Positions 1 to 64,000 of a stretch of DNA of 64,000 nucleotides are shown piece after piece. Positions within the stretch are counted from its first letter, which is position 1, and the number at the start of each line of letters is the position of its first letter. Both the position numbers and the translations under genes were made by a program. Under the pieces are notes generated by a model that saw nothing but the letters and a program-made list of their open reading frames with translations, had not been told where the DNA came from and ran no database searches. Source of the stretch: Candidatus Anderseniibacteriota bacterium (lineage in GTDB: Bacteria > Patescibacteriota > Andersenbacteria > UBA10190); contig JAIOOW010000002.1 of NCBI GenBank assembly GCA_021414205.1, positions 215,062 through 279,061 on the forward strand, given 5' to 3'.

Positions 1-822
1 CAGAATGCTCATGGTTTGTATGGCACTCAGCGCATTTGTGAATGCAATCACGATAGCGTGCGTACTCTACTTCCGACAATTCGCCTCGTAGTTGTACGCG
101 GCAACAAACCAGTTCCTTCCACGACCGCACGGTATATCCTGCGGTCTTTTATTTATTGGATATATCTCGATGCCGTTACAGCACGATGCGAATGGAGATT
201 TTGGAGATGGTAAGAATTGCTTGGGCAAAAGAAAAAAGAGCTTGGTCAGAGCTCTTTATTGTTTTATGACCACAGAAACAGTTCACATTAGTGACTCAGA
301 TGCGAGACAGCATCCATACAAAAGGCGGCGTAGAAGTCTCTTAACAATTCCCTTTTAATATAGATATAAGCCTGCATCTCCACCTGCCCACATATAAGCA
401 TAAGGCTAGCATACCCTCGCTTCATGAAGGGAGTGATTGGTGACTGCTCAAAACAAGTTACCCCGATTGGGATAGGTATCCCTGAAGTTAAGTCTTCAAT
501 CTTTCCACGTACTTTGAGTTGCAACACAAAAGGGGTCACCGTCTCGCCGATAACGATTTCTCCTGAATTCATAGTCGTGGTGATTTCATTTCCCTTCTTC
601 AGGTTTTGAATCCGTACAACAACTTCGCCGCTTACTTGAAACATATCGTTATCCTATCTTGTAAATGTGAAAGAGCTTTTACGCTCCGACTGCAAAAACT
701 TGGTTGTTACACAACAACTGATAAAAATACTATATAAATAATATATTGTCAATGTGATGGACATCGCCCGATGCCATTGAAATACGAACAATACAATCAA
801 TGAGTAGATCAACTACTAATTG

Positions 823-851
823 TTGACACTATGCAATTTTCCCACTACATT
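823..851 (+). promoter_or_regulatory. sigma70-like promoter candidate (TTGACA, 17-nt spacer, TACATT) in an AT-rich intergenic region
   Basis: TTGACA at 823-828, 17-nt spacer, TACATT at 846-851; the downstream GGAGG RBS and ATG at 907 fit. Confidence 0.3.
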
Positions 852-906
852 CACCAAGTTGCTATTTAGGTATGTTATTTTGACCTTTCAAAACTCGGAG
901 GAAGCA

Positions 907-1347
907 ATGAAGGAAAAAGGCAGTCTGCGATCTTGTTTGCTCAAAACAATTCATCACACCGAAATGGCCAACGTTGCTTCAATGATCGAACTAGGAAGCG
1001 GTGTCGATGAATGGCAGTACCGCGCAGATTTGGTACGAACAAACATCGAAGCAGCTCAAAAGCAGGCAGAAGTATTGATGGCGGCTGTAGCTGTAAAAGC
1101 TACTGAAAGAGAAGATATCCAGGAACTCCTGCAAGGTATTCTCAAGAGATTCCAGATTTCTCTGAACTACTTCAGCGACACGTGGAAACGTATCCCAAGA
1201 ATGGTGATCATCCTGTACGTTCGCACTGAAGTTTCCATTGCATCGCTGCAACTCGATCTCTTTACTTCGTGGATAAAACCTGAAGAGAATCCAGAAATTT
1301 ATGCCGCACTCACTGCACAGGTTGTCGAATTTGGACACGACGACTAA
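907..1347 (+). CDS. hypothetical protein
   Basis: ATG preceded by a GGAGGAAGCA RBS; the protein-like ORF lies in the frame of track ORF 820..1347; no family recognised. Confidence 0.45.
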   Translation: MKEKGSLRSCLLKTIHHTEMANVASMIELGSGVDEWQYRADLVRTNIEAAQKQAEVLMAAVAVKATEREDIQELLQGILKRFQISLNYFSDTWKRIPRMVIILYVRTEVSIASLQLDLFTSWIKPEENPEIYAALTAQVVEFGHDD

Positions 1348-1420
1348 AGAGAGTTTCTCCAAATCCTCGGCAGTCTCAATCGTCGCATTTCTCAATGTGA
1401 CGATTTTTATTTATTTAAGA

Positions 1421-1824
1421 TGTGGACATGGGCGGAATTGAACCGCCGTGACAAATGGTATTTCAATGGGAGTTTTTCCGTGTGCAGCTGATTTAAGTTA
1501 CGCATACTGATACAAGAATCAGCAAAGATACCACTATGCGTATCGCATATGTGCATTCTCGTTTTCCCTATGCGAAGCAAAGAAAACGATATCCGCCTAC
1601 ATAACACCGAATAACCTACCCGACGGATGATGGTTACCGATGGCTACCGAATTTAAGCGATAGCTGTCGCAAATGAAGGCGCAAATGCGTTAGCAAAAGC
1701 AACTTTCACGCGAGACATAACGTTTGCACGTAACAGATGTGTTGATTGGAATTTACGTGGATTCAACACGATTCACGACACGCTCTTCATTAAAATGTTC
1801 ACTTGTTCGAGGCCTAGCATGCCC
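1421..1824 (-). ncRNA. ssrA: tmRNA (ssrA), transfer-messenger RNA
   Basis: 3' tRNA-like end on the minus strand with T-arm GGCGG-TTCAATT-CCGCC, acceptor CATGTCC and discriminator A (CCA not encoded). 5' GGGCAUG pairs with it and is followed by a GGCCUCGAAC motif resembling the tmRNA GGAUUCGAC box. About 400 nt, located 10 nt downstream of smpB. Candidate tag frame ...ANAFAPSFATAIA-stop at 1653-1694. Confidence 0.6.
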
Positions 1825-1833
1825 GTAAAAAAA

Positions 1834-2283
1834 TTACTCTTTTCCTCGTAAGAAGATTTCTGCTTCTCGTTTGATATCTTTTTCGCGCTGTTGCTCTTTT
1901 TTATTGTGCAACTTTTTTCCTTTCGCGAGACCGATTTCAACCTTTAAAACAGAACCTTTATTATATACTCGAATTGGCACTATTGTCAACCCCGTATGCG
2001 AGATCTTCCCTGTAAGATATTTCAACTCTTCCGCAGATAATAGCAATCTGCGAGACCGAGTTTGATCATACGATTTTGGCGTATTTGCTATCTGCCATGG
2101 CGGTATAGTTGCGTTGGTTAATTCTGCATTACCGTTGTGCATAGTAACGTATGCCCCCTTGAGGCTCATATGGCCGGCACGAACGGACTTTACCTCAGTA
2201 CCAAGCAATACCAAGCCAGCCTCGAATGTTTCAAGAATTTCGAAGTCAAAATGCGCCCGTTTGTTATATGCTAGATCGGACAT
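1834..2283 (-). CDS. smpB: SsrA-binding protein SmpB
   Basis: NKRAHFDFEILETFEAGLVLLGTEVKSVR... matches the SmpB family N-terminus across its full length. Confidence 0.9.
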   Translation of the reverse strand: MSDLAYNKRAHFDFEILETFEAGLVLLGTEVKSVRAGHMSLKGAYVTMHNGNAELTNATIPPWQIANTPKSYDQTRSRRLLLSAEELKYLTGKISHTGLTIVPIRVYNKGSVLKVEIGLAKGKKLHNKKEQQREKDIKREAEIFLRGKE

Positions 2284-2318
2284 AGCTATACTGTAGCATT
2301 TTTCGGTTATAATTAAAC

Positions 2319-2891
2319 ATGATGATTAATGTACGAAATCCGCGAGACAAAGCACTAACCCCCATATTGCGATTTCTCACGCAATATAAGATAGCGCCAA
2401 ACATGGTGAGCATTGCCGGAATTATCAGCATGGTACTTTTTGGCATAGCCACGTATCTGCATATTTATTACGTTTCGATCATATTTCTTACACTCAGCGT
2501 ACTTGCGGATCTGCTCGACGGTTCGCTCGCGAGATTTCAGCATGCCTCAACGGAAGCTGGGAAAAAATTCGACCTAATCGCAGACGGCATAACGTTTACG
2601 GTATTCATGATTGCAATCGGACTTGCCCATCTACTCAGTCTTGTAGTAGCGATAATCATTATTATATTGCAAATAATTTTAACCGTTAAAAGCACTAATA
2701 AGGCAATTGCCAGTACAGCGCATACCGGCGTGCAGCTTCATGAGGTACAAGGATTTTGGATTGCAATAAGCTTGGTAAAAGCGATTATGTACGTAAGTTT
2801 TATTATTGAAATTTTCTCCTCAACAACAGCAGTGCCGATTATGCGGCTTATTGCAATTTTCATCCTTGCATTCGGAATTATAAAACGATAA
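2319..2891 (+). CDS. CDP-alcohol phosphatidyltransferase family membrane protein
   Basis: D-x2-DG-x2-AR...G-x3-D-x3-D signature (LADLLDGSLARF...GKKFDLIADG); multi-TM. Confidence 0.8.
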   Translation: MMINVRNPRDKALTPILRFLTQYKIAPNMVSIAGIISMVLFGIATYLHIYYVSIIFLTLSVLADLLDGSLARFQHASTEAGKKFDLIADGITFTVFMIAIGLAHLLSLVVAIIIIILQIILTVKSTNKAIASTAHTGVQLHEVQGFWIAISLVKAIMYVSFIIEIFSSTTAVPIMRLIAIFILAFGIIKR

Positions 2892-2943
2892 ATTTAGTAC
2901 CAGTGGAAAAATCCTTATTGCACCTTTTGCAGGAGGCACTATC

Positions 2944-3129
2944 GTGTCGCAAGCTGTAAATCAACAACCTACTACCAAGCCCGCAAATCGAGACAGCAAC
3001 GACCTTGATCGCGACGGCTGGAACAACGGAAACGGAACACAGCACGTAACAAGAGAATCGCAAACCCGCGAACCTACAAAGAGTTTTTCGGGTGGCCTCG
3101 ATTTCACTCCAGGTGGCTGGCTTGAATAA
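2944..3129 (+). CDS. small (61 aa) low-complexity Gly/Asn/Asp/Thr-rich protein, function unknown
   Basis: GTG start 8 nt after an AGGAGG RBS; followed directly by a perfect rho-independent terminator; no TM, disordered-looking. Confidence 0.45.
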   Translation: MSQAVNQQPTTKPANRDSNDLDRDGWNNGNGTQHVTRESQTREPTKSFSGGLDFTPGGWLE

Positions 3130-3145
3130 TCCTTCGCCCCTCAAT

Positions 3146-3177
3146 CCTCGCAAGAATGGACGCTTGCGAGGTTTTTT
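3146..3177 (+). terminator. rho-independent terminator
   Basis: Perfect 9-bp stem CCTCGCAAG/CTTGCGAGG, 8-nt loop, then TTTTTT. Confidence 0.75.
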
Positions 3178-3188
3178 ATTTCACAATC

Positions 3189-3217
3189 TTGCTTTTTGCC
3201 TCGTAAAACGCTATTAT
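3189..3217 (+). promoter_or_regulatory. promoter candidate (TTGCTT, 17 nt, TATTAT) 7 nt upstream of the infC ATG, suggesting a leaderless or very short-leader transcript
   Basis: -35 TTGCTT at 3189-3194, -10 TATTAT at 3212-3217, ATG at 3225. Confidence 0.3.
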
Positions 3218-3224
3218 ACGGGCT

Positions 3225-3776
3225 ATGCCAAGCAGAAGACGGCGGTATCGCCACAGACCAAAACCGGTAGAAAAGAAACCTCCGGCAAACGAAGAAATCA
3301 CCGCACCAGAAGTGCGCGTTGTCGGGCTTGAAGGAGAACAGATGGGCGTATTCCCTATTGCGGAAGCAATTGCAAAGGCGCAAGAAATCGGAACCGACCT
3401 CGTTATGGTTGCGGACAAAGCAAACCCTCCTGTTGTTCGTATTATGGATATGGGGAAGCACTTATACGAGAAACGAAAGAAAGATGCCAAACAGAAGGCT
3501 AAAAGCAAAGGAAAAGACATTAAAGGTATTCGAATTGGCCTAAAAACAGACGATCATGACTGGAATATGCGCCTGAACCAAGCTGCCGGCTTTTTGGCAG
3601 AAGGTCACAAGGTAAAGCTTGAAATTAAGCTTCGAGGACGCGAAAAACAGCGTTTTGACCTTGCAGAAGAACGAATCAAGGAGTTCGTAGCGGGCGTGCC
3701 CGGCGGCGCAAAGCCAGCGGATACGTTTTCTCGAGCAGCAAACGGCCTCACGGTATTATTGACGAAAATCAGCTAA
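3225..3776 (+). CDS. infC: translation initiation factor IF-3
   Basis: EVRVVGLEGEQMGVFPIAEAIAKAQEIGTDLVMVADKANPPVVRIMDMGKHLYEKRKK... matches IF-3 N- and C-domains; basic N-terminal extension. Confidence 0.85.
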   Translation: MPSRRRRYRHRPKPVEKKPPANEEITAPEVRVVGLEGEQMGVFPIAEAIAKAQEIGTDLVMVADKANPPVVRIMDMGKHLYEKRKKDAKQKAKSKGKDIKGIRIGLKTDDHDWNMRLNQAAGFLAEGHKVKLEIKLRGREKQRFDLAEERIKEFVAGVPGGAKPADTFSRAANGLTVLLTKIS

Positions 3777-3796
3777 TCACCTACCATATAAAGATT

Positions 3797-3994
3797 ATGA
3801 AACAAAAGACAAAAAAGTCTGCATCAAAGCGATTCTTTATCTCCTCAACGGGAAAAGTTCAGCGTCGTTCTATCGGCCAAGCGCATTTTAACGGACTTGA
3901 ATCTGGTAATAAGACACGAAAAAAGCATAATGACAAGCAAATTCACAAGGCTGATGCTCGTCGTATTGACAAATTAATGCCGTACGCTAAATAA
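3797..3994 (+). CDS. rpmI: 50S ribosomal protein L35
   Basis: 65 aa, very basic, MKQKTKKSASKRF..; position in the infC-rpmI-rplT operon. Confidence 0.85.
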   Translation: MKQKTKKSASKRFFISSTGKVQRRSIGQAHFNGLESGNKTRKKHNDKQIHKADARRIDKLMPYAK

Positions 3995-4003
3995 TATACT
4001 CCT

Positions 4004-4351
4004 ATGCCACGAGCACCCCGAAGTATTCCTAAGCGAAATCGACACAAGAAATGGCTGAAACGAGCCAAAGGTTTTCGTAATCGACGAAGCACCATCTTTA
4101 AGCTTGCAAAAGAAGCTGTATTAAAGGCAGGCCAATATGCATTCCGAGACCGCCGAAAGAAAAAGGCAGTATTTCGATCCACCTGGCAGGTTACTATCAA
4201 TGCAGCTGTTCGCCCGCTTGGACTCACCTACTCAAAGTTCATTCATGCGCTTCGAACTCATAAAGTAGCGCTCGATCGACAAGTAATGGCCGAACTTGCT
4301 CACAAACAATCCGACATATTCGCACGCATCGTTGAACAAGTAAAGAAATAA
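4004..4351 (+). CDS. rplT: 50S ribosomal protein L20
   Basis: ...KAGQYAFRDRRKKKAVFRSTWQVTINAAVRPLGLTYSKFIHAL... matches the L20 family. Confidence 0.9.
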   Translation: MPRAPRSIPKRNRHKKWLKRAKGFRNRRSTIFKLAKEAVLKAGQYAFRDRRKKKAVFRSTWQVTINAAVRPLGLTYSKFIHALRTHKVALDRQVMAELAHKQSDIFARIVEQVKK

Positions 4352-4358
4352 CATTCAT

Positions 4359-4386
4359 ACACTACCGGCCTACAGGCCGGTAGTGT
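4359..4386 (+). terminator. 12-bp perfect hairpin (ACACTACCGGCC / GGCCGGTAGTGT, 4-nt loop) between rplT and uxs; possible terminator or attenuator without a U-tract
   Basis: Perfect inverted repeat 4359-4370 / 4375-4386. Confidence 0.35.
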
Positions 4387-4399
4387 AGTATTACTGCAT

Positions 4400-5341
4400 A
4401 TGAAAATTATTGTTACAGGCGGAGCAGGATTTATAGGCAGTCATCTTATAAAGCGATTACTCGACAGAGGAGACTCCGTTATTTGCGTTGATAACTTTTT
4501 TACCGGACAACGAAAAAATATAGAACAGTTTTTACATAACCCAAATTTCTCCCTTATAGAACACGACATCGTTCAGCCGTTGGAGGGCGTAGAGGCGGAT
4601 CAAATCTACAACCTTGCATGCCCGGCATCCCCAGTGCACTACCAATTCAATCCAATTAAGACAGTGAAAACTTCGACGATTGGGATGATTAATATGCTGG
4701 GGCTGGCAAAAAGGTGCGGGGCAAGAATTCTACAAGCGTCAACGTCGGAAGTATACGGCGACCCGCACGAGCATCCGCAAAAAGAAACCTATTGGGGTAA
4801 TGTAAATACGATCGGCCCGCGCAGCTGTTACGACGAAGGCAAACGAGTTGCAGAAACGCTCTGCATGGATTACCACCGAGAACATGGCTTGGATATCCGC
4901 ATTATCAGAATTTTCAACACCTACGGGCCGAACATGCATCCCGAAGATGGCCGAGTAGTGAGCAATTTTATCGTTGAAGCGTTGGCTAATAAGCCCATTA
5001 CCATATATGGAGACGGCACCCAGACACGATCCTTTTGCTATGTCGATGACTTAGTAAACGGCATCATGGCAATGATGGATCAAGATGGATTTATCGGACC
5101 GGTGAACTTAGGAAATCCCGTGGAATTTTCGATGAAAGAACTTGCGGAAAAAGTTATCGCACTCACGGGAACATCATCAGAAATCATCTACATGCCGCTC
5201 CCTCAAGACGATCCAAAACAGCGTCAGCCAGATATTTCCGTTGCAAAAGAAAAGCTCCATTGGGAGCCAACAATCAATCTCGAAGAAGGCTTACAGAAAA
5301 CAATCGAATATTTTGAATCACTCTTGACGCAATCGAAATAA
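4400..5341 (+). CDS. uxs: UDP-glucuronate decarboxylase (UDP-xylose synthase), NAD-dependent SDR
   Basis: [10 protein letters not shown] Rossmann motif; [36 protein letters not shown] catalytic region typical of UXS/ArnA-type decarboxylases. Confidence 0.85.
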
Positions 5342-5404
5342 TAAGATAGGGTTGGCATCTCGTTCTTTTACCTATTTCGCGTACTACTCAATGAAAGGTG
5401 AGCT

Positions 5405-5662
5405 ATGCCACTGTGGTCAAGCATCGCTCCCAATGTACTGGCAGCGTGCGAAGAAATTGAAGACTATTGGAAAAAATACGGGTACAGGATAGTGGGATGG
5501 AAGATGGCTAATACTCGTACGATATATTACACAGTCATCAACCCCAAGAATGTCTGCAGGAAATTTCGCGTCAGCAATCACCTCCCCCGAGACGCTACGG
5601 AATGGGAATTAGCTGAATGCTCGAACGGAGTAATCATTCACAGCAAATTCATTGAACGTTGA
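5405..5662 (+). CDS. hypothetical protein (85 aa)
   Basis: AAAGGTGAG RBS, own terminator; no family recognised. Confidence 0.5.
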   Translation: MPLWSSIAPNVLAACEEIEDYWKKYGYRIVGWKMANTRTIYYTVINPKNVCRKFRVSNHLPRDATEWELAECSNGVIIHSKFIER

Positions 5663-5664
5663 CG

Positions 5665-5706
5665 AGCCCCTACCTGGCACATGTCAGATACGGGGCTTCT
5701 TTTTTA
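5665..5706 (+). terminator. rho-independent terminator (stem AGCCCC/GGGGCT with a long loop, then T-run)
   Basis: GC stem 5665-5670 / 5692-5697 followed by TCTTTTTTA; lies between convergent genes. Confidence 0.5.
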
Positions 5707-6132
5707 TCTCACACAATCAGGGCCGGCTGCAGAGACGGTAATGTTTTGCCACGCGATAACACTCTTATCCGCCGCACTTAAGATTTCAATACTTGCCGAA
5801 CCTTCCGGAATAGAACATGGAATTTGAATACTTGCAGTTCCTGCAAAAAATGGGGTCTCTTTTAATACTTGAACACCCTGCTTTGATCGCACCGCTACTT
5901 GCGCTTGCTGAGATGGAACTGAGCTTGGAGTATCCCAGCGAATAACAGTCTGCTCTCCTGCCTGCAATGGGCTCACGATATGCATTCCGATGCGCGTGAT
6001 TGTCGTATCATTTGAGCGAATAGATACGTTACCGATGATATTGATCAATATACCAATAAATAGCAGACAAATAGCCCCTAATCCGAAATATGCCCACCGT
6101 TGCTGTTTCTTATTCTTGTTCATGGGTTGCAC
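5704..6132 (-). CDS. membrane-anchored hypothetical protein
   Basis: N-terminal basic stretch plus TM helix; overlaps the upstream prsW-like gene by 23 nt. Confidence 0.5.
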   Translation of the reverse strand: MQPMNKNKKQQRWAYFGLGAICLLFIGILINIIGNVSIRSNDTTITRIGMHIVSPLQAGEQTVIRWDTPSSVPSQQAQVAVRSKQGVQVLKETPFFAGTASIQIPCSIPEGSASIEILSAADKSVIAWQNITVSAAGPDCVR

Positions 6133-7048
6133 TATATATAGTACGCGCTGATTTATTAGTATTCAACCATGGCGCATTAATGTTCCAAGGAGAATCGGTA
6201 ATCTTCATAGCTCTCTTTAGCATCGCAACATCTGGAGATTCCGGTGCGCGCGGATTCTCCAAAAACGCGCCATCTTGCCGATGAATAATAGAAAACTCCC
6301 GTTTCATAGTCCAGGAGATGAGGACAAAGAGTGCTGCAATTAACACGCAGATTGCATATAATCCGTACCCTATCCCTAACAATAAATCGAATGTCCCATG
6401 CAAGAACCAGGGGATAAGGAAAGCGGGAATGAAAAATTTATTTGGCCGGAATATTTGAAACGTTCCCTGCGCAATGAGGGCGCCCATAAGCCCCGCAAAG
6501 CAGATATGCGCAAGCGTCGAGATAATAAATCGCAAGAAAAAAACGAACACCAAGGTATCGTATTGTTGACTGGTAAGCAAATCATGAAAATACAGCGTAT
6601 TTTCCAATGTTGAAAATCCAAGTCCGACCGCAACTCCGATTAATAATCCATCGAATACCTGATTTATCCTTTTACTTCTCGACATCCAAAATCGCATCGC
6701 TACGTACCGCAGCCCCTCCTCAATCGGAGCAACTATGAAAAATGTAGCAAGCGCAGGCAATAAGACATCGAGTGGGGATAATAGCGGCAAAATTGCACCC
6801 GAATAATAATGCTCCGTTGCAGGAGATATAATCCCCCAAATCTGATCCGCTTTTTTCTCCAGCCAAAATGCGGGCTCAACCAATATAAGTCCGATTCCGA
6901 ACGCCATAGCTACGGTTGTAGGCGGCACGTTCCTGGTGCGATTCCGCAAATACCACATCCACAAGAAAAACCCAGCAGGAAGCAAGCTTAATAAGAATGC
7001 TACGATCGCAATCGAAACGCCCACTGGCAATACAATAGGGTCACCCAT
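6110..7048 (-). CDS. PrsW-family intramembrane metalloprotease
   Basis: Polytopic; APIEEGLRY (EExxK/R-like), FAGLMGA and HGTFD motifs typical of the PrsW/YpdC family. Confidence 0.65.
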   Translation of the reverse strand: MGDPIVLPVGVSIAIVAFLLSLLPAGFFLWMWYLRNRTRNVPPTTVAMAFGIGLILVEPAFWLEKKADQIWGIISPATEHYYSGAILPLLSPLDVLLPALATFFIVAPIEEGLRYVAMRFWMSRSKRINQVFDGLLIGVAVGLGFSTLENTLYFHDLLTSQQYDTLVFVFFLRFIISTLAHICFAGLMGALIAQGTFQIFRPNKFFIPAFLIPWFLHGTFDLLLGIGYGLYAICVLIAALFVLISWTMKREFSIIHRQDGAFLENPRAPESPDVAMLKRAMKITDSPWNINAPWLNTNKSARTIYSATHEQE

Positions 7049-7060
7049 TGATGTAGTATA

Positions 7061-7471
7061 TCACGAGGTGCGAATCAGCGATGACTTGTATTGCTCAGGC
7101 TTATGCGCAGGCAGCCGAACTACTTTGACGTTCGGCTTTCCGATAGTTCCCAAAATCGCCCACACGTCCTCATCGGAGGGTTTTTGATCATACCCCAAGG
7201 CCAATATATCAAAATCAAGATTTTTCAATAATGCGTATGATCTCGGATCTTCATCGCCAAGCACCGCCTCATCAACATCTGGATTTTCTTGAACGGCCTG
7301 CAAGCGTTCCTGTTCTGAAATATGATGTGAACGCTGCTTTTCAATCGAGATAGTTGCATCGCGGGACACCACAACAATCAAATAATCCCCCATCTTTTTC
7401 GCTTCTCGAAATAAAAATTCGTGCCCAGGATGGAGCGGATCAAACGTGCCGAACACGACTATTTTTTTCAT
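7061..7471 (-). CDS. cytidylyltransferase-like nucleotidyltransferase (RibL/TagD-like, HxGH)
   Basis: FGTFDPLHPGHEFL (T/HxGH) motif; overall resemblance to archaeal-type FMN adenylyltransferase / glycerol-3-P cytidylyltransferase. Confidence 0.7.
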   Translation of the reverse strand: MKKIVVFGTFDPLHPGHEFLFREAKKMGDYLIVVVSRDATISIEKQRSHHISEQERLQAVQENPDVDEAVLGDEDPRSYALLKNLDFDILALGYDQKPSDEDVWAILGTIGKPNVKVVRLPAHKPEQYKSSLIRTS

Positions 7472-7473
7472 AT

Positions 7474-7782
7474 CTATTTTGCTGGCGGTATGTAGAATAC
7501 CGAGCTGTTTACTACGGGATTTTTTTTGGCAGACTCTTCCTTAAGAGATGCATACTTCTGGACCTCGGTAAGGGCGGATTTCGCGACAGAGACAGAACTT
7601 TGAACGGTTACTTGTAAATCAGGAGGAATAACGGGCGACTGCAACGCATATACATATACGACAATTGCGGCACACACTCCACCGATAGCAAAGAAGAGTA
7701 TTGATATAATAGACATGCTGTACAATACCACATGCAAAATAGAGTTTTTTATTCGCTGCATGATATTGGAAAAAGAATTCAT
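7474..7782 (-). CDS. small single-TM protein at the 3' end of the pilus operon (PilP-like position)
   Basis: One TM helix; operon context only. Confidence 0.45.
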   Translation of the reverse strand: MNSFSNIMQRIKNSILHVVLYSMSIISILFFAIGGVCAAIVVYVYALQSPVIPPDLQVTVQSSVSVAKSALTEVQKYASLKEESAKKNPVVNSSVFYIPPAK

Positions 7783-7783
7783 A

Positions 7784-8362
7784 TTATTTCAAAATACTAA
7801 TAACAATATCCGCCTCAAGAGAACTCCCCTGAGGAGCATTCGGCAAAGGCGATGTTGCAGGTACGGACGAGAAAAAATTCAGCGCTACAACGTGCGTCGT
7901 ATCGATACTCCACGATGCCACATACAACAAATACGGAAGCTGCTCGATACGATACAAAAATCCCATGAGCGCCGTTGGCGTGCCAGATGCGCTAATGTGA
8001 AAACGAACATCGTCTAACGGGTCGCTTACAGGCGAGCCCTTTGTTGTGTTTTGAGTAACTTGCGGAACTTGGGCAGACACCCCTGCCAATACAGCAGTTC
8101 CCTGGATCGCACGCACCACTTCCGGCAAGCCGTCTCGCCGCACAGTCATTTTTTGCAATGAATCCATTTTACTCTGCGCATCGGATAGCTCCTTCTTCAA
8201 ACGATCTGTTTCCTGCATTTCCTTGGGAGCGGAATCAATACGCTGCTGGCGCATGGCAACATCTGAGCGAATCGAAAGAAGCTTTACGTGCGCAAAACCA
8301 ATAGCAACAAGCGCAACGACGATCAAGATAAGTAAAAAAATATTTGCTTTAGAAAATATCAT
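7784..8362 (-). CDS. pilO: type IV pilus assembly protein PilO-like
   Basis: N-terminal TM plus coiled-coil; immediately downstream of pilN with an ATGA overlap. Confidence 0.6.
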   Translation of the reverse strand: MIFSKANIFLLILIVVALVAIGFAHVKLLSIRSDVAMRQQRIDSAPKEMQETDRLKKELSDAQSKMDSLQKMTVRRDGLPEVVRAIQGTAVLAGVSAQVPQVTQNTTKGSPVSDPLDDVRFHISASGTPTALMGFLYRIEQLPYLLYVASWSIDTTHVVALNFFSSVPATSPLPNAPQGSSLEADIVISILK

Positions 8363-8904
8363 AGAACTCCCCCATTATCTGCTTTTCTCACGATCGTGAA
8401 TACGGCGATTGCATCTGGCGATTGCGCAAAGTTTTGCAGCGGCGCATCAACATGATCTACCCATGGGAGCGATTCAAGCGCATGCTGATACTGCACTACA
8501 ACATCGCCATTAATTGCCTTTCCGGTTACAACTAGCGCTTCAGGATTCTCGGTCAACTCAAGTTTCGTAACTTTAATCCCAGTAGGCACAGCAGCAAATA
8601 GTTCCTGTATATGAATCGCCCAGCGAGGATTAGTAGTAATGCGTCGATCCATTGCCTGAATAACTACATTCAACGAAGAAATACTCTTCTCAACATCCGA
8701 CCGATTCTTCCCCTGCTCTTGCAATCTTGTATCGAGCGAGTTTCGAATAATGATATTTGCCTCTAACGAAGCGCCATATGCTATTAAAACAATCATGCAT
8801 AATGCAAACAACGCAGTTAATAGCGACTGCAACCGATGGCGTGCAACGAGCGCCATTCTTGCTGTTCGAGCTTCGGGAGATAGTAAATTAATTTCTGATT
8901 TCAT
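8359..8904 (-). CDS. pilN: type IV pilus assembly protein PilN
   Basis: N-terminal EINLLSPE (PilN INLLP motif) followed by a TM. Confidence 0.7.
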   Translation of the reverse strand: MKSEINLLSPEARTARMALVARHRLQSLLTALFALCMIVLIAYGASLEANIIIRNSLDTRLQEQGKNRSDVEKSISSLNVVIQAMDRRITTNPRWAIHIQELFAAVPTGIKVTKLELTENPEALVVTGKAINGDVVVQYQHALESLPWVDHVDAPLQNFAQSPDAIAVFTIVRKADNGGVL

Positions 8905-9932
8905 AGAGAAACTACTGTTCGCAGCGCCAGCCCAAGTGCAGTTGCATATCGAACAGATTCTTGAATATTCAATGGGGCATGGGACCGCTCCTTGGCAGAC
9001 AAGATATTAACCCAAGGATTTCCGCGCTCCACATGAATATCTTCAAAATGATGCAAAAATGCCGTATCAAGCCCGGTTAAATTTGAACCTCCGCCTGTCA
9101 TAATAATTTCGCGAACCCTGTGATTCGCATCAATACTGTTATAAAAATCCACAACCCCCTTAATGTCTAGCACCAGCTTGTCGAGCCCTGGCTCAAGCTG
9201 AGGAGTAACCCGCTCAAGCAAGTCAGCTGGAATATTCTGCAAATTCTGCATTAGCTGCTCTCGATCTTGCACGGAAAGTCCTGCTGCTAAATTTTTCACG
9301 CCTTGTTGCAAGCTGGCCGTAAACCTGCTTGCACCTACATCATGCACAATAACATTCGTGGACGTACTTCCGACGTCGACAATAATCACTCCTTGCTTGC
9401 CATATAGCTCCGGCGAGATGAGCGCGCGCACTATTGCTTGGCTCTCCAATTCAAAGGCGGCAACATCTAGCCCAATATCCATTATCACCTCATATAACGG
9501 ATCCACTACTTTTTTCTGGGCAGCGCCCACCTGAACTTCCCTCTTTCCTTCCGCTACCTTATGACCACTGTCCTCGAGAGCCTGCCAATCGATATATACA
9601 CTATCTACGCTAAATGGAATATGCTGAGCAATTTCAAATCGGATCGCCTCCTCAACCTCATCGTCCGACATGTTCGGTAATTCAATAACACGCAAAAACG
9701 ACTGAGTCTCTGGAATAGATACAACAACGGTATCTTTTTTTGAACTATTGATCCTGCAAGAAGATAGCGCCTTCTCAACTGCTTCCTGCATAGCTTTTTT
9801 ATTAATGACAACGCCATTCTCAATAACTCCGGCTGGAATAGTATAAATACATTTTGCAAGCAGGCGACGCACGCTTCCATCGGAAAGCTGCGCGATCTTT
9901 ATCGTTTGATCCGATATGTCTAAACCAATCAT
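8901..9932 (-). CDS. pilM: type IV pilus assembly ATPase-fold protein PilM
   Basis: MIGLDISDQTIKIAQL... actin-like fold matches the PilM family; start taken as the internal ATG at 9932 because the upstream extension overlaps the preceding gene. Confidence 0.85.
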   Translation of the reverse strand: MIGLDISDQTIKIAQLSDGSVRRLLAKCIYTIPAGVIENGVVINKKAMQEAVEKALSSCRINSSKKDTVVVSIPETQSFLRVIELPNMSDDEVEEAIRFEIAQHIPFSVDSVYIDWQALEDSGHKVAEGKREVQVGAAQKKVVDPLYEVIMDIGLDVAAFELESQAIVRALISPELYGKQGVIIVDVGSTSTNVIVHDVGASRFTASLQQGVKNLAAGLSVQDREQLMQNLQNIPADLLERVTPQLEPGLDKLVLDIKGVVDFYNSIDANHRVREIIMTGGGSNLTGLDTAFLHHFEDIHVERGNPWVNILSAKERSHAPLNIQESVRYATALGLALRTVVSL

Positions 9933-9951
9933 AGGATGTATACCTATTGTA

Positions 9952-11322
9952 CTATTTTTGCTGCCAAGACAGAAACTGATATTCCCCTGTTGTCGGAAAA
10001 TACGGAGGGGGACCGTACAGTAAATTCGAATCATACGAAGACGTTCCGCTTTGATATCCTCCTATAACTGCATTGCTCCCATTCACCCATGTAGTAACTG
10101 GTACGAGATTGCTTGCTACCATTCCATACGTAGTAATAGAGTTTCGCAATATATAAGATCCAGTATTGTAATATCGTCGGCCAAACCTGCCATGCTGCGC
10201 TACGAACGCTCCATCCATTTCTAGGTTATTTGCCGCACCGGAATTCGGAATAAGTACATTGCCTTGCGACACCGCGCCGAACTCGCGTGTGCCGTCTTTG
10301 ACGCCGCCATACGTAACACTTCCGTTTATAATAATATCCGTATAGGTACTTGGGTTTTCCGGAAACTTTCCCGATGCAATAGTTACCCTGCTTGCAACAG
10401 TACCCTCAACCCACACAGAATCCTCAAAAAACAATATCCCGCCAGATGGAACAGTTGCCGACGTAACCAGGGACTCCTTCTTAATATCATACGAGGAGCT
10501 CACCCAGCCATCATCAGGGAAATAAGAAGAGATGTTGGATTGCTTACTCGTTACTTTATACAGTGAGTACGTATTATTCGAGTTAAATACAATATGGTAC
10601 CCATATCCTCCAGATGAGCCAAAATACGTATTCGCAGATTGAGCAGCTGCTTTCATGGAAACCAAATCCGCAGTAAGCCCGGCATAATCTACTGAAGAAA
10701 CAGGATATTGCCACAAGGCACTGTTTCCGCCGGACCCCCATACTCCTGGTTTCGTAGGATTCCCGCTGCATCCTTGTGTTGATTTGCACGTATATGTCGC
10801 CTTCGCACTTGTCATCGTGCTATCCGACTGACCATCCATGCGAATTCCGCCATTCGAATGCACTGCCCCCGAAATTGTTTCACCAAACCAAACATCGTCA
10901 TTGAGCAGCATTGCATATTTCGCAAATGACGGCTTTCCGTACGTTGCCTGCAATGTCACATCGCGAACCGGCGCAGTGGCCGTGTGACCAACAGATGTGA
11001 TTTGCACAATAGTGCTCCCATTTTGGGGAGGGACAAATGTAAGCGTATATGTTCCCAACACACCCTTTAGCTGATCGTATACCTGGTTTTGAACAGAGGA
11101 AAAATCGTTTCCGTTATGTGCCAAGCGCCATCGAGCATAATTCAATCCTGATTCCGCAACTTGAAATGCAGTTTCGTCTTGCGCCGTGAGCCCCCCTTGC
11201 TGATACTGCTGATTCGTCACTCCACCCAGCGACACGAACATCACACCGATCATCATGACCAGCACAACCATCATAATTAAAATCGAACCGGATTGTTTTT
11301 GCTTGCTCAGATTTATCTCCAT
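9952..11322 (-). CDS. large PilX-N-domain-like pilus-associated secreted protein (456 aa)
   Basis: N-terminal hydrophobic anchor then AFQVAESGLNYARWRL (PilX N-terminal-like); Ser/Thr/Gly/Asn-rich beta-rich remainder. Confidence 0.55.
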   Translation of the reverse strand: MEINLSKQKQSGSILIMMVVLVMMIGVMFVSLGGVTNQQYQQGGLTAQDETAFQVAESGLNYARWRLAHNGNDFSSVQNQVYDQLKGVLGTYTLTFVPPQNGSTIVQITSVGHTATAPVRDVTLQATYGKPSFAKYAMLLNDDVWFGETISGAVHSNGGIRMDGQSDSTMTSAKATYTCKSTQGCSGNPTKPGVWGSGGNSALWQYPVSSVDYAGLTADLVSMKAAAQSANTYFGSSGGYGYHIVFNSNNTYSLYKVTSKQSNISSYFPDDGWVSSSYDIKKESLVTSATVPSGGILFFEDSVWVEGTVASRVTIASGKFPENPSTYTDIIINGSVTYGGVKDGTREFGAVSQGNVLIPNSGAANNLEMDGAFVAQHGRFGRRYYNTGSYILRNSITTYGMVASNLVPVTTWVNGSNAVIGGYQSGTSSYDSNLLYGPPPYFPTTGEYQFLSWQQK

Positions 11323-12641
11323 GATGGAATGCTAAACAGCATCGTTTGCCAAAATGGCGGAATCGGATAGCCATATGTAAGAGGACTGATATACAAAAAT
11401 CCCAAGAATATAACGATACATGCCGTAATCACAAATTCTTTTTTGCGCACCACATGCTTATCCATCCACCAAATGGCAATAATGATCGAAAACACTAGTG
11501 GCGTAAGATAATGATATAAAAACAGTACGCGAGGAACGCGCATAAGTGGAACATACGCCCAGAGATAACCTACAATCATCAGCCAGACGTATCCCGAATT
11601 CTTGATAGATATTTTTTTCCTTTGAATACCCGATACGATCATAGCAAGCATCGCAATGCAGAAAAATATGAATCCCCCCCACCACACTGCCGGATTACCC
11701 AATAGGTACACAAACTGATTCCCGGAATTTCCTTGCCAATAAAATACCGGACGAATCATAAACGGCCACGTCCACCATTTACTTCCATATGGATGCCCGG
11801 CCGTTAAATTATAGTTTGCAGAAATCATTTCTTGGTGAATAGAGATAATGTCTTGTGCAAAATTTCCTGTTGGAACCCCCCATACATCCCCAGAGCCCGG
11901 AAGAGTAAGTATTGAAAAATGAATTGCCCAAGCACCTAGATACACCACTATTGCACACACTCCCACGATAATCGCCTTTGCTGCCCACGATGCGACTACT
12001 ACCCTTTTTTTCTTCCACGCTTCAACAATCCACAATATAATCACAAGCCCCCCTGCAATAAGGCCGGTAAATTTTATTCCCATAGAAGCGCCTGCCAGGA
12101 TTCCCGTAAGAATTACAAATATCCATGATGCTAGCTTGCTACGGACCTTAATGCTCGCAATTGCCGATGCAATAGTCCCAAACGTTGCAACAAGCAGAAT
12201 GTTATCCATCAAAATAAATCTAGATTCAACGATGAGTGCATTATCGAGCGCAATGGCAACGCCACCTAACAACGCAAACAATCTTGAGACATTCATCAGA
12301 CGCAACAATATAAATATCACTCCTGCTAATACCGTCCCAAATAATGCGGGTACCAACCGAATGCCCGCAATAGGAACGTTCGTGAACGGCTGACCAATAT
12401 ACTCAAATGGAAACAAGCCGTTATACCCAGACAGGTACGCTCCAAATGCTATAACTAATTTTCCAATCGGTGGATGAATATCGAAAAATCGCTCATGCGT
12501 ACAACAGTATGCAGAAACAAATTTTCCAAAATGCACTTCATCAAATACGACTTGCGGGATATACGACAAAAACAACACACGAGCAAGCAGCGCAACTATA
12601 ACAACAACTAGTACTGCCAGAATGTCTTTTTTAGTAATCAT
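11313..12641 (-). CDS. dolichyl/polyprenyl-phosphate-mannose protein O-mannosyltransferase (PMT family, GT39, GT-C fold)
   Basis: DEVHFGKF loop-1 motif after the first TM; polytopic about 440 aa typical of bacterial PMT. Confidence 0.75.
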   Translation of the reverse strand: MITKKDILAVLVVVIVALLARVLFLSYIPQVVFDEVHFGKFVSAYCCTHERFFDIHPPIGKLVIAFGAYLSGYNGLFPFEYIGQPFTNVPIAGIRLVPALFGTVLAGVIFILLRLMNVSRLFALLGGVAIALDNALIVESRFILMDNILLVATFGTIASAIASIKVRSKLASWIFVILTGILAGASMGIKFTGLIAGGLVIILWIVEAWKKKRVVVASWAAKAIIVGVCAIVVYLGAWAIHFSILTLPGSGDVWGVPTGNFAQDIISIHQEMISANYNLTAGHPYGSKWWTWPFMIRPVFYWQGNSGNQFVYLLGNPAVWWGGFIFFCIAMLAMIVSGIQRKKISIKNSGYVWLMIVGYLWAYVPLMRVPRVLFLYHYLTPLVFSIIIAIWWMDKHVVRKKEFVITACIVIFLGFLYISPLTYGYPIPPFWQTMLFSIPSWR

Positions 12642-13228
12642 AGATTTGTTTTAAGATTCCTAAGCTGAACTTGCGATTGAAGGGTAACTGCTGGCGGATC
12701 CTGGGTAGTATCCGCATCAATGGTAAGGGTAAATGAAATATACGTAATACTCGCAATGTTCGTTCCCGATACCTGGGATTGGTTCGTAGGATAGTTACTT
12801 CCATAATAGTAAAATACTGGATTTGCGCCATTTCGAACAGACCGAGCAATGGTGGTTACTTTCTCCTGAGCAGTATTATAGGTAGCCGGGCTTCCACTTG
12901 GCTTTGTAACCCCTCGAACTAAATCGGTTCCGACGAGCTCGTATCTGATTCGCTCAATCGACGCGTCGCTATCTGCATTTGCATAAAAAATAAAACGCGA
13001 CGACGATGCTTCTATAATAGGAAATGCCCCTGTATCTGACGGCTGAGCAGAACGAATTTCGTGGGTCATTCTCTTTAATTGCACACGAGCAGTTTCATCT
13101 GCAAGCTCTTGTTCAAACGTCGACCGATATATCGGCAAGGCGCCTGCCATAAATCGGATAAGCCCCATAATAAGCAAACTTGATATGGCAATTACTACCA
13201 CTACTTCAACTAATGTAAACCCTTTCAT
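12638..13228 (-). CDS. type IV prepilin-like protein (class III signal peptide, 196 aa)
   Basis: MKG|FTLVEVVVVIAISSLL prepilin leader with G at -1 and hydrophobic helix. Confidence 0.8.
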   Translation of the reverse strand: MKGFTLVEVVVVIAISSLLIMGLIRFMAGALPIYRSTFEQELADETARVQLKRMTHEIRSAQPSDTGAFPIIEASSSRFIFYANADSDASIERIRYELVGTDLVRGVTKPSGSPATYNTAQEKVTTIARSVRNGANPVFYYYGSNYPTNQSQVSGTNIASITYISFTLTIDADTTQDPPAVTLQSQVQLRNLKTNL

Positions 13229-13229
13229 A

Positions 13230-14549
13230 TCAAGAACCTGCCAACTGAATAGTACTATTCACATTCCCATCAACCGTAATAGTGCCCGTATACACTTGGT
13301 ATCCGCTCGCAGTAGCAGTTACGGCATAATCGCCAGATTGCGTCATCGTATTCAAGAACACCTGTCCAGTTGCACCTGTTTGCTTGGTTACATCAAACCC
13401 GTTTTTAACCACCTCGACCGCAACACCAGATACTGACTGCCCGCTCGCATTTACAACAGTTATATGCGCAGACAATGCCTGATGCGGCATCAAGGTTACC
13501 GTAAGCGTAGTATCATCGCCAGGCTTCAACACAAGAGGAACAGGCACGCTTGTATCAGAAATATCATATCCTGTTGCAGTACCGTCAACTGAAAGCGCAT
13601 ATGAATCCCACGTCATGTTTTGATACGCAATGGATCCGCCGGAATCAGTGGTGTCATTGTGAGAGAACAGATATACGGGTTGCGCAGTTGCGTCTGTCCC
13701 AATTTTCTTTGTCCCAGTAATACTAAATGGGACAGATCCCAAGGCAGCCCCATTCTGATCCACCGTCTTAATTGTAAGCTTGCTTGAGGCGTCTATCGCA
13801 AATGTTTTATTCGTCACCGATCCGGCAATTGCATTCAGTCGAGAATGGTCGGCATCAGGAGTAAAATTAGCAGAAGATGCATAAGTTTGTTCTGTTGTAT
13901 ACCCCGACTTCGAAACGGTTAACTGATATGTGCCAGAGGAAACTGGTAAACCAGGTATAACGACTTGCCCACTGGAGTTTGTATATGTTGTAAGATTAAC
14001 AGTCGGCGTCACGGAGCTATTCGTAAGCTGCACAGTAGCTGAATCGACTCCTGTTCCCGCAGAATTCAACGCCTGAAACACTAACGTACCAAGCGAATCA
14101 CCACCCTCGATACCGCTCGGAGCGACCTGTGCGATGAGCAATACTGATCTGCTTGGCAAAGAGCTGGCCCACGTAACCTCCACTCGAGCCTGTTTATAAT
14201 CCGTATTGACCGTGTCCGGGGGATTACTCGTTGCAGTTCCATCATATGAATCGTCGATGTATCGTATATCGGTTGCGACTGTAAACGTTTGGCCGTTTCT
14301 GGTAACTTGCTGTGTCTGAGGAATAGAACCTGACGGTATTCCACCAACGGTTCCAACGCTTGCATAGGGCAAATTACGAATCTGCTCCATTTTCTCATTC
14401 GCCAGTCCAGTAGCAATAATGCGCAACTGACCGTCATGCGAAGCTTTTAATGTAAGCGTGATCATGGAAAAGATACCGACAACTACCGTTCCGAGCACAA
14501 ACCCCGCAATAACAACTTCTAGCAATGTAAACCCAGATTTAGATGACAT
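13230..14549 (-). CDS. large prepilin-like protein (439 aa) with Ig-like/carboxypeptidase-regulatory-like repeats
   Basis: MSSKSG|FTLLEVVIAGFVL class III leader; Thr/Ser-rich beta-domains (SGYTTEQTY, SGYQVYTGTITV). Confidence 0.75.
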   Translation of the reverse strand: MSSKSGFTLLEVVIAGFVLGTVVVGIFSMITLTLKASHDGQLRIIATGLANEKMEQIRNLPYASVGTVGGIPSGSIPQTQQVTRNGQTFTVATDIRYIDDSYDGTATSNPPDTVNTDYKQARVEVTWASSLPSRSVLLIAQVAPSGIEGGDSLGTLVFQALNSAGTGVDSATVQLTNSSVTPTVNLTTYTNSSGQVVIPGLPVSSGTYQLTVSKSGYTTEQTYASSANFTPDADHSRLNAIAGSVTNKTFAIDASSKLTIKTVDQNGAALGSVPFSITGTKKIGTDATAQPVYLFSHNDTTDSGGSIAYQNMTWDSYALSVDGTATGYDISDTSVPVPLVLKPGDDTTLTVTLMPHQALSAHITVVNASGQSVSGVAVEVVKNGFDVTKQTGATGQVFLNTMTQSGDYAVTATASGYQVYTGTITVDGNVNSTIQLAGS

Positions 14550-15750
14550 TCACCAAACTATAAATAGGAGAAATAATTGATATTGCCAATGCCCCTACCG
14601 CAAGCCCAATCGCAATCATCAACACCGGCTCCATAATCGATGTGAGGTTTTTCATCGTTTGATCTACTTCACCTTCATAAAACGACGCAACCTCCTTCAG
14701 CACTTCTGCGAGCTCTCCTGTTTGTTCGCCAACACTCATAATACTCACCACAAGAGGAGGAAACAATCTCGCATAATTCAAAAAATAATCGCTCAATAAA
14801 TTGCCTTTCTTTACATGTTCCTCAGCTCCAATAAAAATGCTGGCATACACAGGATTCGCAGTATTTTTTCCCATAATAAGCAACGCTTCCGTAAATGCCA
14901 CTCCGCTCGATAATAATGAACTTAAGTTTCTACTCAAGCGAGCTACGTTTATCTGTTTTATAATCGGACCAACCACCGGAGAGATCAAGAATGCTCTTGC
15001 AATAAGCATACGGCCCGATGTCGTCGTTGACATGAGGCGGAATCCAATACTAAGAAGTACGCACACGCCCAGCGCAATGTACCAATAGGAGGAAATCCAT
15101 GAACTGGTGCCCAACAATATGCGGGTCATTAACGGCAACTGAACGTGAAATCCATTAAAGATATCTACCAGCTTTGGTACAACGAAAATCATCATTGCGG
15201 CCCCCACTGAAAAAAGCGCCGTAATGATGACGGCCGGATACATCATCCCGCCCTGAATCGCTCTGCGCAATTCAAATTCTTTTTGAAGCTGCAACGCTAA
15301 TATCTCCAGCGTTTCTTGCAATTTTCCCGTTGCTTCTCCAACGCCCACAAAACTTACGAATAGGCTTGGAAATGCTTTAGGGTATGGTCGCATACTTTCC
15401 GAAAGCGTCTTTCCCTTTTCAATTCCTTCCACCACGCTTGTAATGGAGTTTTTCAACGTTAGATTTTTCGTCTGGTTTTTCAGCGTTTCCAGCGACTGCT
15501 TCACATCAAGACCCGCTCGCAACATGAGCGCAAAATATCGTGCAAATAATACCCTTTCCAAAACAGGAACATGGGAAATGATGCCGTTTATAGACATCGC
15601 CGAAGATTCTTTATGCTCCTTATATGATGTCAGCAAAATCCCCTCTTTGAGCAAATCTTGCCCAAGTACCGCATGCGATACCGCATCGCGAACCCCTGTT
15701 GCGCGCTCCCCAGTCCTTGCATGCACTCCCTTAAAAATATACTGAGCCAT
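14539..15750 (-). CDS. pilC: type IV pilus platform protein PilC (GspF family)
   Basis: Two GspF repeats, 3-4 TM, 403 aa. Confidence 0.9.
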   Translation of the reverse strand: MAQYIFKGVHARTGERATGVRDAVSHAVLGQDLLKEGILLTSYKEHKESSAMSINGIISHVPVLERVLFARYFALMLRAGLDVKQSLETLKNQTKNLTLKNSITSVVEGIEKGKTLSESMRPYPKAFPSLFVSFVGVGEATGKLQETLEILALQLQKEFELRRAIQGGMMYPAVIITALFSVGAAMMIFVVPKLVDIFNGFHVQLPLMTRILLGTSSWISSYWYIALGVCVLLSIGFRLMSTTTSGRMLIARAFLISPVVGPIIKQINVARLSRNLSSLLSSGVAFTEALLIMGKNTANPVYASIFIGAEEHVKKGNLLSDYFLNYARLFPPLVVSIMSVGEQTGELAEVLKEVASFYEGEVDQTMKNLTSIMEPVLMIAIGLAVGALAISIISPIYSLVNVI

Positions 15751-15754
15751 ATAA

Positions 15755-17497
15755 TTATTCTTTTGCTACTCGAAGAACTTCTTCTAAACTGGTAATTCCG
15801 CGCGCTACCTTGATAATACCATCCTCTAACATGCTTACCATTCCCTGCTCTTCCCGGGCAGCTGTTTCAAGTTCATGAGCCGTGATATTTCCCGTGACCA
15901 TCTTTTGTAAAGATGGAGTCATTTCAAACATTTCATGGATTCCTTTCCTACTCTTGTATCCCTCATGACACCTGTCGCATCCCACAGCTTCGAATAACGA
16001 CACATCTTCCCATGTTCCGCCTCCTTGAACCACTCCCTCTTGTTTTAATAATTCAAGCATATGATCAGCATCGACAATATCCGCAATGCTTGTTTTCATA
16101 GCATCCGTTACGCGCACTTCTTTTTTACAAGAGTCGCATAATTGTCGAACCAATCGCTGCGCAACAACGACGTTGATTGTAGACGCAAGCAAGAATGGTT
16201 CCACTTTCATGTCCATTAATCGCGGAATTGCACCCGTAGCACTATTAGTATGCAATGTAGACAATACCAAATGGCCGGTTAAAGCAGCATTTACTGCCAA
16301 TGATGCAGTTTCTTGGTCTCGAATTTCTCCAACCATAATAATATCCGGATCTTGACGAACAAGCGCTCGCAAACCATTTGAAAACGTCAATCCGATTTTT
16401 GGCTGAACCTGAGTTTGGTTCACGCGCTTCATCCGATATTCAATCGGATCTTCTATGGTACTGATATTCACGTCTTTAGTATTGAGCTCTCGCAGTACTG
16501 CATACAACGTAGTCGTTTTTCCAGATCCCGTTGGACCTGTAACCAAAATCATTCCATTGGGCTTTGCAATATTGTTGCGAAACATGTCTATATTTCTTTT
16601 CGACAGCCCAATTCGATCTATCGTGAGTCCATTTCCCGATTCATCTAGCAGACGCATGACGATTTTTTCTCCATCGAATACCGGGAGCGTAGATACGCGA
16701 AACGCCACATTATAATCATCGCTCTCCATTTTAAAGCGACCATCCTGAGGCAGCCGGTGTTCGTCAATCTTTAAATTGCTTAAAATCTTTATGCGCGCAA
16801 CCACTCCAGCAAGCACCGTTTTTGGCAACACCATCATATCGTGCAATATCCCGTCTATACGATATCTCACAACAACGGCATCTTCAGTAGGCTCTATATG
16901 AATATCTGAAGCATCTTTTCCAATAGCATGCCGCAACACTGCATCAACTATTTTAATAATGGGCAGGTCTTCAGCAACCTTCGATAAATCAGTATCCGTA
17001 TTACTCATTCTTACTCCTCGAGCCTCTTTCATAATCTGATCAAGGTCCGCCTCCAGCGACCCTGCATATTTCGGAAACACGTCCCTAATCGCAGAAGAAC
17101 TTGCGATGCTTACGATAACTGCAACATCTACTTTTTTGTGAATAAACTCAATAATCTGCCGATCTGCCGGATCTTCCATTGCAATAAGTAATCCTGCGTC
17201 CGTTTTATCATACGCAATCACCATGTGCTGGCGCGCAGTAGATTCTGGAATAATTTCCAATACCTCTTTTTTTATTTGGATAGACCTCAAATCTACGTAT
17301 GAAAGGCTCATTGCATTTGCATATGCCTTTGCATAATCCTCTTCACCGACCGCAAATTTGCCAATCAGCGTATTCTTGAGCGTCTCTTTTCCTTCTTTTG
17401 CCTCCACAATTGCGCGCGCAGCATCTTCTGCAGAAATTTTCTGCAGCTCAACAAGGATATGCAATACTTTTTCGTCAACCCCCTCTGCCATACTCAC
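15755..17497 (-). CDS. pilB: type IV pilus assembly ATPase PilB (GspE family)
   Basis: Walker A GPTGSGKTT, GspE N-domain; GTG start, with an in-frame ATG at 17491 preceded by a TGCTATACT -10. Confidence 0.9.
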   Translation of the reverse strand: MSMAEGVDEKVLHILVELQKISAEDAARAIVEAKEGKETLKNTLIGKFAVGEEDYAKAYANAMSLSYVDLRSIQIKKEVLEIIPESTARQHMVIAYDKTDAGLLIAMEDPADRQIIEFIHKKVDVAVIVSIASSSAIRDVFPKYAGSLEADLDQIMKEARGVRMSNTDTDLSKVAEDLPIIKIVDAVLRHAIGKDASDIHIEPTEDAVVVRYRIDGILHDMMVLPKTVLAGVVARIKILSNLKIDEHRLPQDGRFKMESDDYNVAFRVSTLPVFDGEKIVMRLLDESGNGLTIDRIGLSKRNIDMFRNNIAKPNGMILVTGPTGSGKTTTLYAVLRELNTKDVNISTIEDPIEYRMKRVNQTQVQPKIGLTFSNGLRALVRQDPDIIMVGEIRDQETASLAVNAALTGHLVLSTLHTNSATGAIPRLMDMKVEPFLLASTINVVVAQRLVRQLCDSCKKEVRVTDAMKTSIADIVDADHMLELLKQEGVVQGGGTWEDVSLFEAVGCDRCHEGYKSRKGIHEMFEMTPSLQKMVTGNITAHELETAAREEQGMVSMLEDGIIKVARGITSLEEVLRVAKE

Positions 17498-17515
17498 TAG
17501 TATAGCAGATAGTGC

Positions 17516-17986
17516 TTACTGTACGGTAATTGTTGCGTGAAATGCTGCATGCAAATGGTCATGCATGCCGAACGTTCCAACTTTCACAAATGTAAATCGA
17601 TAAAAGTCGCCGGGCGCAAGCGCATGCTTTGAATCGAATCCTGGCAGATCAGTATGGATCGGGTGCGGATCGGACGCTGGCCAGTGAGGCGAAGTGCCCG
17701 TATTTTTAAACGTTATCGTTGTTCCAGATTTTACCGTAATAGCATTTGGGACAATTCCAGCATCAGTCATTTCAACAACCGGATTTTCCGCTGCCATTAC
17801 ATCAGGTGTTATACTTGGCGCTTGTTGCACCAAAACCCCCGACGGAGAAGACGACGGCTCAGACGTAGGATTGGCATGAATATTTATAGCCTCATCATCT
17901 TGCCCTCTATGACTCATAACGTAGGCACCTGCGCCTATAATAATAACGGCGATAATAAGTAACGATATTGTAGTTGATGTTTTCAT
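17516..17986 (-). CDS. secreted/anchored cupredoxin-fold-like protein lacking Cys
   Basis: N-terminal TM, Pro/Ser linker, beta-sandwich-like C-domain with His-rich motifs (HWPASDPHPIH, FGMHDHLH) but no cysteine. Confidence 0.45.
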   Translation of the reverse strand: MKTSTTISLLIIAVIIIGAGAYVMSHRGQDDEAINIHANPTSEPSSSPSGVLVQQAPSITPDVMAAENPVVEMTDAGIVPNAITVKSGTTITFKNTGTSPHWPASDPHPIHTDLPGFDSKHALAPGDFYRFTFVKVGTFGMHDHLHAAFHATITVQ

Positions 17987-18021
17987 ACAATAACTATACC
18001 CCCGTATGCTATACTTTGGCC

Positions 18022-19644
18022 ATGTCCCTTCAAGAAGATTTGCAACGTATCATGCATGGCGAAGTTGCAGTTGACGAAACGGCAAAAAATGCAGCTAGCC
18101 GCGACACGAGCCTATTCCAAGTGCAACCTTCCGCAGTAGTTCACCCGATGAATGTGCACGACGTGTGCGAATTAGTGACATATGCAAACACTCACGAAAA
18201 TGTTTCTCTTACTGCTCGAAGCGCCGGAACGGATATGACCGGCGGTCCGCTTTCCAATGGAATTATCCTAGACATGACAACGCACTTCACTCGCATCGGT
18301 GAGATACACGGCGCTTCTATTACGGTTGAGCCAGGCGTGTATTACCGAGATCTAGAAAAAAAGACTTCAGAAAAAAACTTGGAACTGCCATCCTACCCCG
18401 CATCAAAAGAACTATGCACTGTGGGCGGAATGGTAAATAATAATTCCGGCGGAGAAAAGACTCTTCAGTACGGCAAGACTGATAGATACATTCAAGAGCT
18501 TTCTATTGTATTGTCTGACGGCAATGAATACAAATTAAGTCCTCTTACTACATCAGAATTAGATGTTGCGATGAAGCAGCAGGATTTTTTGGGTCAAGTA
18601 TATAGAGACGTGTACGAATTGCTAGAAAAAAATTACGATGCAATCCAAACGGCAAAACCACATGTATCTAAAAACTCTGCAGGATACGCGCTCTGGAATG
18701 TATGGGACAAAAAAACATTCGACCTCACAAAACTATTCGCGGGCTCCCAAGGAACGCTCGGCATAACAACAGAAATTCAATTCGGACTCGTTCGCCCAAA
18801 GAAGCATGCCGTTATGCTCGTACTCTTTTTACGTTCACTGGAACCGCTCGCAGAACTCACGAACCATATTTTAAAGTATCAGCCAGAAAGCTTTGAATCA
18901 TACGACGACCACACGCTTTCTGTGGCGCTCAGACTCTTCCCCAGCTTTGTAAGAAAATTAAAAACAAATGCATTCGCACTAGGGCTGCAGTTCCTCCCGG
19001 AATTCATGATGATGCTGAGAGGCGGACTTCCAAAATTGATTATTATGGCAGAATTCACGGGCGATGATGAAGACGAAGTAGTGCTCCGCGCGCAAAATGC
19101 GCAAAGTGCCGTTGCGAAATTCAACGTTCAATCAAGAATTGCCGTCAGTCAGCAAGAACAGGATAAATACTGGACCATTCGACGAGAAAGCTTTAACCTC
19201 TTGCGCCACCATGTGCAGGGTAAGCACACGGCACCGTTTATAGATGATTGTATTGTGGAGCCGAAATACTTGCCGGAATTCTTGCCGAAGCTTGCGGCTA
19301 TTTTAAACAAATATAACTTAGACTATACAATCGCTGGCCACGTCGGTGATGGAAATTTTCATATTATTCCGCTCATGGACTTACGCGATGAAAAGCAGAA
19401 AGCAATTATTCCGAAAGCGTCCAAAGAAGTATACGACTTGGTATTTTTATTCCACGGATCTTCAACTGCGGAACATAACGACGGATTAATCAGAAGTCAT
19501 TTATTACCGCAAATGTACGGGGAAGAAATCTACAGTTTATTTGAGGAAACAAAAAAGATATTCGATCCAAAAAATATTTTCAACCCGGGCAAAAAAGTAA
19601 ACTCAGATTGGAAATACGCGCAATCGAAAATAACGGCGTATTAA
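18022..19644 (+). CDS. FAD-binding oxidoreductase (FAD-linked oxidase, GlcD/D-lactate dehydrogenase family)
   Basis: FAD_binding_4-like N-domain (ARSAGTDMTGG, CTVGGMVNNNSGG); ATG at 18022 sits 6 nt after a TGCTATACT -10 (track ORF extends to 17974). Confidence 0.8.
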   Translation: MSLQEDLQRIMHGEVAVDETAKNAASRDTSLFQVQPSAVVHPMNVHDVCELVTYANTHENVSLTARSAGTDMTGGPLSNGIILDMTTHFTRIGEIHGASITVEPGVYYRDLEKKTSEKNLELPSYPASKELCTVGGMVNNNSGGEKTLQYGKTDRYIQELSIVLSDGNEYKLSPLTTSELDVAMKQQDFLGQVYRDVYELLEKNYDAIQTAKPHVSKNSAGYALWNVWDKKTFDLTKLFAGSQGTLGITTEIQFGLVRPKKHAVMLVLFLRSLEPLAELTNHILKYQPESFESYDDHTLSVALRLFPSFVRKLKTNAFALGLQFLPEFMMMLRGGLPKLIIMAEFTGDDEDEVVLRAQNAQSAVAKFNVQSRIAVSQQEQDKYWTIRRESFNLLRHHVQGKHTAPFIDDCIVEPKYLPEFLPKLAAILNKYNLDYTIAGHVGDGNFHIIPLMDLRDEKQKAIIPKASKEVYDLVFLFHGSSTAEHNDGLIRSHLLPQMYGEEIYSLFEETKKIFDPKNIFNPGKKVNSDWKYAQSKITAY

Positions 19645-22600
19645 TTACAATATTCGCAGTCTTTTTTGTGGCAGCCCGTCGCAGGGTCCATGAAGCTCAA
19701 ATTTTGAATTTCTTGCCATACTCGCTGGATAGTTTCTGTAAGATTTTTCGTATCCTCTTCCGTAATTTCAATCTTCTTTTTGACATAGCCTTTTTTCGAT
19801 GGCTCAACAAAGTCAATTTCACCACTCTTCATCGTATATCCGAACTGCTTGGCGTTATCGCATAAGAGCTTATAAAAAATCATTTGGCGCGCATAATTGC
19901 CGTCCTTTTTTACCTTTTGATACCACTTATCCGAATCCCCTGTTTTATAATCCACGACGTTGATCAGTTTATTTTGCTCATCCAGAATTTCAATTTTATC
20001 TAATTTGCCCGTAACTGGAACATCACCGATCATCACATGATATTTCTTGAAATTATGCTCAGTTAAAACATTGGAAAATAAATTATCTTTATAATGGTCA
20101 ACATATCCCATAATCGCCCTGTTCCCGCGAGATAAAATTTCATTAAAATCTGTTTCTGACATTGGCTCATGCCTCAAGTATTTTTCAAATAATTGCTGAA
20201 GCATAGAGCTATCCGGCACCGGCTTTCCTTGATGAAGCATTTCAAATACGTCGCGCAACGTATCGTGCAGGGCGCTTCCAAGCATCAAGCTTCTTGTTTT
20301 CATCGATGGAATTTGCAGAATATTTCTCCAGTAGAATTTCTGGGTGCATTCCAAATAATTATTCAAATGGGTAACAGACATGACATAGTTACCAAGCTGC
20401 GACTTAATGTATGCTTTTGCATCTTCTGAAACCGGCCCCCGCTCTTCAGCAATCAACGTTTCAAGTAGCCTATTTTCCTGCATTTCCGGAGTTTCTTCGT
20501 ACTTGATTTCAGAAATATATTCTTTCGGAATTTCAGAAAGAAAAATACTCGGAACAGTTTCCTTTCCTGTTGCAGAATGGCTCGACCTGGTCAGTGTCAC
20601 CGTCTGCATTGCGCGCGTAAGCGCTACATAAAACAATCTGCGCTCATCCTCGTTCCGATCGTTTTTAAATACAAAATCATACTTCACCAATCCTTCGGGC
20701 AAGCTCACTCCTGCGCGCTTTTTCGGATTTCCCCAATGCTTGTCATTCATCTTCATCACAAACACGTGCAGCCACTCAAGCCCCTTTGCCTTATGAGCAG
20801 ACATTAAATGCACCGCACCGACACCGCCTTCCCACTGCGGAGTAAGTAAGTCGATATCATGATGTTGCAAAAACGAAAGGTGCTGTACAAAGTCCTGGAC
20901 AGAATATCCCACATGAACACTGGCAAGCTCTTTTGCCTCGTTTAAAAATCGCTTCATCGCACGCAACTCAATAACAGCATCTTTTTTCCCCATCACAAGA
21001 CCCATCCATTTCGTTTCTTTAATAACGTGTTCCAAAAATGCCATCACAGACATGTTCGTACATTCTTGCGAAAATTCTGCCAACTGCGTCGAAAAAGCAA
21101 GAAATGCTTCCGGGTTCCCAACTTCTGCGTTTGCAAGATGAGCCTTACTAGAAATGGCGCTATATAAAGATATGTATTGGCGGCCTGAATAATGAATTAT
21201 TTTCAATGTATCCACAACATCCAAATTCCACCACGTATACTGAATAATCCTGGCAAGCAGTTCATCCCGCCCAGAAACTAACCACTCAAGCAATACCGCC
21301 CACTGGCGCACCGCAGGAACATCGAAAATATTTTCTCCCATCTCTATTCTTGCAGGAATATTCATCGTCCGAAGCGTATGCAACAACGAATTTCCGTCCG
21401 CATTATATCGATACAGCACAGCAATATCTTCCGGCTTTGCGCCATTTTCTATAAGCGTTCTGATTTTTTGCCCTATTACAAATTCCTCCTGATCTTGGGA
21501 CTCTGTAGTAATACCGTCAATATTTTTTTCCGGTATTTGCCTTCCTGGAAGCAGCTGCTCAATGATCCCGGGGATATGCGCTTTGAGAGATTCTGCATTA
21601 TGGGAAATAAGCGCTCCGGATGCGTCTATAACTTTTTTCTGACTCCTGTAATTTTCAGTAAGAGAAATAACTGTAATGGCGCGCTTGTATCGCTCATAAA
21701 ACGACAGCATGTTTGCAAGTGATGCTCCTTGAAATCGATAAATAGACTGCTTATCATCGCCCACTACGAACATATTCGGCGCGTCATCGAACGAACCAAG
21801 CAGTTCAACGATTTCATTTTGCCCGCCGTTCGTATCCTGATATTCATCCACTAAAATATATTGAAACTGCTCCTGATAATCGGCGAGAAGATCGGGATTT
21901 TTTTTCAACTCTGCAACGCAGCGAGAAATCATATCTTCATAGTCATACATACCGCTTTCCGCCAATTTTTCTTCATACTTTTTATACACCTCTGCAAGCG
22001 CACGATTTCGATTCAGATTTTTTGATTCGCCTTCAAACCATTTCTTTACTGCATTTTTAAGCTGCGTTCTTGCCTTGCTTTGGTCGCGCACAGAATCACT
22101 TGCGGCATACTGTTCTTCGTATTGTACGAATATTTGATCAACAGCATATGCGACAGATTTTTGAACATTTGCTCGCGCAAACCCATCCTGAAAAGCTACT
22201 CGCAATTGCTCGCACGCCTCATGCGTTCGTAACTTTGGCGTCAATCCAAAAAAAGCCCCTGCATTATCTTGAATATCCTGAAAAAATACTTCTAGAGCAT
22301 CTAGCACTCCCACAAATGCCTCGGGGGAAATATCTTCCTGCTTTAATTCTCCAATCGTTTTCGTGACGTCGCTAAAATATAAATAGGGAGCATAAAACGG
22401 TTTCAAGGGACTGCCTTCCGGCAACATGTCTACTATAGCTTGAAATATCTCTACCTTTTCAGCATCAGATACTAAACGCCACGTATCTCCTTTTGCAAAG
22501 ATTTCAGGATGATCCTGCAAAATTTCATTGCAAAACGAATGGAATGTATGAATGCGAACATAGTATGCAGGCGTTCCGATAATAGAAAGGAGGCGGCTAC

Positions 22601-22793
22601 GCATAGCAGCAACACCAGACTCCGTAAACGTCAGACATAAAATATTCCACGGGTCCATTTGCGTTTGCTGCAAAATATTCGCAATACGCATTGCCAATGT
22701 CTGAGTCTTGCCTGTTCCCGGACCCGCAAGGACCATCACGGGCCCCTCTATGGTACTAACGGCGAGTTGTTGGGCGGGGTTGAGATCGGGCAT
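19641..22793 (-). CDS. UvrD/PcrA-family helicase fused to a C-terminal Cas4/AddB-like PD-(D/E)XK Fe-S nuclease domain
   Basis: AGPGTGKT Walker A, UvrD motifs; C-terminal VVDYKTG and four Cys (C...C-x4-C-x2-C). Confidence 0.85.
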   Translation of the reverse strand: MPDLNPAQQLAVSTIEGPVMVLAGPGTGKTQTLAMRIANILQQTQMDPWNILCLTFTESGVAAMRSRLLSIIGTPAYYVRIHTFHSFCNEILQDHPEIFAKGDTWRLVSDAEKVEIFQAIVDMLPEGSPLKPFYAPYLYFSDVTKTIGELKQEDISPEAFVGVLDALEVFFQDIQDNAGAFFGLTPKLRTHEACEQLRVAFQDGFARANVQKSVAYAVDQIFVQYEEQYAASDSVRDQSKARTQLKNAVKKWFEGESKNLNRNRALAEVYKKYEEKLAESGMYDYEDMISRCVAELKKNPDLLADYQEQFQYILVDEYQDTNGGQNEIVELLGSFDDAPNMFVVGDDKQSIYRFQGASLANMLSFYERYKRAITVISLTENYRSQKKVIDASGALISHNAESLKAHIPGIIEQLLPGRQIPEKNIDGITTESQDQEEFVIGQKIRTLIENGAKPEDIAVLYRYNADGNSLLHTLRTMNIPARIEMGENIFDVPAVRQWAVLLEWLVSGRDELLARIIQYTWWNLDVVDTLKIIHYSGRQYISLYSAISSKAHLANAEVGNPEAFLAFSTQLAEFSQECTNMSVMAFLEHVIKETKWMGLVMGKKDAVIELRAMKRFLNEAKELASVHVGYSVQDFVQHLSFLQHHDIDLLTPQWEGGVGAVHLMSAHKAKGLEWLHVFVMKMNDKHWGNPKKRAGVSLPEGLVKYDFVFKNDRNEDERRLFYVALTRAMQTVTLTRSSHSATGKETVPSIFLSEIPKEYISEIKYEETPEMQENRLLETLIAEERGPVSEDAKAYIKSQLGNYVMSVTHLNNYLECTQKFYWRNILQIPSMKTRSLMLGSALHDTLRDVFEMLHQGKPVPDSSMLQQLFEKYLRHEPMSETDFNEILSRGNRAIMGYVDHYKDNLFSNVLTEHNFKKYHVMIGDVPVTGKLDKIEILDEQNKLINVVDYKTGDSDKWYQKVKKDGNYARQMIFYKLLCDNAKQFGYTMKSGEIDFVEPSKKGYVKKKIEITEEDTKNLTETIQRVWQEIQNLSFMDPATGCHKKDCEYCN

Positions 22794-23481
22794 ACAAAAA
22801 CAGTAGCACGCCGATTGCAAAAACTGGAATAGTTAAAAATTGCCCCCGCGTAAGACCGATCGTATAGGGCCATTCTTGCACACGAAGATATTCTAAGAAA
22901 AATCTTGAGACGCTATAGACGACCAAGAAGGTCGCGATAACGAATCCTTGCTTACTTCCTTTTCGAAGCATTACGTAGCATATAATAGCCGTCACAAGCA
23001 TTGCACCAATATCCCAAAACGCATCATAGCCTCTGTATAATTCCTGATTGATAAAATTTCCAAACCTACCGAGCGCCAACCCAATCGCTACCGGAACAGT
23101 GATAATGTCAGCAATGGCAAAAATATCCACCTTTTCTTTTTTTACCCACAACCATATAGCAACAGCGACTCCAATAAATCCTCCGTGAGAGCTCATCCCC
23201 CCAAGCCATATTGCAAATACATACAACGAATGGGAAATAAAAAAACCTGGCTCGTAGAATACTGCATATCCAAGCCTCCCGCCAATCAGTACACCTAACG
23301 CTCCATAGACTATTAACCAAGTATAACTATCACGAGAAATGTTTAAACCTCGCAATCTCCCTAAATAGGGCAACAGGGCGTACGCAATCCAAAATGCAGC
23401 AGCATACATAATGCCATACCAATGGATAGCAAATTGTCCGAACGAAATAGCTATCGTTCGCGATGGGAAAAACTCGATCAT
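22756..23481 (-). CDS. lgt: prolipoprotein diacylglyceryl transferase
   Basis: GGMSSHGG and GRFGNFINQELYG Lgt signatures. Confidence 0.85.
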   Translation of the reverse strand: MIEFFPSRTIAISFGQFAIHWYGIMYAAAFWIAYALLPYLGRLRGLNISRDSYTWLIVYGALGVLIGGRLGYAVFYEPGFFISHSLYVFAIWLGGMSSHGGFIGVAVAIWLWVKKEKVDIFAIADIITVPVAIGLALGRFGNFINQELYRGYDAFWDIGAMLVTAIICYVMLRKGSKQGFVIATFLVVYSVSRFFLEYLRVQEWPYTIGLTRGQFLTIPVFAIGVLLFLYARSQPRPTTRR

Positions 23482-23487
23482 ATTTCT

Positions 23488-24522
23488 TTATATCCCAAAC
23501 TGAGCTTTTTCCTGAGGAGGAACAAGTTGGATACGATGCTTTGCAAATAAATGGATGATATTTAAAATGATTTCTTGGCGCGCGACGAGATACACATCAA
23601 AATCACGATCATCAATAATATAGACAAGCTCGAACATAATCGCCTTAGTCCCCATCTCTACTAAAAAGGCGCTCTTGCACGCTGCATGATCAACCGCGCT
23701 AACGCTCTCTTCGAGAATGCCAGGAATTTTTGCAAGCGTTTTTGCGTCGGTACCGTATGGCACTGCAATATTCATCACAGAACGACGCTCTTTCATCCTC
23801 CTGAAATTACTAATGCGCGCAGCAGAAATATCCTTGTTCGGGATGCTCACTTCCTCTCCTGAAAGCGCCCTAATCCTAGTCGTTTTAATGCCGATTTTTT
23901 GCACTGTTCCGCTATTCCCACCCACCACAATATAATCCCCAATCACGAATGGCTTATCAAAGAATATTGCAATGGAGCTGAATAAATCTCCTAAAATATT
24001 CTGCGCAGCAAGCGCAATCGCAATTCCCCCGATTCCTAGGCCAGCAATTAAAGATGTGATATTTACTCCAAAATTCGAAAGGACGAATAATAATGCCGTC
24101 AGCCATAACGCAATTTTAATAATTCCCGATAAGATGCCTGAAACCATCGCGCTTCCAGCTTTTGTATTCGTGCGCACCTTTTCTGAAATAATAAAATCTA
24201 TAAAAATCTGAAACGCAATAATTGCCTGAATAATCGCCCAGATGATAAATACCTTATTGATAAGGGCGCTCGCAAAAGCGTCAACCCGTAAATACTGAAG
24301 CGCAAACACGAATGACGCAAACCAATAGAACGGCGCATTCACAGTTCCGATCATTTCTACGATAGCATCGTCAATTAATGTTCCCGATTTTTCTGCGAAT
24401 TTCTTACTGGATGCGAGAAGTCCCCTTTTTATAATCATCACACTGAGGGCAGCAATGGAAAATATCAACAATGCGACAGCATATTGAAACACCGTATTCC
24501 CCCAGTACGTTTCTATAGCCAT
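23488..24522 (-). CDS. mscS: small-conductance mechanosensitive channel (MscS family)
   Basis: TM region plus conserved MscS beta-domain (VQKIGIKTTRIRALSGEEVSIPN). Confidence 0.85.
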   Translation of the reverse strand: MAIETYWGNTVFQYAVALLIFSIAALSVMIIKRGLLASSKKFAEKSGTLIDDAIVEMIGTVNAPFYWFASFVFALQYLRVDAFASALINKVFIIWAIIQAIIAFQIFIDFIISEKVRTNTKAGSAMVSGILSGIIKIALWLTALLFVLSNFGVNITSLIAGLGIGGIAIALAAQNILGDLFSSIAIFFDKPFVIGDYIVVGGNSGTVQKIGIKTTRIRALSGEEVSIPNKDISAARISNFRRMKERRSVMNIAVPYGTDAKTLAKIPGILEESVSAVDHAACKSAFLVEMGTKAIMFELVYIIDDRDFDVYLVARQEIILNIIHLFAKHRIQLVPPQEKAQFGI

Positions 24523-24549
24523 ATATTGAGTATATGATACGATCGATAT

Positions 24550-25971
24550 ATGAACAACGTGCCATTATGCGTGGACTTAGACGGAACGCTCGTCCGAACA
24601 AACACATTACTCGAGACGACACTTATTACATTAAAAAAGAACCCGTTCTTTCTAATTTCCCTTGTAAAGGGGTTGCCCCGCGGCAAAGCATTCGTCAAAC
24701 GGCTCATTGGAAAACAATTTTCTACAGACCCGGCAACTTTGCCATACAATACCGAATTTCTCGACTGGATTAGGCAAGAGCGTGCAAATGGGCGAACGCT
24801 CATTCTCGCAACTGCAAGCGACGAATTAATCGCAAAAAAAATTGCTGACTATCTCGGAATATTTAGCGCCATCATTGCCAGCACGCCAGAAAAAAGCGTG
24901 ACAGCAGATGGAAAGGCACTGGTACTATGTGCGATGTACGGTTCTAGCAATTTTTCTTATGCCGGCAACTCCCATTCCGATTTATCCGTATGGAATTGCA
25001 GTAACAATGCCATACTAGTAGACGCACCAAACAATATAACTTCACAAATAAAAAAAGAAGTTCATATTGAAAAAGAATTCACAACACACACCGCGCCAAA
25101 ATTAAAAGTCATCGCAAAGACAATGCGCATTCATCAGTGGGTAAAAAATACGCTGTTATTCATACCAGCACTTGCTGCCCATGAATTATTTCAAACGCAC
25201 ACTGCAATTCAAGCGATCGTCGGCTTTTTATCATTCAGCTTACTTGCATCTGCCGTATATATTTTTAACGATATCACTGACATCCCTTCCGATAGAGCGC
25301 ATGCCACAAAGAAGTTCCGCCCTATTGCATCTGGCGCAATAGCAATCAAGCAAGCACTAGCACTCGGCGTAATCTGTTCCGTAGCAAGTATTGCCTTATC
25401 CCTACTGGCCCTCCCGATATCATTCCTCTTGATTCTTGCGATCTATCTTGGTATCAATATTTGCTATTCGCTATTCGCAAAGAAAATCGCATATCTCGAT
25501 ATTATTATCTTAGCCAGCTTATACGTACTTCGTGTGTTTGCGGGAAGCTTCGCCACAGGAATTGCAACATCAAAGTGGCTGTTCGTATGGACGCTTTTCT
25601 TCTTCTTAAGCCTGGCAATCATGAAGCGTGTTATTGAGTTGCTCAAGCACACAAAAGAAGAAAAACTGCATGGCAGAGGCTACCATAAAGCAGACAGATT
25701 AATCCTGGAGTATGCTGGCATTGCCTCGGCAAGCATTTCGGTCATCATTCTAGCTTTATATATTCATAGCCCATCGATATTCGTTCTCTATACATCCCCC
25801 GCATTACTGTGGGGCATGGTAGGCGTTGTCATGCTTTGGCTTGGGAGAATATGGACACTAGCCCTTCAAGGAGAACTTCCTGACGACCCGGTGTTATTTG
25901 CCGCTACGGACCCAATAAGCTATGGCGCTATATGCGTCATCATTGCAACCATGTTGCTTGCGTCCCACTAA
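24550..25971 (+). CDS. HAD-phosphatase / UbiA-prenyltransferase fusion (decaprenyl-phosphate phosphoribosyltransferase-like)
   Basis: N-terminal DLDGTL HAD motif I; C-terminal polytopic UbiA domain with NDITDIPSDRAHATKKFRPIASG (NDxxDxxxD). Confidence 0.8.
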   Translation: MNNVPLCVDLDGTLVRTNTLLETTLITLKKNPFFLISLVKGLPRGKAFVKRLIGKQFSTDPATLPYNTEFLDWIRQERANGRTLILATASDELIAKKIADYLGIFSAIIASTPEKSVTADGKALVLCAMYGSSNFSYAGNSHSDLSVWNCSNNAILVDAPNNITSQIKKEVHIEKEFTTHTAPKLKVIAKTMRIHQWVKNTLLFIPALAAHELFQTHTAIQAIVGFLSFSLLASAVYIFNDITDIPSDRAHATKKFRPIASGAIAIKQALALGVICSVASIALSLLALPISFLLILAIYLGINICYSLFAKKIAYLDIIILASLYVLRVFAGSFATGIATSKWLFVWTLFFFLSLAIMKRVIELLKHTKEEKLHGRGYHKADRLILEYAGIASASISVIILALYIHSPSIFVLYTSPALLWGMVGVVMLWLGRIWTLALQGELPDDPVLFAATDPISYGAICVIIATMLLASH

Positions 25972-26592
25972 TTGCCCCATACTAGCTATATGATATCGTT
26001 CACATTAGATAGCATCATCACCCTTATTCGAACGTACGGCTATGAGATTATTTTCCCGCTATCTATTATAGAAGGTCCTATTGTTGCGGTACTATCTGGC
26101 TTCATCGCATCACTGGGAAAATTAAATATATTCTTTGTATTCCTCGTACTACTGGCAGGAGATATTGTGGGGGATACTATACACTATGCGATTGGCAGAT
26201 GGGGACGCCACAACTTTATTAAAAAATGGGGAAAGTATATTGGCGTCACGGAAGAAAAAATACAGGCGCTGGAAAAATATTTCGAAAAACATAATTGGAA
26301 AATTCTTGCATTTGGAAAAACCCAGCCAATCGGATCCGCAATTCTTATTTCTGCCGGGCTTGCTGGCATGCCCTACTGGTCATACATCTGGTACAACATC
26401 TTAAGCACTATTCCCAAAATATTCATCTTAGAAATGATTGGGTACTACTTTGGCGACGCATACTACAAAATAAGCAGCCTATTAAGCTATGCAGGAGTCG
26501 CTTCTCTTATTATTGCAATCCTCTTTATCGGACTCTATCTGTGGTTCCAATCCTATCTCAAAAAAAGAGGTCCGAATATTGATAAGATATGA
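25972..26592 (+). CDS. DedA-family membrane protein
   Basis: SNARE-associated/DedA topology and motifs (EGPIVAV..GF, GKTQPIG). Confidence 0.8.
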   Translation: MPHTSYMISFTLDSIITLIRTYGYEIIFPLSIIEGPIVAVLSGFIASLGKLNIFFVFLVLLAGDIVGDTIHYAIGRWGRHNFIKKWGKYIGVTEEKIQALEKYFEKHNWKILAFGKTQPIGSAILISAGLAGMPYWSYIWYNILSTIPKIFILEMIGYYFGDAYYKISSLLSYAGVASLIIAILFIGLYLWFQSYLKKRGPNIDKI

Positions 26593-27632
26593 AAAAGCTG
26601 GTCATCGTCACAGACACATGGCATCCGCAGGTAAATGGGGTAGTAACATGCATTGAAAACATTCTGCCGTCCCTCGAAAAAAATAATTTCGAAGTTACTA
26701 TTATCCACCCAGGACTGTTTTGGACGGTGCCGCTGTTTTTCTATCCAGAAATCAGATTATCACCCATTCCATATAGAAAAATGAAAAAAATGCTCGCAGA
26801 ACTTGCGCCCGATTACATTCACATCATAACGGAAGGACCCCTTGGTCTTTCTGCCAGAATTTTATGCCAGCAAAAAGAATGGAAATTCACCACTTCGTAT
26901 CACACAAATTTTTCTCAATACATTCAAATGAGAATTGGGCCGTTATTTGGAACAGTGAACGCATACATCACCTGGTTCCATAATGCAGGAAGTACGACAA
27001 TGGTGGGAACAGACAGTCTTAAAAAGGAGCTTTCAGAGTATGGAGTAAAGAATATTTCAATTTGGCCGTTAGGCGTTGATACAAAACGCTTTACGAAAAA
27101 CGAGGATACGGCTCACATGCCAGACGAAATACAACATCTCGCAAAACCGATTTTTGCATATTTTGGCAGAGTTGCAGTTGAAAAGAACATTGAAGAATTC
27201 CTACAATTGACCCTACCAGGAACAAAGCTGGTCATTGGCGAAGGGCCCCAACAAGAATCTCTGCAAGAAAAATACCCAGACACCATCTTTACAGGATACA
27301 AACAAGGAAAAGATCTCATTGATTGGCTGTCACACTGCAATGTATTAGTATTCCCCTCTCTTACCGATACCTTCGGATTAGTTATCATCGAAGCGCTCGC
27401 AATGGGAATTCCAGTTGCGGCTCATGATGTTACCGGACCAAAAGACATCATCTCACAAGGCGTAGACGGCTACTTAGGCGACAATCTCGCACAAGCAGCC
27501 ATACAGTGCCTCAAGCTTAACCCGAGCGCTTGCAGACAAAAAGCAATGCAATACTCATGGGAACACTCTACTGAACAATTTATGAGCCATGTAGTACCCG
27601 CCCACGAACCGGAGACCGACGAGTTAACATAA
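26589..27632 (+). CDS. glycosyltransferase family 4 (GT-B)
   Basis: C-terminal FPSLTDTFGLVIIEALAMGIPV (EX7E-type motif). Confidence 0.8.
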   Translation: MKKLVIVTDTWHPQVNGVVTCIENILPSLEKNNFEVTIIHPGLFWTVPLFFYPEIRLSPIPYRKMKKMLAELAPDYIHIITEGPLGLSARILCQQKEWKFTTSYHTNFSQYIQMRIGPLFGTVNAYITWFHNAGSTTMVGTDSLKKELSEYGVKNISIWPLGVDTKRFTKNEDTAHMPDEIQHLAKPIFAYFGRVAVEKNIEEFLQLTLPGTKLVIGEGPQQESLQEKYPDTIFTGYKQGKDLIDWLSHCNVLVFPSLTDTFGLVIIEALAMGIPVAAHDVTGPKDIISQGVDGYLGDNLAQAAIQCLKLNPSACRQKAMQYSWEHSTEQFMSHVVPAHEPETDELT

Positions 27633-28293
27633 ACAATCGCAGATTTTGAGAGACGACTTCTCGCAATGGAATAACGGACAATACGTGCCGCATTGTTTCC
27701 ATATCTCCTTTTAATCCTGCAAAAAATCCCAATTTTGCAATTTTACGAGGGCTCGTAACGCGCGACCAAGAAACAATGTTCAGTGATGCGCGCTTACTAA
27801 TAACAACCCTATTCATAAATACTTCGAGGCCATAACTCGGCAACGCTTTCATTGCGTCCATATATTCTGCAAATAATCTTTTATAAAAAACTCGCTCGCC
27901 AGTAATAAAATCCAAGCCGAGCAATCGATAAAATAAAATACTATGCCCGCGCAAACTCATAGTCACATCAAATTGTCCGGAAATTACTGGGGCAAGCAAC
28001 CGATGAATACTCTCAGAAGTGACTCCTAATAAATCCGCATCAAGCATCACAATAATATCTCCACTAGCACGTTCCAACCCCGTTGCAACAGCAAAGCTTT
28101 TACCCTTATTTTCAGGTAAAGCTATGAGCTGAATGTTTGGATATTGTTTTACTGCGCTTCCTGTCCCATCAGTAGACCCGTCGTCGACTACGATTATCTC
28201 TGCAATATCCTTGCATGCAAGCGCTGCCTGAAGAACGTTATGGATCCGCCCCTCCTCGTTATATGCTGCGATAATACACGTAACGTTTGCCAC
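27580..28293 (-). CDS. glycosyltransferase family 2 (polyprenyl-phosphate sugar synthase-like)
   Basis: N-terminal IIAAYNEE...VVDDGSTDGT...MLDADL GT2 signature. Confidence 0.8.
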   Translation of the reverse strand: MANVTCIIAAYNEEGRIHNVLQAALACKDIAEIIVVDDGSTDGTGSAVKQYPNIQLIALPENKGKSFAVATGLERASGDIIVMLDADLLGVTSESIHRLLAPVISGQFDVTMSLRGHSILFYRLLGLDFITGERVFYKRLFAEYMDAMKALPSYGLEVFMNRVVISKRASLNIVSWSRVTSPRKIAKLGFFAGLKGDMETMRHVLSVIPLREVVSQNLRLFMLTRRSPVRGRVLHGS

Positions 28294-28309
28294 ATTGGGA
28301 TAGTTACCA

Positions 28310-29032
28310 CTAATTGAGTGCGGAATCTATTGCTTGCTGGAACGTTGCGTATGGCTGGGCACCAATAATCGGCGTTTGCTTGCCATCTTTGCCAATGAGA
28401 ATGAAGAACGGCGTACCAACTTGTTGACCTGCGGCACTCATAACCTTTTCAACTGCCACAAGCTCGTCCTCATCCGCCTGTACAACATTCCCGTACGGCG
28501 CATCCTTAATGCATGATTGAAATGCTGAGATATCAGCAACTCCGGCTTCTTGCGCATACTTCGGCAAATCGGCAAGATTTAACCCGTCATTCGAGGGCGT
28601 ATTAGAGAAAATAGTATCTGTAAATTCCCAAAACTTCCCTTGTGCACTCGCACATTCTGCAGCAATCGCTTCTTGCGTTGTTTGTTGATGCACAGAAAGG
28701 CCGTGTCGATATACAAGACGAACCTTACCCGCATTATTTGCCATTAACTGCTTAAGAGTATTATGGGCTATTTTACAAAACGGGCATTCTAAATCCGAAT
28801 ATTCGATAAGGGTTACCGGTGCGTTTTTATCGCCCATAATATGATCCGCATCGGAAATTGCTCGAATATCAAAATGATCCGGCAACGGTCCGGGAGTAGC
28901 TTGCTGTGCGACTTGAGCGGCAGGAGCAACGGGAGCAGGCCCTACTTTTGAAAAATAGATACCTCCCGCAATTAACGCTCCTGCAATAACAATGGCTGCG
29001 GGAATTGAGAAAGCCTGTTTTATTTCTGGCAT
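28310..29032 (-). CDS. DsbA-like thioredoxin-fold oxidoreductase (membrane-anchored)
   Basis: CPFC active site, N-terminal TM, thioredoxin fold. Confidence 0.75.
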   Translation of the reverse strand: MPEIKQAFSIPAAIVIAGALIAGGIYFSKVGPAPVAPAAQVAQQATPGPLPDHFDIRAISDADHIMGDKNAPVTLIEYSDLECPFCKIAHNTLKQLMANNAGKVRLVYRHGLSVHQQTTQEAIAAECASAQGKFWEFTDTIFSNTPSNDGLNLADLPKYAQEAGVADISAFQSCIKDAPYGNVVQADEDELVAVEKVMSAAGQQVGTPFFILIGKDGKQTPIIGAQPYATFQQAIDSALN

Positions 29033-29042
29033 AGCGCTAACG

Positions 29043-29279
29043 CTACGCGATTTCTAGAAGCTGTGCAAGACGTGGCTGATTAAACCCAATCGTAATTTCA
29101 CCATCAATATCAATAACAGGCACCCCCATTTGCTTTGACTTTTCAAGCATTTCAGCGCGAGCAACAGGGTCAGATGCTACGTCTTTTTCCGTATATCCGA
29201 TTTGGTTTTGGGCAAAATAGTCTTTTGTAGCCCTGCACCATCCGCAGGAAGGAGTTGAGTAGATTGTAACGTTTTTCAT
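29043..29279 (-). CDS. glutaredoxin/NrdH-like small redoxin
   Basis: 78 aa, CGWC active-site motif near the N-terminus, glutaredoxin-like length. Confidence 0.7.
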   Translation of the reverse strand: MKNVTIYSTPSCGWCRATKDYFAQNQIGYTEKDVASDPVARAEMLEKSKQMGVPVIDIDGEITIGFNQPRLAQLLEIA

Positions 29280-29345
29280 AATTGTTCACTTAATAGTAAC
29301 TTTGGCATTGTACCAAATATATCCATTTCCCGCTATACTTTTTAC

Positions 29346-30206
29346 ATGTATATCGCATTTGATATCGGCGGAACAAACACGAGAATAGCCATTTCAAAAG
29401 ACGGCAAAACTCTCAACAAGCCCTCTATATACCCTACACCACAAGATTTTGATACCGGGATACAGAAATTCATCGAAACAGTAAAAAACATTTCCGGCAA
29501 TGAGCCTATCACGGCAATTGCCGGAGGAATTCCTGGTCCAATGGATCCTCAAAAAACAATGTTACTTAAAGCGCCAAATTTGAAGGGCTGGAACAACAAG
29601 CCACTAAAAGCTTTGCTTGAAAAAGAATTGCAAACTCAGGTCTTCCTAGAGAACGATACTGCCATGTGGGGTATCGGTGAAGCAACGCGTGGCGCAGGCC
29701 AAGGGTTCGCTATTATGGCTTACGTAACAGTCAGTACCGGTGTTGGCGGAACAAGAATCGTTCATGAAAAAATAGATGCGAGTGCACAAGGATTCGAACC
29801 TGGACACCAAATTATCGACCTCGCAGGCCCTGAGTGCGGATGCGGCGGAAACGGTCATCTGGAAGCATTTATATCTGGTACAGCATTGCAAAAAAAATAC
29901 GGAAAAGCTCCTAAAGAGATTAAAGATGCTCAGGTATGGGACGAAACAGCGAAATACTTGGCAATAGGCCTGCTTAATACAGCGGTATTTTGGTCACCTC
30001 ATTGCATTGTACTAGGAGGGTCAATAATGAAAGATATCGATATAGACCTCGTGCAAACGTATATGCGAGAATACAACCATATCCTACCGACCTTGCCTGC
30101 TATAAAAAAATCAACGCTCGGTGATGAAGGAGGCTTAATTGGGGCCCTGCAGCTTGCGTGCTACACTACTACACATGGATCTGTCGATCGTAGTACCAGC
30201 ATATAA
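29346..30206 (+). CDS. ROK-family sugar kinase (glucokinase-like)
   Basis: DIGGTNTR N-terminus; CGCGGNGHLE zinc motif of the ROK family. Confidence 0.8.
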   Translation: MYIAFDIGGTNTRIAISKDGKTLNKPSIYPTPQDFDTGIQKFIETVKNISGNEPITAIAGGIPGPMDPQKTMLLKAPNLKGWNNKPLKALLEKELQTQVFLENDTAMWGIGEATRGAGQGFAIMAYVTVSTGVGGTRIVHEKIDASAQGFEPGHQIIDLAGPECGCGGNGHLEAFISGTALQKKYGKAPKEIKDAQVWDETAKYLAIGLLNTAVFWSPHCIVLGGSIMKDIDIDLVQTYMREYNHILPTLPAIKKSTLGDEGGLIGALQLACYTTTHGSVDRSTSI

Positions 30207-30963
30207 ACAAGCTCCGACCATCCAACAGGATTTGCGGAGTTTGTCTGCATTTCTAGATTCCCTACACACTTCATACGAACTCATTCTCGTCATTGATGGC
30301 GACATAGACGACACAGCTCTCATTGTAAAACAAGACGACACGCTAGCACACGTACGCATCATACCGATCAAAAAAAATCACGGGAAAGGCTACGCCTTAA
30401 AGCAAGGATTCTTGGCATCCAGCGGCAATATTGTGGGATTCATCGACGCGGGCGGCGATATCGAATTTAATTGCCTTCGCCTCATGTTCGAACTTATGCA
30501 ATTCACCCATGCGGATATTGTCATCGGATCAAAACGGCATCCGTTATCCCAAGTACAATACCCGCTTGTCAGGCACATCTACAGCTTCTCATATCAATTG
30601 CTCAATCGCATGCTCTTTCGCCTCAATATTCGTGATACCCAAGTTGGAGTAAAGTTGTTTCGCAAAGACGCCCTCACGCAAATTCTTCCGCATGTTCAAA
30701 TAAACAAATTTGCATTCGACCTCGAATTGCTCGTGCATGCTCACGCGCTCGGATTCACACACATCATTGAATCCCCCGTTCGCATTACACACAAATTTAA
30801 CAGCACGATCGGTTTCGGCGTAATTATCGAGACCCTCTATGATACGATACGGCTGTATTTTCGAAATGAACCAAGACAGCTCAACGTCAAACCTTCTTCA
30901 GGAATTTCTGTTTCATATTCGCCCAGCTCTTCCCAAACCACAATCAAAGAACACGTACGATAG
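30175..30963 (+). CDS. glycosyltransferase family 2
   Basis: MDLSIVVPAYKQ...VIDGDIDDT...IDAGGD GT2 motifs; the track ORF begins at TTG 30139 but the conserved N-terminus starts at ATG 30175. Confidence 0.75.
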   Translation: MDLSIVVPAYKQAPTIQQDLRSLSAFLDSLHTSYELILVIDGDIDDTALIVKQDDTLAHVRIIPIKKNHGKGYALKQGFLASSGNIVGFIDAGGDIEFNCLRLMFELMQFTHADIVIGSKRHPLSQVQYPLVRHIYSFSYQLLNRMLFRLNIRDTQVGVKLFRKDALTQILPHVQINKFAFDLELLVHAHALGFTHIIESPVRITHKFNSTIGFGVIIETLYDTIRLYFRNEPRQLNVKPSSGISVSYSPSSSQTTIKEHVR

Positions 30964-30974
30964 TATGCGCATAT

Positions 30975-32507
30975 ATGAAACAATTCTTTCCATTCTTGAT
31001 AGTCGCAGTGCTTATTACCCTGCCTTGGTTCCTTCATCCAGGATACCTACTCCTTCTTGACTGGACAGGCATACCCCACCCCCACATCAGCCTCGACCCC
31101 ACAGGCGGAATAGCGGGTACTCCTATTCAAATTGCCTGGACGATGCTTAGCACCGTTATCGAATCATCGTTCGCACAAAAAATACTTGTATTAGCCATGC
31201 TCATGCTTGCAGGAGGTGCAACATATCGCCTCACATATTTTTTACTATCAAATAAGCTCGCCTCGATTATTGCCGGGATATTTATGGTGACAAATGCATT
31301 CGTATTTAATCGATTGCAAATGGGGCATATATACCTTTTATACGCCTATGCACTTACGCCATACGCAATCTATCTTGTGCTTTGTTTTTTGCAGCAGCCG
31401 TCTAGTAAAAAAGCATTGCAAGCAGGGATCGGATGCAGCGCAGTTATCCTACTCAGTATTCATCATACTATATTGCTCCCCATACTTATCATTCTATTTG
31501 CTTGGCATACACAAAAAATACAACACTACTCTCGTACTCAATACATAGCGTTACTTGGTCCGTATATTGCAACGCTGCTCGCAATACTAGCAGTCGCATA
31601 CATAAACCCGGCGTCGCAACTTGCAACTATTTCCCTCAAAGACATTGCAGTATTCGCGCCGCGCGCGCAGTGCACGCCGCAACTTGCCACGGATACCGTA
31701 TTTTTATCATCTCAATGGAGAAACCCTCACGCAGTATCTTTGCCGTGCTCAAATAAAATAATCTTTTATGCATCTAACATATTTTTATTAGGCGTTATGT
31801 TAATAGGTGCATGGAACAATAAAAAACTGTTCATTGGCGCAATAATACTTGTCCTACTTACTGACATTCCGTTTATTCCTGCAATGCGCGATAGCGCAAA
31901 ATACTTGGCAGACCTTGCGCTCATCGAAGCAGCCTTACTTGCATACGGCATAGTGCATCTCCAGAAAAAATATGGCTCAGTGTCATCCATTTTAATTCTC
32001 CTATGTACACTACTTGCAGGATCTTCAATCTATTGGGGGCTATCAAACACCATCACTCCAAAAATTTATCCGCAAAGCTGGTATGCGTTCAATCAAACGT
32101 TAGCGAAACTTCCTGAAAAACCTCGCGTTCTTTTTTTGCCATGGCATTTATATATGCCGTTCGATTTTACAAATCAGGCGACTATTGCCGATCCGGCGAA
32201 GCTCTTTTTTACTAATGGAAGCATTATTCAAGGAGATAACTTGGAAATGCGGCAAGGAGACGCCTTTATTGTAACCGAATCGACGTCTCCAGAATCTCAA
32301 GAAATCAATCACGCACTTGCACAAATTAGTACGCCAGATTTTTCGAGCTCATTCTTAAAAATGTTAAAAGAACAGCATATTAGCTATATTGCCTTAGCCC
32401 ATGGTTCGCCCGAGGAAGCATTATATAAAAATACATTTAAAAAACTCCCATATGTATCATTATTAGTTGATTCTCCCGGGCTTACTATTTGGCAATTTGG
32501 AGAATAA
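30975..32507 (+). CDS. polytopic membrane protein, putative GT-C-fold glycosyltransferase
   Basis: About 12 TM helices, early extracytoplasmic LLLDWTG motif, C-terminal soluble domain. Confidence 0.5.
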   Translation: MKQFFPFLIVAVLITLPWFLHPGYLLLLDWTGIPHPHISLDPTGGIAGTPIQIAWTMLSTVIESSFAQKILVLAMLMLAGGATYRLTYFLLSNKLASIIAGIFMVTNAFVFNRLQMGHIYLLYAYALTPYAIYLVLCFLQQPSSKKALQAGIGCSAVILLSIHHTILLPILIILFAWHTQKIQHYSRTQYIALLGPYIATLLAILAVAYINPASQLATISLKDIAVFAPRAQCTPQLATDTVFLSSQWRNPHAVSLPCSNKIIFYASNIFLLGVMLIGAWNNKKLFIGAIILVLLTDIPFIPAMRDSAKYLADLALIEAALLAYGIVHLQKKYGSVSSILILLCTLLAGSSIYWGLSNTITPKIYPQSWYAFNQTLAKLPEKPRVLFLPWHLYMPFDFTNQATIADPAKLFFTNGSIIQGDNLEMRQGDAFIVTESTSPESQEINHALAQISTPDFSSSFLKMLKEQHISYIALAHGSPEEALYKNTFKKLPYVSLLVDSPGLTIWQFGE

Positions 32508-32531
32508 GCTATTTTAGGACAATCTTAAAGA

Positions 32532-33653
32532 ATGCATAGCATTTCCGGAAAACGAATACTATTCTTGAATTGGAAGGATGTTCTCAACCCCGAATCCGGA
32601 GGTGCGGAAGTATTAACAGATGCTCTTGCAAGCCATCTTGCAGAAACAAACGAGGTTTTTTTTATCACCTCATCATTTCCGAACGCAAAACAGAAACAAG
32701 TACATAATAATTACACGATATTGCGCAAAGGCACCACGCTCACGTGCATACTGTATGCATTTTTTACATATAAAAAATTATCTACAGAAAAAAAATTCGA
32801 TCTTATTATTGACCAAGCCCATGGCATCCCATTTTTTTCGATACTATACCCTCATCGCCCAAAAATCCTCATACTTATTCATGAAGTTGCCGGGGAATTA
32901 TGGTCAAGCGTTCTTCCACACACTATCGGCAAAATAGTAGATACAATATGGCTGCGGCTCTACAAAAATCAGCAATTCATTACAGTCTCTAATTCCACAA
33001 AACAAGAACTGACAAAACACCATATTATTGAAAAAAATATTTCTATTGTTCCGAATTTTACAGCCATTTCATTACCAGAAATTCCTCAAAAAGCAGAGCA
33101 TCCGACTCTCCTCGTCCTTGGCAGGATAGCTCCGGTCAAACGTATCGAGCACGCAATACGAGCATTTCAAATTGTAAAAGAAACTGTTCCGAATATTCAT
33201 CTTGTTATTATTGGAAAAAGGGAAAAGAAATACGATTCATATTATCAGGATATCAATACATCCATTCAAAACGATAATAAAATCACGATTATTACAAATG
33301 CAGACGAGGAGGAAAAACTGCATTGGCTTAAAGAGTCGCACATCCTCCTCATGCCTTCTAAAAAAGAAGGGTATGGCATCGCAATACTTGAAGCTGCTGC
33401 ATGCGGAACGCCTGCGATCGGATACAATGTTCCAGGAACGCGCGATGCTATCATTGATAATAAAACCGGATTAATTGCGGACCAAGAAAACCCGAAATCA
33501 CTAGCTGCTTGCATTGAAAAAATACTGACTAATCTGGGGACGTTCAATCAACTGCAAAAAGAAGGATTTACCAATGCCCGCCAAAAGCAGAAAAGGCATA
33601 CAATTTCAACATGGGACGCAATACTGAAACAAATAATCCAGATTACGCCATGA
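32532..33653 (+). CDS. glycosyltransferase family 4
   Basis: EGYGIAILEAAACGTPAIGYNVPG GT4 C-domain. Confidence 0.8.
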   Translation: MHSISGKRILFLNWKDVLNPESGGAEVLTDALASHLAETNEVFFITSSFPNAKQKQVHNNYTILRKGTTLTCILYAFFTYKKLSTEKKFDLIIDQAHGIPFFSILYPHRPKILILIHEVAGELWSSVLPHTIGKIVDTIWLRLYKNQQFITVSNSTKQELTKHHIIEKNISIVPNFTAISLPEIPQKAEHPTLLVLGRIAPVKRIEHAIRAFQIVKETVPNIHLVIIGKREKKYDSYYQDINTSIQNDNKITIITNADEEEKLHWLKESHILLMPSKKEGYGIAILEAAACGTPAIGYNVPGTRDAIIDNKTGLIADQENPKSLAACIEKILTNLGTFNQLQKEGFTNARQKQKRHTISTWDAILKQIIQITP

Positions 33654-34489
33654 GCATAGCGCATTTTTTCCTAAGAATTTTCCGCTCTCTCAAGCTTGAT
33701 ATGCAGTGGATCACAACACAAAACATTCCAGAAAAGTGGAAATTTCTGAAAACAAAATATATGTTGATAGCCATGCCAAGCTTGTTTTGGAATAACAAGA
33801 TTAATGCATTCGGAATACCGGGCTGGGGACGCACGACATACATTGCAAAACCCGACAGAATTGAAAATATCCAAAGCATCTTCATCGACCACGCCCATCT
33901 GCAAAAAATAGCCCCGAAGAATGGAATAGTAGTAGACGTAGGAGCTAATATAGGAGAGTTCGCGCTTTTTGCACATACAGTATTATCTCCAAAAAAAATA
34001 TATTCATTTGAGCCAGTCCCAAGATCTTTCGAATTACTAGAGGAAAATAATAATGATTTTCATTTCAATGGAGCAATTTGCAATGAAAAAAAGATGCTAA
34101 TTCACATTAATGAACAGTCTGGAATGTCTTCAAAATTCAAACTGCCCTCAACAATCGGAACAACAGTGGCAATGTGCAAATCCCTTGACGATATCCCAGA
34201 ACTTCAAGCATTACCAACAATCGACCTTTTAAAAATAGATGTTGAGGGGATGGAGCACGATGTTATTGCATCGAGCCCAACCACAGTAAAAAAATCCAAA
34301 TACCTTGCCGTAGAAACAGCCCTAAAGAGAGACGCTTCTCAAGATGGGTTAGCAACGCTATCCCTCTTAAAGCAGCTACAACCGGAACTACGCCTTATAT
34401 ATATTGGGCATATTATTACATACGCCGATACTGGCGAACAAGCGGCTGTAGATATGGTGTTTAAAAATATTTCTATAAAAAAAATATGA
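33650..34489 (+). CDS. FkbM-family SAM-dependent methyltransferase
   Basis: VVDVGANIGEF...FEPVP motifs (Methyltransf_21); ATGA overlap with the upstream GT4. Confidence 0.7.
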   Translation: MSIAHFFLRIFRSLKLDMQWITTQNIPEKWKFLKTKYMLIAMPSLFWNNKINAFGIPGWGRTTYIAKPDRIENIQSIFIDHAHLQKIAPKNGIVVDVGANIGEFALFAHTVLSPKKIYSFEPVPRSFELLEENNNDFHFNGAICNEKKMLIHINEQSGMSSKFKLPSTIGTTVAMCKSLDDIPELQALPTIDLLKIDVEGMEHDVIASSPTTVKKSKYLAVETALKRDASQDGLATLSLLKQLQPELRLIYIGHIITYADTGEQAAVDMVFKNISIKKI

Positions 34490-35319
34490 AGACCACTCCT
34501 CTCGTCTCAATTATCATTCCTACAAAAAATTCTGCGAAAACACTTCTTGCGTGCATTACATCTATTAAAAGACAAACATATTCGAATATTGAATACATCG
34601 TCGTAGACAATTATTCCTTAGATGCGACGCAAGATATTGCAAAAAATAACAAAGCACGCCTGATGATAACCGGCAACGAGCGCTCAGCTCAAAGAAATGC
34701 CGGTGCAAATCATGCTCATGGAGAATTTCTATTGTTCATAGACTCGGATATGGAATTATTACCCGAGGTTGTAGATGAATGTGTAAACATAATGCAGGAA
34801 CATAAAAATATACAAGCAATTGTTATTCCAGAGGATTCCTTTGGAACAACCCTTTGGGCAGCATGCAAGAATTTCGAACGGTCAACCTACGCAAACAGCT
34901 CATGGCTTCATGGAGCCCGTTTTTTTCGCTCATCGGCGTTTACAAGCATCTCAGGCTTCCAAGAAGATATCATTGGCGCTGAAGATTTTGACATTCACAC
35001 AAGGACAGTGAACGCATTCGGATTATCCGGGATCGGATATTCATCAATTGCCATACGGCATAACGAAGGAGCACTAACACTCACACACTTATTGAAGAAA
35101 AAATATTATTACGGATCCACGCTCAAAGCATATGCAAATAATCAGCGAAATAAGCATATGCTGTACAAGCAGGCGAATCCAATCACCCGCATACAGCTAT
35201 TTTTCCAGAATCCAACGTTCCTATTTCAACATCCAATCATATTCACTGCGACATGCATCATGAAAACGCTTGAATTCTGTGCACTTGGATTAGGATATCT
35301 CATGAAATCTGCAGTATAA
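34486..35319 (+). CDS. glycosyltransferase family 2
   Basis: VSIIIPTKNSAKTL...VVDNYS.D.T...DSDM GT2 motifs. Confidence 0.8.
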   Translation: MKTTPLVSIIIPTKNSAKTLLACITSIKRQTYSNIEYIVVDNYSLDATQDIAKNNKARLMITGNERSAQRNAGANHAHGEFLLFIDSDMELLPEVVDECVNIMQEHKNIQAIVIPEDSFGTTLWAACKNFERSTYANSSWLHGARFFRSSAFTSISGFQEDIIGAEDFDIHTRTVNAFGLSGIGYSSIAIRHNEGALTLTHLLKKKYYYGSTLKAYANNQRNKHMLYKQANPITRIQLFFQNPTFLFQHPIIFTATCIMKTLEFCALGLGYLMKSAV

Positions 35320-35337
35320 TAGAGAGCATACTGTCGT

Positions 35338-38300
35338 ATGTTCTCTATCGCGTTCATGAAAAAATTTGGGGGTCTTTTTTTACTGATTGCACTATCCGTA
35401 ATTGCGCATTGGCAATGGCTTGTTTTGCCGGGTATTTTCACGTCTGGCGACTATTGGTACGTACCTAACCAAGTATTTTCCGAATCATTAACTCTTCCCA
35501 AAATTCTCGATGCAAGCGGCTCTCTGACCACGGGCATATCTCAGCCTACGTTTGTACTGCTCTATGTTATTGGCGGCCTGCTTACAAAAATCCACCTCGG
35601 ATTTGCAGCATGGGAAAGAATTGTTTTCCTTTGGCCAATTGCAATTTTAGCGCCTATTCCGATATACCTGTTTTTACTTAAAACATTGCGATACCCACCT
35701 GGCGCATTTGCAGGTTCGCTAATCTACCTATTCAACACCTATATTCTTGCACGAGAAATGATGCATTTGCACATTGCAATCGTATATTTCCTAGCGCCCC
35801 TACTGTTTATTGCTGTACGAGATCTACTTCATAGGCAGAACATAAAATCTATCTTATCGTTTATTGCCATAACTGGAGTCTGTTCAATTTTCGAAATACG
35901 CATTTTATACATACTGACGTTCATGCTTATTGCATATAGTCTATACCTGCTCCTTACTCGGAAAATTATACTCTCATGGAAAATGCTTCGCGTCATATTG
36001 TGTGCGATTATTCCCGTAGCATTACTCCAATCATACTGGCTCATACCTTTTATATTTGCGAACTCTTCATTAGGATACGGATCGATAGTGAGCAGAGGAC
36101 TCTTTAGAAGCTATGACCACATAGGCGAAGCAATGACTTTGTATGATCCATTCTGGTCAGGTAATCAACTTACTGACTTTATTCCGCAACAAATCCCGCG
36201 ATGGGAATATATCATTCCAATCATCGCATTTTTATGGCTCATCGTAAGGTTACGGGCGAAAAAAAATTCATTTTTCTGGTTCTGGAGCCTCATCGCTATT
36301 ATCGGAATTTTTCTCGTAAAACAAGAAAATAATCCGTTCCCCCAAGCATACTCTTGGCTCTATTACCATTTTCCTGGGTTTAATTTTTTTCGAGAATCAT
36401 CAAAGTTAAAAATTATTGTCGCCCTCGCACTCTCAGCTTTAAGTGCCGGCTCGTTATTAGTCATACAAAGTAAATTTAAAAAAGTTGCCAATGCTCTCAT
36501 ACTGGGCTTAAGCGCAGTCATGCTTATTAATATTATCCCGCTTTCAACTGGGGCCATTGAAGCAATGACAGTATCAAATAGCATAGACAATCAATTCCTA
36601 GCAACCAATAAAATACTGGAATCAGATGCGGAATTTGGAAGAGTGTTGTGGGTACCATCAACTGAACGGTTTACCACTGCTTCGCAAACTCATCCGCGCC
36701 TATCGCTTGCCGCACTCACCGGAGCAGACTGGCTTCCTTTCGTACAAGACCAAGCAGATCCGTTTTCCATAACAGCACAGCCCGTCTTTAAAGCGCTGCT
36801 AAATTTTTCAAGCATTCGCTACATCGGCGAACCGGCAGACCAGATTGATCATGTATACCAACTATACAATGCTTCAAAAACTGATCTTGGAAAGAACATA
36901 GCAGGCATAAACAATCTTAAGCCAGTACAAGAATCACCTCTCGATATGCCACTTTGGAAAAATCCAGACGCAAAGCCTCACGCATATGTAGCAGACAATC
37001 TCGTAGCTGTGCACGGAGCTCCTCGAGACTTTTCCGGCCTTGACCCCAGTATCGCTACTGGATTTGTATTTCAATCGAATGTCCAAGATCAAACATTCCA
37101 GCATATCGATAGCACAATAGCTACGAATTCGGAATATATACCATTTTCTCCGGACTCCATCTCTATCGAACAAGGCCAGGTGCATAGCAACGTAAAAATC
37201 CCAGACTCTGGAACGTTTCAAACCGTAACGCGTGATGATAAAAAAGATTCTATAGCACCTATTCTTCTTGCAATAACGGATCAAACCCTTTCCATTATCG
37301 CAAGAATGCCTACAGGCGACATACCCCTTGCAACAACTCCGAATACGCATCAAGACTACGCAATTACAATCAACGGGGTACATTATTTCTATACATTCAC
37401 TGATCAGTCACAAACAATACAGCTTGGGATTACTCGCCTTCATCAATCAAAAAATTCGATCTCATTTCTAGCAAAAATCAATTCCGACCCTCTTGTTAAA
37501 GATGCGTCTTTTGAAGCAGGAACATGGGGCAGCGCAGGAGATTGCAATAATTCGGACAACACAACAAAAGAAGCGAACGGGATCTCCGCATCGCAATCGC
37601 CTGTCGCAACGGACGGAGCAAGCTCACTAAACCTAACAGCGAAAAACCATATCGCATGCACAGGGATCACTATTTCATCAGCAGCCAAACCTGCTACATA
37701 TTTTGGATCCATCGACTACCAGCAAAAAGCAGGGTCTGCTGGATACGTAAAGATTTTTCAATCAGACACAATGAAGAACCTCTCCTTTGTACAATTCAAC
37801 CAAAAGCAGAATTGGCAACACGCGGATTTCTCCTTTGATAGTGACGGCACCCACAATTCCACTCTATACCTCTACCAGCCTGCTGGGGATGGATTGTTTG
37901 ATAACATACACCTGGACGCGTATCAACTCATGTCCACAGCATCAGCAGATATCCCTGACAGCACCGAACGCATGACAACTCGACCGTATCAAACGTCGGA
38001 CACAACAATAAGTGATTCTGCAATCACCGGCTCAAACGTATTGGCGCAAACTACTTTTTCGCCAGACATGTCCGTAAGCGCGAGTGATTGCAATAATGCG
38101 GATAGCACCTCCGTTGAAAAGAACGGGATCAAAGCATCTATCGCAGAAACTGCCGACCACATCCAAGCGCTCTCAATTCAGGCAGCAAAACATATTGCAT
38201 GCGTAACACTGCCACTCCACGACTTTAATCCCACGTACGACCATCTCGTATCAATACGCTATCGAACAATTCTAGGAACCGATGCCCATGCTACGTTCTA

Positions 38301-38943
38301 CCCGAATGACAACCCGTCGCAAGCGACAATCCAGCTTCCGGAAACAAATAGTCAATGGCAAACAAAGAATATAATAATCAATGGGAGCAATATCCACCCC
38401 GATGCAAGTCTTATCCTCTATGTACCAGCTGACAGCGGCGAATCCCAAACCCAATTTGCATCCATTGCCGTCACAAGAATACCCATCCTTCCGTCAAGAT
38501 TCATCCAAACGGCAAACCCTCCATTATCATCCCTAGACGCCAAAACGGAAGAAATTGACCCGACTACTACCGTACTGCACGTGAGCGATATTGGATCATC
38601 TCCAAGAATGCTCATACTATCAAATCGCTTCGACCCCGGGTGGAAGGTATTCGTTAGGCCGCAAGGATCTAAAAAGCTACCAATATGGGAACGAATACTC
38701 TTTAAGACGCCAGGCCAAGAAATTTCAAAAGATTCTCACATACAGGCAAATGCATTAATGAATGGCTGGATTCTCGACCCCCAAGAAGTTCAATCAAAAC
38801 TCGGAACAACTCAAAATATTGATATTGTTATGGAATATTGGCCTCAGCGATATATGAACATCGGAGTATTATTGTCATTAGCTACTCTTGTGTTGTATAC
38901 AATAGGGATGATTATTGCATTCCTGCGCCATGGCAAAATATAA
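35338..38943 (+). CDS. giant (1201 aa) membrane protein: N-terminal polytopic domain, large extracytoplasmic region with an internal tandem repeat, C-terminal TM
   Basis: About 12 N-terminal TM helices with an early SGDYWY motif; two homologous modules (GDCNNSDNTTKEANGIS...KNHIAC and SDCNNADSTSVEKNGIK...KHIAC); final TM helix. Confidence 0.6.
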   Translation: MFSIAFMKKFGGLFLLIALSVIAHWQWLVLPGIFTSGDYWYVPNQVFSESLTLPKILDASGSLTTGISQPTFVLLYVIGGLLTKIHLGFAAWERIVFLWPIAILAPIPIYLFLLKTLRYPPGAFAGSLIYLFNTYILAREMMHLHIAIVYFLAPLLFIAVRDLLHRQNIKSILSFIAITGVCSIFEIRILYILTFMLIAYSLYLLLTRKIILSWKMLRVILCAIIPVALLQSYWLIPFIFANSSLGYGSIVSRGLFRSYDHIGEAMTLYDPFWSGNQLTDFIPQQIPRWEYIIPIIAFLWLIVRLRAKKNSFFWFWSLIAIIGIFLVKQENNPFPQAYSWLYYHFPGFNFFRESSKLKIIVALALSALSAGSLLVIQSKFKKVANALILGLSAVMLINIIPLSTGAIEAMTVSNSIDNQFLATNKILESDAEFGRVLWVPSTERFTTASQTHPRLSLAALTGADWLPFVQDQADPFSITAQPVFKALLNFSSIRYIGEPADQIDHVYQLYNASKTDLGKNIAGINNLKPVQESPLDMPLWKNPDAKPHAYVADNLVAVHGAPRDFSGLDPSIATGFVFQSNVQDQTFQHIDSTIATNSEYIPFSPDSISIEQGQVHSNVKIPDSGTFQTVTRDDKKDSIAPILLAITDQTLSIIARMPTGDIPLATTPNTHQDYAITINGVHYFYTFTDQSQTIQLGITRLHQSKNSISFLAKINSDPLVKDASFEAGTWGSAGDCNNSDNTTKEANGISASQSPVATDGASSLNLTAKNHIACTGITISSAAKPATYFGSIDYQQKAGSAGYVKIFQSDTMKNLSFVQFNQKQNWQHADFSFDSDGTHNSTLYLYQPAGDGLFDNIHLDAYQLMSTASADIPDSTERMTTRPYQTSDTTISDSAITGSNVLAQTTFSPDMSVSASDCNNADSTSVEKNGIKASIAETADHIQALSIQAAKHIACVTLPLHDFNPTYDHLVSIRYRTILGTDAHATFYPNDNPSQATIQLPETNSQWQTKNIIINGSNIHPDASLILYVPADSGESQTQFASIAVTRIPILPSRFIQTANPPLSSLDAKTEEIDPTTTVLHVSDIGSSPRMLILSNRFDPGWKVFVRPQGSKKLPIWERILFKTPGQEISKDSHIQANALMNGWILDPQEVQSKLGTTQNIDIVMEYWPQRYMNIGVLLSLATLVLYTIGMIIAFLRHGKI

Positions 38944-40042
38944 CAGCATTTATTTTGTAACCCCGGAACCGATAAAAAACATGGGGAATTTAAGGAAGTA
39001 CCTGATAGAAAACACACAACACTTTACCACGTTTCACTTTCCCAATGGCTATTCGAATGCTCAGAGCCACCTAGAGCAGTATGTTAATGGGGAAAATACT
39101 ATTGTAACGAGCCTCCCTAAAATACCTGTCAATAATAAGCTTATAAAGTTACTTTCACACTATATCTATTTCCTAACCATACTCTTGTTCACCGTTAAAA
39201 GCGGCAGCATTGTAATTGTAGACAATCCAATATTCTGCATATTTTATAGCGTATTTTCTTACATCAAAAATCTGCATTTTATCCTTATTATTGGAGACCA
39301 CTATATCGAGAAGAACGGCTTTATGAAGATCTATCACATGTTACTGAATTTTTATAATAGGCACCTTCCATACGTCATATACTTAAGCCCTCCTATTCAG
39401 GCAATATATAGTCCGCTGCGCACAAGCAGTTTTCATCGCAGCCAATTGTCGCTAGGAATCGCAGACTTATGCATCGCAAATCGTCAAGACGTACTGGAAG
39501 AAAAGCTCCATATAGGTTTTATGGGGAGCATTCGACACGGACAAGGACTTCAAACATTACTTAGATATGTCCATCAAACAACAACCCCACTTCATCTAGA
39601 TATTATAGGAGATGGGTATGAATTAAATTTCTATAAGGATCTAGTACAGGATCTTAATATCGAGGATAAAGTAACATTTTATGGGTTTGCGCCCAATCGC
39701 GAAGAAATTGCTTCCAAGTGGCATATTGCATTTGCACTGTATGATTATGATCCGAGCAACGTATCATTGTATTGCGAGCCAACAAAAATTAAGGACTATT
39801 TGTCATATGGCCTGCCAGTCATTACTACAAAAACAACCTATTTTCATAAAGAAATTGCCTCATTCAGGGCAGGAGAAATCGTAGAAGAAAATTCTCAGGA
39901 TATTGATCGCGCAGTCGCTTCAATCGTAAACGCGTATTCGTCCTATAAACAAGGAGTACAAAATATAATTAACGCATACGAGTACCGTTCACATTACGAC
40001 AAGCAATTAGCATTTTTACAAATATATGAGCATACGGCATAG
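38930..40042 (+). CDS. GT-B glycosyltransferase (GT4-like), in a locally AT-rich region
   Basis: C-terminal GFMGSIRHGQG...IIGDG...FYGF...EPTKIKDYLSYGLPVITT; local GC visibly lower than the flanks. Confidence 0.65.
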   Translation: MAKYNSIYFVTPEPIKNMGNLRKYLIENTQHFTTFHFPNGYSNAQSHLEQYVNGENTIVTSLPKIPVNNKLIKLLSHYIYFLTILLFTVKSGSIVIVDNPIFCIFYSVFSYIKNLHFILIIGDHYIEKNGFMKIYHMLLNFYNRHLPYVIYLSPPIQAIYSPLRTSSFHRSQLSLGIADLCIANRQDVLEEKLHIGFMGSIRHGQGLQTLLRYVHQTTTPLHLDIIGDGYELNFYKDLVQDLNIEDKVTFYGFAPNREEIASKWHIAFALYDYDPSNVSLYCEPTKIKDYLSYGLPVITTKTTYFHKEIASFRAGEIVEENSQDIDRAVASIVNAYSSYKQGVQNIINAYEYRSHYDKQLAFLQIYEHTA

Positions 40043-40760
40043 TTGGGCAGTTACGGTTCCAATGGCAAACGAAGAGAAAGATTTTCAGCACTTTGCCGAG
40101 GAAGTTACAAAGGTTCTTGACGATATTGGTTCTGGAACAGTCTACCATGTTATCAATAATTTTTCGCATGACCGAACATATGAACTTTCACAAGAATTAT
40201 CTTTAAAGGATTCGCGCTTCATAACAATATTCGCTCCGGAAAATCGCCACTTACCGGATGCGTACATAAGCGGTCTTCGTGCCGCATTCGATGCAGGAAA
40301 TAAATACATTATCGAAATGGATGCCGGACTATCGCACGATCCTCATCAGCTTCCCGACTTCCTTAGGGCGCTCGAAGCCGGGCACCAGTGCGTGTTTGGC
40401 AGCAGAATGGTTCCAGGAGGATCAATTACGCATTCACCAATCAATCGCAGACTTCTTTCTCGTGCAGGCACGCTGCTTTCTAATACAATGCTAGGAACAA
40501 AGTTGGCAGACATGACAAGCGGATATCAAGGATTTCATCGAGACGTGGTGGAGAATATCATCAACTATCCGCTACAATCAACAGCTCATTTTTATCAAAC
40601 CGAATTGCGATACCTTCTGCGCAATTATAATACATGCGAAATACCTATTTCGTATCAATCCCCTTCCCCCCGCGTTTCAAAACGAGCAATTCAAAATGCG
40701 TACCAAACATTGCTGCACTATTTCTTTCTGCGGCTATCTGGTCGAGCAAAGGAGCTGTAA
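40026..40760 (+). CDS. glycosyltransferase family 2, polyprenyl-monophosphomannose (Ppm/DPM) synthase-like
   Basis: WAVTVPMANEE (PAYNE-like), EMDAGLSHDP (DAD-SHDP-like) motifs. Confidence 0.75.
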   Translation: MSIRHSWAVTVPMANEEKDFQHFAEEVTKVLDDIGSGTVYHVINNFSHDRTYELSQELSLKDSRFITIFAPENRHLPDAYISGLRAAFDAGNKYIIEMDAGLSHDPHQLPDFLRALEAGHQCVFGSRMVPGGSITHSPINRRLLSRAGTLLSNTMLGTKLADMTSGYQGFHRDVVENIINYPLQSTAHFYQTELRYLLRNYNTCEIPISYQSPSPRVSKRAIQNAYQTLLHYFFLRLSGRAKEL

Positions 40761-43045
40761 CATGCAATCGAGATTATCAGTATTGTTATAAAAAGACCGA
40801 TAAAAAACCCGGGCGCCTTATACTGAAATACGATATCGTAACTACCCTCCGATATATCTATCGCAGGTCGATTCGATTCGATGATTGCAGGCTTGCCATT
40901 TGCCATCCAGCCTTTCGCATAATTTTCATTTAGCACAACGCGCGTAGCAATCGGCGTATCAACATGAACCTTTACCGTATTGTAACTCCAGAAAACTATG
41001 GTTACTTTTGCTCGAGAATCTAGAGCCGAAACGGCGCCCGTATCCCCTTCATCATAAATAGTCCGCACTGCAGACTGCGGGCCGAGCACTGAGCAATACG
41101 CCTCCGTTCCATAGCCTGCAAAATACGCATCTGTCGTTCTTGTCGTTCGAGACCCTTGCCCAGCATCATCATATCGCTCAGGGGTATAGGCAATAGGATA
41201 TGGAGCTGGAGATATTAATGGAATAACATGAGGCAACACGAATGCCTGCTCAGAAATTTGATACGTCAAACTAATCAAGTCTATGGCAATAAAACCGATT
41301 ACGCACACTTGAATAACGTTGCCGTATTTTGGCATAAAATTGCGCAATCGATCCATTCCATAGCTCGCTAAAAGTGCAATCGGAATTACTGCAAACACAA
41401 TCACGCGAGATAAATTAGACCTCGGCAAAAACTTAATATGATCCAGGATCGGCGCCAAAAACGGTCCAAGTGTAGAGAGCGCAATTGCCAATATCGTCGC
41501 AATACTAAGAGCTCGGATAATGCGATTCTGGAAAAAGCGCGCACTGCCAATTAACGCCAATACCAATGCGCCATATCCTATATACGCGCCATACTCGTGC
41601 CACCCACTGCTTTGATTCAAAATTACATACGTATCATGTAAATATCGACCAAAAAATATATCCCCCAGCCATGGGAGCGTGTACGAGGACGGCACATACA
41701 CCCTATCCGTAAATTGCTTCAACCAATATATAACAGGAATTAATTTAAACGACACGAGGCCGAGCCCCCATAATCCCGACTTCAAGGCAGTTAAAAATGC
41801 ATCTTTTTTTCGAGAAGCAAGCAAGGTCAAAACAATAAACGCGATCGTGGTATATATAAGCAAATACACTCCTCCGCCCAAAAATGTAAGTGCTAAAAAT
41901 ATTCCAAGTATTATTGGGCGCATTTTTTTCTGATACACGCAAAGCCAAGCCCAAAATATCCACGGAATCCACATGACGGTAAGAATATTCACATGCCCCT
42001 CGACGTTTTCAATTAAATTAACTCCACCGAATGAAACAATAAGAGCTGCAAGCAGTCCTGCCTCAACAGATCGCCCAAGCTTGCGCGCCAACACGAGCAT
42101 ACCAATCGCACCGACTATAACGGATAGCACCACATCAAGCCGTAACCCCCACGAAGAACCAAATAGTAATACCAATAAAAACGTTGGTGTAAATACTGGA
42201 AATTCCGGATCCCCTAATCCTGCTGTACCCCCGCAAGGATACGGATCCCAGAACGGAAAGGTATGCAATTGCAAAATTGCTTTGCGATACGAATCGTGAA
42301 GAGGTACATACAAATCCCAATCAGCTATTCCCAAGTCTCCGGTTGGAAATAAATACCCCAAATTTCCAAGTGGTGCAAGAAAAACGATACCTACTATAGC
42401 CCCTATCATTTTCTGCTTACTTGTTTTTAAAAGTGAAATTAAGGCAATACCGATCATTGCAATTGCGCCAACAATAACTCCTTGTCGAGCACCAAAGTCT
42501 GTAGGAACACGCCTCATAAACGTCAAAGAAATAATTGCAGACTGTGGCTGTCCATTTATTGACAACTTTTGAGCAGCGGATAGATTTTTATCTCGCTCCA
42601 TCATAAGAAGCGACAATGGATCCCCGTGCAGGAACGAAATGTCGAGCAAATACGCCCCCTCATGACTAACCCTCCACCAACTCGTATCCATCTGAATACG
42701 AGAAACGTTCGCACTTGAAAGATAAGAAACAGTATCGGCATCGCCCCGAGCAACGATACTGCCTTTGGGGTCCGTAATAACTACCCGCACTACCCTCCCT
42801 GATAACGTTGAGGTATTAGAAAATACAGCAACTCCTGAGTACACACCTTCCGTCAAATGAACTTTTTGCTGTAAATGATCACCCGCATGAAGAGAAATTT
42901 CTACTGGCGTATCAAAATATTTCACAATACGAATACGCTCCGTAGACAATGGAACAATATATACAATCAGCACCGCAACAAGAGCAATAGACGTAACTAA
43001 AATAAGTCGTCCAATTCCGGAACCAATAACTTGACGAATACCCAT
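40718..43045 (-). CDS. large (775 aa) polytopic membrane protein, putative GT-C-fold glycosyltransferase
   Basis: N-terminal anchor plus extracytoplasmic domain, then more than 10 TM helices with IADWDLYVPLHDSYR and FPFWDPYPCGG motifs, C-terminal beta-domain and final TM. Confidence 0.6.
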   Translation of the reverse strand: MGIRQVIGSGIGRLILVTSIALVAVLIVYIVPLSTERIRIVKYFDTPVEISLHAGDHLQQKVHLTEGVYSGVAVFSNTSTLSGRVVRVVITDPKGSIVARGDADTVSYLSSANVSRIQMDTSWWRVSHEGAYLLDISFLHGDPLSLLMMERDKNLSAAQKLSINGQPQSAIISLTFMRRVPTDFGARQGVIVGAIAMIGIALISLLKTSKQKMIGAIVGIVFLAPLGNLGYLFPTGDLGIADWDLYVPLHDSYRKAILQLHTFPFWDPYPCGGTAGLGDPEFPVFTPTFLLVLLFGSSWGLRLDVVLSVIVGAIGMLVLARKLGRSVEAGLLAALIVSFGGVNLIENVEGHVNILTVMWIPWIFWAWLCVYQKKMRPIILGIFLALTFLGGGVYLLIYTTIAFIVLTLLASRKKDAFLTALKSGLWGLGLVSFKLIPVIYWLKQFTDRVYVPSSYTLPWLGDIFFGRYLHDTYVILNQSSGWHEYGAYIGYGALVLALIGSARFFQNRIIRALSIATILAIALSTLGPFLAPILDHIKFLPRSNLSRVIVFAVIPIALLASYGMDRLRNFMPKYGNVIQVCVIGFIAIDLISLTYQISEQAFVLPHVIPLISPAPYPIAYTPERYDDAGQGSRTTRTTDAYFAGYGTEAYCSVLGPQSAVRTIYDEGDTGAVSALDSRAKVTIVFWSYNTVKVHVDTPIATRVVLNENYAKGWMANGKPAIIESNRPAIDISEGSYDIVFQYKAPGFFIGLFITILIISIACYSSFARPDSRRKK

Positions 43046-43055
43046 ATAGCTTTCT

Positions 43056-44336
43056 TTATACCTCGTTTTCTTTTAAAAACGCTAGCGCATCAGGAATCAT
43101 ATACAACGAACCTGCAATAAGTATACTCCCGTCTGTGCCGACATACTCTAAGCCCAGCTTCACAGCATCAGAAACACTTTCACGCACCTCAACACCATGT
43201 CCTACATCTCGTACTATGCGCGCAATAACATCCGGATCCTCTGGCATGTATGACCCCTTTGTAATAATAACTCGTTTGCATCTCGGCAATATCAAACTCA
43301 ACACATCTGCAATATTTTTCCCCTTTTTCGCGGCATACACGAGAACATCAAACACCGGCATTGTTTCTAGAAAGCTCACAAGTGCCTGCGCACCGTCTCC
43401 GTTATGTGCCCCATCAACTAAAATAAGTGGCTTCTGAGAAACTACCTGTAAGCGCCCCTCCCATACCGTTAAACTAACACCCCTAGAAATGTCTTCTTGA
43501 GACATGCGCAGTCCCGCGCCCATGAGCTCCCCGCACGCAGCAAGCACAACTTCCAAATTCTTAATTTGATGCGCGCCTAAAAGAGGTAGATGAATTCGCA
43601 TTGCAATCTTCTCTCCTGCGACATCTATATCCTGTCCGCTCAAATCTGAGCGCACGACATTCGTTTTCACAATACCTTGCGCTCGAATAACCTGCGTATT
43701 TTTTCGCCCAGCTTCGTCTTCTAATATTTTTACAACACTCGCACCCTCTTCTCGCGTAATAACTGGCACGCTATCTTTTATAATTCCAGCTTTTTCTCGA
43801 GCAATTTCCTCAACCGTATTTCCTAAAAATTCCATGTGATCCAATCCCACGTTCGTAATAATAGATAGCAAAGGGGTGATTACATTTGTTGCATCCAGTC
43901 TTCCACCCATACCGACTTCTATAACAGCAATATCTATATTGCTTCGAGCGAAATACAAAAACGCTAATGCTGTAGTAAATTCAAAAAACGTAGGTTGAAG
44001 ATTATTATGTTCAACTGCAACGCGAATTTCTTGAATCAGACTTATTAAATCACTGTCAGAAATCGCAACGCCAGAAACCTTTATCCTCTCATTAAATGCA
44101 TATAGATGAGGACTGGTATACAGCGCTGTCTTAAAGCCAGATTCTCGTAATATAGATTCCAGCATCGCACACGTACTTCCTTTACCATTCGTTCCAGTAA
44201 TATGGATGCTTTTGAAGGATTTTTCAGGATGCCCCAGAACGTCCATTAGCTCCTTCATAACAGCAAGCCCCGGCTTAATGCCAAATCGCTCCAAATGATA
44301 CAAATACTCCAACTCCTTCTGCATACGTGCTAGCAT
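43056..44336 (-). CDS. folC: folylpolyglutamate synthase / dihydrofolate synthase (Mur ligase family)
   Basis: HITGTNGKGST P-loop and Mur ligase middle/C-domains; start chosen at an internal ATG, with the first 43 codons of the track ORF being Cys-rich and atypical. Confidence 0.8.
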   Translation of the reverse strand: MLARMQKELEYLYHLERFGIKPGLAVMKELMDVLGHPEKSFKSIHITGTNGKGSTCAMLESILRESGFKTALYTSPHLYAFNERIKVSGVAISDSDLISLIQEIRVAVEHNNLQPTFFEFTTALAFLYFARSNIDIAVIEVGMGGRLDATNVITPLLSIITNVGLDHMEFLGNTVEEIAREKAGIIKDSVPVITREEGASVVKILEDEAGRKNTQVIRAQGIVKTNVVRSDLSGQDIDVAGEKIAMRIHLPLLGAHQIKNLEVVLAACGELMGAGLRMSQEDISRGVSLTVWEGRLQVVSQKPLILVDGAHNGDGAQALVSFLETMPVFDVLVYAAKKGKNIADVLSLILPRCKRVIITKGSYMPEDPDVIARIVRDVGHGVEVRESVSDAVKLGLEYVGTDGSILIAGSLYMIPDALAFLKENEV

Positions 44337-44354
44337 ACGAAATGAATACGAAAT

Positions 44355-45476
44355 ATGCCAATACCCCCTACATCCCTCAAAGCATGCTTTATAAATCTCA
44401 GAGCGTATCATATATTCGAAGAATCCTCTCAAATTGCAACAGGAGGCGCAGAAATAGCACTTCACGAGCTTGCCCCGCTACTAGGAAAGCATGTCAACAC
44501 GACTATTATTACGGGCGATTTTGGACAAGGCCACCAGATAAAAACTCAGCATATTACCCTGTTATCGTCTTTAAAACTCCGGCGCCAAAACCCATTCACG
44601 CAACTATGGAAATTTTGGAACGCCCTCAAAGAAGCTCGTTCAGATGTCTACATTGAATCAGTGTTTGGAAAAACAGTATTTTTCACGTGGCTTTTTTGCA
44701 GACTATATAGAAAAAAATTTATTTACATAACCGCCTCAGACAGCGAATGCGACGGGAGCGCAATCAAAAGATATCCTATTACCGGCAATTTATTCAAAAT
44801 AGCTCTCGAGCATGCAGATGTTATTGATGTATCCGTAGCTCATCACGAAGACCAGCTGCGGACACACCATCCAAATATTACGTGCCCTATTGCGTACATC
44901 CCCCTCGGAATGCACGCCTATACACCAAGCGCGACAGCTAAAAGAACAACAATTCTATGGGTAGCACGTTGCGAACCATGGAAAAATCCATTTCTTTTCT
45001 TGGAATTGGCAAAGCGCTTTCCGAAAGAACAATTCATTATGATCGCAGCACCATTAGAAAATCAGTTAAGATTATTTAAAGAGGTAAAACAGCAAGCAAA
45101 ACACATAAAAAACATGCGCTTTATCGAGGGCTTGCCCCATAGAAAATTAGATGAGTATTTTTTACATGCAAAAATCACAGTAAATACGTCCGATTTCGAA
45201 GGATATTCCATGGCATTTATGCAAAGCGGCCTTGCGGGTACCCCAATCGCAACCCTCAACTTAAATCCGGATTCAGTTATTACAACGCACGATCTCGGTA
45301 CATGCGCACATGGCGATTTTGAACTTCTCGTACAACAAGTACGAACACTTTTAGAACATCCAGAGGAATTGCGAAAAAAATCAAACAATATAGCTTCTTA
45401 TATGAGGGCTCATTATGATGTTGAGCGAGTGGCCGAGCAGTGGCTGCGCCTATTTGCAGAAATGTTCGCCTCATGA
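44355..45476 (+). CDS. glycosyltransferase family 4
   Basis: N-terminal IATGGAEIALHELA (GGAE motif), C-terminal GT-B domain. Confidence 0.7.
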   Translation: MPIPPTSLKACFINLRAYHIFEESSQIATGGAEIALHELAPLLGKHVNTTIITGDFGQGHQIKTQHITLLSSLKLRRQNPFTQLWKFWNALKEARSDVYIESVFGKTVFFTWLFCRLYRKKFIYITASDSECDGSAIKRYPITGNLFKIALEHADVIDVSVAHHEDQLRTHHPNITCPIAYIPLGMHAYTPSATAKRTTILWVARCEPWKNPFLFLELAKRFPKEQFIMIAAPLENQLRLFKEVKQQAKHIKNMRFIEGLPHRKLDEYFLHAKITVNTSDFEGYSMAFMQSGLAGTPIATLNLNPDSVITTHDLGTCAHGDFELLVQQVRTLLEHPEELRKKSNNIASYMRAHYDVERVAEQWLRLFAEMFAS

Positions 45477-45488
45477 AACAATAATTTC

Positions 45489-47183
45489 ATGAACCCAATC
45501 CTTCCCCTTGAAGCGTTTACCCCTCCGTACGACGCCGACTCCTATAATGAAGAACAAAAATGGAACTTATCCCCATTTTTCACAAACCTCACATCGTCCG
45601 TATACGTCCCCCTCATATCCTCTCCTGAAGTTATCGGCGCCTTGTGCTCCAGAACAAGCAGGGCAGCAGACGATTTGCGCTTAATTTTCTTAAAAGAATA
45701 TGTTGAGCCGTTTTTGCAAGACAACCCATCAGATACAGAACAAGCAAAGTATGGCAAAACGTTAAAAGAGTTTATCGATTTTTTACATACCCATCCCACA
45801 GAATCTATTTTCTCGAATCCAAAAGCTCGATCGTTTTATGCAAAATGGCTCGCACAATACGGAGACGATTCTATCGCTCAAATGGCCGGCATGCACGTGG
45901 TGTTTTCCAGCTTGTCGCAGATTGCAATCAAGCAATTCGAAGATCAGCGAATTGGCTTAGCCCCGATTGAAAAGTCTACGCGCTACGTAGATTATTCACA
46001 AAAAGTACATGGCGGATATCGCTACTACACCGACCCAACCTTAAAACAGCTCGGATTAGAAGAAGAGTATACATCAGCAATGAATACGCTATTTGATACG
46101 TATATTGATTTGATTCCGAAATTATCAGCCTATTTAGCGCAACAATTTCCAGATGAAACAAAAAGTGTTGTAGAGAAAAAAGCATTCGACACTGTTCGAG
46201 GATTGCTGCCGATGGCAACATTGTCTCAAGTGGCCTTTTTCGGAAATGGCCAAGCATTTGAATATTTAGTAAGCAGGTCCGCCCGACACAGTTTGGGCGA
46301 AATTCGATGGGCTACAGAGCAAACGTATCAAGAATTATACAAAGTAACACCATCATTTTTGCGTAGAGTAAAAGACCCTGCAAGCCAAGATAAAGTAGAG
46401 GCATATCAAGATTACCTCTCTCAAAAAACTGCACGCATTGCGAAATTTGTTCCAGAAACTCTCACAAAGAACCATGATCACGATACTGCTGTATCGCTTG
46501 TAGAATACGACGTTGATGGCGAAGCGAAAATCATTGCCGGCATGTTATACAATGCAGACAGTAACACTGCCTCTTGGGAAGATACCCTTGCTGCCGTACA
46601 AGCAATGTCAGAGCAAGAGAAGCGGGAAATTCTTGCTGCGTATTTAGGCAATAGAACTCAGCGCTGGCAAAAAGTTGGCCGCGCATTCGAAAACACATAC
46701 CTGCGATATGACATCACGATCGACATTGGCGCATGGAGAGATTTGCATCGCCATCGTATGCTCACTCAGCAGCGCCAGCTCTTTACGGTAGCCCACGGCC
46801 ACGAAACGCCCCAGGAGCTCATCGACGCGGGACTAGATCAACCCTATCGAGATGCGCTACACAAAGCAGCAGCTATCTATAGAAAAATTGCGGAACATGA
46901 CCCGATATTAGCCCAATACGCAGTCCCTATGGCATACAAAGTCCGTTTCATGCAATGGACTAACGTGCGCGAATGCTTTTGGGAAATGGAACTTCGAACT
47001 ATTCCAGAAGGCCACCCTGGATACCGCCATATCGAGCAAGAAAAATTTAGACTATTCGAAAAAGTATATCCGCTTATCGCGCAATACATGCGAGTAAACA
47101 TGGGAGAATACGACTTTGCCCGCCGCGGCCAGGAAGAAAAAATTCAAGAAAAATTAAAAGCGTTAGAAAAACTTTCTGCGTGA
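45489..47183 (+). CDS. thyX: flavin-dependent thymidylate synthase ThyX, long (564 aa) two-domain form
   Basis: C-terminal half has WRDLHRHRMLTQQRQ (ThyX RHR motif); N-terminal half is ThyX-like with a degenerate motif. Confidence 0.85.
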   Translation: MNPILPLEAFTPPYDADSYNEEQKWNLSPFFTNLTSSVYVPLISSPEVIGALCSRTSRAADDLRLIFLKEYVEPFLQDNPSDTEQAKYGKTLKEFIDFLHTHPTESIFSNPKARSFYAKWLAQYGDDSIAQMAGMHVVFSSLSQIAIKQFEDQRIGLAPIEKSTRYVDYSQKVHGGYRYYTDPTLKQLGLEEEYTSAMNTLFDTYIDLIPKLSAYLAQQFPDETKSVVEKKAFDTVRGLLPMATLSQVAFFGNGQAFEYLVSRSARHSLGEIRWATEQTYQELYKVTPSFLRRVKDPASQDKVEAYQDYLSQKTARIAKFVPETLTKNHDHDTAVSLVEYDVDGEAKIIAGMLYNADSNTASWEDTLAAVQAMSEQEKREILAAYLGNRTQRWQKVGRAFENTYLRYDITIDIGAWRDLHRHRMLTQQRQLFTVAHGHETPQELIDAGLDQPYRDALHKAAAIYRKIAEHDPILAQYAVPMAYKVRFMQWTNVRECFWEMELRTIPEGHPGYRHIEQEKFRLFEKVYPLIAQYMRVNMGEYDFARRGQEEKIQEKLKALEKLSA

Positions 47184-47662
47184 TCACTCTTGTCGCCGCA
47201 ATCGATCCGAACAACGTTATTGGCAAAGCCGGCTCCACGCCGTGGCACATTCCGGATGAACTAAAATTATTCAAAGCAATCACGTACGGGCATGCGCTGA
47301 TTGCTGGGCACGTCACGTACAAATCTATCGGTCATGGGCTACCAGGCAGAACGTTATATGTGCTATCTCATAGTAAGCCTACCAAGAATCAAGAAGGTGT
47401 CGTATTTTGTTCGTCTACTACTGACGCATTAGAAAAGACAAAAAACGAACGAACAGTATTTGTTATAGGGGGTGGGTCAGTGTACGATGAATTCATGCCT
47501 CTCGCCCAAGAGATGCGCATCTCGCACCTTCGAACGGAATATTCAGGAGATGTATACTTCCCCGAGATCGATCACACCATCTGGCGAATTCATACAAAAA
47601 CCGAATATCCGCTTTTTACCCATATTCATTATGTACGCAATGAACAACCTTCAAAAAACTGA
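47180..47662 (+). CDS. folA: dihydrofolate reductase
   Basis: ITLVAAIDPNNVIGKAGSTPWHIPDELKLFKAITYGHALIAGHVTY matches DHFR; ATGA overlap with thyX. Confidence 0.85.
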   Translation: MITLVAAIDPNNVIGKAGSTPWHIPDELKLFKAITYGHALIAGHVTYKSIGHGLPGRTLYVLSHSKPTKNQEGVVFCSSTTDALEKTKNERTVFVIGGGSVYDEFMPLAQEMRISHLRTEYSGDVYFPEIDHTIWRIHTKTEYPLFTHIHYVRNEQPSKN

Positions 47663-49001
47663 TAAGCAAGTATTTCGAATTATTACAAATGAGGAAGCAC
47701 GCCAGCAGGAAACGCTTTCGATGATTCCTTCCGAGAATTGGTTTTCATCGTCCGTTCGCGAAGCTGTCGGGTCCGTCATGTCACACAAATACGCAGAAGG
47801 AAATATTGGGTCAAGATACTATGAAGGCAATCAATATATCGACGAACTAGAACAACTTGCAATAGATCGGGCAAAAAAAGCATTTAATTTGCCAAAAACA
47901 TGGGATGTAAACGTCCAGGCTCTATCCGGAAGCAGCGCAAATTTGGCAGTATACCTAGCGCTCCTCCAACCAGGCGACACTATGCTTGCCATGTACCTGC
48001 CTGACGGCGGGCATTTATCTCACGGATGGTCATTTGAACCGGATGCGAAGAAGCGCGAAAAAGATGTAAAATCCGGCTTGCTCGTATACACAGGTGGAAG
48101 CCGCAAAGTAAACATTACGTCTATTTTATATAATCCCGTTCAATATAAAACAGATCCGAAAACATCCCAATTTGACTACAAAGAAATTGAAAAGATTGCG
48201 CTCAAATATAAGCCGAAGCTCATTATTACTGGAGGCACTGCATATCCAAGAATTATTAATTATAGAAAGATGAAAGCAATCGCCAAGAAAGTTGGCGCAT
48301 TCTATATGGCAGATATTGCGCATGAGGCAGGGTTAGTAGCCGGCGGCGCATTCCCATCCCCAGTCGGCATTGCAGACGTTGTTACTATGACGACCCATAA
48401 AACATTGCGATCTGGCCGCGGCGCAATTATTCTTGCAAAAAAAGAACTCATAGAAAAAATAAACCGAGCAATCTTGCCAGGTTTACAGGGTGGTCCGCAC
48501 AATCACAATATTGCCGGCATTGCAGTTGGGTTGGGCGAGGCTATCAAGCCGACATTTAAAAAATACGCAAAACAAGTAGTTCTAAATGCGCAGGCACTTG
48601 GCAAAGCACTGCAGGCACAAGACTTCAAACTAGTCACAGACGGAACAGACAAGCATTTGCTACTGATCGATTTATCGCACGAACCATTGCTTGGCCGACC
48701 ATTTGCGCGCGTACTCGCACTCGCAGGCATTACCGCAAACTACTCCACGATGCCATGGGATTCCCGCCCGCCTCGCAACCCATCCGCACTTCGACTCGGA
48801 ACGCCAGTTCTAACGACCCGTGGCATGAAAGAAAAAGAAATGGTTAAAATTGCTGAGTGGATCCGCGAAGCAATGCGTACCGCAGAACCGTGGAAGGAGC
48901 TGTCGTTTGAGCAATTAGAGAAAGAAGCTACTAAATCTAAAGACATCAAGCAGATCGCCAAAGAAGTAAAAGAACTTTGCAAAACGTTCCCGTTGGCCTA
49001 A
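47631..49001 (+). CDS. glyA: serine hydroxymethyltransferase
   Basis: LSMIPSENWFS, THKTLRSGRGA PLP-lysine motif; start overlaps the folA 3' end. Confidence 0.9.
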   Translation: MYAMNNLQKTDKQVFRIITNEEARQQETLSMIPSENWFSSSVREAVGSVMSHKYAEGNIGSRYYEGNQYIDELEQLAIDRAKKAFNLPKTWDVNVQALSGSSANLAVYLALLQPGDTMLAMYLPDGGHLSHGWSFEPDAKKREKDVKSGLLVYTGGSRKVNITSILYNPVQYKTDPKTSQFDYKEIEKIALKYKPKLIITGGTAYPRIINYRKMKAIAKKVGAFYMADIAHEAGLVAGGAFPSPVGIADVVTMTTHKTLRSGRGAIILAKKELIEKINRAILPGLQGGPHNHNIAGIAVGLGEAIKPTFKKYAKQVVLNAQALGKALQAQDFKLVTDGTDKHLLLIDLSHEPLLGRPFARVLALAGITANYSTMPWDSRPPRNPSALRLGTPVLTTRGMKEKEMVKIAEWIREAMRTAEPWKELSFEQLEKEATKSKDIKQIAKEVKELCKTFPLA

Positions 49002-49011
49002 TATAGGCGTC

Positions 49012-49872
49012 ATGACGTATTTCATGACGCAATGGTATATATTCCAAGACTTAACCGATCAGGAGGTTTTGGATATCCAAAAAGATCTTCGTGAAATTGG
49101 ATCTACCCACGACATGAACGGTTTAATTTTGCTCGCCAACGAAGGCTGCAATGGGACGGTGGCCGGCTCTCCAGAAGCAATTGAGACCATTCGCGCATAC
49201 CTTACTGAAGCATTCCCAAAGATTTCATTTCAAGATTGGACCAGCGACATAAAGCCATTTAAGCGATTTAAAGTAGATATCCGAAAAGAAATCGTTGCAT
49301 TAAAACATGAGGGCATTCTTCCGGCGGGAAATGCTAAGCATCTTTCTCCGAAAGAATTTCATGAAATGATGCAAAAAGGCGATGTAACTGTGCTAGATAC
49401 TAGAAATACCTACGAAACAAAAATCGGAACGTTTGAGAATGCAATTGATCCGAAATTAGAATCATTTTATCAATTCCCGAAATTCGTAGAAGAGAGCAAT
49501 ATTCCGAAAGATAAACCCGTCCTCATGTTCTGCACGAGCGGAATTCGGTGTGAAAAAGCAGGAGAGGAAATGGCGCATCAAGGATATAAAGAGGTGTATC
49601 AACTCGATGGCGGCATCACGAATTATTTAAAAGAGTATCCGAACGGCAAATGGAATGGCGAATGCTTTATGTTCGACCATCGCGTTGCTGTGGATTCGCA
49701 TTTGCAACCAAGTAAGCGCTACGCCCTCTGCCCTATCTGCGGCAACCCGGGCGACGTGCAAGCCGCATGTTCCGTATGCGGTAGTGAGTCCAAATACTGC
49801 GCAGACTGCCTCGCAGTAAATCCTGCCACCTGTTCTCGGGCATGCAGACACGAGGTGCAAAAGTCAGCCTAA
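49012..49872 (+). CDS. trhO: rhodanese-domain tRNA U34 hydroxylase TrhO (YceA/UPF0176 family) with a C-terminal Cys cluster
   Basis: Rhodanese active-site loop CTSGIRCEKAG, N-terminal YceA-like domain, C-terminal CPICG...CSVCG...CADC. Confidence 0.7.
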   Translation: MTYFMTQWYIFQDLTDQEVLDIQKDLREIGSTHDMNGLILLANEGCNGTVAGSPEAIETIRAYLTEAFPKISFQDWTSDIKPFKRFKVDIRKEIVALKHEGILPAGNAKHLSPKEFHEMMQKGDVTVLDTRNTYETKIGTFENAIDPKLESFYQFPKFVEESNIPKDKPVLMFCTSGIRCEKAGEEMAHQGYKEVYQLDGGITNYLKEYPNGKWNGECFMFDHRVAVDSHLQPSKRYALCPICGNPGDVQAACSVCGSESKYCADCLAVNPATCSRACRHEVQKSA

Positions 49873-49942
49873 AATAGGAGTACAATAAAGAAACGGTGGT
49901 TCTTTGGAAAATTGGATTTTTCAATGAAAGGGCGGGTCAATC

Positions 49943-50122
49943 ATGACTATTCAGATTCGTGATGAAGTAGCGTATGCGTTACGACTGAAAAAGACCGAAC
50001 AGGAGAAACGAAACGAAGCGCCGCGAAAACAGCCTCGTACCAATCAAGGCTCGTACCCCGCTACAGTTACGTACTCATGGATGCCAAGAGGTGCGCACTT
50101 CGCACTAGCGAATCAAGACTAA
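49943..50122 (+). CDS. candidate small ORF (59 aa), below the track cut-off
   Basis: AAAGGGCGGG RBS-like 7 nt upstream of ATG; basic/Lys-Arg-rich middle; no family recognised. Confidence 0.25.
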   Translation: MTIQIRDEVAYALRLKKTEQEKRNEAPRKQPRTNQGSYPATVTYSWMPRGAHFALANQD

Positions 50123-50207
50123 GAAGGAGATACTTTGGAATCAACGACAGCGCACAAACAACCCCGGTAGCACATCTGCTCGCCGGGGTTCATTCTTGCG
50201 TATTGAC

Positions 50208-50387
50208 TTATTTCCAAGCTTTTTCGATTTCAGCCTTTACCAAAGAAGGAGACACTTTGATCGCCTTTTCAATAATGCCGTGCTTTGCACTTTCCGTCTT
50301 TGCGGCAGCAAATTTCGCTTTTAACTGAGCAAGCTTCGCTTTTCGGCGCTGACGTACTTTTCGTTCCATTGTTCGAGGTTTTGACAT
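50208..50387 (-). CDS. candidate small basic protein (59 aa) immediately downstream of gpsA, below the track cut-off
   Basis: ATG 5 nt after the gpsA stop (co-transcribed position); MSKPRTMERKVRQRRKAKLAQLKAKFAAAK... strongly basic, ribosomal-protein-like composition; hairpin downstream. Confidence 0.4.
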   Translation of the reverse strand: MSKPRTMERKVRQRRKAKLAQLKAKFAAAKTESAKHGIIEKAIKVSPSLVKAEIEKAWK

Positions 50388-50391
50388 TTCC

Positions 50392-51291
50392 CTATGATAC
50401 GCAGGAAGCTACTATCTTGTCAATATCGCGCGCAGGAGCATTTCCGCTCACTATTGCGCCTATTCCTCGACACAACGGTGCTACAACCCCTTTTGCATCC
50501 AGCAATGCCATCATCTGCGGAAGAGACTCAGCCCCCTCGCTCACCGTTATGCATTCCCCTGATTGTACAATCTCGTGGCCCACTTGGCAGTTTCTGGAAT
50601 GAGGGGAAAATCCAGTAGCAATCAAATCCGCTATGCCTGCACCCGTCAGTGCTGTGTCGCGCTTTCCATCGAATGCAGCAATAATATTCCCCATTTCTTG
50701 AATAGCAACTCGCACAAACCAGCCTCGGAAATTACTTCCCAAAAGCATCGCATCTGCCATACCCAACCCTATAGAGTAAATATTCTTCAATACACCTGCC
50801 AAGGCGACGCCGTGAATATCTGAAGAATATTCCACCTGCAGCAATGTTCCTGCAAACAATTCAGATACCAGATCATACGAGGCCTTGCTTGCTGTGGCCA
50901 ACACCGTATACGCAGGGAGCTTTTGAGCAATCTCTGCAGCAAGCATTGGCCCATGCATCAAGGCGATATTCGCAGAATCTCCAAACACGTCTCGCAATAT
51001 TTCATCGGAAGTTTTAAGCGTATCTTTTTCAATTCCCTTTGTAGGCGAAATAATAACTGCCCCAGATGAAACATACGGCAAAATTGATTCCGCGGCCTTG
51101 CGCAGCACCCACGATGACACGCATAAAAAGACCACTTCAGCATCGCGCAGCACGCTTTCAAGCGACTGCATATCAGAAACTTTCGCAGAATCGGTATCCC
51201 ACATCGCAATTTCAACACTTTGTTTGGATGACACAATTCCCGAAATCGCCTGACCAAAATTTCCGGCCCCGATAATAGCTATCTTGTGCAT
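50392..51291 (-). CDS. gpsA: NAD(P)H-dependent glycerol-3-phosphate dehydrogenase
   Basis: KIAIIGAGNFGQA Rossmann N-terminus, GLGMADA...GSNFRG GpsA C-domain motifs. Confidence 0.8.
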   Translation of the reverse strand: MHKIAIIGAGNFGQAISGIVSSKQSVEIAMWDTDSAKVSDMQSLESVLRDAEVVFLCVSSWVLRKAAESILPYVSSGAVIISPTKGIEKDTLKTSDEILRDVFGDSANIALMHGPMLAAEIAQKLPAYTVLATASKASYDLVSELFAGTLLQVEYSSDIHGVALAGVLKNIYSIGLGMADAMLLGSNFRGWFVRVAIQEMGNIIAAFDGKRDTALTGAGIADLIATGFSPHSRNCQVGHEIVQSGECITVSEGAESLPQMMALLDAKGVVAPLCRGIGAIVSGNAPARDIDKIVASCVS

Positions 51292-51319
51292 ATAATGCAT
51301 ACTACTATAAACTTACGGA

Positions 51320-51733
51320 ATGCATAAAGGTTTTGTACTAGTAGCATTTTTGGGCCTCGTAGTTGCGGGATACCTGTTTATTACCTACACATCCCCCATC
51401 CCTATTACCTGCGTTGCAGGAGAAGGCTGCAAAACAGTCCAAGCAAGCCATTTCTCTTCATTCTTCGGCATTCCAACGCCAGCCTATGGCATTATCTACT
51501 ATCTTGCTCTTGGCATTTTTGGCGCACTATGGCAAAAAAATTCCTCGAAGCTGTTTAATCTCGCCCTGACAATACTTACCTCTAGCGGACTTGCGATATC
51601 TATATTTTTATCCTATCTCGAGGCGTTTGTGGTGCATGCATGGTGCTCCTGGTGCGTTACCAGCGCAATCCTTACTGTAGTTGCATTCATTATAAATTGG
51701 CGTGTAGTATCAAACCATGACACTCACATCTGA
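51320..51733 (+). CDS. vitamin K epoxide reductase (VKOR)-family membrane protein
   Basis: Loop cysteines CVAGEGC and CSWC active site in the last TM; 4-5 TM. Confidence 0.75.
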   Translation: MHKGFVLVAFLGLVVAGYLFITYTSPIPITCVAGEGCKTVQASHFSSFFGIPTPAYGIIYYLALGIFGALWQKNSSKLFNLALTILTSSGLAISIFLSYLEAFVVHAWCSWCVTSAILTVVAFIINWRVVSNHDTHI

Positions 51734-52367
51734 TGCAAAATTCGTAATAGGTATCTTAGTTGCCACATGCCTCGTTATCGGCGTTGGGGCATGGGTTACC
51801 CAGATTAAATCAAAACCGGCAGCAGCAAATGTTGTTCCTGCAAACTTAGTAGATCGCCTCGCTCGATCGGACTCAGCATTTCAAGGACCTGCAGACGCTA
51901 AGGTTACCGTGGTTGAATTCGGCGACTTCCAGTGCCCTGCATGCGGATCACTCTACCCGGCGTTCAAACAAGCAATGCAGGACAATAAAGATAAATCAGT
52001 TCGATTTGTATTTAGAAACTATCCGCTCCCTCAACACCAATTTGCACCACTAGCAGCAGAAGCGTCATTATACGCACTTGCTCAAAATAAATTCTGGGAA
52101 TTTCATGATATTTTATTCGAGCATCAAGATAACTTGACCCAAGCTGATTTAGAAAACTATGCAAAACAAATAGGGTTCAATGCGGATGATTTTAAAAATG
52201 CACTAGATAATCACACGTATAAAGGGATCGTTGATCGCGATAAGGCGGATGGCGTAGCACTTGGACTGGATCACACCCCTACGGTATACATCAACGACAC
52301 TGAATACACAGGCAATTATTCAGCAACCGAACTTGAATCCGCCATAGACGCCGCGCTTACAAAATAA
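51717..52367 (+). CDS. DsbA-family thioredoxin-like oxidoreductase (membrane-anchored)
   Basis: FGDFQCPACG (CPAC) thioredoxin active site; overlaps the VKOR gene by 17 nt. Confidence 0.75.
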   Translation: MTLTSDAKFVIGILVATCLVIGVGAWVTQIKSKPAAANVVPANLVDRLARSDSAFQGPADAKVTVVEFGDFQCPACGSLYPAFKQAMQDNKDKSVRFVFRNYPLPQHQFAPLAAEASLYALAQNKFWEFHDILFEHQDNLTQADLENYAKQIGFNADDFKNALDNHTYKGIVDRDKADGVALGLDHTPTVYINDTEYTGNYSATELESAIDAALTK

Positions 52368-52370
52368 GCC

Positions 52371-54494
52371 CTAGTGTATCTCAACTACGTAGGCTTTACC
52401 ATCGGTGAAGAATGTATCTCCGGTGAAATTTTTCCCGAGCGTCGGCTGAACGAATTGCACGCTTGTATACGATAGATTACTTCCCCCACTTACTAAATCG
52501 TGCAGCAATACTCCTCGCTCGTTATCCACATTCGGATCAATCGCGTGAGTAGCAAATATCCATTTTAAATGAGTATCTAAGCTCGCAACCCCCACATACA
52601 CTCTATCTCCTGAATCAGTAACATACGCGGTACGCCAGAATCGGGCATGATTACGGGATTTAATATTATCAGCAGACGTAGGCTTCTCGAAGGCAAAATC
52701 ATTCACCTCCTGATTCCAAAACGACGGCGTTATGGGGGCCGTAGGATATGGTTTTCCCGTTACGCCGGCAACGAGCAAATCTATCATTGTTCGAGCACTT
52801 AACTGCTGTGCCGGATACCATCCTGCCTTCGTAAACGCTGATACAAACGCTGATTCGCTCGGAGCAGTAACAATAAATGCAATCGGCTCCTGACGATTTC
52901 CTCGCAGCGTTTCCGTATACTGCGGAGACCCGTCAGAAAATATATCCAGAGCATTCTTAGTGGTAGTAGAAGCTGTCTCGAATACCGGCGGCGCGAGCAA
53001 GAGATCATCAATTGCGTCATGGCCAACTGCAATAAAATATACTGCAAAGGCGATAATGCACACTCCTGTGCCGGCTAACGCGAACGGATGCGACTGAACG
53101 CGAGCAGCAACTGCATGATTCGGTTTTTTATGAGACATCCACTCAGATAGGCTAATACCAATAATAAGCCATAATAGGCCCATCAAGTATCCGCCCCATA
53201 CGTCTGAGAAATAATGCACGCCCACATACAAACGAGACAATCCGATAAGAAAAATAACGGCAAGCCCGAAAAAGGTTATATATATCTTGTTTCTCCATCT
53301 GCGGGCATACCGCACTGCTATGTAGGTAAGAAATCCATACAGTGCTACCGCAAAGATCGAATGCCCGCTTGGGAATGAAAATGACTGCTCGGTATATACC
53401 GCAACCCCTACCGGACGAGGGCGATGCAACTCAAATTTGCCGATAAGCCCTACGATTTGGCTCCCGGCAACTGCAATCCATAAAGGAATAATAAAACGTT
53501 CTTTTCGCCACAAAAATAACACAGCAGATGCGCACACAAGCGTGCCTGCAGCAATTACCCAGTTCCCGAGCATGGTGACCCATAAGAAAAACGTGGTAGC
53601 TGGGCCGGAGCGGAATGCATACAATAAATTCTCAACCCGAACATCTGCTCCTGACAGCACTGTCGACGTAGCAAGACTCTGCACAATTCCAAAAAATTCA
53701 AGCAATGCACCCAAAAATGCGATAACAAGCAACGTAAACGGCATTCCCCAGAAGGAATCCGTCCTGCTTCTATCTCTCAAAAATCGAGATGTGCGCGGAT
53801 GGTGCTGAGCCCATAGCACAACATCGTGATTTGTAATAATAGCGTGGAGCACAGACAACCATATCGATTGTGCGAATCGATATATGCGCTTAGCGCGTCG
53901 AGCTGTAAATCTTGCCAAGTACCATAAACCAATAATAAATAGCCCAGCAACCAAAATGAACAACCCCGCACGCGTCGACCATTTTTCTGCAACACGCCAT
54001 GCCGCACCAAAAAAGTACCCGGTATACACGTGAGCTGCCGACCACCCGATTGCGCTTATAATATTCCAAATAAAGAATTGCCTTGTGTCCATTTTGAACA
54101 TTCCGGCAATATACGGAATAAACGACCGAATTCCGCTAATAAACCTTCCTAAAAACACGCTATAGTATCCATGCTTCTTGAAAAATTGTTCGCCTCGAGC
54201 CAAATGCTTCGTATGAAAAATACGATTCGTATCGGAAAATATTGACGTTCCGTATCGCCCCCAAAAAAAGCTCACTGCATCGCCGATAATCGCACCTACA
54301 ATACAAATGCTAGTTAACACCAGCGGATTCATCTCCCCTTTTGAGGCAATAAATCCAAGCAGCGTTACCACGATAGACCCAGGAACAAGAAAACCTACAA
54401 ATGCCACCGCTTCTAATATCGATGCCAAAAATCCTACAAGATACCCCCAGTATCCTATATGTTCGATGTATGCGAAAAGTTGATCAACCCACAT
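52371..54494 (-). CDS. tripartite DedA / PAP2 phosphatase / LssY-C-domain membrane protein
   Basis: N-terminal DedA domain, central PAP2 motifs (KxxxxxxRP, PSGHS, SRLYVGVHYFSD), C-terminal soluble LssY-like domain. Confidence 0.75.
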   Translation of the reverse strand: MWVDQLFAYIEHIGYWGYLVGFLASILEAVAFVGFLVPGSIVVTLLGFIASKGEMNPLVLTSICIVGAIIGDAVSFFWGRYGTSIFSDTNRIFHTKHLARGEQFFKKHGYYSVFLGRFISGIRSFIPYIAGMFKMDTRQFFIWNIISAIGWSAAHVYTGYFFGAAWRVAEKWSTRAGLFILVAGLFIIGLWYLARFTARRAKRIYRFAQSIWLSVLHAIITNHDVVLWAQHHPRTSRFLRDRSRTDSFWGMPFTLLVIAFLGALLEFFGIVQSLATSTVLSGADVRVENLLYAFRSGPATTFFLWVTMLGNWVIAAGTLVCASAVLFLWRKERFIIPLWIAVAGSQIVGLIGKFELHRPRPVGVAVYTEQSFSFPSGHSIFAVALYGFLTYIAVRYARRWRNKIYITFFGLAVIFLIGLSRLYVGVHYFSDVWGGYLMGLLWLIIGISLSEWMSHKKPNHAVAARVQSHPFALAGTGVCIIAFAVYFIAVGHDAIDDLLLAPPVFETASTTTKNALDIFSDGSPQYTETLRGNRQEPIAFIVTAPSESAFVSAFTKAGWYPAQQLSARTMIDLLVAGVTGKPYPTAPITPSFWNQEVNDFAFEKPTSADNIKSRNHARFWRTAYVTDSGDRVYVGVASLDTHLKWIFATHAIDPNVDNERGVLLHDLVSGGSNLSYTSVQFVQPTLGKNFTGDTFFTDGKAYVVEIH

Positions 54495-54508
54495 AGGGTG
54501 CAGGTTAT

Positions 54509-55084
54509 CTATTTTACTTGAATCGTCGGACTAATCACTGCGGATGCGGCCGCGCATTCCTGATCTCCGCTCGCACACGATCTGGTAAATACTAACCAAT
54601 TGTCGTTCATCGCAGCAGAAACGAGTGTGCCTGTCGAATCAGGACAAGAGAAAAAGTCTTCTTGTATTGCGGGGAAGTTTTTATACCCCAATAAATTTGG
54701 TATCAGCACTATTTGAAACGATCCAAAGGAGTACGCAGTCTCCGGCAGCTTCTTCATCGTGCTCGCCATTTCAGGAAAATACGATGCAGGGCGATACTTC
54801 GGACCGCACGCTTTATAATGGGCAAGAATATAGTCCGCATCTTTTGCAGGGCTTATCGCATGCTGAGTAATAGTTCCAGTTAAATTCCCCGTGGAAAACT
54901 GAAACGGCACAGACGCATCTTTTGAAAACAAAGCCCCCGCGTCTTGCGCAGCGTTAATCACCGGATGGTTTGCAGTATTTTTCACCGAAGCAGTCCCATT
55001 GCCAGATCGTAAAGACGCAAATAACATCCCGGCCCCGATAAGCACAAGCAGGAGAATAAATATCTTAAAGATGGGCTTTTTCAT
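54509..55084 (-). CDS. secreted hypothetical protein (signal peptide)
   Basis: N-terminal signal/anchor MKKPIFKIFILLLVLIGAG; no family recognised. Confidence 0.5.
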   Translation of the reverse strand: MKKPIFKIFILLLVLIGAGMLFASLRSGNGTASVKNTANHPVINAAQDAGALFSKDASVPFQFSTGNLTGTITQHAISPAKDADYILAHYKACGPKYRPASYFPEMASTMKKLPETAYSFGSFQIVLIPNLLGYKNFPAIQEDFFSCPDSTGTLVSAAMNDNWLVFTRSCASGDQECAAASAVISPTIQVK

Positions 55085-55096
55085 ACCGTAAGCACC

Positions 55097-55540
55097 TTAC
55101 TGTGACTGCCCCGATTCGTCAAGGCGACGCAAGATTTCGAGTATCAAATTATTTTGTTTCTTCATATTTGAAAGCAATTCCTTAATCTCTCGCTCGGCCT
55201 GAACATTCAATTCAAAATCCGCCTCTGCTCGCGCTTCTGCGTGCCTGCTCTGCAGATTCTGACCGACCATAATGAGCGGTAGCAATATTAATTGTAATAC
55301 ATTGGATATAAACAGCCACAATATGAATCCAGGAAACGGGTCGAATCGAAATTCTTTTGGCGCATAGGTATTCCATAGTATCCAGCAAATAGTCCACAAT
55401 GCGACCAAGAAGAAAAACCCCATGCTGCCAACTTTGTCTGTCGTATGCAAAGCCAAGCGCTCTAGTGGCGATAAGTTTTCGTGATGCTCAACATTTACAT
55501 TGCGCACCCGAGAGATATATTGAAGACCATTTTCTTCCAT
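55097..55540 (-). CDS. DUF1003-family membrane protein
   Basis: FDPFPGFILWLFISNVLQLILLPLIMVGQNLQ matches the DUF1003 core. Confidence 0.6.
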   Translation of the reverse strand: MEENGLQYISRVRNVNVEHHENLSPLERLALHTTDKVGSMGFFFLVALWTICWILWNTYAPKEFRFDPFPGFILWLFISNVLQLILLPLIMVGQNLQSRHAEARAEADFELNVQAEREIKELLSNMKKQNNLILEILRRLDESGQSQ

Positions 55541-55554
55541 AGAATGTATGTGAG

Positions 55555-58062
55555 TTAGTATACACCAATTCGCCTATACAGTACTTTCTTCGCAACCTCT
55601 ACAATACAAGCATATCCGACCATAAGAGCTATAAGCCACACGATAAATTGGGTCGGCACAGGAACAAACCCAAACCATGCCGCAATCGGCGTATACGGTA
55701 TTACTGCCCCAAATAATGCGATACCAATAGATGTTACTGCCAGCAATTTACTAGGGATACTTCTGAAGAATGGCACAACACGCGTGCGGATACTGAAAAT
55801 GATAAGCGATTGAGTGACAAGGGATTCAACAAACCATCCTGTTTGGAACAACCCTGCTCCTGCGTGAAATATGGCGAGCAAAATAACGAATGTCGCAATA
55901 TCAATGAGCGAACTTATCGGCCCAAATATGATCATGAATTTTTTAATAAACACGATATCCCACTTTTTTGGAGTTCTCATATACTCTTCATCAACGCTAT
56001 CGGACGGCACTGCAAGTTCCGAAAAATCATACAACAAATTATTTAATAAAATCTGCACCGGCAGCATAGGCAAAAACGGCAGAAATAGTGACGCACCAGC
56101 CATGGAAACCATATTTCCGAAATTCGAACTGGTACCCATCATTAGATACTTCATAATATTTCCGTATGTCTTGCGGCCTTCTCGCACCCCGTCTAATAAC
56201 ACGCGCAAATCTTTTTTCAATAAAATGACATCCGCAGATTCTTTTGCAATATCCACAGCATTGTTTACAGAAATTCCAATATCAGCAGTTTTGAGCGATG
56301 GTGCGTCGTTGATACCATCCCCCATATATCCCACTACATTTCCGCGCTGCTTGAGCAACAAAATAATTCTATTTTTTTGAATCGGATTCAATCGAGCGAA
56401 TATCGTCGTCCTCTCTATGAGCGCCCCGAGCGCCCTGTCATTCATACGATCGATGCCACTCCCGTTCGAAATTCCGGAAATTGGCAACCCTAGCTCTTCG
56501 CACACATGGCGCGTCACCAAGTCGCCATCCCCCGTAAGAATTTTAACTTCTACCCCATGCTCTGCAAGTTCTTGCAACACGCGTTTTGCGGACTTTTTAG
56601 GAGGATCATAAAACGCCATCAAGCCCAGGTATGTCATCTTCATTTCGTCTTTTTCAGAATATTCTTTCTTGTGCACGACCGTACGGTGTGCAACCGCCAA
56701 CACCCGAAACCCTTGCGAGCTTAGCGCATGAAATCGATCCAATGCTTTTAATTTTTCTTTATGAGAAATATCGCACACCAACAATACTTCCTCAGGTGCG
56801 CCTTTTGAAATGATGCCGTTCTTCCCCTTATACTCAACTACCACAGATAAGCGCTTGCGGAAAAAATCGAATGGAATTTCTTGAATTTTTTTATATCCAA
56901 TATGAGAAACTTCTCCATGATGCAGTACCGCTTCCTCGAGAGGGCTCTTTAGCCCAGATTGAAATAATGCATTGATATATCCATATAGCAATACTTTCTC
57001 ACTTTCTTTTCCGGAAGCATCTTCATACCTTTCCAAGATAATTCTGTTTTCCGTAAGAGTTCCCGTTTTATCCATACAGCATACGTTCATGCTTCCAAAA
57101 TTTTGAATAGCGGGCAGATACTTCACCACCACATTCTTCTTCGACATGCGGAGCGCTCCTCGAGCCAAATTAACAGTCATAATGAGCGGCAATAATTCGG
57201 GCGTCAGGCCTACCGCAAGCGCCAATGCGAACAAGAACGAATCTAGAATACTATGCTTTAATAACGCATTCACAAAAAATACGAATATAACAAGTACGAG
57301 TGTCGTTTTCATCAGGAGATACCCGAAGGACTTAATCCCTCGCTCAAAATCCGTCTCAGGGCGTTTCTTCGCAACCTGATCGATAATTTTTCCTAACTCC
57401 GTACCTACTCCAGTTTTTACAACTACTGCCCTCCCACTCCCCGACTGCACATGCGTTCCCATAAAGAGCGTATTAACTCTCGCAGCATAATCCACTTGCG
57501 TGCCGCGAATAGCGCCAACTCGTTTTTCTTGAGGATACGATTCGCCCGTTAATACAGACTGATCGACCATAAGCTCCTGTGTTTCCAGAACACGAACATC
57601 AGCAGGAATAATATCTCCTGCTGAAAGTAAAATGACATCACCTATGACCACATCTGCAAGCGGAACTTCTTGTTTCTTATGGCTACGCAATACCGTTGCA
57701 GTAACAGAAACTTTTTTCTGCAGCAAGTCTACTGCATGCTCTGCATGACGCTCTTGAATTACGTCAATGATGACGCTTACCGAAATGATGACGGCGATAA
57801 TAATAAAATTAGAAAGCTCTCCTAATGATGCGGATATCAAACTTGCACATAGTAAAATAAGCACGAGAGGATTGAGCAGCTTTTTCAAAAATTGAACAAT
57901 CAGCAGGTCCTTCTTTTTATGCGCAAACACATTCTTCCCATATGCTCGTAATCGCTTTTGCGCTTCGTCTTCCGATAGTCCTTTTAGGGAAGATGCGAGC
58001 ATCCGCAATAATTCCTGTTCCGTTTCCTGCCAATACGCTTCAACTATTCGAATGTCTTTCAT
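55555..58062 (-). CDS. mgtA: magnesium-transporting P-type ATPase
   Basis: DKTGTLT phosphorylation site, MGDGINDAPSLK hinge, 10 TM, MgtA-like N-terminus. Confidence 0.85.
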   Translation of the reverse strand: MKDIRIVEAYWQETEQELLRMLASSLKGLSEDEAQKRLRAYGKNVFAHKKKDLLIVQFLKKLLNPLVLILLCASLISASLGELSNFIIIAVIISVSVIIDVIQERHAEHAVDLLQKKVSVTATVLRSHKKQEVPLADVVIGDVILLSAGDIIPADVRVLETQELMVDQSVLTGESYPQEKRVGAIRGTQVDYAARVNTLFMGTHVQSGSGRAVVVKTGVGTELGKIIDQVAKKRPETDFERGIKSFGYLLMKTTLVLVIFVFFVNALLKHSILDSFLFALALAVGLTPELLPLIMTVNLARGALRMSKKNVVVKYLPAIQNFGSMNVCCMDKTGTLTENRIILERYEDASGKESEKVLLYGYINALFQSGLKSPLEEAVLHHGEVSHIGYKKIQEIPFDFFRKRLSVVVEYKGKNGIISKGAPEEVLLVCDISHKEKLKALDRFHALSSQGFRVLAVAHRTVVHKKEYSEKDEMKMTYLGLMAFYDPPKKSAKRVLQELAEHGVEVKILTGDGDLVTRHVCEELGLPISGISNGSGIDRMNDRALGALIERTTIFARLNPIQKNRIILLLKQRGNVVGYMGDGINDAPSLKTADIGISVNNAVDIAKESADVILLKKDLRVLLDGVREGRKTYGNIMKYLMMGTSSNFGNMVSMAGASLFLPFLPMLPVQILLNNLLYDFSELAVPSDSVDEEYMRTPKKWDIVFIKKFMIIFGPISSLIDIATFVILLAIFHAGAGLFQTGWFVESLVTQSLIIFSIRTRVVPFFRSIPSKLLAVTSIGIALFGAVIPYTPIAAWFGFVPVPTQFIVWLIALMVGYACIVEVAKKVLYRRIGVY

Positions 58063-58065
58063 ATA

Positions 58066-58983
58066 CTAGAACCCGTCAGCGGATGCAGCAGTGTCGGCTT
58101 GTTGCCCTTCCCCAATTCCGGTATTCACGTCTATATTTAATTTCGTGGTTTTCCCCGCCGTAATAGTAACAGTAGCAGGTACGCCCGTAATCGATCCTAA
58201 TATCTGCGGTAGCATGGAAATATAATACTTTCCGGCAGGGAGCTCTTGTGCAAATACTCCATTCGGACCCGGGACAATAGTTGCAATCAATAGCGATTGG
58301 TCCGAAGACGAAACCGTAATTGGACGATCAGCAAACATTTTCACAGATGGAGCGCATGCGGCACCAGTCTGTCCAGATGCGCAGATCGGACCGATAGTCA
58401 TCGTGCCTTGCAATATTCCTGTTGTAACCGGAGTCGCACTCACGCTCGGTAAGGGAGTTGGCGTACTGATAGGAAGCGGAGTTGGCGTAGCATTAATATA
58501 ATTTGGAAACGAAAGCGGTAATGCAACGGTCGACGGAAAATCAGGTAATCCGGAACCTAAATTCTTTTCAACAATAAGTGTTCCTTGGGACGTAGTCGGG
58601 AAAAACGCAATCGTTGCCGTAAATGGAATAAAACCATTCACTGCCGTTGTGACCGTAGGCTTCGCTTGTGTATATGCAAGGCCATGCCCGGCCGCATCCA
58701 AAAGCCGCACGGTAAATGCACCTCCAATGTACCAATCAGGAATCGCCTTCCCCGTTATCGTAAGCGGGCTTACTACCTGGGACCCTTGCTTTAATCCATC
58801 TATATGAATTTCACTTGTTCCAAATCCGCCTTCCGGAGTTATAGATGGAATAGGCGTGGCTTTTACGGGAGCAGAAAACGTGCATCCATTATTGTTTCCG
58901 CACTGTACCCACAACACTATAACCACGCCAATTGCCGCAACTACAATAAGTAATCCAAATAATCGCGACGCGATGGAGGTCAT
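58066..58983 (-). CDS. membrane-anchored Gmad2/Ig-like-domain protein with a Pro/Thr-rich linker
   Basis: Signal anchor MTSIASRLFGLLIVVAA; Gmad2-like module (DGLKQGSQVVSPLTITGKA...FTVRLLDAAG); start chosen at the ATG 6 nt after a TGCTATACT -10 (track ORF extends to 59073). Confidence 0.55.
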   Translation of the reverse strand: MTSIASRLFGLLIVVAAIGVVIVLWVQCGNNNGCTFSAPVKATPIPSITPEGGFGTSEIHIDGLKQGSQVVSPLTITGKAIPDWYIGGAFTVRLLDAAGHGLAYTQAKPTVTTAVNGFIPFTATIAFFPTTSQGTLIVEKNLGSGLPDFPSTVALPLSFPNYINATPTPLPISTPTPLPSVSATPVTTGILQGTMTIGPICASGQTGAACAPSVKMFADRPITVSSSDQSLLIATIVPGPNGVFAQELPAGKYYISMLPQILGSITGVPATVTITAGKTTKLNIDVNTGIGEGQQADTAASADGF

Positions 58984-59057
58984 ACGCAAAGTATAGCATA
59001 GTCCACATGTCAAGTTGCGTTCGTATCTTGCGAGTATACGCTTAGATATAGAAAGAG

Positions 59058-59720
59058 GTGATATATATGACATTTATAAACACTTGTATAAAAACTACTG
59101 GATTCGCTCTCGTGCTTGTAAGCTCTTTTTTACTTGCCCCAGCAACGCATGCATCTACCGGATTACTTGATCGCGTACATGAAGCGCTTGTTGACACGAA
59201 CCTTCCTACTGACATGAAAACTCAGCAAGCATATGACGTCTGCGTAATCAGCGGACACTATACAACATTTGATCAATTAGTGAACGCAATGAAATGGCAA
59301 AAACAGCACGGACACACTACTCCAAACATCATCGATTGCATGAATACTAATAAAGTATGGAAATTCACCGGCGAAGTCACGGAAGTAAACAAATGGAAAT
59401 TGGAAACGGTTGGCGTTACCAAGAGCGGGCTAGAAACTCGACCGAAATTCGATATTACGAATCATACGATTGTAAAACATGGCGTACTGCTATTCGATGT
59501 AAGCTACCAGATGCACTACGATGTAAAAGATGAAATTCGAAGAGGTTCTGCTGTTACTGTATGGGCGACACATACTAACGAAGCACTGATTATTCAAAAC
59601 AATGCGCCGCACGGACAAGGAGACTATTATGGACACGTTGATTGCCCATCATGCCAAGTAGACAACACATTTGCCGCAACACCAGATCCGATTACCGACG
59701 ATCATCACAGCGAGGATTAA
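59058..59720 (+). CDS. secreted hypothetical protein
   Basis: N-terminal signal peptide ...LLAPATHAS; no family recognised. Confidence 0.5.
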   Translation: MIYMTFINTCIKTTGFALVLVSSFLLAPATHASTGLLDRVHEALVDTNLPTDMKTQQAYDVCVISGHYTTFDQLVNAMKWQKQHGHTTPNIIDCMNTNKVWKFTGEVTEVNKWKLETVGVTKSGLETRPKFDITNHTIVKHGVLLFDVSYQMHYDVKDEIRRGSAVTVWATHTNEALIIQNNAPHGQGDYYGHVDCPSCQVDNTFAATPDPITDDHHSED

Positions 59721-59741
59721 CAAAAAAGAACGCACGAAGAA

Positions 59742-59770
59742 TACTACCCCCGCCATTAGCGGGGGTAGTA
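59742..59770. terminator. bidirectional terminator hairpin (12-bp perfect stem TACTACCCCCGC / GCGGGGGTAGTA, 5-nt loop) between convergent genes
   Basis: Perfect inverted repeat; A-rich upstream, T-rich downstream. Confidence 0.55.
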
Positions 59771-59794
59771 TGTTTACCGTTCACCTTGCGGCAG

Positions 59795-60280
59795 CTACAG
59801 CTCTTGATTAATAAGCTTGTCGATATCCAGGTACTTTGTGACCATCGTAATCTCGCCAGTTTCATCCTTAAGCCATTGTTCTTGCGGACGATCGCAATAT
59901 AGCTCAATTCCATTCCCATCCGGGTCATCGAGATACACAGCTTCAGAAACACCGTGATCAGAAGATCCGGTAATCGGATATTTGGCATCCAAAATCCGCT
60001 TCACCGTTTCGGCAAGCGCTTTCCTCGATGGCAATAAAATCGCAACATGATACAATCCCGTATGCCCAAGCGGCGCAGGTCCCCCATCTTTGCTTTCCCA
60101 AGTGTTAAGTCCGATATGATGATGGTACCCACCCGCAGACAAAAAGACTGCCTGGTCGCCGATGCGCGACTGCACTTCAAACCCTAAAATGTCGCGATAA
60201 AACTTCAGCGAATTATCAATATTCGACACTTTAAGGTGCACATGCCCGATTGTTGTTTGTGGATCAATACTCATATACAT
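59795..60280 (-). CDS. VOC-family (glyoxalase/bleomycin-resistance/dioxygenase fold) protein
   Basis: GHVHLKVSNIDNSLKFYRDILGFEV...HHHIGL VOC motifs, two beta-alpha-beta-beta-beta modules. Confidence 0.75.
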   Translation of the reverse strand: MYMSIDPQTTIGHVHLKVSNIDNSLKFYRDILGFEVQSRIGDQAVFLSAGGYHHHIGLNTWESKDGGPAPLGHTGLYHVAILLPSRKALAETVKRILDAKYPITGSSDHGVSEAVYLDDPDGNGIELYCDRPQEQWLKDETGEITMVTKYLDIDKLINQEL

Positions 60281-60294
60281 GAGTATACAGCAGC

Positions 60295-62106
60295 TTAGCT
60301 TTTCTTGTTTCCGCGCTTACGCATGTTCTTCTTCAAGTGCATTTTGCGCAATCGCAAGTTTTTCGGAGTAACTTCTAGAAGGTCGTCATCACCCAAGTAT
60401 TCAATACATTCTTCAAGACTCATTGATACTGGGGTATGGTATGCCTCGGAAACTCCTTCACCAGCAGATCGCATATTGGTTAATTGCTTTTCTTTACAAA
60501 TATTTACATCCAAGTCTTCAGCGCGGATATGCTCTCCCACGATCATACCCTCATACACCTTTACCTGCGGACCGATGAACAATTTTCCGCGACCCTGTGC
60601 ACCAACTAATCCATACGTTGTACTCACGCCATCTTCATGGGCAATAAGTGATCCATGATGGCTGGTTGCAATCTCTCCGATGTACGGCAAGTATCCATGG
60701 AAGATGGAATTGATAATTCCTTCTCCACGAGTGTCCGTTAAGTACTCTGCTCGGTATCCGATCAATCCTCGCGTAGAAACTAAGAAGTGCATGTGCGCCG
60801 TTTTTCCTTCAACGCGCATATCTTTCATTTCTCCTTTGCGCTTTCCCATTTTCTCAATCACGGTACCAGCAGCTTCTTCAGGACATTCAAAATACACATC
60901 TTCGAATGGCTCTTCTTTCTTTCCATCTTTTTCATGGAAAATAACTTGCGGTCGGCCAACTTGGAATTCGTATCCTTCTCGAAGCATTTTTTCAATTAAG
61001 ATTGCCAAGTGCAATTCACCTCGTCCGAATACGGTAAACATTCCGTCAGTTCCTTCGCTGATTTCAACCTTCAACGCAACGTCAGATAATGTTTCTCGTT
61101 CGAGTCGCGCTTTTAAGTGTCGAGCAGTTGAAAACTCTCCTTCTTGCCCAGCAAATGGGGAAGTATTTACGGAAAAGCTCATCTTTACTGTTGGTTCGTC
61201 GATATGAATCAAAGGAAGCGCTACCGGATTCGCAAAGTCTGCAATCGTTTCCCCAATCTTCACCGGCTCAATACCAGCAATAGCAACAATGTCGCCTGGG
61301 AATACTTCATCAACTTCTACGCGACCCAATCCGTCGAACGTCATCACCGTAGAAACTTCCGCTGGCACATGCTCGCCATCACGCGTAATGCGCATTACTT
61401 TTTGTAATTTCTTAATCGATCCGCCCATAAGGGGTCCGATCACAATCTGGCCTTTATATGTGTCGTACACAGCATTTACAACAAGAAGTTGCATTGGCTT
61501 ATCTGAAACTGCTGGCGCAGGTACGAATTCAATAATTGCATCAAAAATTGGCGTAATATCTTTCATTGCAGATAAATCCGCCTCTTTGCCCGCTTTTCCA
61601 TTAATCGCAGAGGCATACAATACCTGGAAGTCGCACTGCTCATCCGTAGCGCCTAAATCGACGAATAGCCCGAATGTTTGATCAAGCACCCACTGTACAC
61701 GAGCTTCTGGAACGTCGATTTTATTAATAACAACAATCACGCGATGCCCTGCTTCAAGCGCTTTCTTAAGCACGAACTTCGTTTGTGGCATCGGACCGTC
61801 TTTTGCATCTACGAGCAGCAGCACACCATTTGCCATGCTCATAATACGCTCTACTTCTCCGCCGAAGTCAGCATGCCCGGGAGTATCGATAATATTAATT
61901 TTGTACCCCTTATATTGAACAGCTGCGTTCTTTGAGAAAATAGTAATCCCTCGTTCGCGTTCCAATTCATTGCTATCCATGATCAAGTTGCTCGTGTCTT
62001 CTTTTGCACGAAATTCTTCAGACTGTCGTAAAAGCGCATCTACTAATGTAGTTTTGCCATGATCTACGTGAGCGATAATTGCAACGTTTCGAATTTGGAT
62101 AGCCAT
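60295..62106 (-). CDS. typA: translational GTPase TypA/BipA
   Basis: IRNVAIIAHVDHGKTTLVDALL G1 motif, EF-G-like domains, 603 aa. Confidence 0.9.
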   Translation of the reverse strand: MAIQIRNVAIIAHVDHGKTTLVDALLRQSEEFRAKEDTSNLIMDSNELERERGITIFSKNAAVQYKGYKINIIDTPGHADFGGEVERIMSMANGVLLLVDAKDGPMPQTKFVLKKALEAGHRVIVVINKIDVPEARVQWVLDQTFGLFVDLGATDEQCDFQVLYASAINGKAGKEADLSAMKDITPIFDAIIEFVPAPAVSDKPMQLLVVNAVYDTYKGQIVIGPLMGGSIKKLQKVMRITRDGEHVPAEVSTVMTFDGLGRVEVDEVFPGDIVAIAGIEPVKIGETIADFANPVALPLIHIDEPTVKMSFSVNTSPFAGQEGEFSTARHLKARLERETLSDVALKVEISEGTDGMFTVFGRGELHLAILIEKMLREGYEFQVGRPQVIFHEKDGKKEEPFEDVYFECPEEAAGTVIEKMGKRKGEMKDMRVEGKTAHMHFLVSTRGLIGYRAEYLTDTRGEGIINSIFHGYLPYIGEIATSHHGSLIAHEDGVSTTYGLVGAQGRGKLFIGPQVKVYEGMIVGEHIRAEDLDVNICKEKQLTNMRSAGEGVSEAYHTPVSMSLEECIEYLGDDDLLEVTPKNLRLRKMHLKKNMRKRGNKKS

Positions 62107-62130
62107 AATAATTGGATGTGAATAAAAATC

Positions 62131-63474
62131 TTATAAATGAACTCTCGGCTTGCGAGATGAGGAAGTATGACTTCCATGAGGTTTGCGAGAAAATCCGCTC
62201 GCATTTCGTGTTCCGCTTGGACGGTTGCTTCGAGGACCTCGTGAATGGGATTGCGGACGAGCATACTTAAATGTCGCTCTGCGATGTCCTTGCCCTACAC
62301 GACGATCATCTTCAATAAACATATTGTGCGATGTAACTGCTCGCGCCTTCGGAAGTTCCGGCAATGCGGAGATAGAAAGCTGCGTGCGCACTAATCGCTC
62401 GATCGCGCGAAGCTTGTAGCGCTGATCAGGAGTAATAAACGTTACAGCCTTTCCTTTTAATCCTGCTCGGCCAGTTCGACCAACTCGATGCACGTAATCA
62501 TCTGGGCTTTCCGGTAAATCATAGTTAACAACGAGCTCAATATTCGTAACGTCAATTCCTCGCGCAGCAATGTCCGTTGCAACCAATACTCGAAAATCTC
62601 CAGACTTAAACCCTGCGAGAGAGCGTCGTCGTTGAGATAACGACAAATTGGAATGAATTTCCGCAGTTGTATGCCCCATGTGCTTAATTGCTCGGCAAAT
62701 TTTCTTTGCTCCGTACTTTGTTCGAGAAAACACAAGAACAGTACCTTTAAACTCATCGAGAAGCTTATCAAGCATTCGATCTTTCTGATCTCGAGATACC
62801 AAGTAAAAATCCTGATCAACCTGCTCAGATACCGATCCTGCTCGCGCAACTTCAATGCGTACAGGAGTCTTCATGTACTTTGTTGCGATTGCAACAATTT
62901 CTTGCGGCATTGTTGCGGAGAACAATAATGTTTGTCGTTCTTTTGGAACATGGCGCAAAATCTCATTAATTTGTGGCGCAAATCCCATATCCAACATTCG
63001 GTCTGCTTCGTCTAATACTAATACGCCAATATTATTAAGCTGTAATTTCTTCTGCTCTAAATGATCGTTAATACGGCCAGGTGTTCCGATAATCACGTGA
63101 GGGCCGCGCTTTAATGACATAATCTGGTGATACATAGAAGCTCCCCCGATAAGCACTGCTGTTCGAATTCCAAATGTTTGACCGATTGTTCGAATAGCTT
63201 CTTCTACCTGGATAGCAAGTTCTCGAGTAGGTAAAATTACCAACCCTTGCTTCTTACTTGCGGCAAGCTGCTGAATCATCGGGAGCGAGAATGCAAACGT
63301 CTTTCCAGTACCCGTTTGAGCGATACCAATCACGTCCTTGCCTTCCACAGCAACAGGAATTGCCTGCGCCTGAATTGGCGTAGGAGTAGTGAACTTTAAT
63401 TTATCTAATACAGCAATAATGCTGGGTTTTAAGCCTAATTCGGCAAATGTTGACATAGTTATATAGTGTGACAT
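62131..63474 (-). CDS. DEAD-box ATP-dependent RNA helicase with a basic C-terminal tail
   Basis: Q-motif (TPTPIQAQAIP), AQTGTGKT, VLDEADRMLDMGF, SAT, HRVGRTGRAG motifs; likely true start is the internal MSTFAELGL at 63456. Confidence 0.9.
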   Translation of the reverse strand: MSHYITMSTFAELGLKPSIIAVLDKLKFTTPTPIQAQAIPVAVEGKDVIGIAQTGTGKTFAFSLPMIQQLAASKKQGLVILPTRELAIQVEEAIRTIGQTFGIRTAVLIGGASMYHQIMSLKRGPHVIIGTPGRINDHLEQKKLQLNNIGVLVLDEADRMLDMGFAPQINEILRHVPKERQTLLFSATMPQEIVAIATKYMKTPVRIEVARAGSVSEQVDQDFYLVSRDQKDRMLDKLLDEFKGTVLVFSRTKYGAKKICRAIKHMGHTTAEIHSNLSLSQRRRSLAGFKSGDFRVLVATDIAARGIDVTNIELVVNYDLPESPDDYVHRVGRTGRAGLKGKAVTFITPDQRYKLRAIERLVRTQLSISALPELPKARAVTSHNMFIEDDRRVGQGHRRATFKYARPQSHSRGPRSNRPSGTRNASGFSRKPHGSHTSSSRKPRVHL

Positions 63475-63490
63475 GCTCCCGTAATGTCAC
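63468..63490. promoter_or_regulatory. inverted repeat GTGACAT-N9-ATGTCAC overlapping the DEAD-box helicase 5' end
   Basis: Perfect 7-bp arms at 63468-63474 / 63484-63490. Confidence 0.3.
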
Positions 63491-63681
63491 AAAATATGCC
63501 ATGTGGGCTCAGGTCCGATTAAGTTGTTAGTGCATGCATCATAGAACATACCCCAAAACATGTCAAATCTCCTGCACTAGACAAGCTGCCCATTTCGTAC
63601 TATTATAGTCCTCGTCCTAAATACCTATGGTTGGTATGCCACGGACGGCTCGTTAAAAATCGTATACAGGAAAAAGCTATT

Positions 63682-64000
63682 GTGCTGACAGCGACAATGC
63701 AAAAACAACGATTCGGTGTATGGGACATCTATCCCGTAACCAACAACAAGGGGGAGGAAGTCTCTCTCTGGATCGCAAGAAATGAAGTCCACGTAAAAAG
63801 GAATTGCCAAGCAATCAGCTTCGCCGAAAAAGGGCGCATCAAGACATGGAGCCTCGCTTTCTTTCTTGAAAAACTCGGCCTCCTCGAAGATCAGTGGCTT
63901 ATCACGGCGGGCACGAGCACAATCCCCGAGCTGCCCGATGGCCTCATTCGCTCAGAATTTGGCCATCGATCTATCGTGGCGCATCGCACCGAAGAAACCA
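63682..64000 (+). CDS. partial hypothetical CDS running off the window end, GC-richer than the rest of the window
   Basis: AGGAAAAAG RBS 5 nt before GTG 63682 (ATG 63697 in frame); the open frame continues to the window edge; the last ~170 nt are visibly GC-richer. Confidence 0.4.
   Translation, partial: MLTATMQKQRFGVWDIYPVTNNKGEEVSLWIARNEVHVKRNCQAISFAEKGRIKTWSLAFFLEKLGLLEDQWLITAGTSTIPELPDGLIRSEFGHRSIVAHRTEET

Follow-up and report, generated by a model that had tools for sequence, protein, structure and literature searches.

A HAD phosphatase–UbiA fusion protein of Candidatus Andersenbacteria as a likely polyprenyl-phosphoribofuranose synthase next to an independent DedA glycosyltransferase module

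The 64-kb window (the whole stretch of DNA analysed, 64,000 nucleotides) carries a gene at 24550..25971 (+ strand, ATG start, 473 aa) that fuses a HAD-family phosphatase to a UbiA-superfamily transferase. The sequence indicates that the encoded enzyme most likely supplies lipid-linked ribose as the donor with which cell-surface glycans are decorated. The gene was assigned as PRP-PPPRS, a bifunctional phosphoribose phosphatase and polyprenyl-phosphate 5-phosphoribosyltransferase. We are fairly confident of the account as a whole, namely an ORF15-type synthase, a ribofuranose donor, its use by a GT-C enzyme, and a neighbouring DedA protein that is part of an independent module.

Domain organization and motifs of the fusion protein

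The HAD-family phosphatase (PRP) domain spans residues 1−180 (24550..25089, +) and the UbiA-superfamily phosphoribosyltransferase domain residues 185−473 (25102..25968, +), the latter with approximately nine transmembrane segments. The initial annotation had described a HAD domain and a UbiA domain with an NDxxDxxxD motif on one 473-aa protein, and both the ORF and the Pfam matches bore this out: UbiA (PF01040) matched residues 206−445 with E=4e-25, and HAD (PF12710) matched with E=4e-6. The DLDGTL motif corresponded to residues 9−14 (nt 24574−24591) and NDITDIPSD to residues 240−248 (nt 25267−25293). The NCBIfam model NF006088 scored 536.2 bits (cutoff 351), with residues 2−472 covering profile positions 10−480 of 482. 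A full-length score of 536 bits on a curated model of the family shows that the fusion is no chance pattern. The protein was 100% identical to that of a Candidatus Andersenbacteria MAG.

In the phosphatase domain, HAD motifs I (D9-x-D11-G-T13), II (T88), III (K122) and IV (G139-N140-S141-x-x-D144) were present and were invariant or nearly so across 22 homologues. Motif IV reads G-N-S-x-x-D instead of G-D-x-x-x-D, the first Asp being replaced by Asn throughout the fusion family. Searches of the PDB with this domain, both as a single sequence and as a profile, gave no significant match, and the fold was therefore taken from structure prediction, which returned a Rossmann-like core with a helical cap. 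In the PPPRS domain, loop II (N240-D241-xx-D244-xxx-D248) and loop IV (R360-xx-E363) were identified, with N240, D241, D244, D248, R360 and E363 invariant in the homologue alignment.

Assignment of the UbiA domain to the phosphoribosyltransferase type

The UbiA domain had been proposed to resemble the mycobacterial phosphoribosyltransferase Rv3806c rather than UbiA, MenA or heme O synthase, and this was supported by the HMM scores, the PDB match and the clustering. DPPR-synthase HMMs matched the fusion protein with E=1e-46 to 7e-37, and all other UbiA-superfamily models with 4e-10 or weaker. The sole PDB sequence match of the domain was M. tuberculosis Rv3806c (8j8j; E=6e-28, 35.6% identity over 180 aa). 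The matches to E. coli UbiA and MenA were short, at 30 bits only, and in the clustering the domain grouped with Rv3806c, not with E. coli UbiA, MenA or CyoE. As the domain is of the Rv3806c type, the menaquinone/ubiquinone-type clustering that the initial annotation had named as counter-evidence was not found.

The residues of Rv3806c that contact PRPP and Mg (K28, Y70, N73, D77, Q135, Y138 and Y157) were then compared. Six of these seven were identical in the fusion protein and invariant in its family (K199, Y237, N240, D244, Y306 and Y325). The remaining one, the ribose-O3 contact Q135, corresponded to N303 here and to N, T or S within the fusion family. The protein scored below the DPPR-synthase equivalog cutoffs (NF008976/7/8; 158.9 vs 207, 138.5 vs 234 and 127.4 vs 474 bits); it is a homologue predicted to work like a DPPR synthase, not an equivalog.

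A different enzyme, namely an aromatic or lipid prenyltransferase of the UbiA, MenA or archaeal-lipid type whose HAD domain has degenerated and which has no relation to phosphoribosyl transfer, would suit the generic names in databases (‘UbiA family prenyltransferase’, ‘4-hydroxybenzoate polyprenyltransferase/phosphoserine phosphatase’) and the weak matches to models of UbiA, heme O synthase and DGGGP synthase. Those model matches, however, stand at E=4e-10 or weaker against 1e-46 for the DPPR synthase models, the PDB match is to Rv3806c only, the PRPP-contact residues are kept, the clustering is with Rv3806c, and the HAD motifs are intact and invariant. A prenyltransferase of this kind is scarcely credible and effectively already refuted.

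Proposed reaction sequence

ORF15 of Citrobacter youngae O1 was shown biochemically to convert PRPP and polyprenyl-phosphate to polyprenyl-P-ribofuranose (Kelly et al., PNAS 2024, PMC11127046). As PRP-PPPRS, it is the first component of ‘three-component’ pentofuranose side-chain systems, which further comprise a flippase (ORF14, MATE), a GT-C (ORF12, GT136) and, optionally, where the sugar is Araf or Xylf, an epimerase (ORF13 or DprE1/DprE2 type); in serotype O1 this prototype operates without an epimerase (PMC11127046). Every residue tested in ORF15 was invariant in the window fusion protein and in the relatives aligned. The likeness to ORF15 (AWU66546.1) was drawn from shared architecture, motifs and the taxon list of that paper rather than from a direct alignment. 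Among the taxa given as carriers of ORF15-type systems are B. multivorans and R. etli (PMC11127046), whose fusion proteins were 36% identical to the window protein over their full length. Burkholderia and Rhizobium loci from the plasmid collection served as ORF15-type proxies. A tblastn search of the phage collection for an ORF15-type system returned a UbiA-only fragment alone, BK026208.1 not being among the matches, and blastn of the fusion gene against all complete E. coli genomes gave no match.

The fusion protein is proposed to be an ORF15-type bifunctional polyprenyl-phosphoribofuranose synthase. Homology and the conservation of all catalytic residues tested suggest that it would first carry out phosphoribosyl transfer. 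The HAD domain, on the same side of the membrane, would then strip the 5-phosphate with Asp9 as the nucleophile to give polyprenyl-P-β-D-ribofuranose, a step proposed because of the published D18A experiment on ORF15 and the intact HAD motifs and fold seen here. The initial annotation had suggested that the fused HAD domain could remove the 5-phosphate; by analogy with C. youngae ORF15, where this was shown for the same architecture (PMC11127046), it may well do so. With less confidence, the donor would probably remain ribofuranose. In the last step a transporter would flip it, and a GT-C glycosyltransferase would pass the sugar to a surface acceptor.

Distribution of the fusion and the fate of the sugar

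The fusion family (NF006088 / PRK08238) comprises thousands of members in many phyla, and at least 591 matches were confirmed among the species-representative genomes. With this number of matches, an NCBIfam model of its own and a biochemically characterised member, the novelty that the initial annotation had implied for the fusion did not hold: it is an already characterised, widespread enzyme type, and the window protein is new only as a further member.

A DprE1-like gene adjoined the fusion gene in 51 of 77 loci, an SDR in 33 and an NAD-epimerase in 32. DprE1/DprE2-like genes lay directly downstream of the fusion in other phyla and in some Patescibacteria, and two Patescibacteria relatives carried them in the syntenic slot that is held by DedA-GT4-GT2 in the window. 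No DprE1/DprE2- or ORF13-type epimerase was found in the 64-kb window, which extends 24 kb upstream and 38 kb downstream of the fusion. BLAST of the R. etli DprE1/E2 proteins against the window gave a match of no more than 81 residues, within the FAD-binding domain. Two genes were considered as substitutes and rejected. The FAD-linked oxidase at 17974−19644 is GlcD/YdiJ-like (266 bits, vs 19.5 bits on DprE1). The SDR at 4400−5341, the only SDR epimerase-like gene in the window and of the NDP-sugar dehydratase type, is a generic dTDP-glucose-dehydratase/UDP-xylose-synthase-like protein, 20 kb away and with nothing linking it to the fusion.

Since the 64-kb window holds no epimerase of these types, the product probably stays ribofuranose, and, on the view of the genome that the window gives, ribofuranose is probably the final donor sugar. 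The proposed version of the mycobacterial pathway is thus retained up to polyprenyl-P-ribose, and its arabinose part, which calls for DprE1/DprE2, is not. Alternatively, polyprenyl-P-ribose could be only an intermediate, which an epimerase encoded outside the window would turn into polyprenyl-P-arabinofuranose or -xylofuranose, as happens in mycobacteria, in rhizobia and in the majority of the other fusion carriers. The 51 of 77 loci with a DprE1-like neighbour and the two relatives with such genes in the syntenic slot fit this alternative. Nevertheless, it was judged unlikely, given that the 24 kb upstream and the 38 kb downstream contain no such gene, that the slot is taken here by DedA-GT4-GT2, and that the prototype, ORF15, does without an epimerase in serotype O1.

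The downstream DedA is part of a DedA-GT4-GT2 module

The fusion gene is followed by a small DedA/VTT-domain membrane protein (25972..26592, +; PF09335, E=1e-18), the first gene of the module. Its mechanical start is a TTG at 25972, right after the TAA stop of the fusion gene; as the orthologues are 200 aa long, the ATG at 25990, giving 200 aa, is the likelier start. The gap between the two same-strand genes is therefore 0−18 nt. The DedA stop overlaps (ATGA, 26589−26592) the start of a GT4-family glycosyltransferase (26589..27632, +; Pfam Glyco_trans_1_4, Glyco_transf_4 and Glycos_transf_1), which always follows the small DedA in relatives. The third gene, a GT2-family glycosyltransferase (27580..28293, −; PF00535, E=6e-24), is convergent with and overlaps GT4, an arrangement also seen in L081, L089 and L090. 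A promoter/terminator scan and an Rfam scan of 22−30 kb were uninformative. The DedA gene had been described as translationally coupled to the fusion gene; what the sequence shows is tight adjacency.

No DedA gene lay beside the fusion gene in any of 80 loci from other lineages. Among relatives, L083, L084 and L086 had the DedA-GT4 pair in inverted orientation, L085, L087, L088 and L095 lacked it, and the DedA-GT4-GT2 triad recurred in unrelated contexts without the fusion gene. The small DedA fell below the cutoffs of the UptA equivalog models (69.1 vs 250 and 24.3 vs 300 bits). In an alignment of ~20% identity, the YghB residues E39, D51, R130 and R136 corresponded to a deletion (10 residues), P, K and G, respectively. 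[quoted passage not shown] On these grounds (no DedA neighbour in 80 loci, inversion or absence in relatives, the triad without the fusion, and no R130/R136, the arginine pair of UndP-flipping DedAs), the suggested role of the DedA as a flippase or recycler of the pathway was not supported. The small DedA belongs to an independent DedA-GT4-GT2 module whose insertion beside the fusion gene, in this sublineage, would be incidental.

The opposing view, that the fusion enzyme, the downstream DedA and a distant DedA-PAP2 protein form one dedicated pathway in which DedA flips or recycles the lipid for a polyprenyl-P-pentose cycle, draws on several observations. The genes share a strand and are separated by 0−18 nt that contain no terminator-like site, the gene order is the same in a 70%-identical relative, DedAs recycle GT-C-released polyprenyl-P in Pseudomonas (Ara4N) and mycobacteria (DPA), and the window holds no other flippase candidate. 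Weighed against the 0 of 80 loci with a DedA neighbour, the inverted or missing DedA-GT4 in the seven relatives above, the occurrence of the triad elsewhere without the fusion, a score of 69 bits against the 250-bit UptA cutoff, the missing equivalents of YghB R136, D51 and E39, and the generic nature of DedA-PAP2 fusions, such a dedicated pathway is quite improbable.

Flippase candidates and the distant DedA-PAP2 protein

No homologue of the GtrA proteins from the Burkholderia/Rhizobium loci was found in the window, no window ORF of at least 300 aa had a MATE, GtrA or EamA Pfam match, and no dedicated MATE, SMR or GtrA flippase was found beside the synthase. By motif inspection, the only small polytopic window ORFs appear to encode a CDP-alcohol-phosphatidyltransferase-like and a VKOR-like protein. 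In L088 and L095, small genes without annotation adjoin the fusion gene; they were rejected as flippases, their products being soluble and without a homologue in the window.

The second DedA-PAP2 fusion noted initially does exist, as a 707-aa triple-domain protein (52371..54494, −; PF09335, PF01569) with VTT/DedA (37−160), PAP2 (338−448) and LssY_C (524−700) domains in Pfam. It keeps the canonical GRFISGIR motif, which aligned to YghB R130/R136. DedA-PAP2 fusions are a known architecture for UndPP-to-UndP recycling (bioRxiv 10.1101/2022.02.03.479048). The 707-aa protein is a candidate for general polyprenyl-PP dephosphorylation and polyprenyl-P recycling, not specific to the fusion gene; lying 26 kb away, with a generic recycling function, it provides no evidence for the pathway.

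Candidate GT-C consumers of the donor

That a lipid-linked pentose donor would feed GT-C enzymes, as initially suggested, agrees by analogy with the established role of such synthases. The best and most consistently linked candidate transferase, judged by gene linkage and fold, is mem775 (40718..43045, −), a polytopic, YfhO-like membrane protein of 775 aa that combines a GT-C fold with CBM-like beta-domains. The YfhO-like assignment came from weak Pfam matches (E=0.22, marginal) in the window protein and clear precomputed matches in relatives. The mem775 gene was linked to the fusion gene in relatives, and its homologues also occurred without a fusion gene nearby; synteny by descent may account for some of the linkage. 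An HMM of mem775 orthologues gave no match among neighbour ORFs of 80 loci from other phyla, and the single BLAST match, an ORF upstream of the fusion in L002 (24% over 191 aa), was judged marginal. In Firmicutes, YfhO, CsbB and GtcA form three-component systems for teichoic-acid glycosylation (PMC5836110, PMC8035078).

An alternative consumer of the polyprenyl-P-sugar donor is a PMT-family GT-C glycosyltransferase (11313..12641, −; PF02366, E=1e-42; PF16192, E=2e-33), whose gene sits inside a type IV pilus operon and adjoins a prepilin-like gene (12638−13228; N_methyl). A GT2 gene paired with one for a 510-aa polytopic protein (30139−32507) was rejected as a consumer; the pairing is conserved in relatives, which points to a separate polyprenyl-P-hexose system.

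We tentatively raise the possibility that the Patescibacteria ORF15-type synthase pairs with a lineage-specific, YfhO-like, CBM-bearing GT-C (mem775 in the window) rather than with a GT136, Emb/Aft or TfpW-type enzyme. As an optional extension, the small DedA, non-canonical in that it has lost the arginines that bind phosphate, could transport a sugar-loaded lipid and not free polyprenyl-P. Such a pairing of synthase and GT-C, if true, would amount to a new GT-C family that pentofuranosylates a CPR surface glycan, the sugar being ribofuranose in this genome and arabinofuranose in the DprE1/E2-bearing relatives.

Significance

Both the chemistry of this enzyme type and its broad occurrence are in the literature, which leaves little that is new in the fusion as such. 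The envelopes of Candidatus Andersenbacteria and related Patescibacteria are essentially uncharacterised, and the analysis suggests that these bacteria are able to produce a pentofuranose donor linked to polyprenyl. Between sister lineages one genomic slot varies, which holds DprE1/E2 (arabinofuranose type) or nothing of the kind (ribofuranose type). A partner for the fusion enzyme, the YfhO-like GT-C with carbohydrate-binding domains, is nominated. The recurrent DedA-GT4-GT2 module, with a DedA that lacks the polyprenyl-phosphate flippase signature, may bear on DedA substrate diversity.

Comparison with known systems

Both DedA proteins of the window share the VTT/DedA domain with the UptA-type flippases and the DedA-PAP2 fusions (Roney & Rudner; Todor et al.). 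Unlike these, the small DedA has a first re-entrant loop that is shortened, carries K/G at the R130/R136 positions, and is tied to a GT4-GT2 pair, not to a phosphatase or to the fusion enzyme. The 707-aa protein has the architecture of the described DedA-PAP2 fusions, to which it adds LssY_C. With the YfhO systems, whose enzymes use polyprenyl-P-sugar donors outside the membrane, mem775 has the GT-C fold in common; the donor of known YfhO enzymes, however, is C55-P-hexose or -HexNAc from a GT2, not a PRPP-derived pentose.

Compared with the mycobacterial system of Rv3806c, Rv3807c, DprE1 and DprE2, the predicted window enzyme has the first two chemical steps in common. The phosphatase is a separate PAP2 enzyme (Rv3807c) in mycobacteria and a fused HAD domain in the window protein, and neither DprE1/DprE2 nor Emb/Aft enzymes are encoded in the 64-kb window. 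The rhizobial NoeC (noeCHOP-type) and the Burkholderia/Rhizobium plasmid loci carry the same full-length fusion, with 36−37% identity over about 460 aa. These loci form one operon in the order fusion, GtrA, DprE1-like, DprE2-like and GT-C (GT-C/GT87), of which GtrA, the epimerase subunits and the GT-C/GT87 have no homologue in the window.

The setting of C. youngae ORF15 differs in its host, the window being from a Patescibacteria (Andersenbacteria) MAG, and in its locus, the window having no adjacent MATE flippase, recognisable GT136 GT-C or ORF13 epimerase. The enzyme itself has the same domain order, an N-terminal HAD phosphatase followed by a C-terminal UbiA-type phosphoribosyltransferase. 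Residues D18, N247-D248-D251-D255 and R366-E369 of ORF15 correspond to D9, N240-D241-D244-D248 and R360-E363 of the window protein, respectively, and with DprE1/E2 absent from the window, the predicted product is likewise polyprenyl-P-ribofuranose.

Identification of a DPPR-synthase-type fusion protein

The fusion gene (24550-25971, + strand) is an ORF of 473 aa, in which Pfam detected a HAD domain (E=4e-6) and a UbiA domain at residues 206-445 (E=4e-25). The motif DLDGTL was located at residues 9-14 and NDITDIPSD at residues 240-248. The ORF and Pfam evidence bore out the initial annotation of a HAD-UbiA fusion followed by DedA at 24550-26592. A Candidatus Andersenbacteria MAG protein on a 470-kb contig was 100% identical to the fusion protein.

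NCBIfam NF006088 (PRK08238, 'UbiA family prenyltransferase') covered the protein end to end, scoring 536 bits where the cutoff is 351. Three decaprenyl-phosphate phosphoribosyltransferase equivalogs ranked second (E=1e-46 to 7e-37, all under their cutoffs), and the remaining UbiA-superfamily models (UbiA, heme O synthase, DGGGP synthase, chlorophyll synthase and EboC) gave E=4e-10 or weaker. The only solved structure matched by sequence was that of M. tuberculosis Rv3806c (8j8j; E=6e-28, 35.6% identity over 180 residues). When the UbiA domain was compared explicitly with Rv3806c and with E. coli UbiA, MenA and CyoE, it grouped with Rv3806c; UbiA and MenA gave 30-bit local matches and CyoE no match. 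The domain therefore clusters with the DPPR synthases and not with enzymes of the UbiA, MenA or archaeal type. Judged by these comparisons, the enzyme originally proposed is the correct one, and its chemistry is very likely the synthesis of polyprenyl-P-ribofuranose by a single polypeptide.

The fusion family is large. Among the scored candidates, 3,684 proteins passed E<=1e-5, and at least 591 confirmed matches were obtained in the species-representative genome set. The phyla among the matches listed were Pseudomonadota, Nitrospirota, Acidobacteriota, Myxococcota, Planctomycetota, Actinomycetota, Verrucomicrobiota and CPR, and the family was present on 102 records of plasmids or chromids. When the HAD domain alone was used as a profile, 2,691 clusters at 50% identity were obtained at E<=1e-30, with the HAD domain nearly always N-terminal.

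Usual partners of the fusion gene

Neighbouring ORFs were clustered over 80 fetched loci plus the window, and the fusion ORF was recovered in 77 of these. A DprE1-like FAD_binding_4 protein adjoined the fusion gene in 51 of the 77 loci; an SDR of DprE2 type was nearby in 33, an NAD-dependent epimerase in 32, a small EamA-like protein in 19 and a GtrA-like protein in 11. The R. etli plasmid locus presents the textbook array, in the order fusion, GtrA, FAD oxidase, SDR and two hypothetical proteins of ~520 aa; a GT87 gene is encoded on the other strand. In contrast, the fusion gene of the window has no such partner, with zero homologues of the R. etli-type genes across the 64 kb. A window FAD oxidase (17974-19644) was considered as DprE1 and rejected as GlcD/YdiJ-like. 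No small flippase-like ORF was found in the window. The proposed analogy to the mycobacterial pathway thus holds up to the ribose stage but not beyond, as the search for DprE1/DprE2-like genes, which covered the 64-kb window only, found none.

In two Patescibacteria relatives (L088 and L095), DprE1-like (341 bits) and DprE2-like genes lie directly downstream of the fusion gene, within the same syntenic frame as the window locus. Both an arabinofuranose type and a type lacking the epimerase are therefore represented in the lineage. With the window assigned to the second, the simplest prediction for the donor sugar is ribofuranose.

An MscS-family mechanosensitive channel gene (23488-24522, - strand) directly adjoins the fusion gene, divergently. 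In 11 of the 77 loci (e.g. Aminobacter locus L031, 6797-9370), a larger MscS/MscK-like gene of ~850 aa was seen just upstream of the fusion gene and in most cases co-oriented with it. The adjacency could be a coincidence or an unexplained association.

The adjacent DedA belongs to a separate module

The small DedA gene (25972 or 25990 to 26592, + strand; VTT domain by Pfam) starts 0-18 nt after the fusion gene, and its stop is overlapped by the start of a GT4 gene (26589-27632, + strand). The initial annotation took this DedA as a partner in the fusion pathway, which the comparative data do not support. The order fusion-DedA-GT4 was found in the window and one 70%-identical relative; the DedA-GT4 pair was inverted in relatives at 68% and 48% identity, absent in relatives at 49% identity, and replaced by DprE1/E2 in L088 and L095. 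DedA was a neighbour of the fusion gene in none of the 80 loci from other lineages. Orthologues of DedA at ~50% identity kept a triad, in unrelated neighbourhoods, of DedA overlapping GT4 and a convergent, overlapping GT2 (L089 6001-8415; L090 6001-8283), and no fusion gene was found within +/-6 kb of these triads. By this recurrence, window 25972-28293 is a self-contained DedA-GT4-GT2 module.

In the alignment to E. coli YghB (~20% identity), the small DedA was found to lack the residues regarded as essential for flipping UndP: E39 falls in a 10-residue deletion, and D51, R130 and R136 are P, K and G, respectively. The absence of the arginine pair points to another lipid as substrate, perhaps a glycolipid that the GT4/GT2 pair makes. 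DedA-mediated carrier recycling supports the GT-C pathways of Pseudomonas and mycobacteria; this is a general housekeeping link and does not argue for a dedicated operon here.

The second DedA-PAP2 fusion that had been cited for the pathway does exist (52371-54494, - strand, 707 aa), and its DedA domain retains E39, R130 and R136 in the YghB alignment. It does not count as evidence for the pathway, since DedA-PAP2 fusions have been described before; they make up about 1.3% of dedA genes and have been interpreted as coupling the dephosphorylation of UndPP to UndP flipping (bioRxiv 10.1101/2022.02.03.479048). The protein has LssY_C as a third, C-terminal domain (E=1e-42), and no mention of the triple architecture was found in the DedA literature consulted. 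On the + strand, a 137-aa polytopic ORF with a CxxC-type motif runs into the 5' end of a DsbA-like thioredoxin gene (51320-52367), by appearance a VKOR-DsbA pair; another DsbA-like gene lies at 28310-29032.

Other glycosylation genes

The gene for mem775, a YfhO-like GT-C-fold protein, lies with a Mur-ligase/FolC-like gene (43056-44465; Mur_ligase_M and Mur_ligase_C) at 40718-44465 on the - strand. The two genes immediately adjoined each other on the same strand in the four relatives examined (L085, L086, L088 and L095), hinting at a functional pair. Beyond them, a ThyX ORF (45489-47183, + strand, 564 aa), in which Thy1 matched two stretches, appears about twice the usual length and may represent a duplication or fusion of ThyX. 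In another Patescibacteria genome (L100, 2597-12301), a mem775 homologue is part of a dense island for extracytoplasmic glycosylation, together with methyltransferases, several large proteins lacking annotation and two GT-C genes of the PMT/PMT_2 type.

A GT2 (274 aa) followed by a 510-aa polytopic protein (30139-32507, + strand; ~9 TM, soluble C-terminal part, weak match to the NCBIfam MmpA family) was also found in L081, L083 and L087. The pair looks like a separate polyprenyl-P-hexose synthase and GT-C-like transferase. Inside a GT4/GT2/methyltransferase cluster, a 1201-aa protein (35338-38943, + strand) had no Pfam match; with ~12 N-terminal TM, a presumably extracytoplasmic region of ~780 residues and a C-terminal TM, it is possibly another GT-C-like enzyme.

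The type IV pilus operon (8901-17497, - strand; PilM, PilB-like ATPase, PilC-like T2SSF and a prepilin-like gene) includes a PMT-family GT-C glycosyltransferase (11313-12641, - strand) that adjoins the prepilin-like gene (12638-13228). Its position suggests pilin O-glycosylation, a setting that recalls the TfpW/D-arabinofuranose pilin glycosylation of Pseudomonas.

Comparison with ORF15 systems

The implied novelty of the HAD-UbiA fusion was not upheld, as the architecture is common and was already characterised in C. youngae O1 ORF15 (Kelly et al., PNAS 2024, PMC11127046). In ORF15 a phosphoribose phosphatase (PRP) of the HAD family forms the N-terminal part and a UbiA-type polyprenyl phosphoribose synthase (PPPRS) the C-terminal part, the same domain order as in the fusion protein. 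ORF15 membranes converted PRPP and farnesyl-P to farnesyl-P-ribofuranose, and the HAD-domain substitution D18A led to build-up of the 5-phosphate intermediate; activity needed N247, D248, D251 and D255, while R366 and E369 were dispensable (PMC11127046). Such systems pair with a flippase (MATE, SMR or GtrA type) and a GT-C transferase (GT136), and those with Xylf or Araf products have an additional ORF13-type or DprE1/E2 epimerase. The window offers a further example of a known enzyme type, in an under-studied phylum and with a testable candidate GT-C partner.

What the first reader, a model, noticed from the sequence alone, without database searches (positions are those of the whole stretch)
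37501..38215. Internal tandem duplication inside the 1201-aa membrane protein
Two roughly 50-residue modules within the extracytoplasmic region are clearly homologous at both protein and nucleotide level. The first is GDCNNSDNTTKEANGISASQSPVATDGASSLNLTAKNHIACTGI (about 37501-37680). The second is SDCNNADSTSVEKNGIKASIAETADHIQALSIQAAKHIACVTL (about 38075-38215). Both share conserved GATTGCAATAAT...GAACGGGATC stretches, and each has a conserved Cys pair (DCNN ... HIAC) suggesting a disulfide-stabilised repeat domain. This is consistent with the DsbA/VKOR genes in the window. A repeat-containing ectodomain on a putative GT-C enzyme might be a carbohydrate-binding or ruler module.
Basis: seen in the sequence. 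Interest (0 to 1): 0.55.

Follow-up and report, generated by a model that had tools for sequence, protein, structure and literature searches.

The report
Paired sugar-binding-like domains in membrane glycosyltransferase
The two similar stretches are real, but each is only the best-conserved core of a whole ~150-residue sugar-binding-type domain, present as an ancient fixed pair on the outer part of a large AftD-like membrane glycosyltransferase of a CPR bacterium; this is a known kind of architecture in an uncharacterised family.

Summary
In the 1201-aa ORF (35338-38943, +), aa 734-777 and 916-958 are homologous. The similarity extends over about 150 aa per copy (aa 715-862 and 897-1045): BLASTP E 4e-15, shuffle z = 20.

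The duplication is old. The copies are 26% identical, DNA similarity is marginal, and R1 and R2 form separate clades. The copy number is fixed: 159 of 161 family proteins have exactly two copies, 179-203 aa apart. This argues against a variable "ruler".

The Cys pair is present in 316 of 318 units. The only protein lacking it lost all four Cys. These four are the only ectodomain Cys, and VKOR and DsbA are encoded in the window. A disulfide is therefore likely, but I did not measure it.

The full-length model (pLDDT 88.5) best matches mycobacterial AftD, a GT-C enzyme with CBMs. The gene sits in a glycan cluster near a DPMS-like GT2.

Verdict: a new member of a known kind, of modest interest.

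The parts
35338..38943 (+). Gene for the 1201-aa membrane protein (AftD-like GT-C fold, with the CBM pair in its ectodomain)
   Evidence: ORF. There are 15 full-length orthologues of 1193-1244 aa. AlphaFold pLDDT is 88.5 and pTM 0.79. The Foldseek top hit is AftD 6wby/6wbx, E 1.5e-17.
35338..36567 (+). N-terminal polytopic membrane domain (aa 1 to about 410). D38 (codon 35449-35451), R188, W234, W273, R352 and K356 are invariant.
   Evidence: Hydropathy segments. Helices in the model. Invariant columns in A1, A4 and A5. Weak NCBIfam MmpA match to aa 121-444, E 2.5e-5.
36568..37479 (+). Membrane-proximal soluble alpha/beta region followed by a beta-rich domain (aa about 411-714). Short ~690-aa homologues share it only up to about aa 560.
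   Evidence: Secondary structure of the full-length model. Occupancy of short homologues along the alignment.
37480..37923 (+). Repeat unit R1 (aa 715-862), a CBM4/9/22-like beta-sandwich. It keeps the family motifs SFE.G.W, DCNN.D, H.AC, W and FDN.
37537..37668 (+). Cys736 is codon 37543-37545 and Cys774 is codon 37657-37659.
37924..38025 (+). Linker between the two units (aa 863-896), with lower model confidence
   Evidence: pLDDT 65-70 in this stretch. Poor conservation in A2.
38026..38472 (+). Repeat unit R2 (aa 897-1045), the second CBM4/9/22-like beta-sandwich. It keeps DCNN.D, H.AC and W but has lost the FE.G.W and DN end motifs.
38083..38211 (+). Cys918 is codon 38089-38091 and Cys955 is codon 38200-38202.
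38491..38943 (+). C-terminal beta domain (aa about 1052-1167) and a single C-terminal membrane helix (aa about 1170-1199). This part is shared with the short ~690-aa homologues.
40026..40760 (+). Neighbouring GT2 that resembles dolichol/polyprenol-phosphate mannose synthase. It is the candidate maker of the lipid-linked sugar donor.
   Evidence: Pfam Glycos_transf_2. Best PDB sequence hit is 5mlz DPMS, E 2.1e-16, followed by ArnC.
51320..52367 (+). Overlapping VKOR (51320-51733) and DsbA (51717-52367) genes, the machinery for extracytoplasmic disulfide formation
   Evidence: PF07884 VKOR, E 6.7e-23. PF13462 and PF01323 DsbA-like.

Best explanation
The two 'modules' are the conserved cores of two complete, homologous ~150-residue beta-sandwich domains (R1 aa 715-862, R2 aa 897-1045). 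Both belong to the CBM4/9/16/22 carbohydrate-binding-module superfamily. They arose by an ancient tandem domain duplication and are kept as a fixed pair.

They sit in a ~500-residue insert (aa about 560-1065) in the extracytoplasmic part of an AftD-like GT-C membrane glycosyltransferase, between the catalytic membrane domain and a C-terminal beta domain plus membrane anchor.

Likely mechanism (inferred):
- The enzyme takes a sugar from a polyprenyl-phosphate carrier, made by a neighbouring DPMS-like GT2, and transfers it outside the membrane onto a polymeric cell-envelope glycan.
- The two CBM-like domains hold that polymer and present it to the active site, as the CBMs of AftD and EmbC do.
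- Each domain is stapled by one disulfide (Cys736-Cys774 and Cys918-Cys955), formed by the VKOR/DsbA pair. The disulfide ties the DCNxD loop to the HxAC strand. Together with a conserved Trp, these are the most conserved residues in both copies, so they are the best candidate for the ligand site.
For: Shown:
- Significant self-similarity over about 150 aa.
- Both units are present in all 16 orthologues, with all four Cys invariant.
- The two-unit model has pLDDT 87.4 and shows two beta-sandwiches.
- Foldseek's top hit is the tandem CBM22-1-CBM22-2 of Xyn10C, E 1e-8.
- The unit profile hits CBM4 1gui at E 0.008.
- Pfam CBM_4_9 covers the whole profile in relatives. It is just below cutoff in P0016 and P0011 and above cutoff in P0043 (55.8 bits), P0034, P0176 and P0039.
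- A profile of the unit finds 1004 representative proteins. Of the 161 proteins in hand that carry the domain (the 150 listed hits plus the closer orthologues), 159 carry exactly two units, 179-203 aa apart.
- R1 and R2 form separate clades across P0001-P0014.
- Cys are at profile columns 22 and 60 in 316 of 318 units. The single exception lost both Cys in both units.
- The ectodomain has only these four Cys.
- VKOR and DsbA are in the window.
- The full-length model has pLDDT 88.5. Its top PDB matches are AftD at E 1.5e-17 over about 1430 columns, then STT3 and PglB.
- Short homologues lack aa about 560-1065.
- The gene lies in a glycan cluster with conserved synteny.

From the literature: AftD has three CBMs that bind its long arabinan acceptor (10.1101/2019.12.22.885152). 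CBMs on GT-C enzymes (Emb, AftD, GT136) bind the acceptor glycan (PMC11127046).
Against: - The window protein itself has no Pfam hit at E <= 1. The CBM_4_9 link is by fold and through relatives.
- There is no sequence-level hit of the membrane domain to any solved GT-C. The sequence links are only weak: MmpA at 23 bits, and GT-C_AftD at E 0.015 in 2 of 16 short homologues.
- R2 in this clade has lost the FE.G.W and DN end motifs that most family units keep. It may be a degenerate or non-binding copy, as CBM2 of AftD is thought to be.
- No ligand, donor or acceptor is known.
Confidence: 0.7

Rival explanations
1. The similarity is a chance product of Ser/Thr/Asn-rich low-complexity composition, not homology.
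For: The core segments are rich in S, T, N and A.
Against: Shuffle z-scores are 15-20, and composition-adjusted BLASTP gives E 4e-15. The same two units are conserved in 159 proteins. Both units fold as the same beta-sandwich.
Confidence: 0.01
2. The pair is a recent or evolutionarily labile tandem duplication whose copy number varies. It would act as a spacer or 'ruler' that sets the distance of the active site, or the product length.
For: A few lineages show homogenised or re-duplicated units. P0039 has two 100% identical copies, P0043 has a third degenerate unit, and within-protein R1-R2 identity ranges from 21 to 100%.
Against: In this lineage the copies are 26% identical with only marginal DNA similarity. 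R1 and R2 form separate clades. 159 of 161 proteins have exactly two units, with spacing of 179-203 aa. A fixed geometric role cannot be excluded, but there is no length variation to support a tunable ruler.
Confidence: 0.05
3. The beta-sandwich domains have the CBM fold but do not bind carbohydrate. They would serve as structural scaffold or as protein-binding or adhesion domains, for example contact with a host cell or an envelope protein in an episymbiotic CPR bacterium.
For: The same fold occurs in non-sugar-binding contexts among the hits, such as MAM domains, toxin domains, reelin and phage fibres. R2 has lost several family motifs. One CBM of AftD is thought to bind weakly or not at all (10.1101/2019.12.22.885152).
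Confidence: 0.15
4. The host protein is not an active glycosyltransferase. It would be an MmpA-like scaffold or lipid-delivery membrane protein, and the domain pair would bind a glycolipid or organise a complex.
For: The only curated sequence-family match of the membrane domain is to NCBIfam MmpA, a trehalose-lipid delivery protein: E 2.5e-5 for the window protein and 1.5e-8 to 5e-9 for relatives. MmpA has no recognised catalytic motif (PMC8698533).
Against: The scores (23-35 bits) are far below the family cutoff of 210 bits. MmpA itself shares partial homology with the AftD N-terminus (PMC8698533). D38, R352 and K356 are invariant, at positions similar to the essential AftD residues D41 and K361 (10.1101/2019.12.22.885152). 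A DPMS-like GT2 lies nearby.
Confidence: 0.1

Closest known systems
Mycobacterial arabinofuranosyltransferase AftD (PDB 6w98/6wbx/6wby; Pfam GT-C_AftD PF11847)
   Same: - It is the best structural match of the full-length model, E 1.5e-17, aligned over the whole length.
- The overall plan is the same: an N-terminal polytopic GT-C membrane domain, a large extracytoplasmic part with several beta-sandwich CBMs, and re-entry into the membrane at the C-terminus.
- Conserved Asp, Lys and Trp lie at similar positions: D38, K356 and W273 here; D41, K361 and W272 in AftD.
- IMG names two family members 'arabinofuranan 3-O-arabinosyltransferase'.
   Different: - There is no significant sequence match. 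PF11847 appears only at E 0.015, in 2 of 16 short homologues.
- Here there are two homologous CBM4/9-type units with a conserved Cys pair. AftD has three CBMs that the unit profile does not detect.
- Here there is one C-terminal helix. AftD has five, and an ACP-binding bundle.
- The organism is a CPR bacterium without arabinogalactan, so the donor and acceptor must differ.
CBM families 4, 9, 16 and 22 (Pfam CBM_4_9, PF02018), e.g. tandem CBM22-1-CBM22-2 of Paenibacillus Xyn10C (4xup), CBM4 of Lam16A (1gui), CBM16 (2zew)
   Same: - The tandem arrangement matches 4xup.
- The characteristic N-terminal N..N.SFE.G.W and C-terminal YDN motifs appear in the family consensus.
- Relatives score above the Pfam cutoff.
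   Different: - The window protein's own units fall below Pfam detection.
- They carry a family-specific, near-universal Cys pair and a DCNxD / HxAC signature.
- They are attached to a membrane glycosyltransferase rather than a secreted glycoside hydrolase.
- The ligand is unknown.
CBM-bearing GT-C enzymes EmbA/B/C and the GT136 ribofuranosyltransferase ORF12 (three-component periplasmic glycosylation systems)
   Same: A GT-C enzyme plus an extracytoplasmic CBM that binds the acceptor polysaccharide, with a polyprenyl-phosphate sugar donor made by a GT2 (PMC11127046). Here a DPMS-like GT2 lies two genes downstream.
   Different: Those enzymes have a single C-terminal CBM of a different type. 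I found no sequence or top-ranking structural match to them here (one search lists AftD, STT3 and PglB, not Emb). No dedicated small flippase was identified in the window.
MmpA (NCgl2761/Rv0226c), NCBIfam NF053599
   Same: It is the only curated sequence family with a weak match to the membrane domain (aa 121-444). MmpA is reported to share partial homology with the AftD N-terminus (PMC8698533).
   Different: The score is 23 bits against a cutoff of 210. MmpA is about 474-543 aa, has no CBM pair, and is restricted to Corynebacterineae.

Membership tests
CBM_4_9 superfamily (Pfam PF02018; CAZy CBM4/9/16/22) | Sequence match to the PF02018 profile at or above the gathering score (25.9 bits), tested on the window protein itself | tested here: not met
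   The window protein gives no Pfam family at E <= 1.
CBM_4_9 superfamily (Pfam PF02018; CAZy CBM4/9/16/22) | Homologous units in relatives match PF02018 over its full length (transitive homology) | tested here: met
   P0043 scores 55.8 bits (2 stretches), P0034 35.8, P0176 31.6 and P0039 26.7. P0016 R2 scores 25.2 bits over profile positions 2-131 of 136. P0011 R1 gives E 0.037. All of these are hits of the unit profile A3.
CBM_4_9 superfamily (Pfam PF02018; CAZy CBM4/9/16/22) | Beta-jelly-roll sandwich of about 130-150 residues | tested here: met
   [not shown]
CBM_4_9 superfamily (Pfam PF02018; CAZy CBM4/9/16/22) | N-terminal FE.G.W and C-terminal (Y/F)DN strand motifs. From my own knowledge, not tested here, these often form a structural Ca2+ site in these CBMs. 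| tested here: inconclusive
   R1 keeps F, E, G, W and D, N. R2 has S, D, S and A, S at those columns. The role of the motif was not tested.
CBM_4_9 superfamily (Pfam PF02018; CAZy CBM4/9/16/22) | Demonstrated carbohydrate binding | not testable with these tools
   Needs purified protein and glycan arrays or ITC.
GT-C glycosyltransferases (AftD-like) | N-terminal polytopic membrane domain with the GT-C fold plus a soluble extracytoplasmic domain | tested here: met
   Full-length AF2 pLDDT 88.5 and pTM 0.79. Foldseek hits AftD at E 1.5e-17, STT3 at 8.6e-6 and PglB at 5.6e-5.
GT-C glycosyltransferases (AftD-like) | Conserved acidic residue near the start of the first extracytoplasmic loop | tested here: met
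   D38 (motif GDxW) is invariant in 31 sequences, including archaeal and short homologues. It follows the first hydrophobic segment. That the loop faces outward is inferred, not shown.
GT-C glycosyltransferases (AftD-like) | Sequence membership in Pfam GT-C_AftD (PF11847) or another GT-C Pfam family | tested here: not met
   No hit for the window protein. PF11847 appears only at E 0.015, in 2 of 16 short homologues. No PDB sequence hit.
GT-C glycosyltransferases (AftD-like) | Use of a polyprenyl-phosphate-linked sugar donor | tested here: inconclusive
   The evidence is context only. A DPMS/ArnC-like GT2 lies at 40026-40760, and the cluster holds GT2, GT4 and methyltransferase genes.
GT-C glycosyltransferases (AftD-like) | AftD-specific C-terminal multi-helix membrane bundle that binds acyl carrier protein | tested here: not met
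   There is only one C-terminal helix, aa about 1170-1199.
Disulfide-stabilised extracytoplasmic domain (DsbA/VKOR substrate) | Paired, co-conserved cysteines in an extracytoplasmic domain, with the oxidising machinery present | tested here: met
   316 of 318 units have both Cys, 0 have only one, and the one exception lost all four. The ectodomain has only four Cys. VKOR and DsbA are in the window.
Disulfide-stabilised extracytoplasmic domain (DsbA/VKOR substrate) | Cys side chains within bonding distance in the structure | not tested
   Model coordinates are not exposed to the scripting tool. Only the secondary structure was seen: each first Cys follows a short bridge, and each second Cys lies in a strand.

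The most novel reading that the evidence does not exclude
The DCNxD-loop / HxAC-strand / Trp cluster, stapled by a near-universal disulfide and conserved in both copies, would define a new unclassified CBM subfamily with its own ligand site. It would be carried as an obligate pair by a large, uncharacterised, Pfam-less family of AftD-like GT-C enzymes (at least 1000 clusters at 50% identity). Close relatives of the window protein are from CPR bacteria, while some family members come from other sources I could not assign taxonomically. The family would then be the main extracytoplasmic builder or brancher of a still-unknown cell-envelope glycopolymer of CPR bacteria, and the divergent R2 would have taken on a different specificity from R1.
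Probability: 0.25. Interest if true: 0.5.

Novelty: new member of a known kind. Interest (0 to 1): 0.3.

Why it matters
CPR (Patescibacteria) envelopes and their glycopolymers are almost unstudied. This gene represents a large family, with about 1000 representative clusters found by the unit profile. The family has no Pfam model for its membrane domain. In architecture it is the counterpart of AftD, a mycobacterial cell-wall enzyme.

Recognising the pair of CBM-type domains gives a soluble, expressible fragment (aa 715-1045) that could be used as a probe to identify the unknown acceptor glycan. The conserved Cys pair explains one need for the VKOR/DsbA system in such small genomes.

Otherwise the finding is an ordinary domain duplication within a known type of architecture.

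Tried and rejected
- Pfam and NCBIfam on the window protein gave no Pfam hit and only a weak MmpA hit.
- HMM searches of the full-length profile (A1) and the membrane-domain profile (A5) against PDB sequences found no GT-C hit.
- Pfam on all A5 members gave only marginal GT-C_AftD hits.
- DNA-level repeat search by blastn found one weak 62-nt HSP, so a recent duplication is rejected.
With A1 it returned only 3 CPR loci, so it gave no broad taxonomic picture.
- The afdb50 fold library was unavailable.
- The opposite-strand ORFs inside the region (37443-37712 and 36934-37383, minus strand) were dismissed as spurious, because the plus-strand frame is conserved across 15 orthologues.
- The 'ruler with variable copy number' idea was rejected on the copy-number census.
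Full report
**1. Observation**

The window encodes a 1201-aa ORF at 35338-38943 (+). GDCNN...HIACTGI is aa 734-777 (nt 37537-37668). SDCNN...HIACVTL is aa 916-958 (nt 38083-38211).

The similarity is highly significant.
- The core scores 95 against 23.5 +/- 4.7 for shuffles (z = 15).
- The surrounding domains score 155 against 33 +/- 6 (z = 20).
- The region downstream of the second Cys alone still gives z = 6.8, with none of 1000 shuffles reaching it.
- Composition-adjusted BLASTP aligns aa 699-852 with 881-1034 at 26% identity over 155 residues, E 4e-15.

So the repeat is real, but the unit is a whole domain of about 150 aa (R1 aa 715-862, R2 aa 897-1045, period about 182 aa).

At the DNA level there is only one 62-nt HSP at 72.6% identity. 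At identical residues, 23 of 39 codons are the same, against 16.7 expected from codon usage. The conserved GATTGCAATAAT and AACGGGATC strings therefore mostly reflect conserved DCNN and NGI residues, not a recent duplication.

**2. What the unit is**

The window protein has no Pfam hit. An AlphaFold model of aa 690-1062, built on 16 orthologues, is confident (pLDDT 87.4) and shows two beta-sandwiches.

Structure comparisons all point to carbohydrate-binding modules.
- Foldseek against the PDB ranks the tandem CBM22-1-CBM22-2 of Xyn10C first (E 1e-8). CBM-type domains of GH101, Vip3/Cry and CBM16 follow.

Sequence evidence agrees.
- A profile of the 32 units from 16 orthologues hits CBM4 1gui at E 0.008 among PDB sequences.
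- Pfam CBM_4_9 (PF02018) matches the homologous units of relatives over the whole profile.
- That match is just below the cutoff in P0016 R2 (25.2 vs 25.9 bits) and P0011 R1.
- It is above the cutoff in P0043 (55.8 bits, two stretches), P0034, P0176 and P0039.

The units are thus divergent members of the CBM4/9/16/22 superfamily.

**3. History and copy number**

All 16 orthologues have both units. In a neighbour-joining tree, R1 and R2 of P0001-P0014 form separate clades. Within-protein R1-R2 identity is 21-26% in these orthologues. The duplication therefore predates this group.

A profile search of 1.84 billion representatives found 1004 proteins at E <= 1e-3 and 264 at E <= 1e-30. Combining the 150 listed hits with the closer orthologues gives 161 domain-bearing proteins in hand.
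- 159 have exactly two units, with start-to-start spacing of 179-203 aa (median 188).
- P0043 has a third, degenerate unit.
- P0071 (2606 aa) is a fusion of two full-length paralogues.

Family-wide R1-R2 identity ranges from 21% to 100%, with a median of 36.5%. In 19 of the 318 units compared, the nearest relative is the unit's own partner, so some lineages have homogenised or re-duplicated the pair.

The fixed number and spacing argue against a variable "ruler".

**4. The cysteine pair**

C736, C774, C918 and C955 are invariant in the orthologues. Across 318 units, Cys occupies profile columns 22 and 60 in 316. No unit has just one Cys. The only exception, P0161, has lost both Cys in both units. 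These four are the only cysteines in the whole ectodomain.

The window encodes an overlapping VKOR (51320-51733; PF07884, E 6.7e-23) and DsbA (51717-52367).

A disulfide in each unit is therefore the most economical reading. I could not measure the distance, however, because model coordinates are not exposed to scripts.

The residues most conserved in both copies are D21, C22, N23, D26, H57, A59, C60 and W113 (profile numbering). The stapled DCNxD loop, the HxAC strand and the Trp are therefore the best candidate for a functional site. This is inference.

In the window's clade, R2 has lost the FE.G.W and DN end motifs that R1 and most family units keep. The two copies are probably not equivalent.

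**5. The host protein**

A full-length model (31 sequences) has pLDDT 88.5 and pTM 0.79. In order, it shows:
- helices to about aa 410;
- an alpha/beta region;
- a beta-rich domain;
- R1, a linker and R2;
- a C-terminal beta domain;
- one membrane helix, aa about 1170-1199.

Foldseek ranks mycobacterial AftD (6wby/6wbx) first at E 1.5e-17, aligned over the whole length. After the CBM-only hits come STT3 and PglB.

AftD is a GT-C enzyme with three periplasmic CBMs that bind its long arabinan acceptor. Its essential residues include D41 and K361, and W272 is invariant (10.1101/2019.12.22.885152). Here D38, K356 and W273 are invariant across 31 sequences, including archaeal and short homologues.

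Sequence-level links are weak.
- NCBIfam MmpA gives E 2.5e-5 at 23 bits.
- MmpA is reported to share partial homology with the AftD N-terminus (PMC8698533).
- Pfam GT-C_AftD appears at E 0.015 in 2 of 16 short homologues.
- There is no PDB sequence hit.
- IMG names two family members "arabinofuranan 3-O-arabinosyltransferase".
- One of those two, P0039, aligns with the window protein over the ectodomain (E 8e-33) and at the K..N.PF...Y.WL..H.PGF..FRE..K loop (E 0.001).

Short ~690-aa homologues, including one from Methanococcoides, share aa 1 to about 560 and about 1065-1201 but lack everything between. The CBM pair is therefore part of a ~500-aa insert in a simpler ancestral architecture.

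**6. Context**

The gene lies in a glycan-biosynthesis cluster:
- GT2 at 30139-30963;
- GT4 at 32532-33653;
- FkbM methyltransferase at 33611-34489;
- GT2 at 34486-35319;
- the 1201-aa gene;
- GT4 at 38915-40042;
- GT2 at 40026-40760;
- a 775-aa polytopic membrane protein on the other strand;
- a Mur ligase.

The GT2 at 40026-40760 is most similar to dolichol-phosphate mannose synthase (5mlz, E 2.1e-16) and to ArnC. These are the type of enzyme that charges polyprenyl phosphate for GT-C enzymes.

Synteny is conserved in Candidatus Andersenbacteria, with GT4, FkbM and GT2 upstream and a YfhO-like protein and Mur ligase downstream. A more distant relative's locus also carries teichoic-acid-type genes.

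Related genomic loci are all CPR: one labelled Saccharibacteria at 85% identity, and Andersenbacteria at 50% and 38%.

**7. Mechanism proposed**

Shown:
- a pair of homologous CBM-fold domains;
- a conserved Cys pair;
- an AftD-like fold;
- a glycan gene cluster.

Inferred:
- The enzyme transfers a sugar from a polyprenyl-phosphate donor to a polymeric envelope glycan outside the membrane.
- The two CBM-like domains bind that polymer and present it to the active site, as in AftD, EmbC and GT136 (PMC11127046).
- Each domain is stabilised by a VKOR/DsbA-made disulfide.

Rivals:
- non-sugar-binding scaffold or adhesion domains (0.15);
- an MmpA-like non-catalytic host protein (0.10);
- a labile ruler (0.05);
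- chance similarity (0.01).

**8. Novelty**

CBMs on GT-C enzymes and tandem CBM4/9/22 pairs are both well known. New here are the particular family (large, uncharacterised, without a Pfam model for its membrane domain), the obligate pair, and the near-universal Cys pair. I rate it a new member of a known kind, with interest 0.3.

Noticed in passing
window 40718-43045 (-): A 775-aa polytopic membrane protein with no Pfam or NCBIfam hit. Its Andersenbacteria orthologue carries a faint YfhO (GT-C) signal. It converges on the DPMS-like GT2 (40026-40760) and overlaps it by 43 nt. It is probably a second GT-C enzyme sharing the same lipid-linked donor.
   Followed up: partly
window 51320-52367 (+): VKOR (137 aa) and DsbA (216 aa) genes overlap by 17 nt, forming a compact disulfide-forming module in a CPR genome.
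   Followed up: partly
window 38026-38472 (unit R2) compared with 37480-37923 (unit R1): In the window's clade (P0001-P0008), R2 has lost the family-wide FE.G.W and (Y/F)DN end motifs that R1 keeps. It still retains the DCNxD / HxAC / W core, so the two copies may have diverged in function.
   Followed up: partly
family member P0039 (1240 aa; not in the window): Its two CBM units are 100% identical over about 150 aa. This could be a very recent re-duplication, gene conversion or an assembly artefact. It also carries an extra Cys pair (ICLWQ...NRCA), which recurs in P0071.
   Followed up: no
family members P0071 (2606 aa), P0176 (1600 aa), P0043 (1422 aa), P0161 (1225 aa): P0071 is two full-length paralogues fused head to tail. 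P0176 has a BNR/Sortilin-Vps10-like propeller inserted before the CBM pair. P0043 has a third, degenerate unit between the two. P0161 has lost all four cysteines.
   Followed up: partly
window 52371-54494 (-): A 707-aa fusion of a VTT/DedA domain, a PAP2 phosphatase and an LssY_C domain, adjacent to the VKOR/DsbA pair. It may have a role in polyprenyl-phosphate recycling.
   Followed up: no
window 19641-22820 (-): A 1059-aa UvrD/PcrA-type helicase with a C-terminal Cas4-like (PD-(D/E)xK) nuclease region, an AddA-like architecture.
   Followed up: no
window 45489-47183 (+): The ThyX homologue is unusually long (564 aa), with two Thy1 stretches. The Andersenbacteria orthologue is also long (577 aa).
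   Followed up: no
window 30975-32507 (+): A 510-aa ORF inside the glycan cluster with no Pfam hit. A 524-aa ORF with no hit occupies the same position after a GT2 in locus L003. It could be a polymerase, ligase or flippase-type membrane protein.
   Followed up: no

Follow-up and report, generated by a model that had tools for sequence, protein, structure and literature searches.

The 64-kb stretch of DNA analyzed here (the window) contains a tightly packed block of three genes on the forward strand. The thyX gene (45489..47183, +) encodes a two-domain, internally duplicated ThyX of 564 aa that matches Pfam Thy1 in two stretches (E 2.6e-35). It is followed by folA (47180..47662, +), which encodes a dihydrofolate reductase (DHFR) of 160 aa from a GTG start, and by glyA (47631..49001, +), which encodes a serine hydroxymethyltransferase (SHMT). 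DHFR_1 (PF00186) covers residues 1-143 of FolA from profile position 1 (E 9.5e-42), and the protein reaches no NCBIfam equivalog cut-off. The FolA segment PWHIPDELKLFK contains a Glu at what we take to be the position of D27, the acidic catalytic residue of the E. coli enzyme. The glyA product matches SHMT with an E value of 1.6e-139 and scores 485 bits against NF000586 (cut-off 335).

Gene order and overlaps at the locus

The stop codon of thyX and the start codon of folA share 4 nt. This overlap had been given as ATGA in a preliminary description of the locus; the 4-nt overlap is real, but it reads GTGA, with GTG as the folA start. The glyA gene begins within the 3' end of folA, as had also been described: its start is either ATG 47631, which is the choice of the gene caller, or ATG 47640, and the folA stop is located at 47660-47662, which gives an overlap of 32 or 23 nt, respectively. 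Because the stop and start codons of the three genes overlap and no Shine-Dalgarno-like sequence is found upstream of folA or glyA, the arrangement suggests translational coupling of thyX, folA, and glyA.

Upstream of the block, a GT1-family glycosyltransferase gene (44355..45476, +; Pfam Glycos_transf_1, E 6.9e-13) is separated from thyX by 12 nt. Downstream, a UPF0176/rhodanese (TrhO-like) gene (49012..49872, +; Pfam UPF0176_N, Rhodanese, and Rhodanese_C) follows glyA after 10 nt. Promoter and terminator scans of the locus remained at background level, so the boundaries of the operon are drawn from gene spacing. By this measure, the UPF0176/rhodanese gene is probably the final gene of the thyX-folA-glyA transcription unit, and the glycosyltransferase gene may be co-transcribed with thyX. 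A functional tie of the glycosyltransferase gene to the block is not evident. The nearby folC gene (43056..44336, -; 426 aa according to the gene caller), which belongs to the folylpolyglutamate synthase/dihydrofolate synthase family, is present as previously noted (TIGR01499, 380 bits against a cut-off of 162.65) and lies on the opposite strand, divergent to the thyX block.

Two diverged ThyX domains in a single chain

The 564 aa encoded by thyX compare with 216-270 aa in the chains of solved ThyX structures. The whole protein scores 122 bits against Pfam Thy1 (PF02511; gathering cut-off 24.8 bits), and each half passes this cut-off alone. The N-terminal domain (aa 1-322; 45489..46454, +) scores 67.2 bits over aa 107-289, and the C-terminal domain (aa 323-564; 46455..47183, +) scores 59.9 bits over aa 339-528, which corresponds to profile positions 4-190 of 191. 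The NCBIfam equivalog TIGR02170, which models single-domain ThyX, is matched with 40.2 bits and its cut-off of 87.9 is not reached. The 564-aa architecture is kept at 60-87% identity among the best 120 database matches, so chance is not a concern for an open reading frame of this length, and an NCBI entry named [quoted passage not shown] is 100% identical to the protein.

Profile comparisons relate the two halves to each other and to canonical ThyX. The N and C halves align together in hhalign (probability 94%, E 1e-7), and the C half aligns with T. maritima ThyX over 195 columns (probability 97%, E 5e-11); both matches are significant only with a diverse 53-sequence profile, and shallow profiles of 10 or 30 sequences gave no match in hhalign. 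The N half aligns with T. maritima ThyX with a probability of 86% (E 5e-6), and its family profile matches the M. tuberculosis and C. glutamicum ThyX structures (E 5e-6). The identity to solved ThyX structures is 14-23%, and sequence and profile searches of the PDB with the C half did not find ThyX. The AlphaFold2 model of the full-length protein has a pLDDT of 84 and a pTM of 0.84, with the lowest pLDDT values in the active-site loops 125-129, 160-164, and 419-425. In Foldseek searches with the full-length and C-half models, every top PDB match listed is a ThyX (probability 1.00, target TM-score 0.5-0.68). The C-half model alone has only ThyX among its top matches, the best with an E value of 6.6e-6 and a probability of 1.00.

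These results bear out the preliminary description of an unusually long, pseudo-dimeric ThyX: Thy1 is found in each half, the profile alignments agree, and the N half, on whose ThyX fold that description depended, has ThyX homology at the level of the sequence profile. Two true ThyX domains, diverged from each other, are fused in this protein.

Complementary active-site residues and a possible composite site

Columns of the alignment were counted in 53 relatives with 29-60% identity, and residues were assigned by alignment to T. maritima ThyX. The N domain retains the active-site loop and the equivalent of R147 and is without the equivalents of R78, H79, and H53. The loop is present as E161-K-S163-T-R165-Y166 (45969..45986, +), corresponding to E86, S88, R90, and Y91; S163 and R165 are found in all 53 relatives, Y166 in 52, and E161 in 50. 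R237 (46197..46199, +), the R147 equivalent, is Arg in 52/53 relatives. In the HMMER alignment to the "GHTALLEH" segment of C. glutamicum ThyX, G125-D126-D127-S128 (45861..45872, +) is the counterpart of the GHxS motif (T. maritima G52-H53). The H53 equivalent is therefore Asp in this protein, and the position is Asp in 44 and His in 9 of the relatives.

The canonical RHR motif is restricted to the C half, within the segment HRHRMLTQQRQ (aa 420-430, nt 46746-46778), as the preliminary description had stated. That description had also taken RSARHSLGE in the N half to be a degenerate RHR, which does not hold. This segment (aa 263-271; 46275..46301, +) aligns with "RASEHADVE" of M. tuberculosis and "RADSHAQWE" of T. 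maritima, and thus represents the N-domain version of the R174...H178...E182 motif (T. maritima R174-E182). The true counterpart of RHR in the N half, according to profile alignments and hhalign against T. maritima, is D152-Q153-R154 (45942..45950, +), in which R78 and H79 are gone and R80 is retained. Among the relatives, position 152 is Asp in 30 and Arg in 8, position 153 is variable, and position 154 is Arg in 49 of 53. R263 is not strictly kept, since its column contains Lys in 28 and Arg in 16 relatives.

The C domain displays the reverse pattern, retaining RHR and the R174 equivalent and having lost the loop and R147. R421-H422-R423 (46749..46757, +) corresponds to R78-H79-R80 of T. maritima in the hhalign alignment, and these residues are found in 53/53, 52/53, and 52/53 relatives, respectively. 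R503 (46995..46997, +), the equivalent of R174, which activates dUMP in T. maritima ThyX (PMC8316439), is found in all 53 relatives. A 5-residue deletion after RHR removes the equivalent of L87-Y91, and the R147 position is occupied by Q476 (46914..46916, +), which is Gln in 43/53 relatives.

The ThyX motif RHRxxSxxxxSxRY is therefore contiguous in neither domain: the N domain reads DQR...EKSTRY, and the C domain contains RHR with the SxRY segment deleted. When the two domains are pooled, equivalents of R78, H79, R80, S88, R90, Y91, R147, and R174 are all present, and each of the pooled catalytic, dUMP-contacting, or flavin-contacting residues is invariant or nearly so. Across the 53 relatives the degeneration stays complementary: the loop is confined to the N domain, RHR and an invariant R174 equivalent are confined to the C domain, and the counterpart positions in the opposite domain have diverged or been deleted (D152, the Lys/Arg column of R263, Q476, and the C-domain deletion). 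Other, new invariant residues, among them D418, D126-D127, D234, and Y477, would mark the pseudo-sites.

Canonical ThyX (also FDTS; T. maritima TM0449, M. tuberculosis Rv2754c, and PBCV-1 A674R) shares its fold and Pfam family with each half, and the catalytic residues listed above are common to both systems; the same chemistry, FAD/NADPH-dependent methylation of dUMP with release of tetrahydrofolate, would be expected here. The canonical enzymes are homotetramers of 216-270-aa chains with four identical sites, each built from three monomers, whereas the present chain of 564 aa contains two non-equivalent domains, neither with a complete motif, and Asp in place of H53. In a canonical site, monomer A contributes Q75 and R182 (equivalent to R174), and monomer B contributes S88/Q89 (PMC3498832); a third monomer provides H53, and R78 faces N1 of the flavin (PMC11940539). 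The catalytic roles of the E86/S88/R90/Y91 loop have been described (PMC8316439, PMC11940539), and mutants of S88, R90, and Y91 in T. maritima ThyX slow the methylene-transfer step more than 100-fold (PMC8316439).

From the conservation pattern and these published subunit assignments, we infer the pairing of the domains and the number of sites. This ThyX probably goes back to an ancient internal duplication, after which active-site residues were lost from the two domains in a complementary manner. The C domain would supply the residues of "monomer A" (R417, R421-H422-R423, and R503), and the N domain would supply the active-site loop of "monomer B" (E161, S163, R165, and Y166) together with R237, such that a single polypeptide stands in for two subunits as a fused pseudo-heterodimer. 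Two polypeptides could then form a ThyX-like pseudo-tetramer in which approximately two complete composite active sites take the place of the usual four, and the reciprocal pseudo-sites would have no catalytic activity. For the family as a whole, the chances appear evenly balanced that the protein is an obligate intramolecular heterodimer in which each site combines RHR/R174 of the C domain with the loop/R147 of the N domain. The enzyme would then be a dimer in which two sites are live and two are dead pseudo-sites; the latter may have been repurposed, for example, for the binding of NADPH or a regulatory nucleotide.

Another reading would leave catalysis to the C domain, with the N domain as a structural or regulatory pseudo-enzyme domain. 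The confinement of canonical RHR and the invariant R174 equivalent to the C domain, and the loss of R78, H79, and H53 from the N domain, would fit this reading. However, the C domain has lost the S88/R90/Y91 loop, whose mutation so strongly impairs methylene transfer in T. maritima (PMC8316439), and in 53 diverse relatives the N domain keeps the loop residues invariant, which is not expected of a purely structural domain. A single catalytic domain was rejected on these grounds and is regarded as improbable. It is less probable still that the protein, as a diverged flavoenzyme of the ThyX fold, has another substrate and does not act as a thymidylate synthase. The TIGR02170 score far under the cut-off, the low identity to solved structures, and the lack of a contiguous ThyX motif in either domain point in that direction, but every dUMP-contacting and catalytic residue is present in the pooled domains, and thyX overlaps into a DHFR and SHMT block with FolC near. 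Additionally, the window contains neither ThyA nor a canonical ThyX, and the Chloroflexi except Dehalococcoides are reported to have only the duplicated form as thymidylate synthase (PMC3224940). A paralogue of this kind was rejected in view of the complete set of pooled residues and the folate-gene context. Nothing but the unusual length suggests an assembly or frameshift artefact that merged two adjacent thyX genes, and this explanation was dismissed with near certainty: the architecture of 550-600 aa is found again in isolate genomes (e.g., Fischerella, Westiellopsis, Chondromyces, and Polyangium) and across thousands of assemblies obtained independently, and an identical protein is present in an independent Logan assembly.

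Family distribution and folate context

The preliminary description had treated the two-domain ThyX as unusual, but the form is not rare. The family comprises 451 clusters at 50% identity (E<=1e-30), the top 150 of which are mostly 500-600 aa in length and match over the full length, and at least 596 GTDB species genomes contain relatives, with hosts among CPR bacteria, Chloroflexi, cyanobacteria, myxobacteria, and DPANN archaea. Proteins of Chloroflexus, Roseiflexus, and Chloroploca are full-length matches with 37-39% identity. Databases already label the family FAD-dependent thymidylate synthase. A duplicated ThyX was noted in 2009 in Chloroflexi and "a few other species" by Valas and Bourne, who only remarked on the duplication and called the form uncharacterized (PMC3224940). 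This remark was the only one found in the literature on tandem, fused, or duplicated ThyX, and no structure or enzymology of a two-domain ThyX was found in the literature searched. The Chloroflexi form has the same architecture and the same complementary residue pattern; the present case differs in that it comes from a CPR bacterium and that thyX is joined to a folA-glyA block.

The ThyX of Chlamydia trachomatis (CT632), of approximately 529 aa and maybe also two-domain, is said to have been characterized biochemically by Griffin et al. (J Biol Chem, 2005). No chlamydial members occur among the matches listed, including those obtained when the homologue search was repeated with the "GH-type" subfamily.

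The family is large, annotated, and apparently structurally uncharacterized. The Andersenbacteria protein is an ordinary member of it, with a putative mechanism of modest interest, and for this window the result is a correct but mainly routine annotation. Humans have no ThyX, and the enzyme is being pursued as a target for antibacterials; the mechanistic and structural work in the literature covered concerns single-domain homotetramers throughout. The two-domain form is very widespread and possibly has half of the active sites and an altered pocket (H53 to Asp), which, if true, would affect inhibitor design. It would also bear on the evolution of homo-oligomeric enzymes into fused asymmetric ones and on annotation, as the NCBI equivalog model misses it.

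The preliminary description considered the folate module to be of unusual composition, which is correct only in part. Adjacency of folA to thyX is indeed uncommon, as it occurs in 3 of 85 two-domain thyX loci, all from close relatives. The composition itself can be explained by folate salvage: DHFR together with FPGS (FolC) marks the salvage of intact folates, and some DHFR activity is still required in organisms that use ThyX (PMC1971073). A mono- or bifunctional FolC cannot be told apart by sequence (PMC1971073). No other folate-synthesis genes are present among the called genes, which span approximately 58 kb of the window. In the proposed cycle, SHMT would load a one-carbon unit onto tetrahydrofolate, and ThyX, with FAD and NADPH, would transfer this unit to dUMP, methylating it and regenerating tetrahydrofolate; DHFR and the nearby FolC would bring salvaged oxidized folates into the tetrahydrofolate polyglutamate pool. 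Physical coupling of thymidylate synthase with DHFR is also known from thyA-folA operons and from the bifunctional DHFR-TS found in protozoa and plants. In both, ThyA produces dihydrofolate that DHFR then recycles. ThyX, by contrast, releases tetrahydrofolate, so DHFR here more likely serves the salvage or entry of oxidized folate. The presence of DHFR and FolC fits this role. A packed thymidylate-cycle unit, with a split-site fused ThyX and folate salvage by DHFR and FolC, is judged the likely explanation of the locus overall. For CPR biology, the block would represent a minimal route of folate salvage and thymidylate synthesis, consistent with dependence on external folate.

Alternatively, a ThyA encoded elsewhere in the genome could produce dihydrofolate, with DHFR serving ThyA and the linkage to thyX being incidental. 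Both thymidylate synthases coexist in some bacteria (PMC1971073), and the ThyA search covered the 64-kb window, part of a contig at least 470 kb in length. However, a tblastn search of the window with E. coli ThyA gave no match better than E 2, and folate salvage needs DHFR whichever synthase is present (PMC1971073). The overlaps of folA with thyX and glyA, which are kept in two related genomes, additionally argue for co-expression with ThyX, and a role of DHFR in serving ThyA is considered unlikely.

Among the 85 loci, glyA is near the two-domain thyX in 13 and folC lies within 4 kb of it in 8; linkage of thyX to glyA and to folC therefore recurs more widely than the adjacency of thyX and folA. 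The thyX-folA-glyA order with overlaps is also found in the related loci L003 and L006, and in L006 a UPF0176/rhodanese homologue is likewise located downstream.

Two ThyX domains in one polypeptide

The 564-aa ORF of thyX at 45489-47183 (+) matches Pfam Thy1 in two stretches (E 2.6e-35), and its product is 100% identical to the NCBI entry [quoted passage not shown], encoded on a contig of 470,730 bp; this identity places the window in a CPR bacterium. When the halves are scanned one by one against Thy1 (cut-off 24.8 bits), the N half (residues 1-322) scores 67.2 bits over residues 107-289 (profile positions 33-191), and the C half (residues 323-564) scores 59.9 bits over residues 339-528 (profile positions 4-190). 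Additionally, the N-half profile matches the ThyX structures of M. tuberculosis and C. glutamicum in the PDB (E 5e-6); no PDB match to the C half is found by sequence. With a family alignment of 53 diverse members at 29-60% identity (A4), significance is reached in three hhalign comparisons: the N half with the C half (probability 94%, E 1e-7), the C half with T. maritima ThyX (97%, E 5e-11, 195 columns) and the N half with the same protein (86%, E 5e-6), the reference sequence of which is identical to 1KQ4/1O26.

The AlphaFold2 model of the full-length protein is confident (pLDDT 84, pTM 0.84), and all top matches listed in a Foldseek comparison with the PDB are ThyX structures. For a separate model of the C half (pLDDT 76), the top Foldseek matches listed are again all ThyX (best E 6.6e-6, probability 1.00). 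The proposal of a pseudo-dimer in the preliminary description is thus borne out by Pfam, hhalign and AlphaFold2/Foldseek, which identify both halves as ThyX domains; the N half, whose lack of a ThyX fold had been named as evidence against a pseudo-dimer, is a ThyX domain according to its Thy1 score, its profile matches to ThyX structures and the full-length model.

Division of the active-site motifs

Residue equivalents, numbered as in T. maritima ThyX, were assigned by profile alignments. In the N domain, G125-D126-D127-S128 corresponds to GHxS, with Asp in place of H53, and D152-Q153-R154 corresponds to R78-H79-R80; E161, S163, R165 and Y166 are equivalent to E86, S88, R90 and Y91, R237 to R147, and R263, H267 and E271 to R174, H178 and E182. 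Because of this last correspondence, RSARHSLGE is the R174-E182 motif and not a degenerate RHR of the N half, so that of the preliminary description the pseudo-dimer stands and the N-half motif assignment does not. In the C domain, R417 and D418 are equivalent to R74 and Q75, R421-H422-R423 to RHR, and N492, R494 and R503 to N163, R165 and R174; Q476 occupies the R147 position, and a 5-residue deletion removes L87-Y91.

Column counts over the 53 relatives reveal that S163, R165, D418, R421 and R503 are invariant and that Y166, R237, H422 and R423 are each present in 52. The reciprocal positions drift, D152 being Asp in 30 and Arg in 8, R263 being Lys in 28 and Arg in 16, and Q476 being Gln in 43. 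In all members the loop is confined to the N domain and RHR to the C domain, which points to a single ancient duplication followed by complementary loss. Two subfamilies are distinguished (A4/A6): most members, including the 564-aa ThyX, have GDDS in the N domain, whereas a "GH-type" subfamily retains the canonical GHxSxxEH with the H53 equivalent and is found in myxobacteria (Chondromyces, Polyangium, Minicystis), Aenigmarchaeota and Dependentiae.

In published ThyX structures, the uracil pocket is built from Q75 and R182 (=R174) of one monomer and S88/Q89 of a second (PMC3498832), with H53 contributed by a third monomer and R78 directed toward the flavin N1/C2=O (PMC11940539); R174 acts in dUMP activation, and S88, R90 and Y91 in methylene transfer (PMC8316439). 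The conservation pattern is consistent with a composite site made up of the C domain as "monomer A" and the N domain as "monomer B"; in the GHxSxxEH subfamily the N domain could serve as the third monomer too. From the conservation and these subunit assignments we infer that two polypeptides assemble into a pseudo-tetramer, in which two of the sites would be live and the other two dead pseudo-sites. The most interesting point of the analysis is that the ThyX motif is divided between the two domains throughout the family, which predicts an asymmetric enzyme with half as many sites as usual.

Extent of the two-domain family

The finding is real, yet largely ordinary: the thymidylate and folate-salvage operon is recognisable, and its ThyX belongs to a two-domain family that is already known and very widespread. 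Of the best 120 matches in a database clustered at 90%, nearly all measure 550-607 aa (three are shorter, one labelled partial), at 60-87% identity. A search of 1.84 billion 50%-identity representatives yields 3023 matches at E<=1e-3, of which 451 reach E<=1e-30; the best 150 are mostly 500-600 aa and matched over their full length. At least 596 relatives occur among GTDB species genomes, those listed including CPR, Chloroflexus/Roseiflexus/Chloroploca, DPANN archaea, Binatia, SAR324, Acidimicrobiia, Nitrospirae and the cyanobacteria Fischerella, Westiellopsis, Calothrix and Prochloron. The 529-aa C. trachomatis ThyX (CT632), characterised in 2005, may also be of this type; if so, its kinetics and arginine mutants, already published, would characterise the class. 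The duplicated form was noted in 2009 as the sole ThyX reported for Chloroflexi other than Dehalococcoides (PMC3224940), which argues that it is a working thymidylate synthase; a literature search of limited reach found nothing on it beyond that paper.

With the NCBI thyX equivalog TIGR02170 the 564-aa protein scores only 40 bits (cut-off 87.9), so the whole two-domain family is probably named by other rules, and a very large class of ThyX seems to escape this curated model. The MAGs of loci L006, L009 and L015-L017, which encode close relatives (41-72% identity), bear the titles "uncultured Candidatus Saccharibacteria" or "uncultured Gammaproteobacteria", which may be unreliable taxonomic labels.

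The gene block and its surroundings

The ORFs of the block are as originally described, with thyX followed by an ORF of 160 aa and an SHMT ORF ending at 49001. The folA gene, from GTG 47180 to 47662 (+), matches DHFR_1 from profile position 1 (E 9.5e-42), and glyA, from ATG 47631 (the gene caller's pick) or ATG 47640 to 49001 (+), matches SHMT (E 1.6e-139) and NF000586 (485 bits, cut-off 335). The glyA start does lie within the 3' end of folA, by 32 or 23 nt, respectively; the thyX/folA overlap, given as ATGA, reads GTGA. No Shine-Dalgarno-like sequence is seen upstream of folA or glyA on inspection, and promoter and terminator scans give background level only. A GT1 glycosyltransferase gene (Pfam/NCBIfam scan) stops 12 nt upstream of thyX, and folC lies at 43056-44336 (-; TIGR01499 380 bits, cut-off 163). 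The UPF0176/rhodanese (TrhO-like) gene at 49012-49872 (+), which starts 10 nt past glyA, may belong to the same unit, since L006 has a homologue (about 8931-9491) downstream of the three genes as well.

Two related genomes also have thyX, folA and glyA in this order with overlaps, of 4 and 23 nt in L003, which is from an Andersenbacteria MAG, and of 8 and 4 nt in L006 (72% identity); the arrangement is not present in the other close relatives inspected. Across 85 two-domain thyX loci, this one included, folA adjoins thyX in 3, and glyA and folC lie within 4 kb in 13 (some archaeal) and 8, respectively. DHFR with FPGS is the signature of intact-folate salvage, and ThyX organisms still require some DHFR activity for synthesis or salvage completion (PMC1971073); the co-occurrence of thyX with folA and folC can therefore be explained and is no paradox. 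Within the 64-kb window neither ThyA nor a second ThyX is found, though the genome may carry thyA elsewhere. No further folate genes are present among those called over approximately 58 kb of it.

The gene immediately downstream of folC, at 40718-43045 (-), encodes a multi-pass membrane protein of 775 aa without a Pfam match, and a 759-aa protein, also without a match, occupies the same place beside folC in a related genome (L002, 214-2493). A 1201-aa ORF without a Pfam match (35338-38943, +) lies within an extended series of glycosyltransferase genes at about 24.5-40.8 kb. A type IV pilus/type II secretion-like cluster at about 7.8-17.5 kb (-) encodes a T2SSE ATPase, T2SSF, PilM and a prepilin-like N_methyl protein, with a PMT-family glycosyltransferase among them. 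No tRNA genes are found in the window, and its GC skew is negative in almost all 2-kb bins (cumulative -3.7 over 64 kb). A second DsbA-like gene and an adjacent glutaredoxin gene are located at 28310-29032 (-), the first being the DsbA/thioredoxin-like gene that overlaps a VKOR gene at 51320-52367 (+); a VKOR-DsbA pair is also found downstream of glyA in L003.
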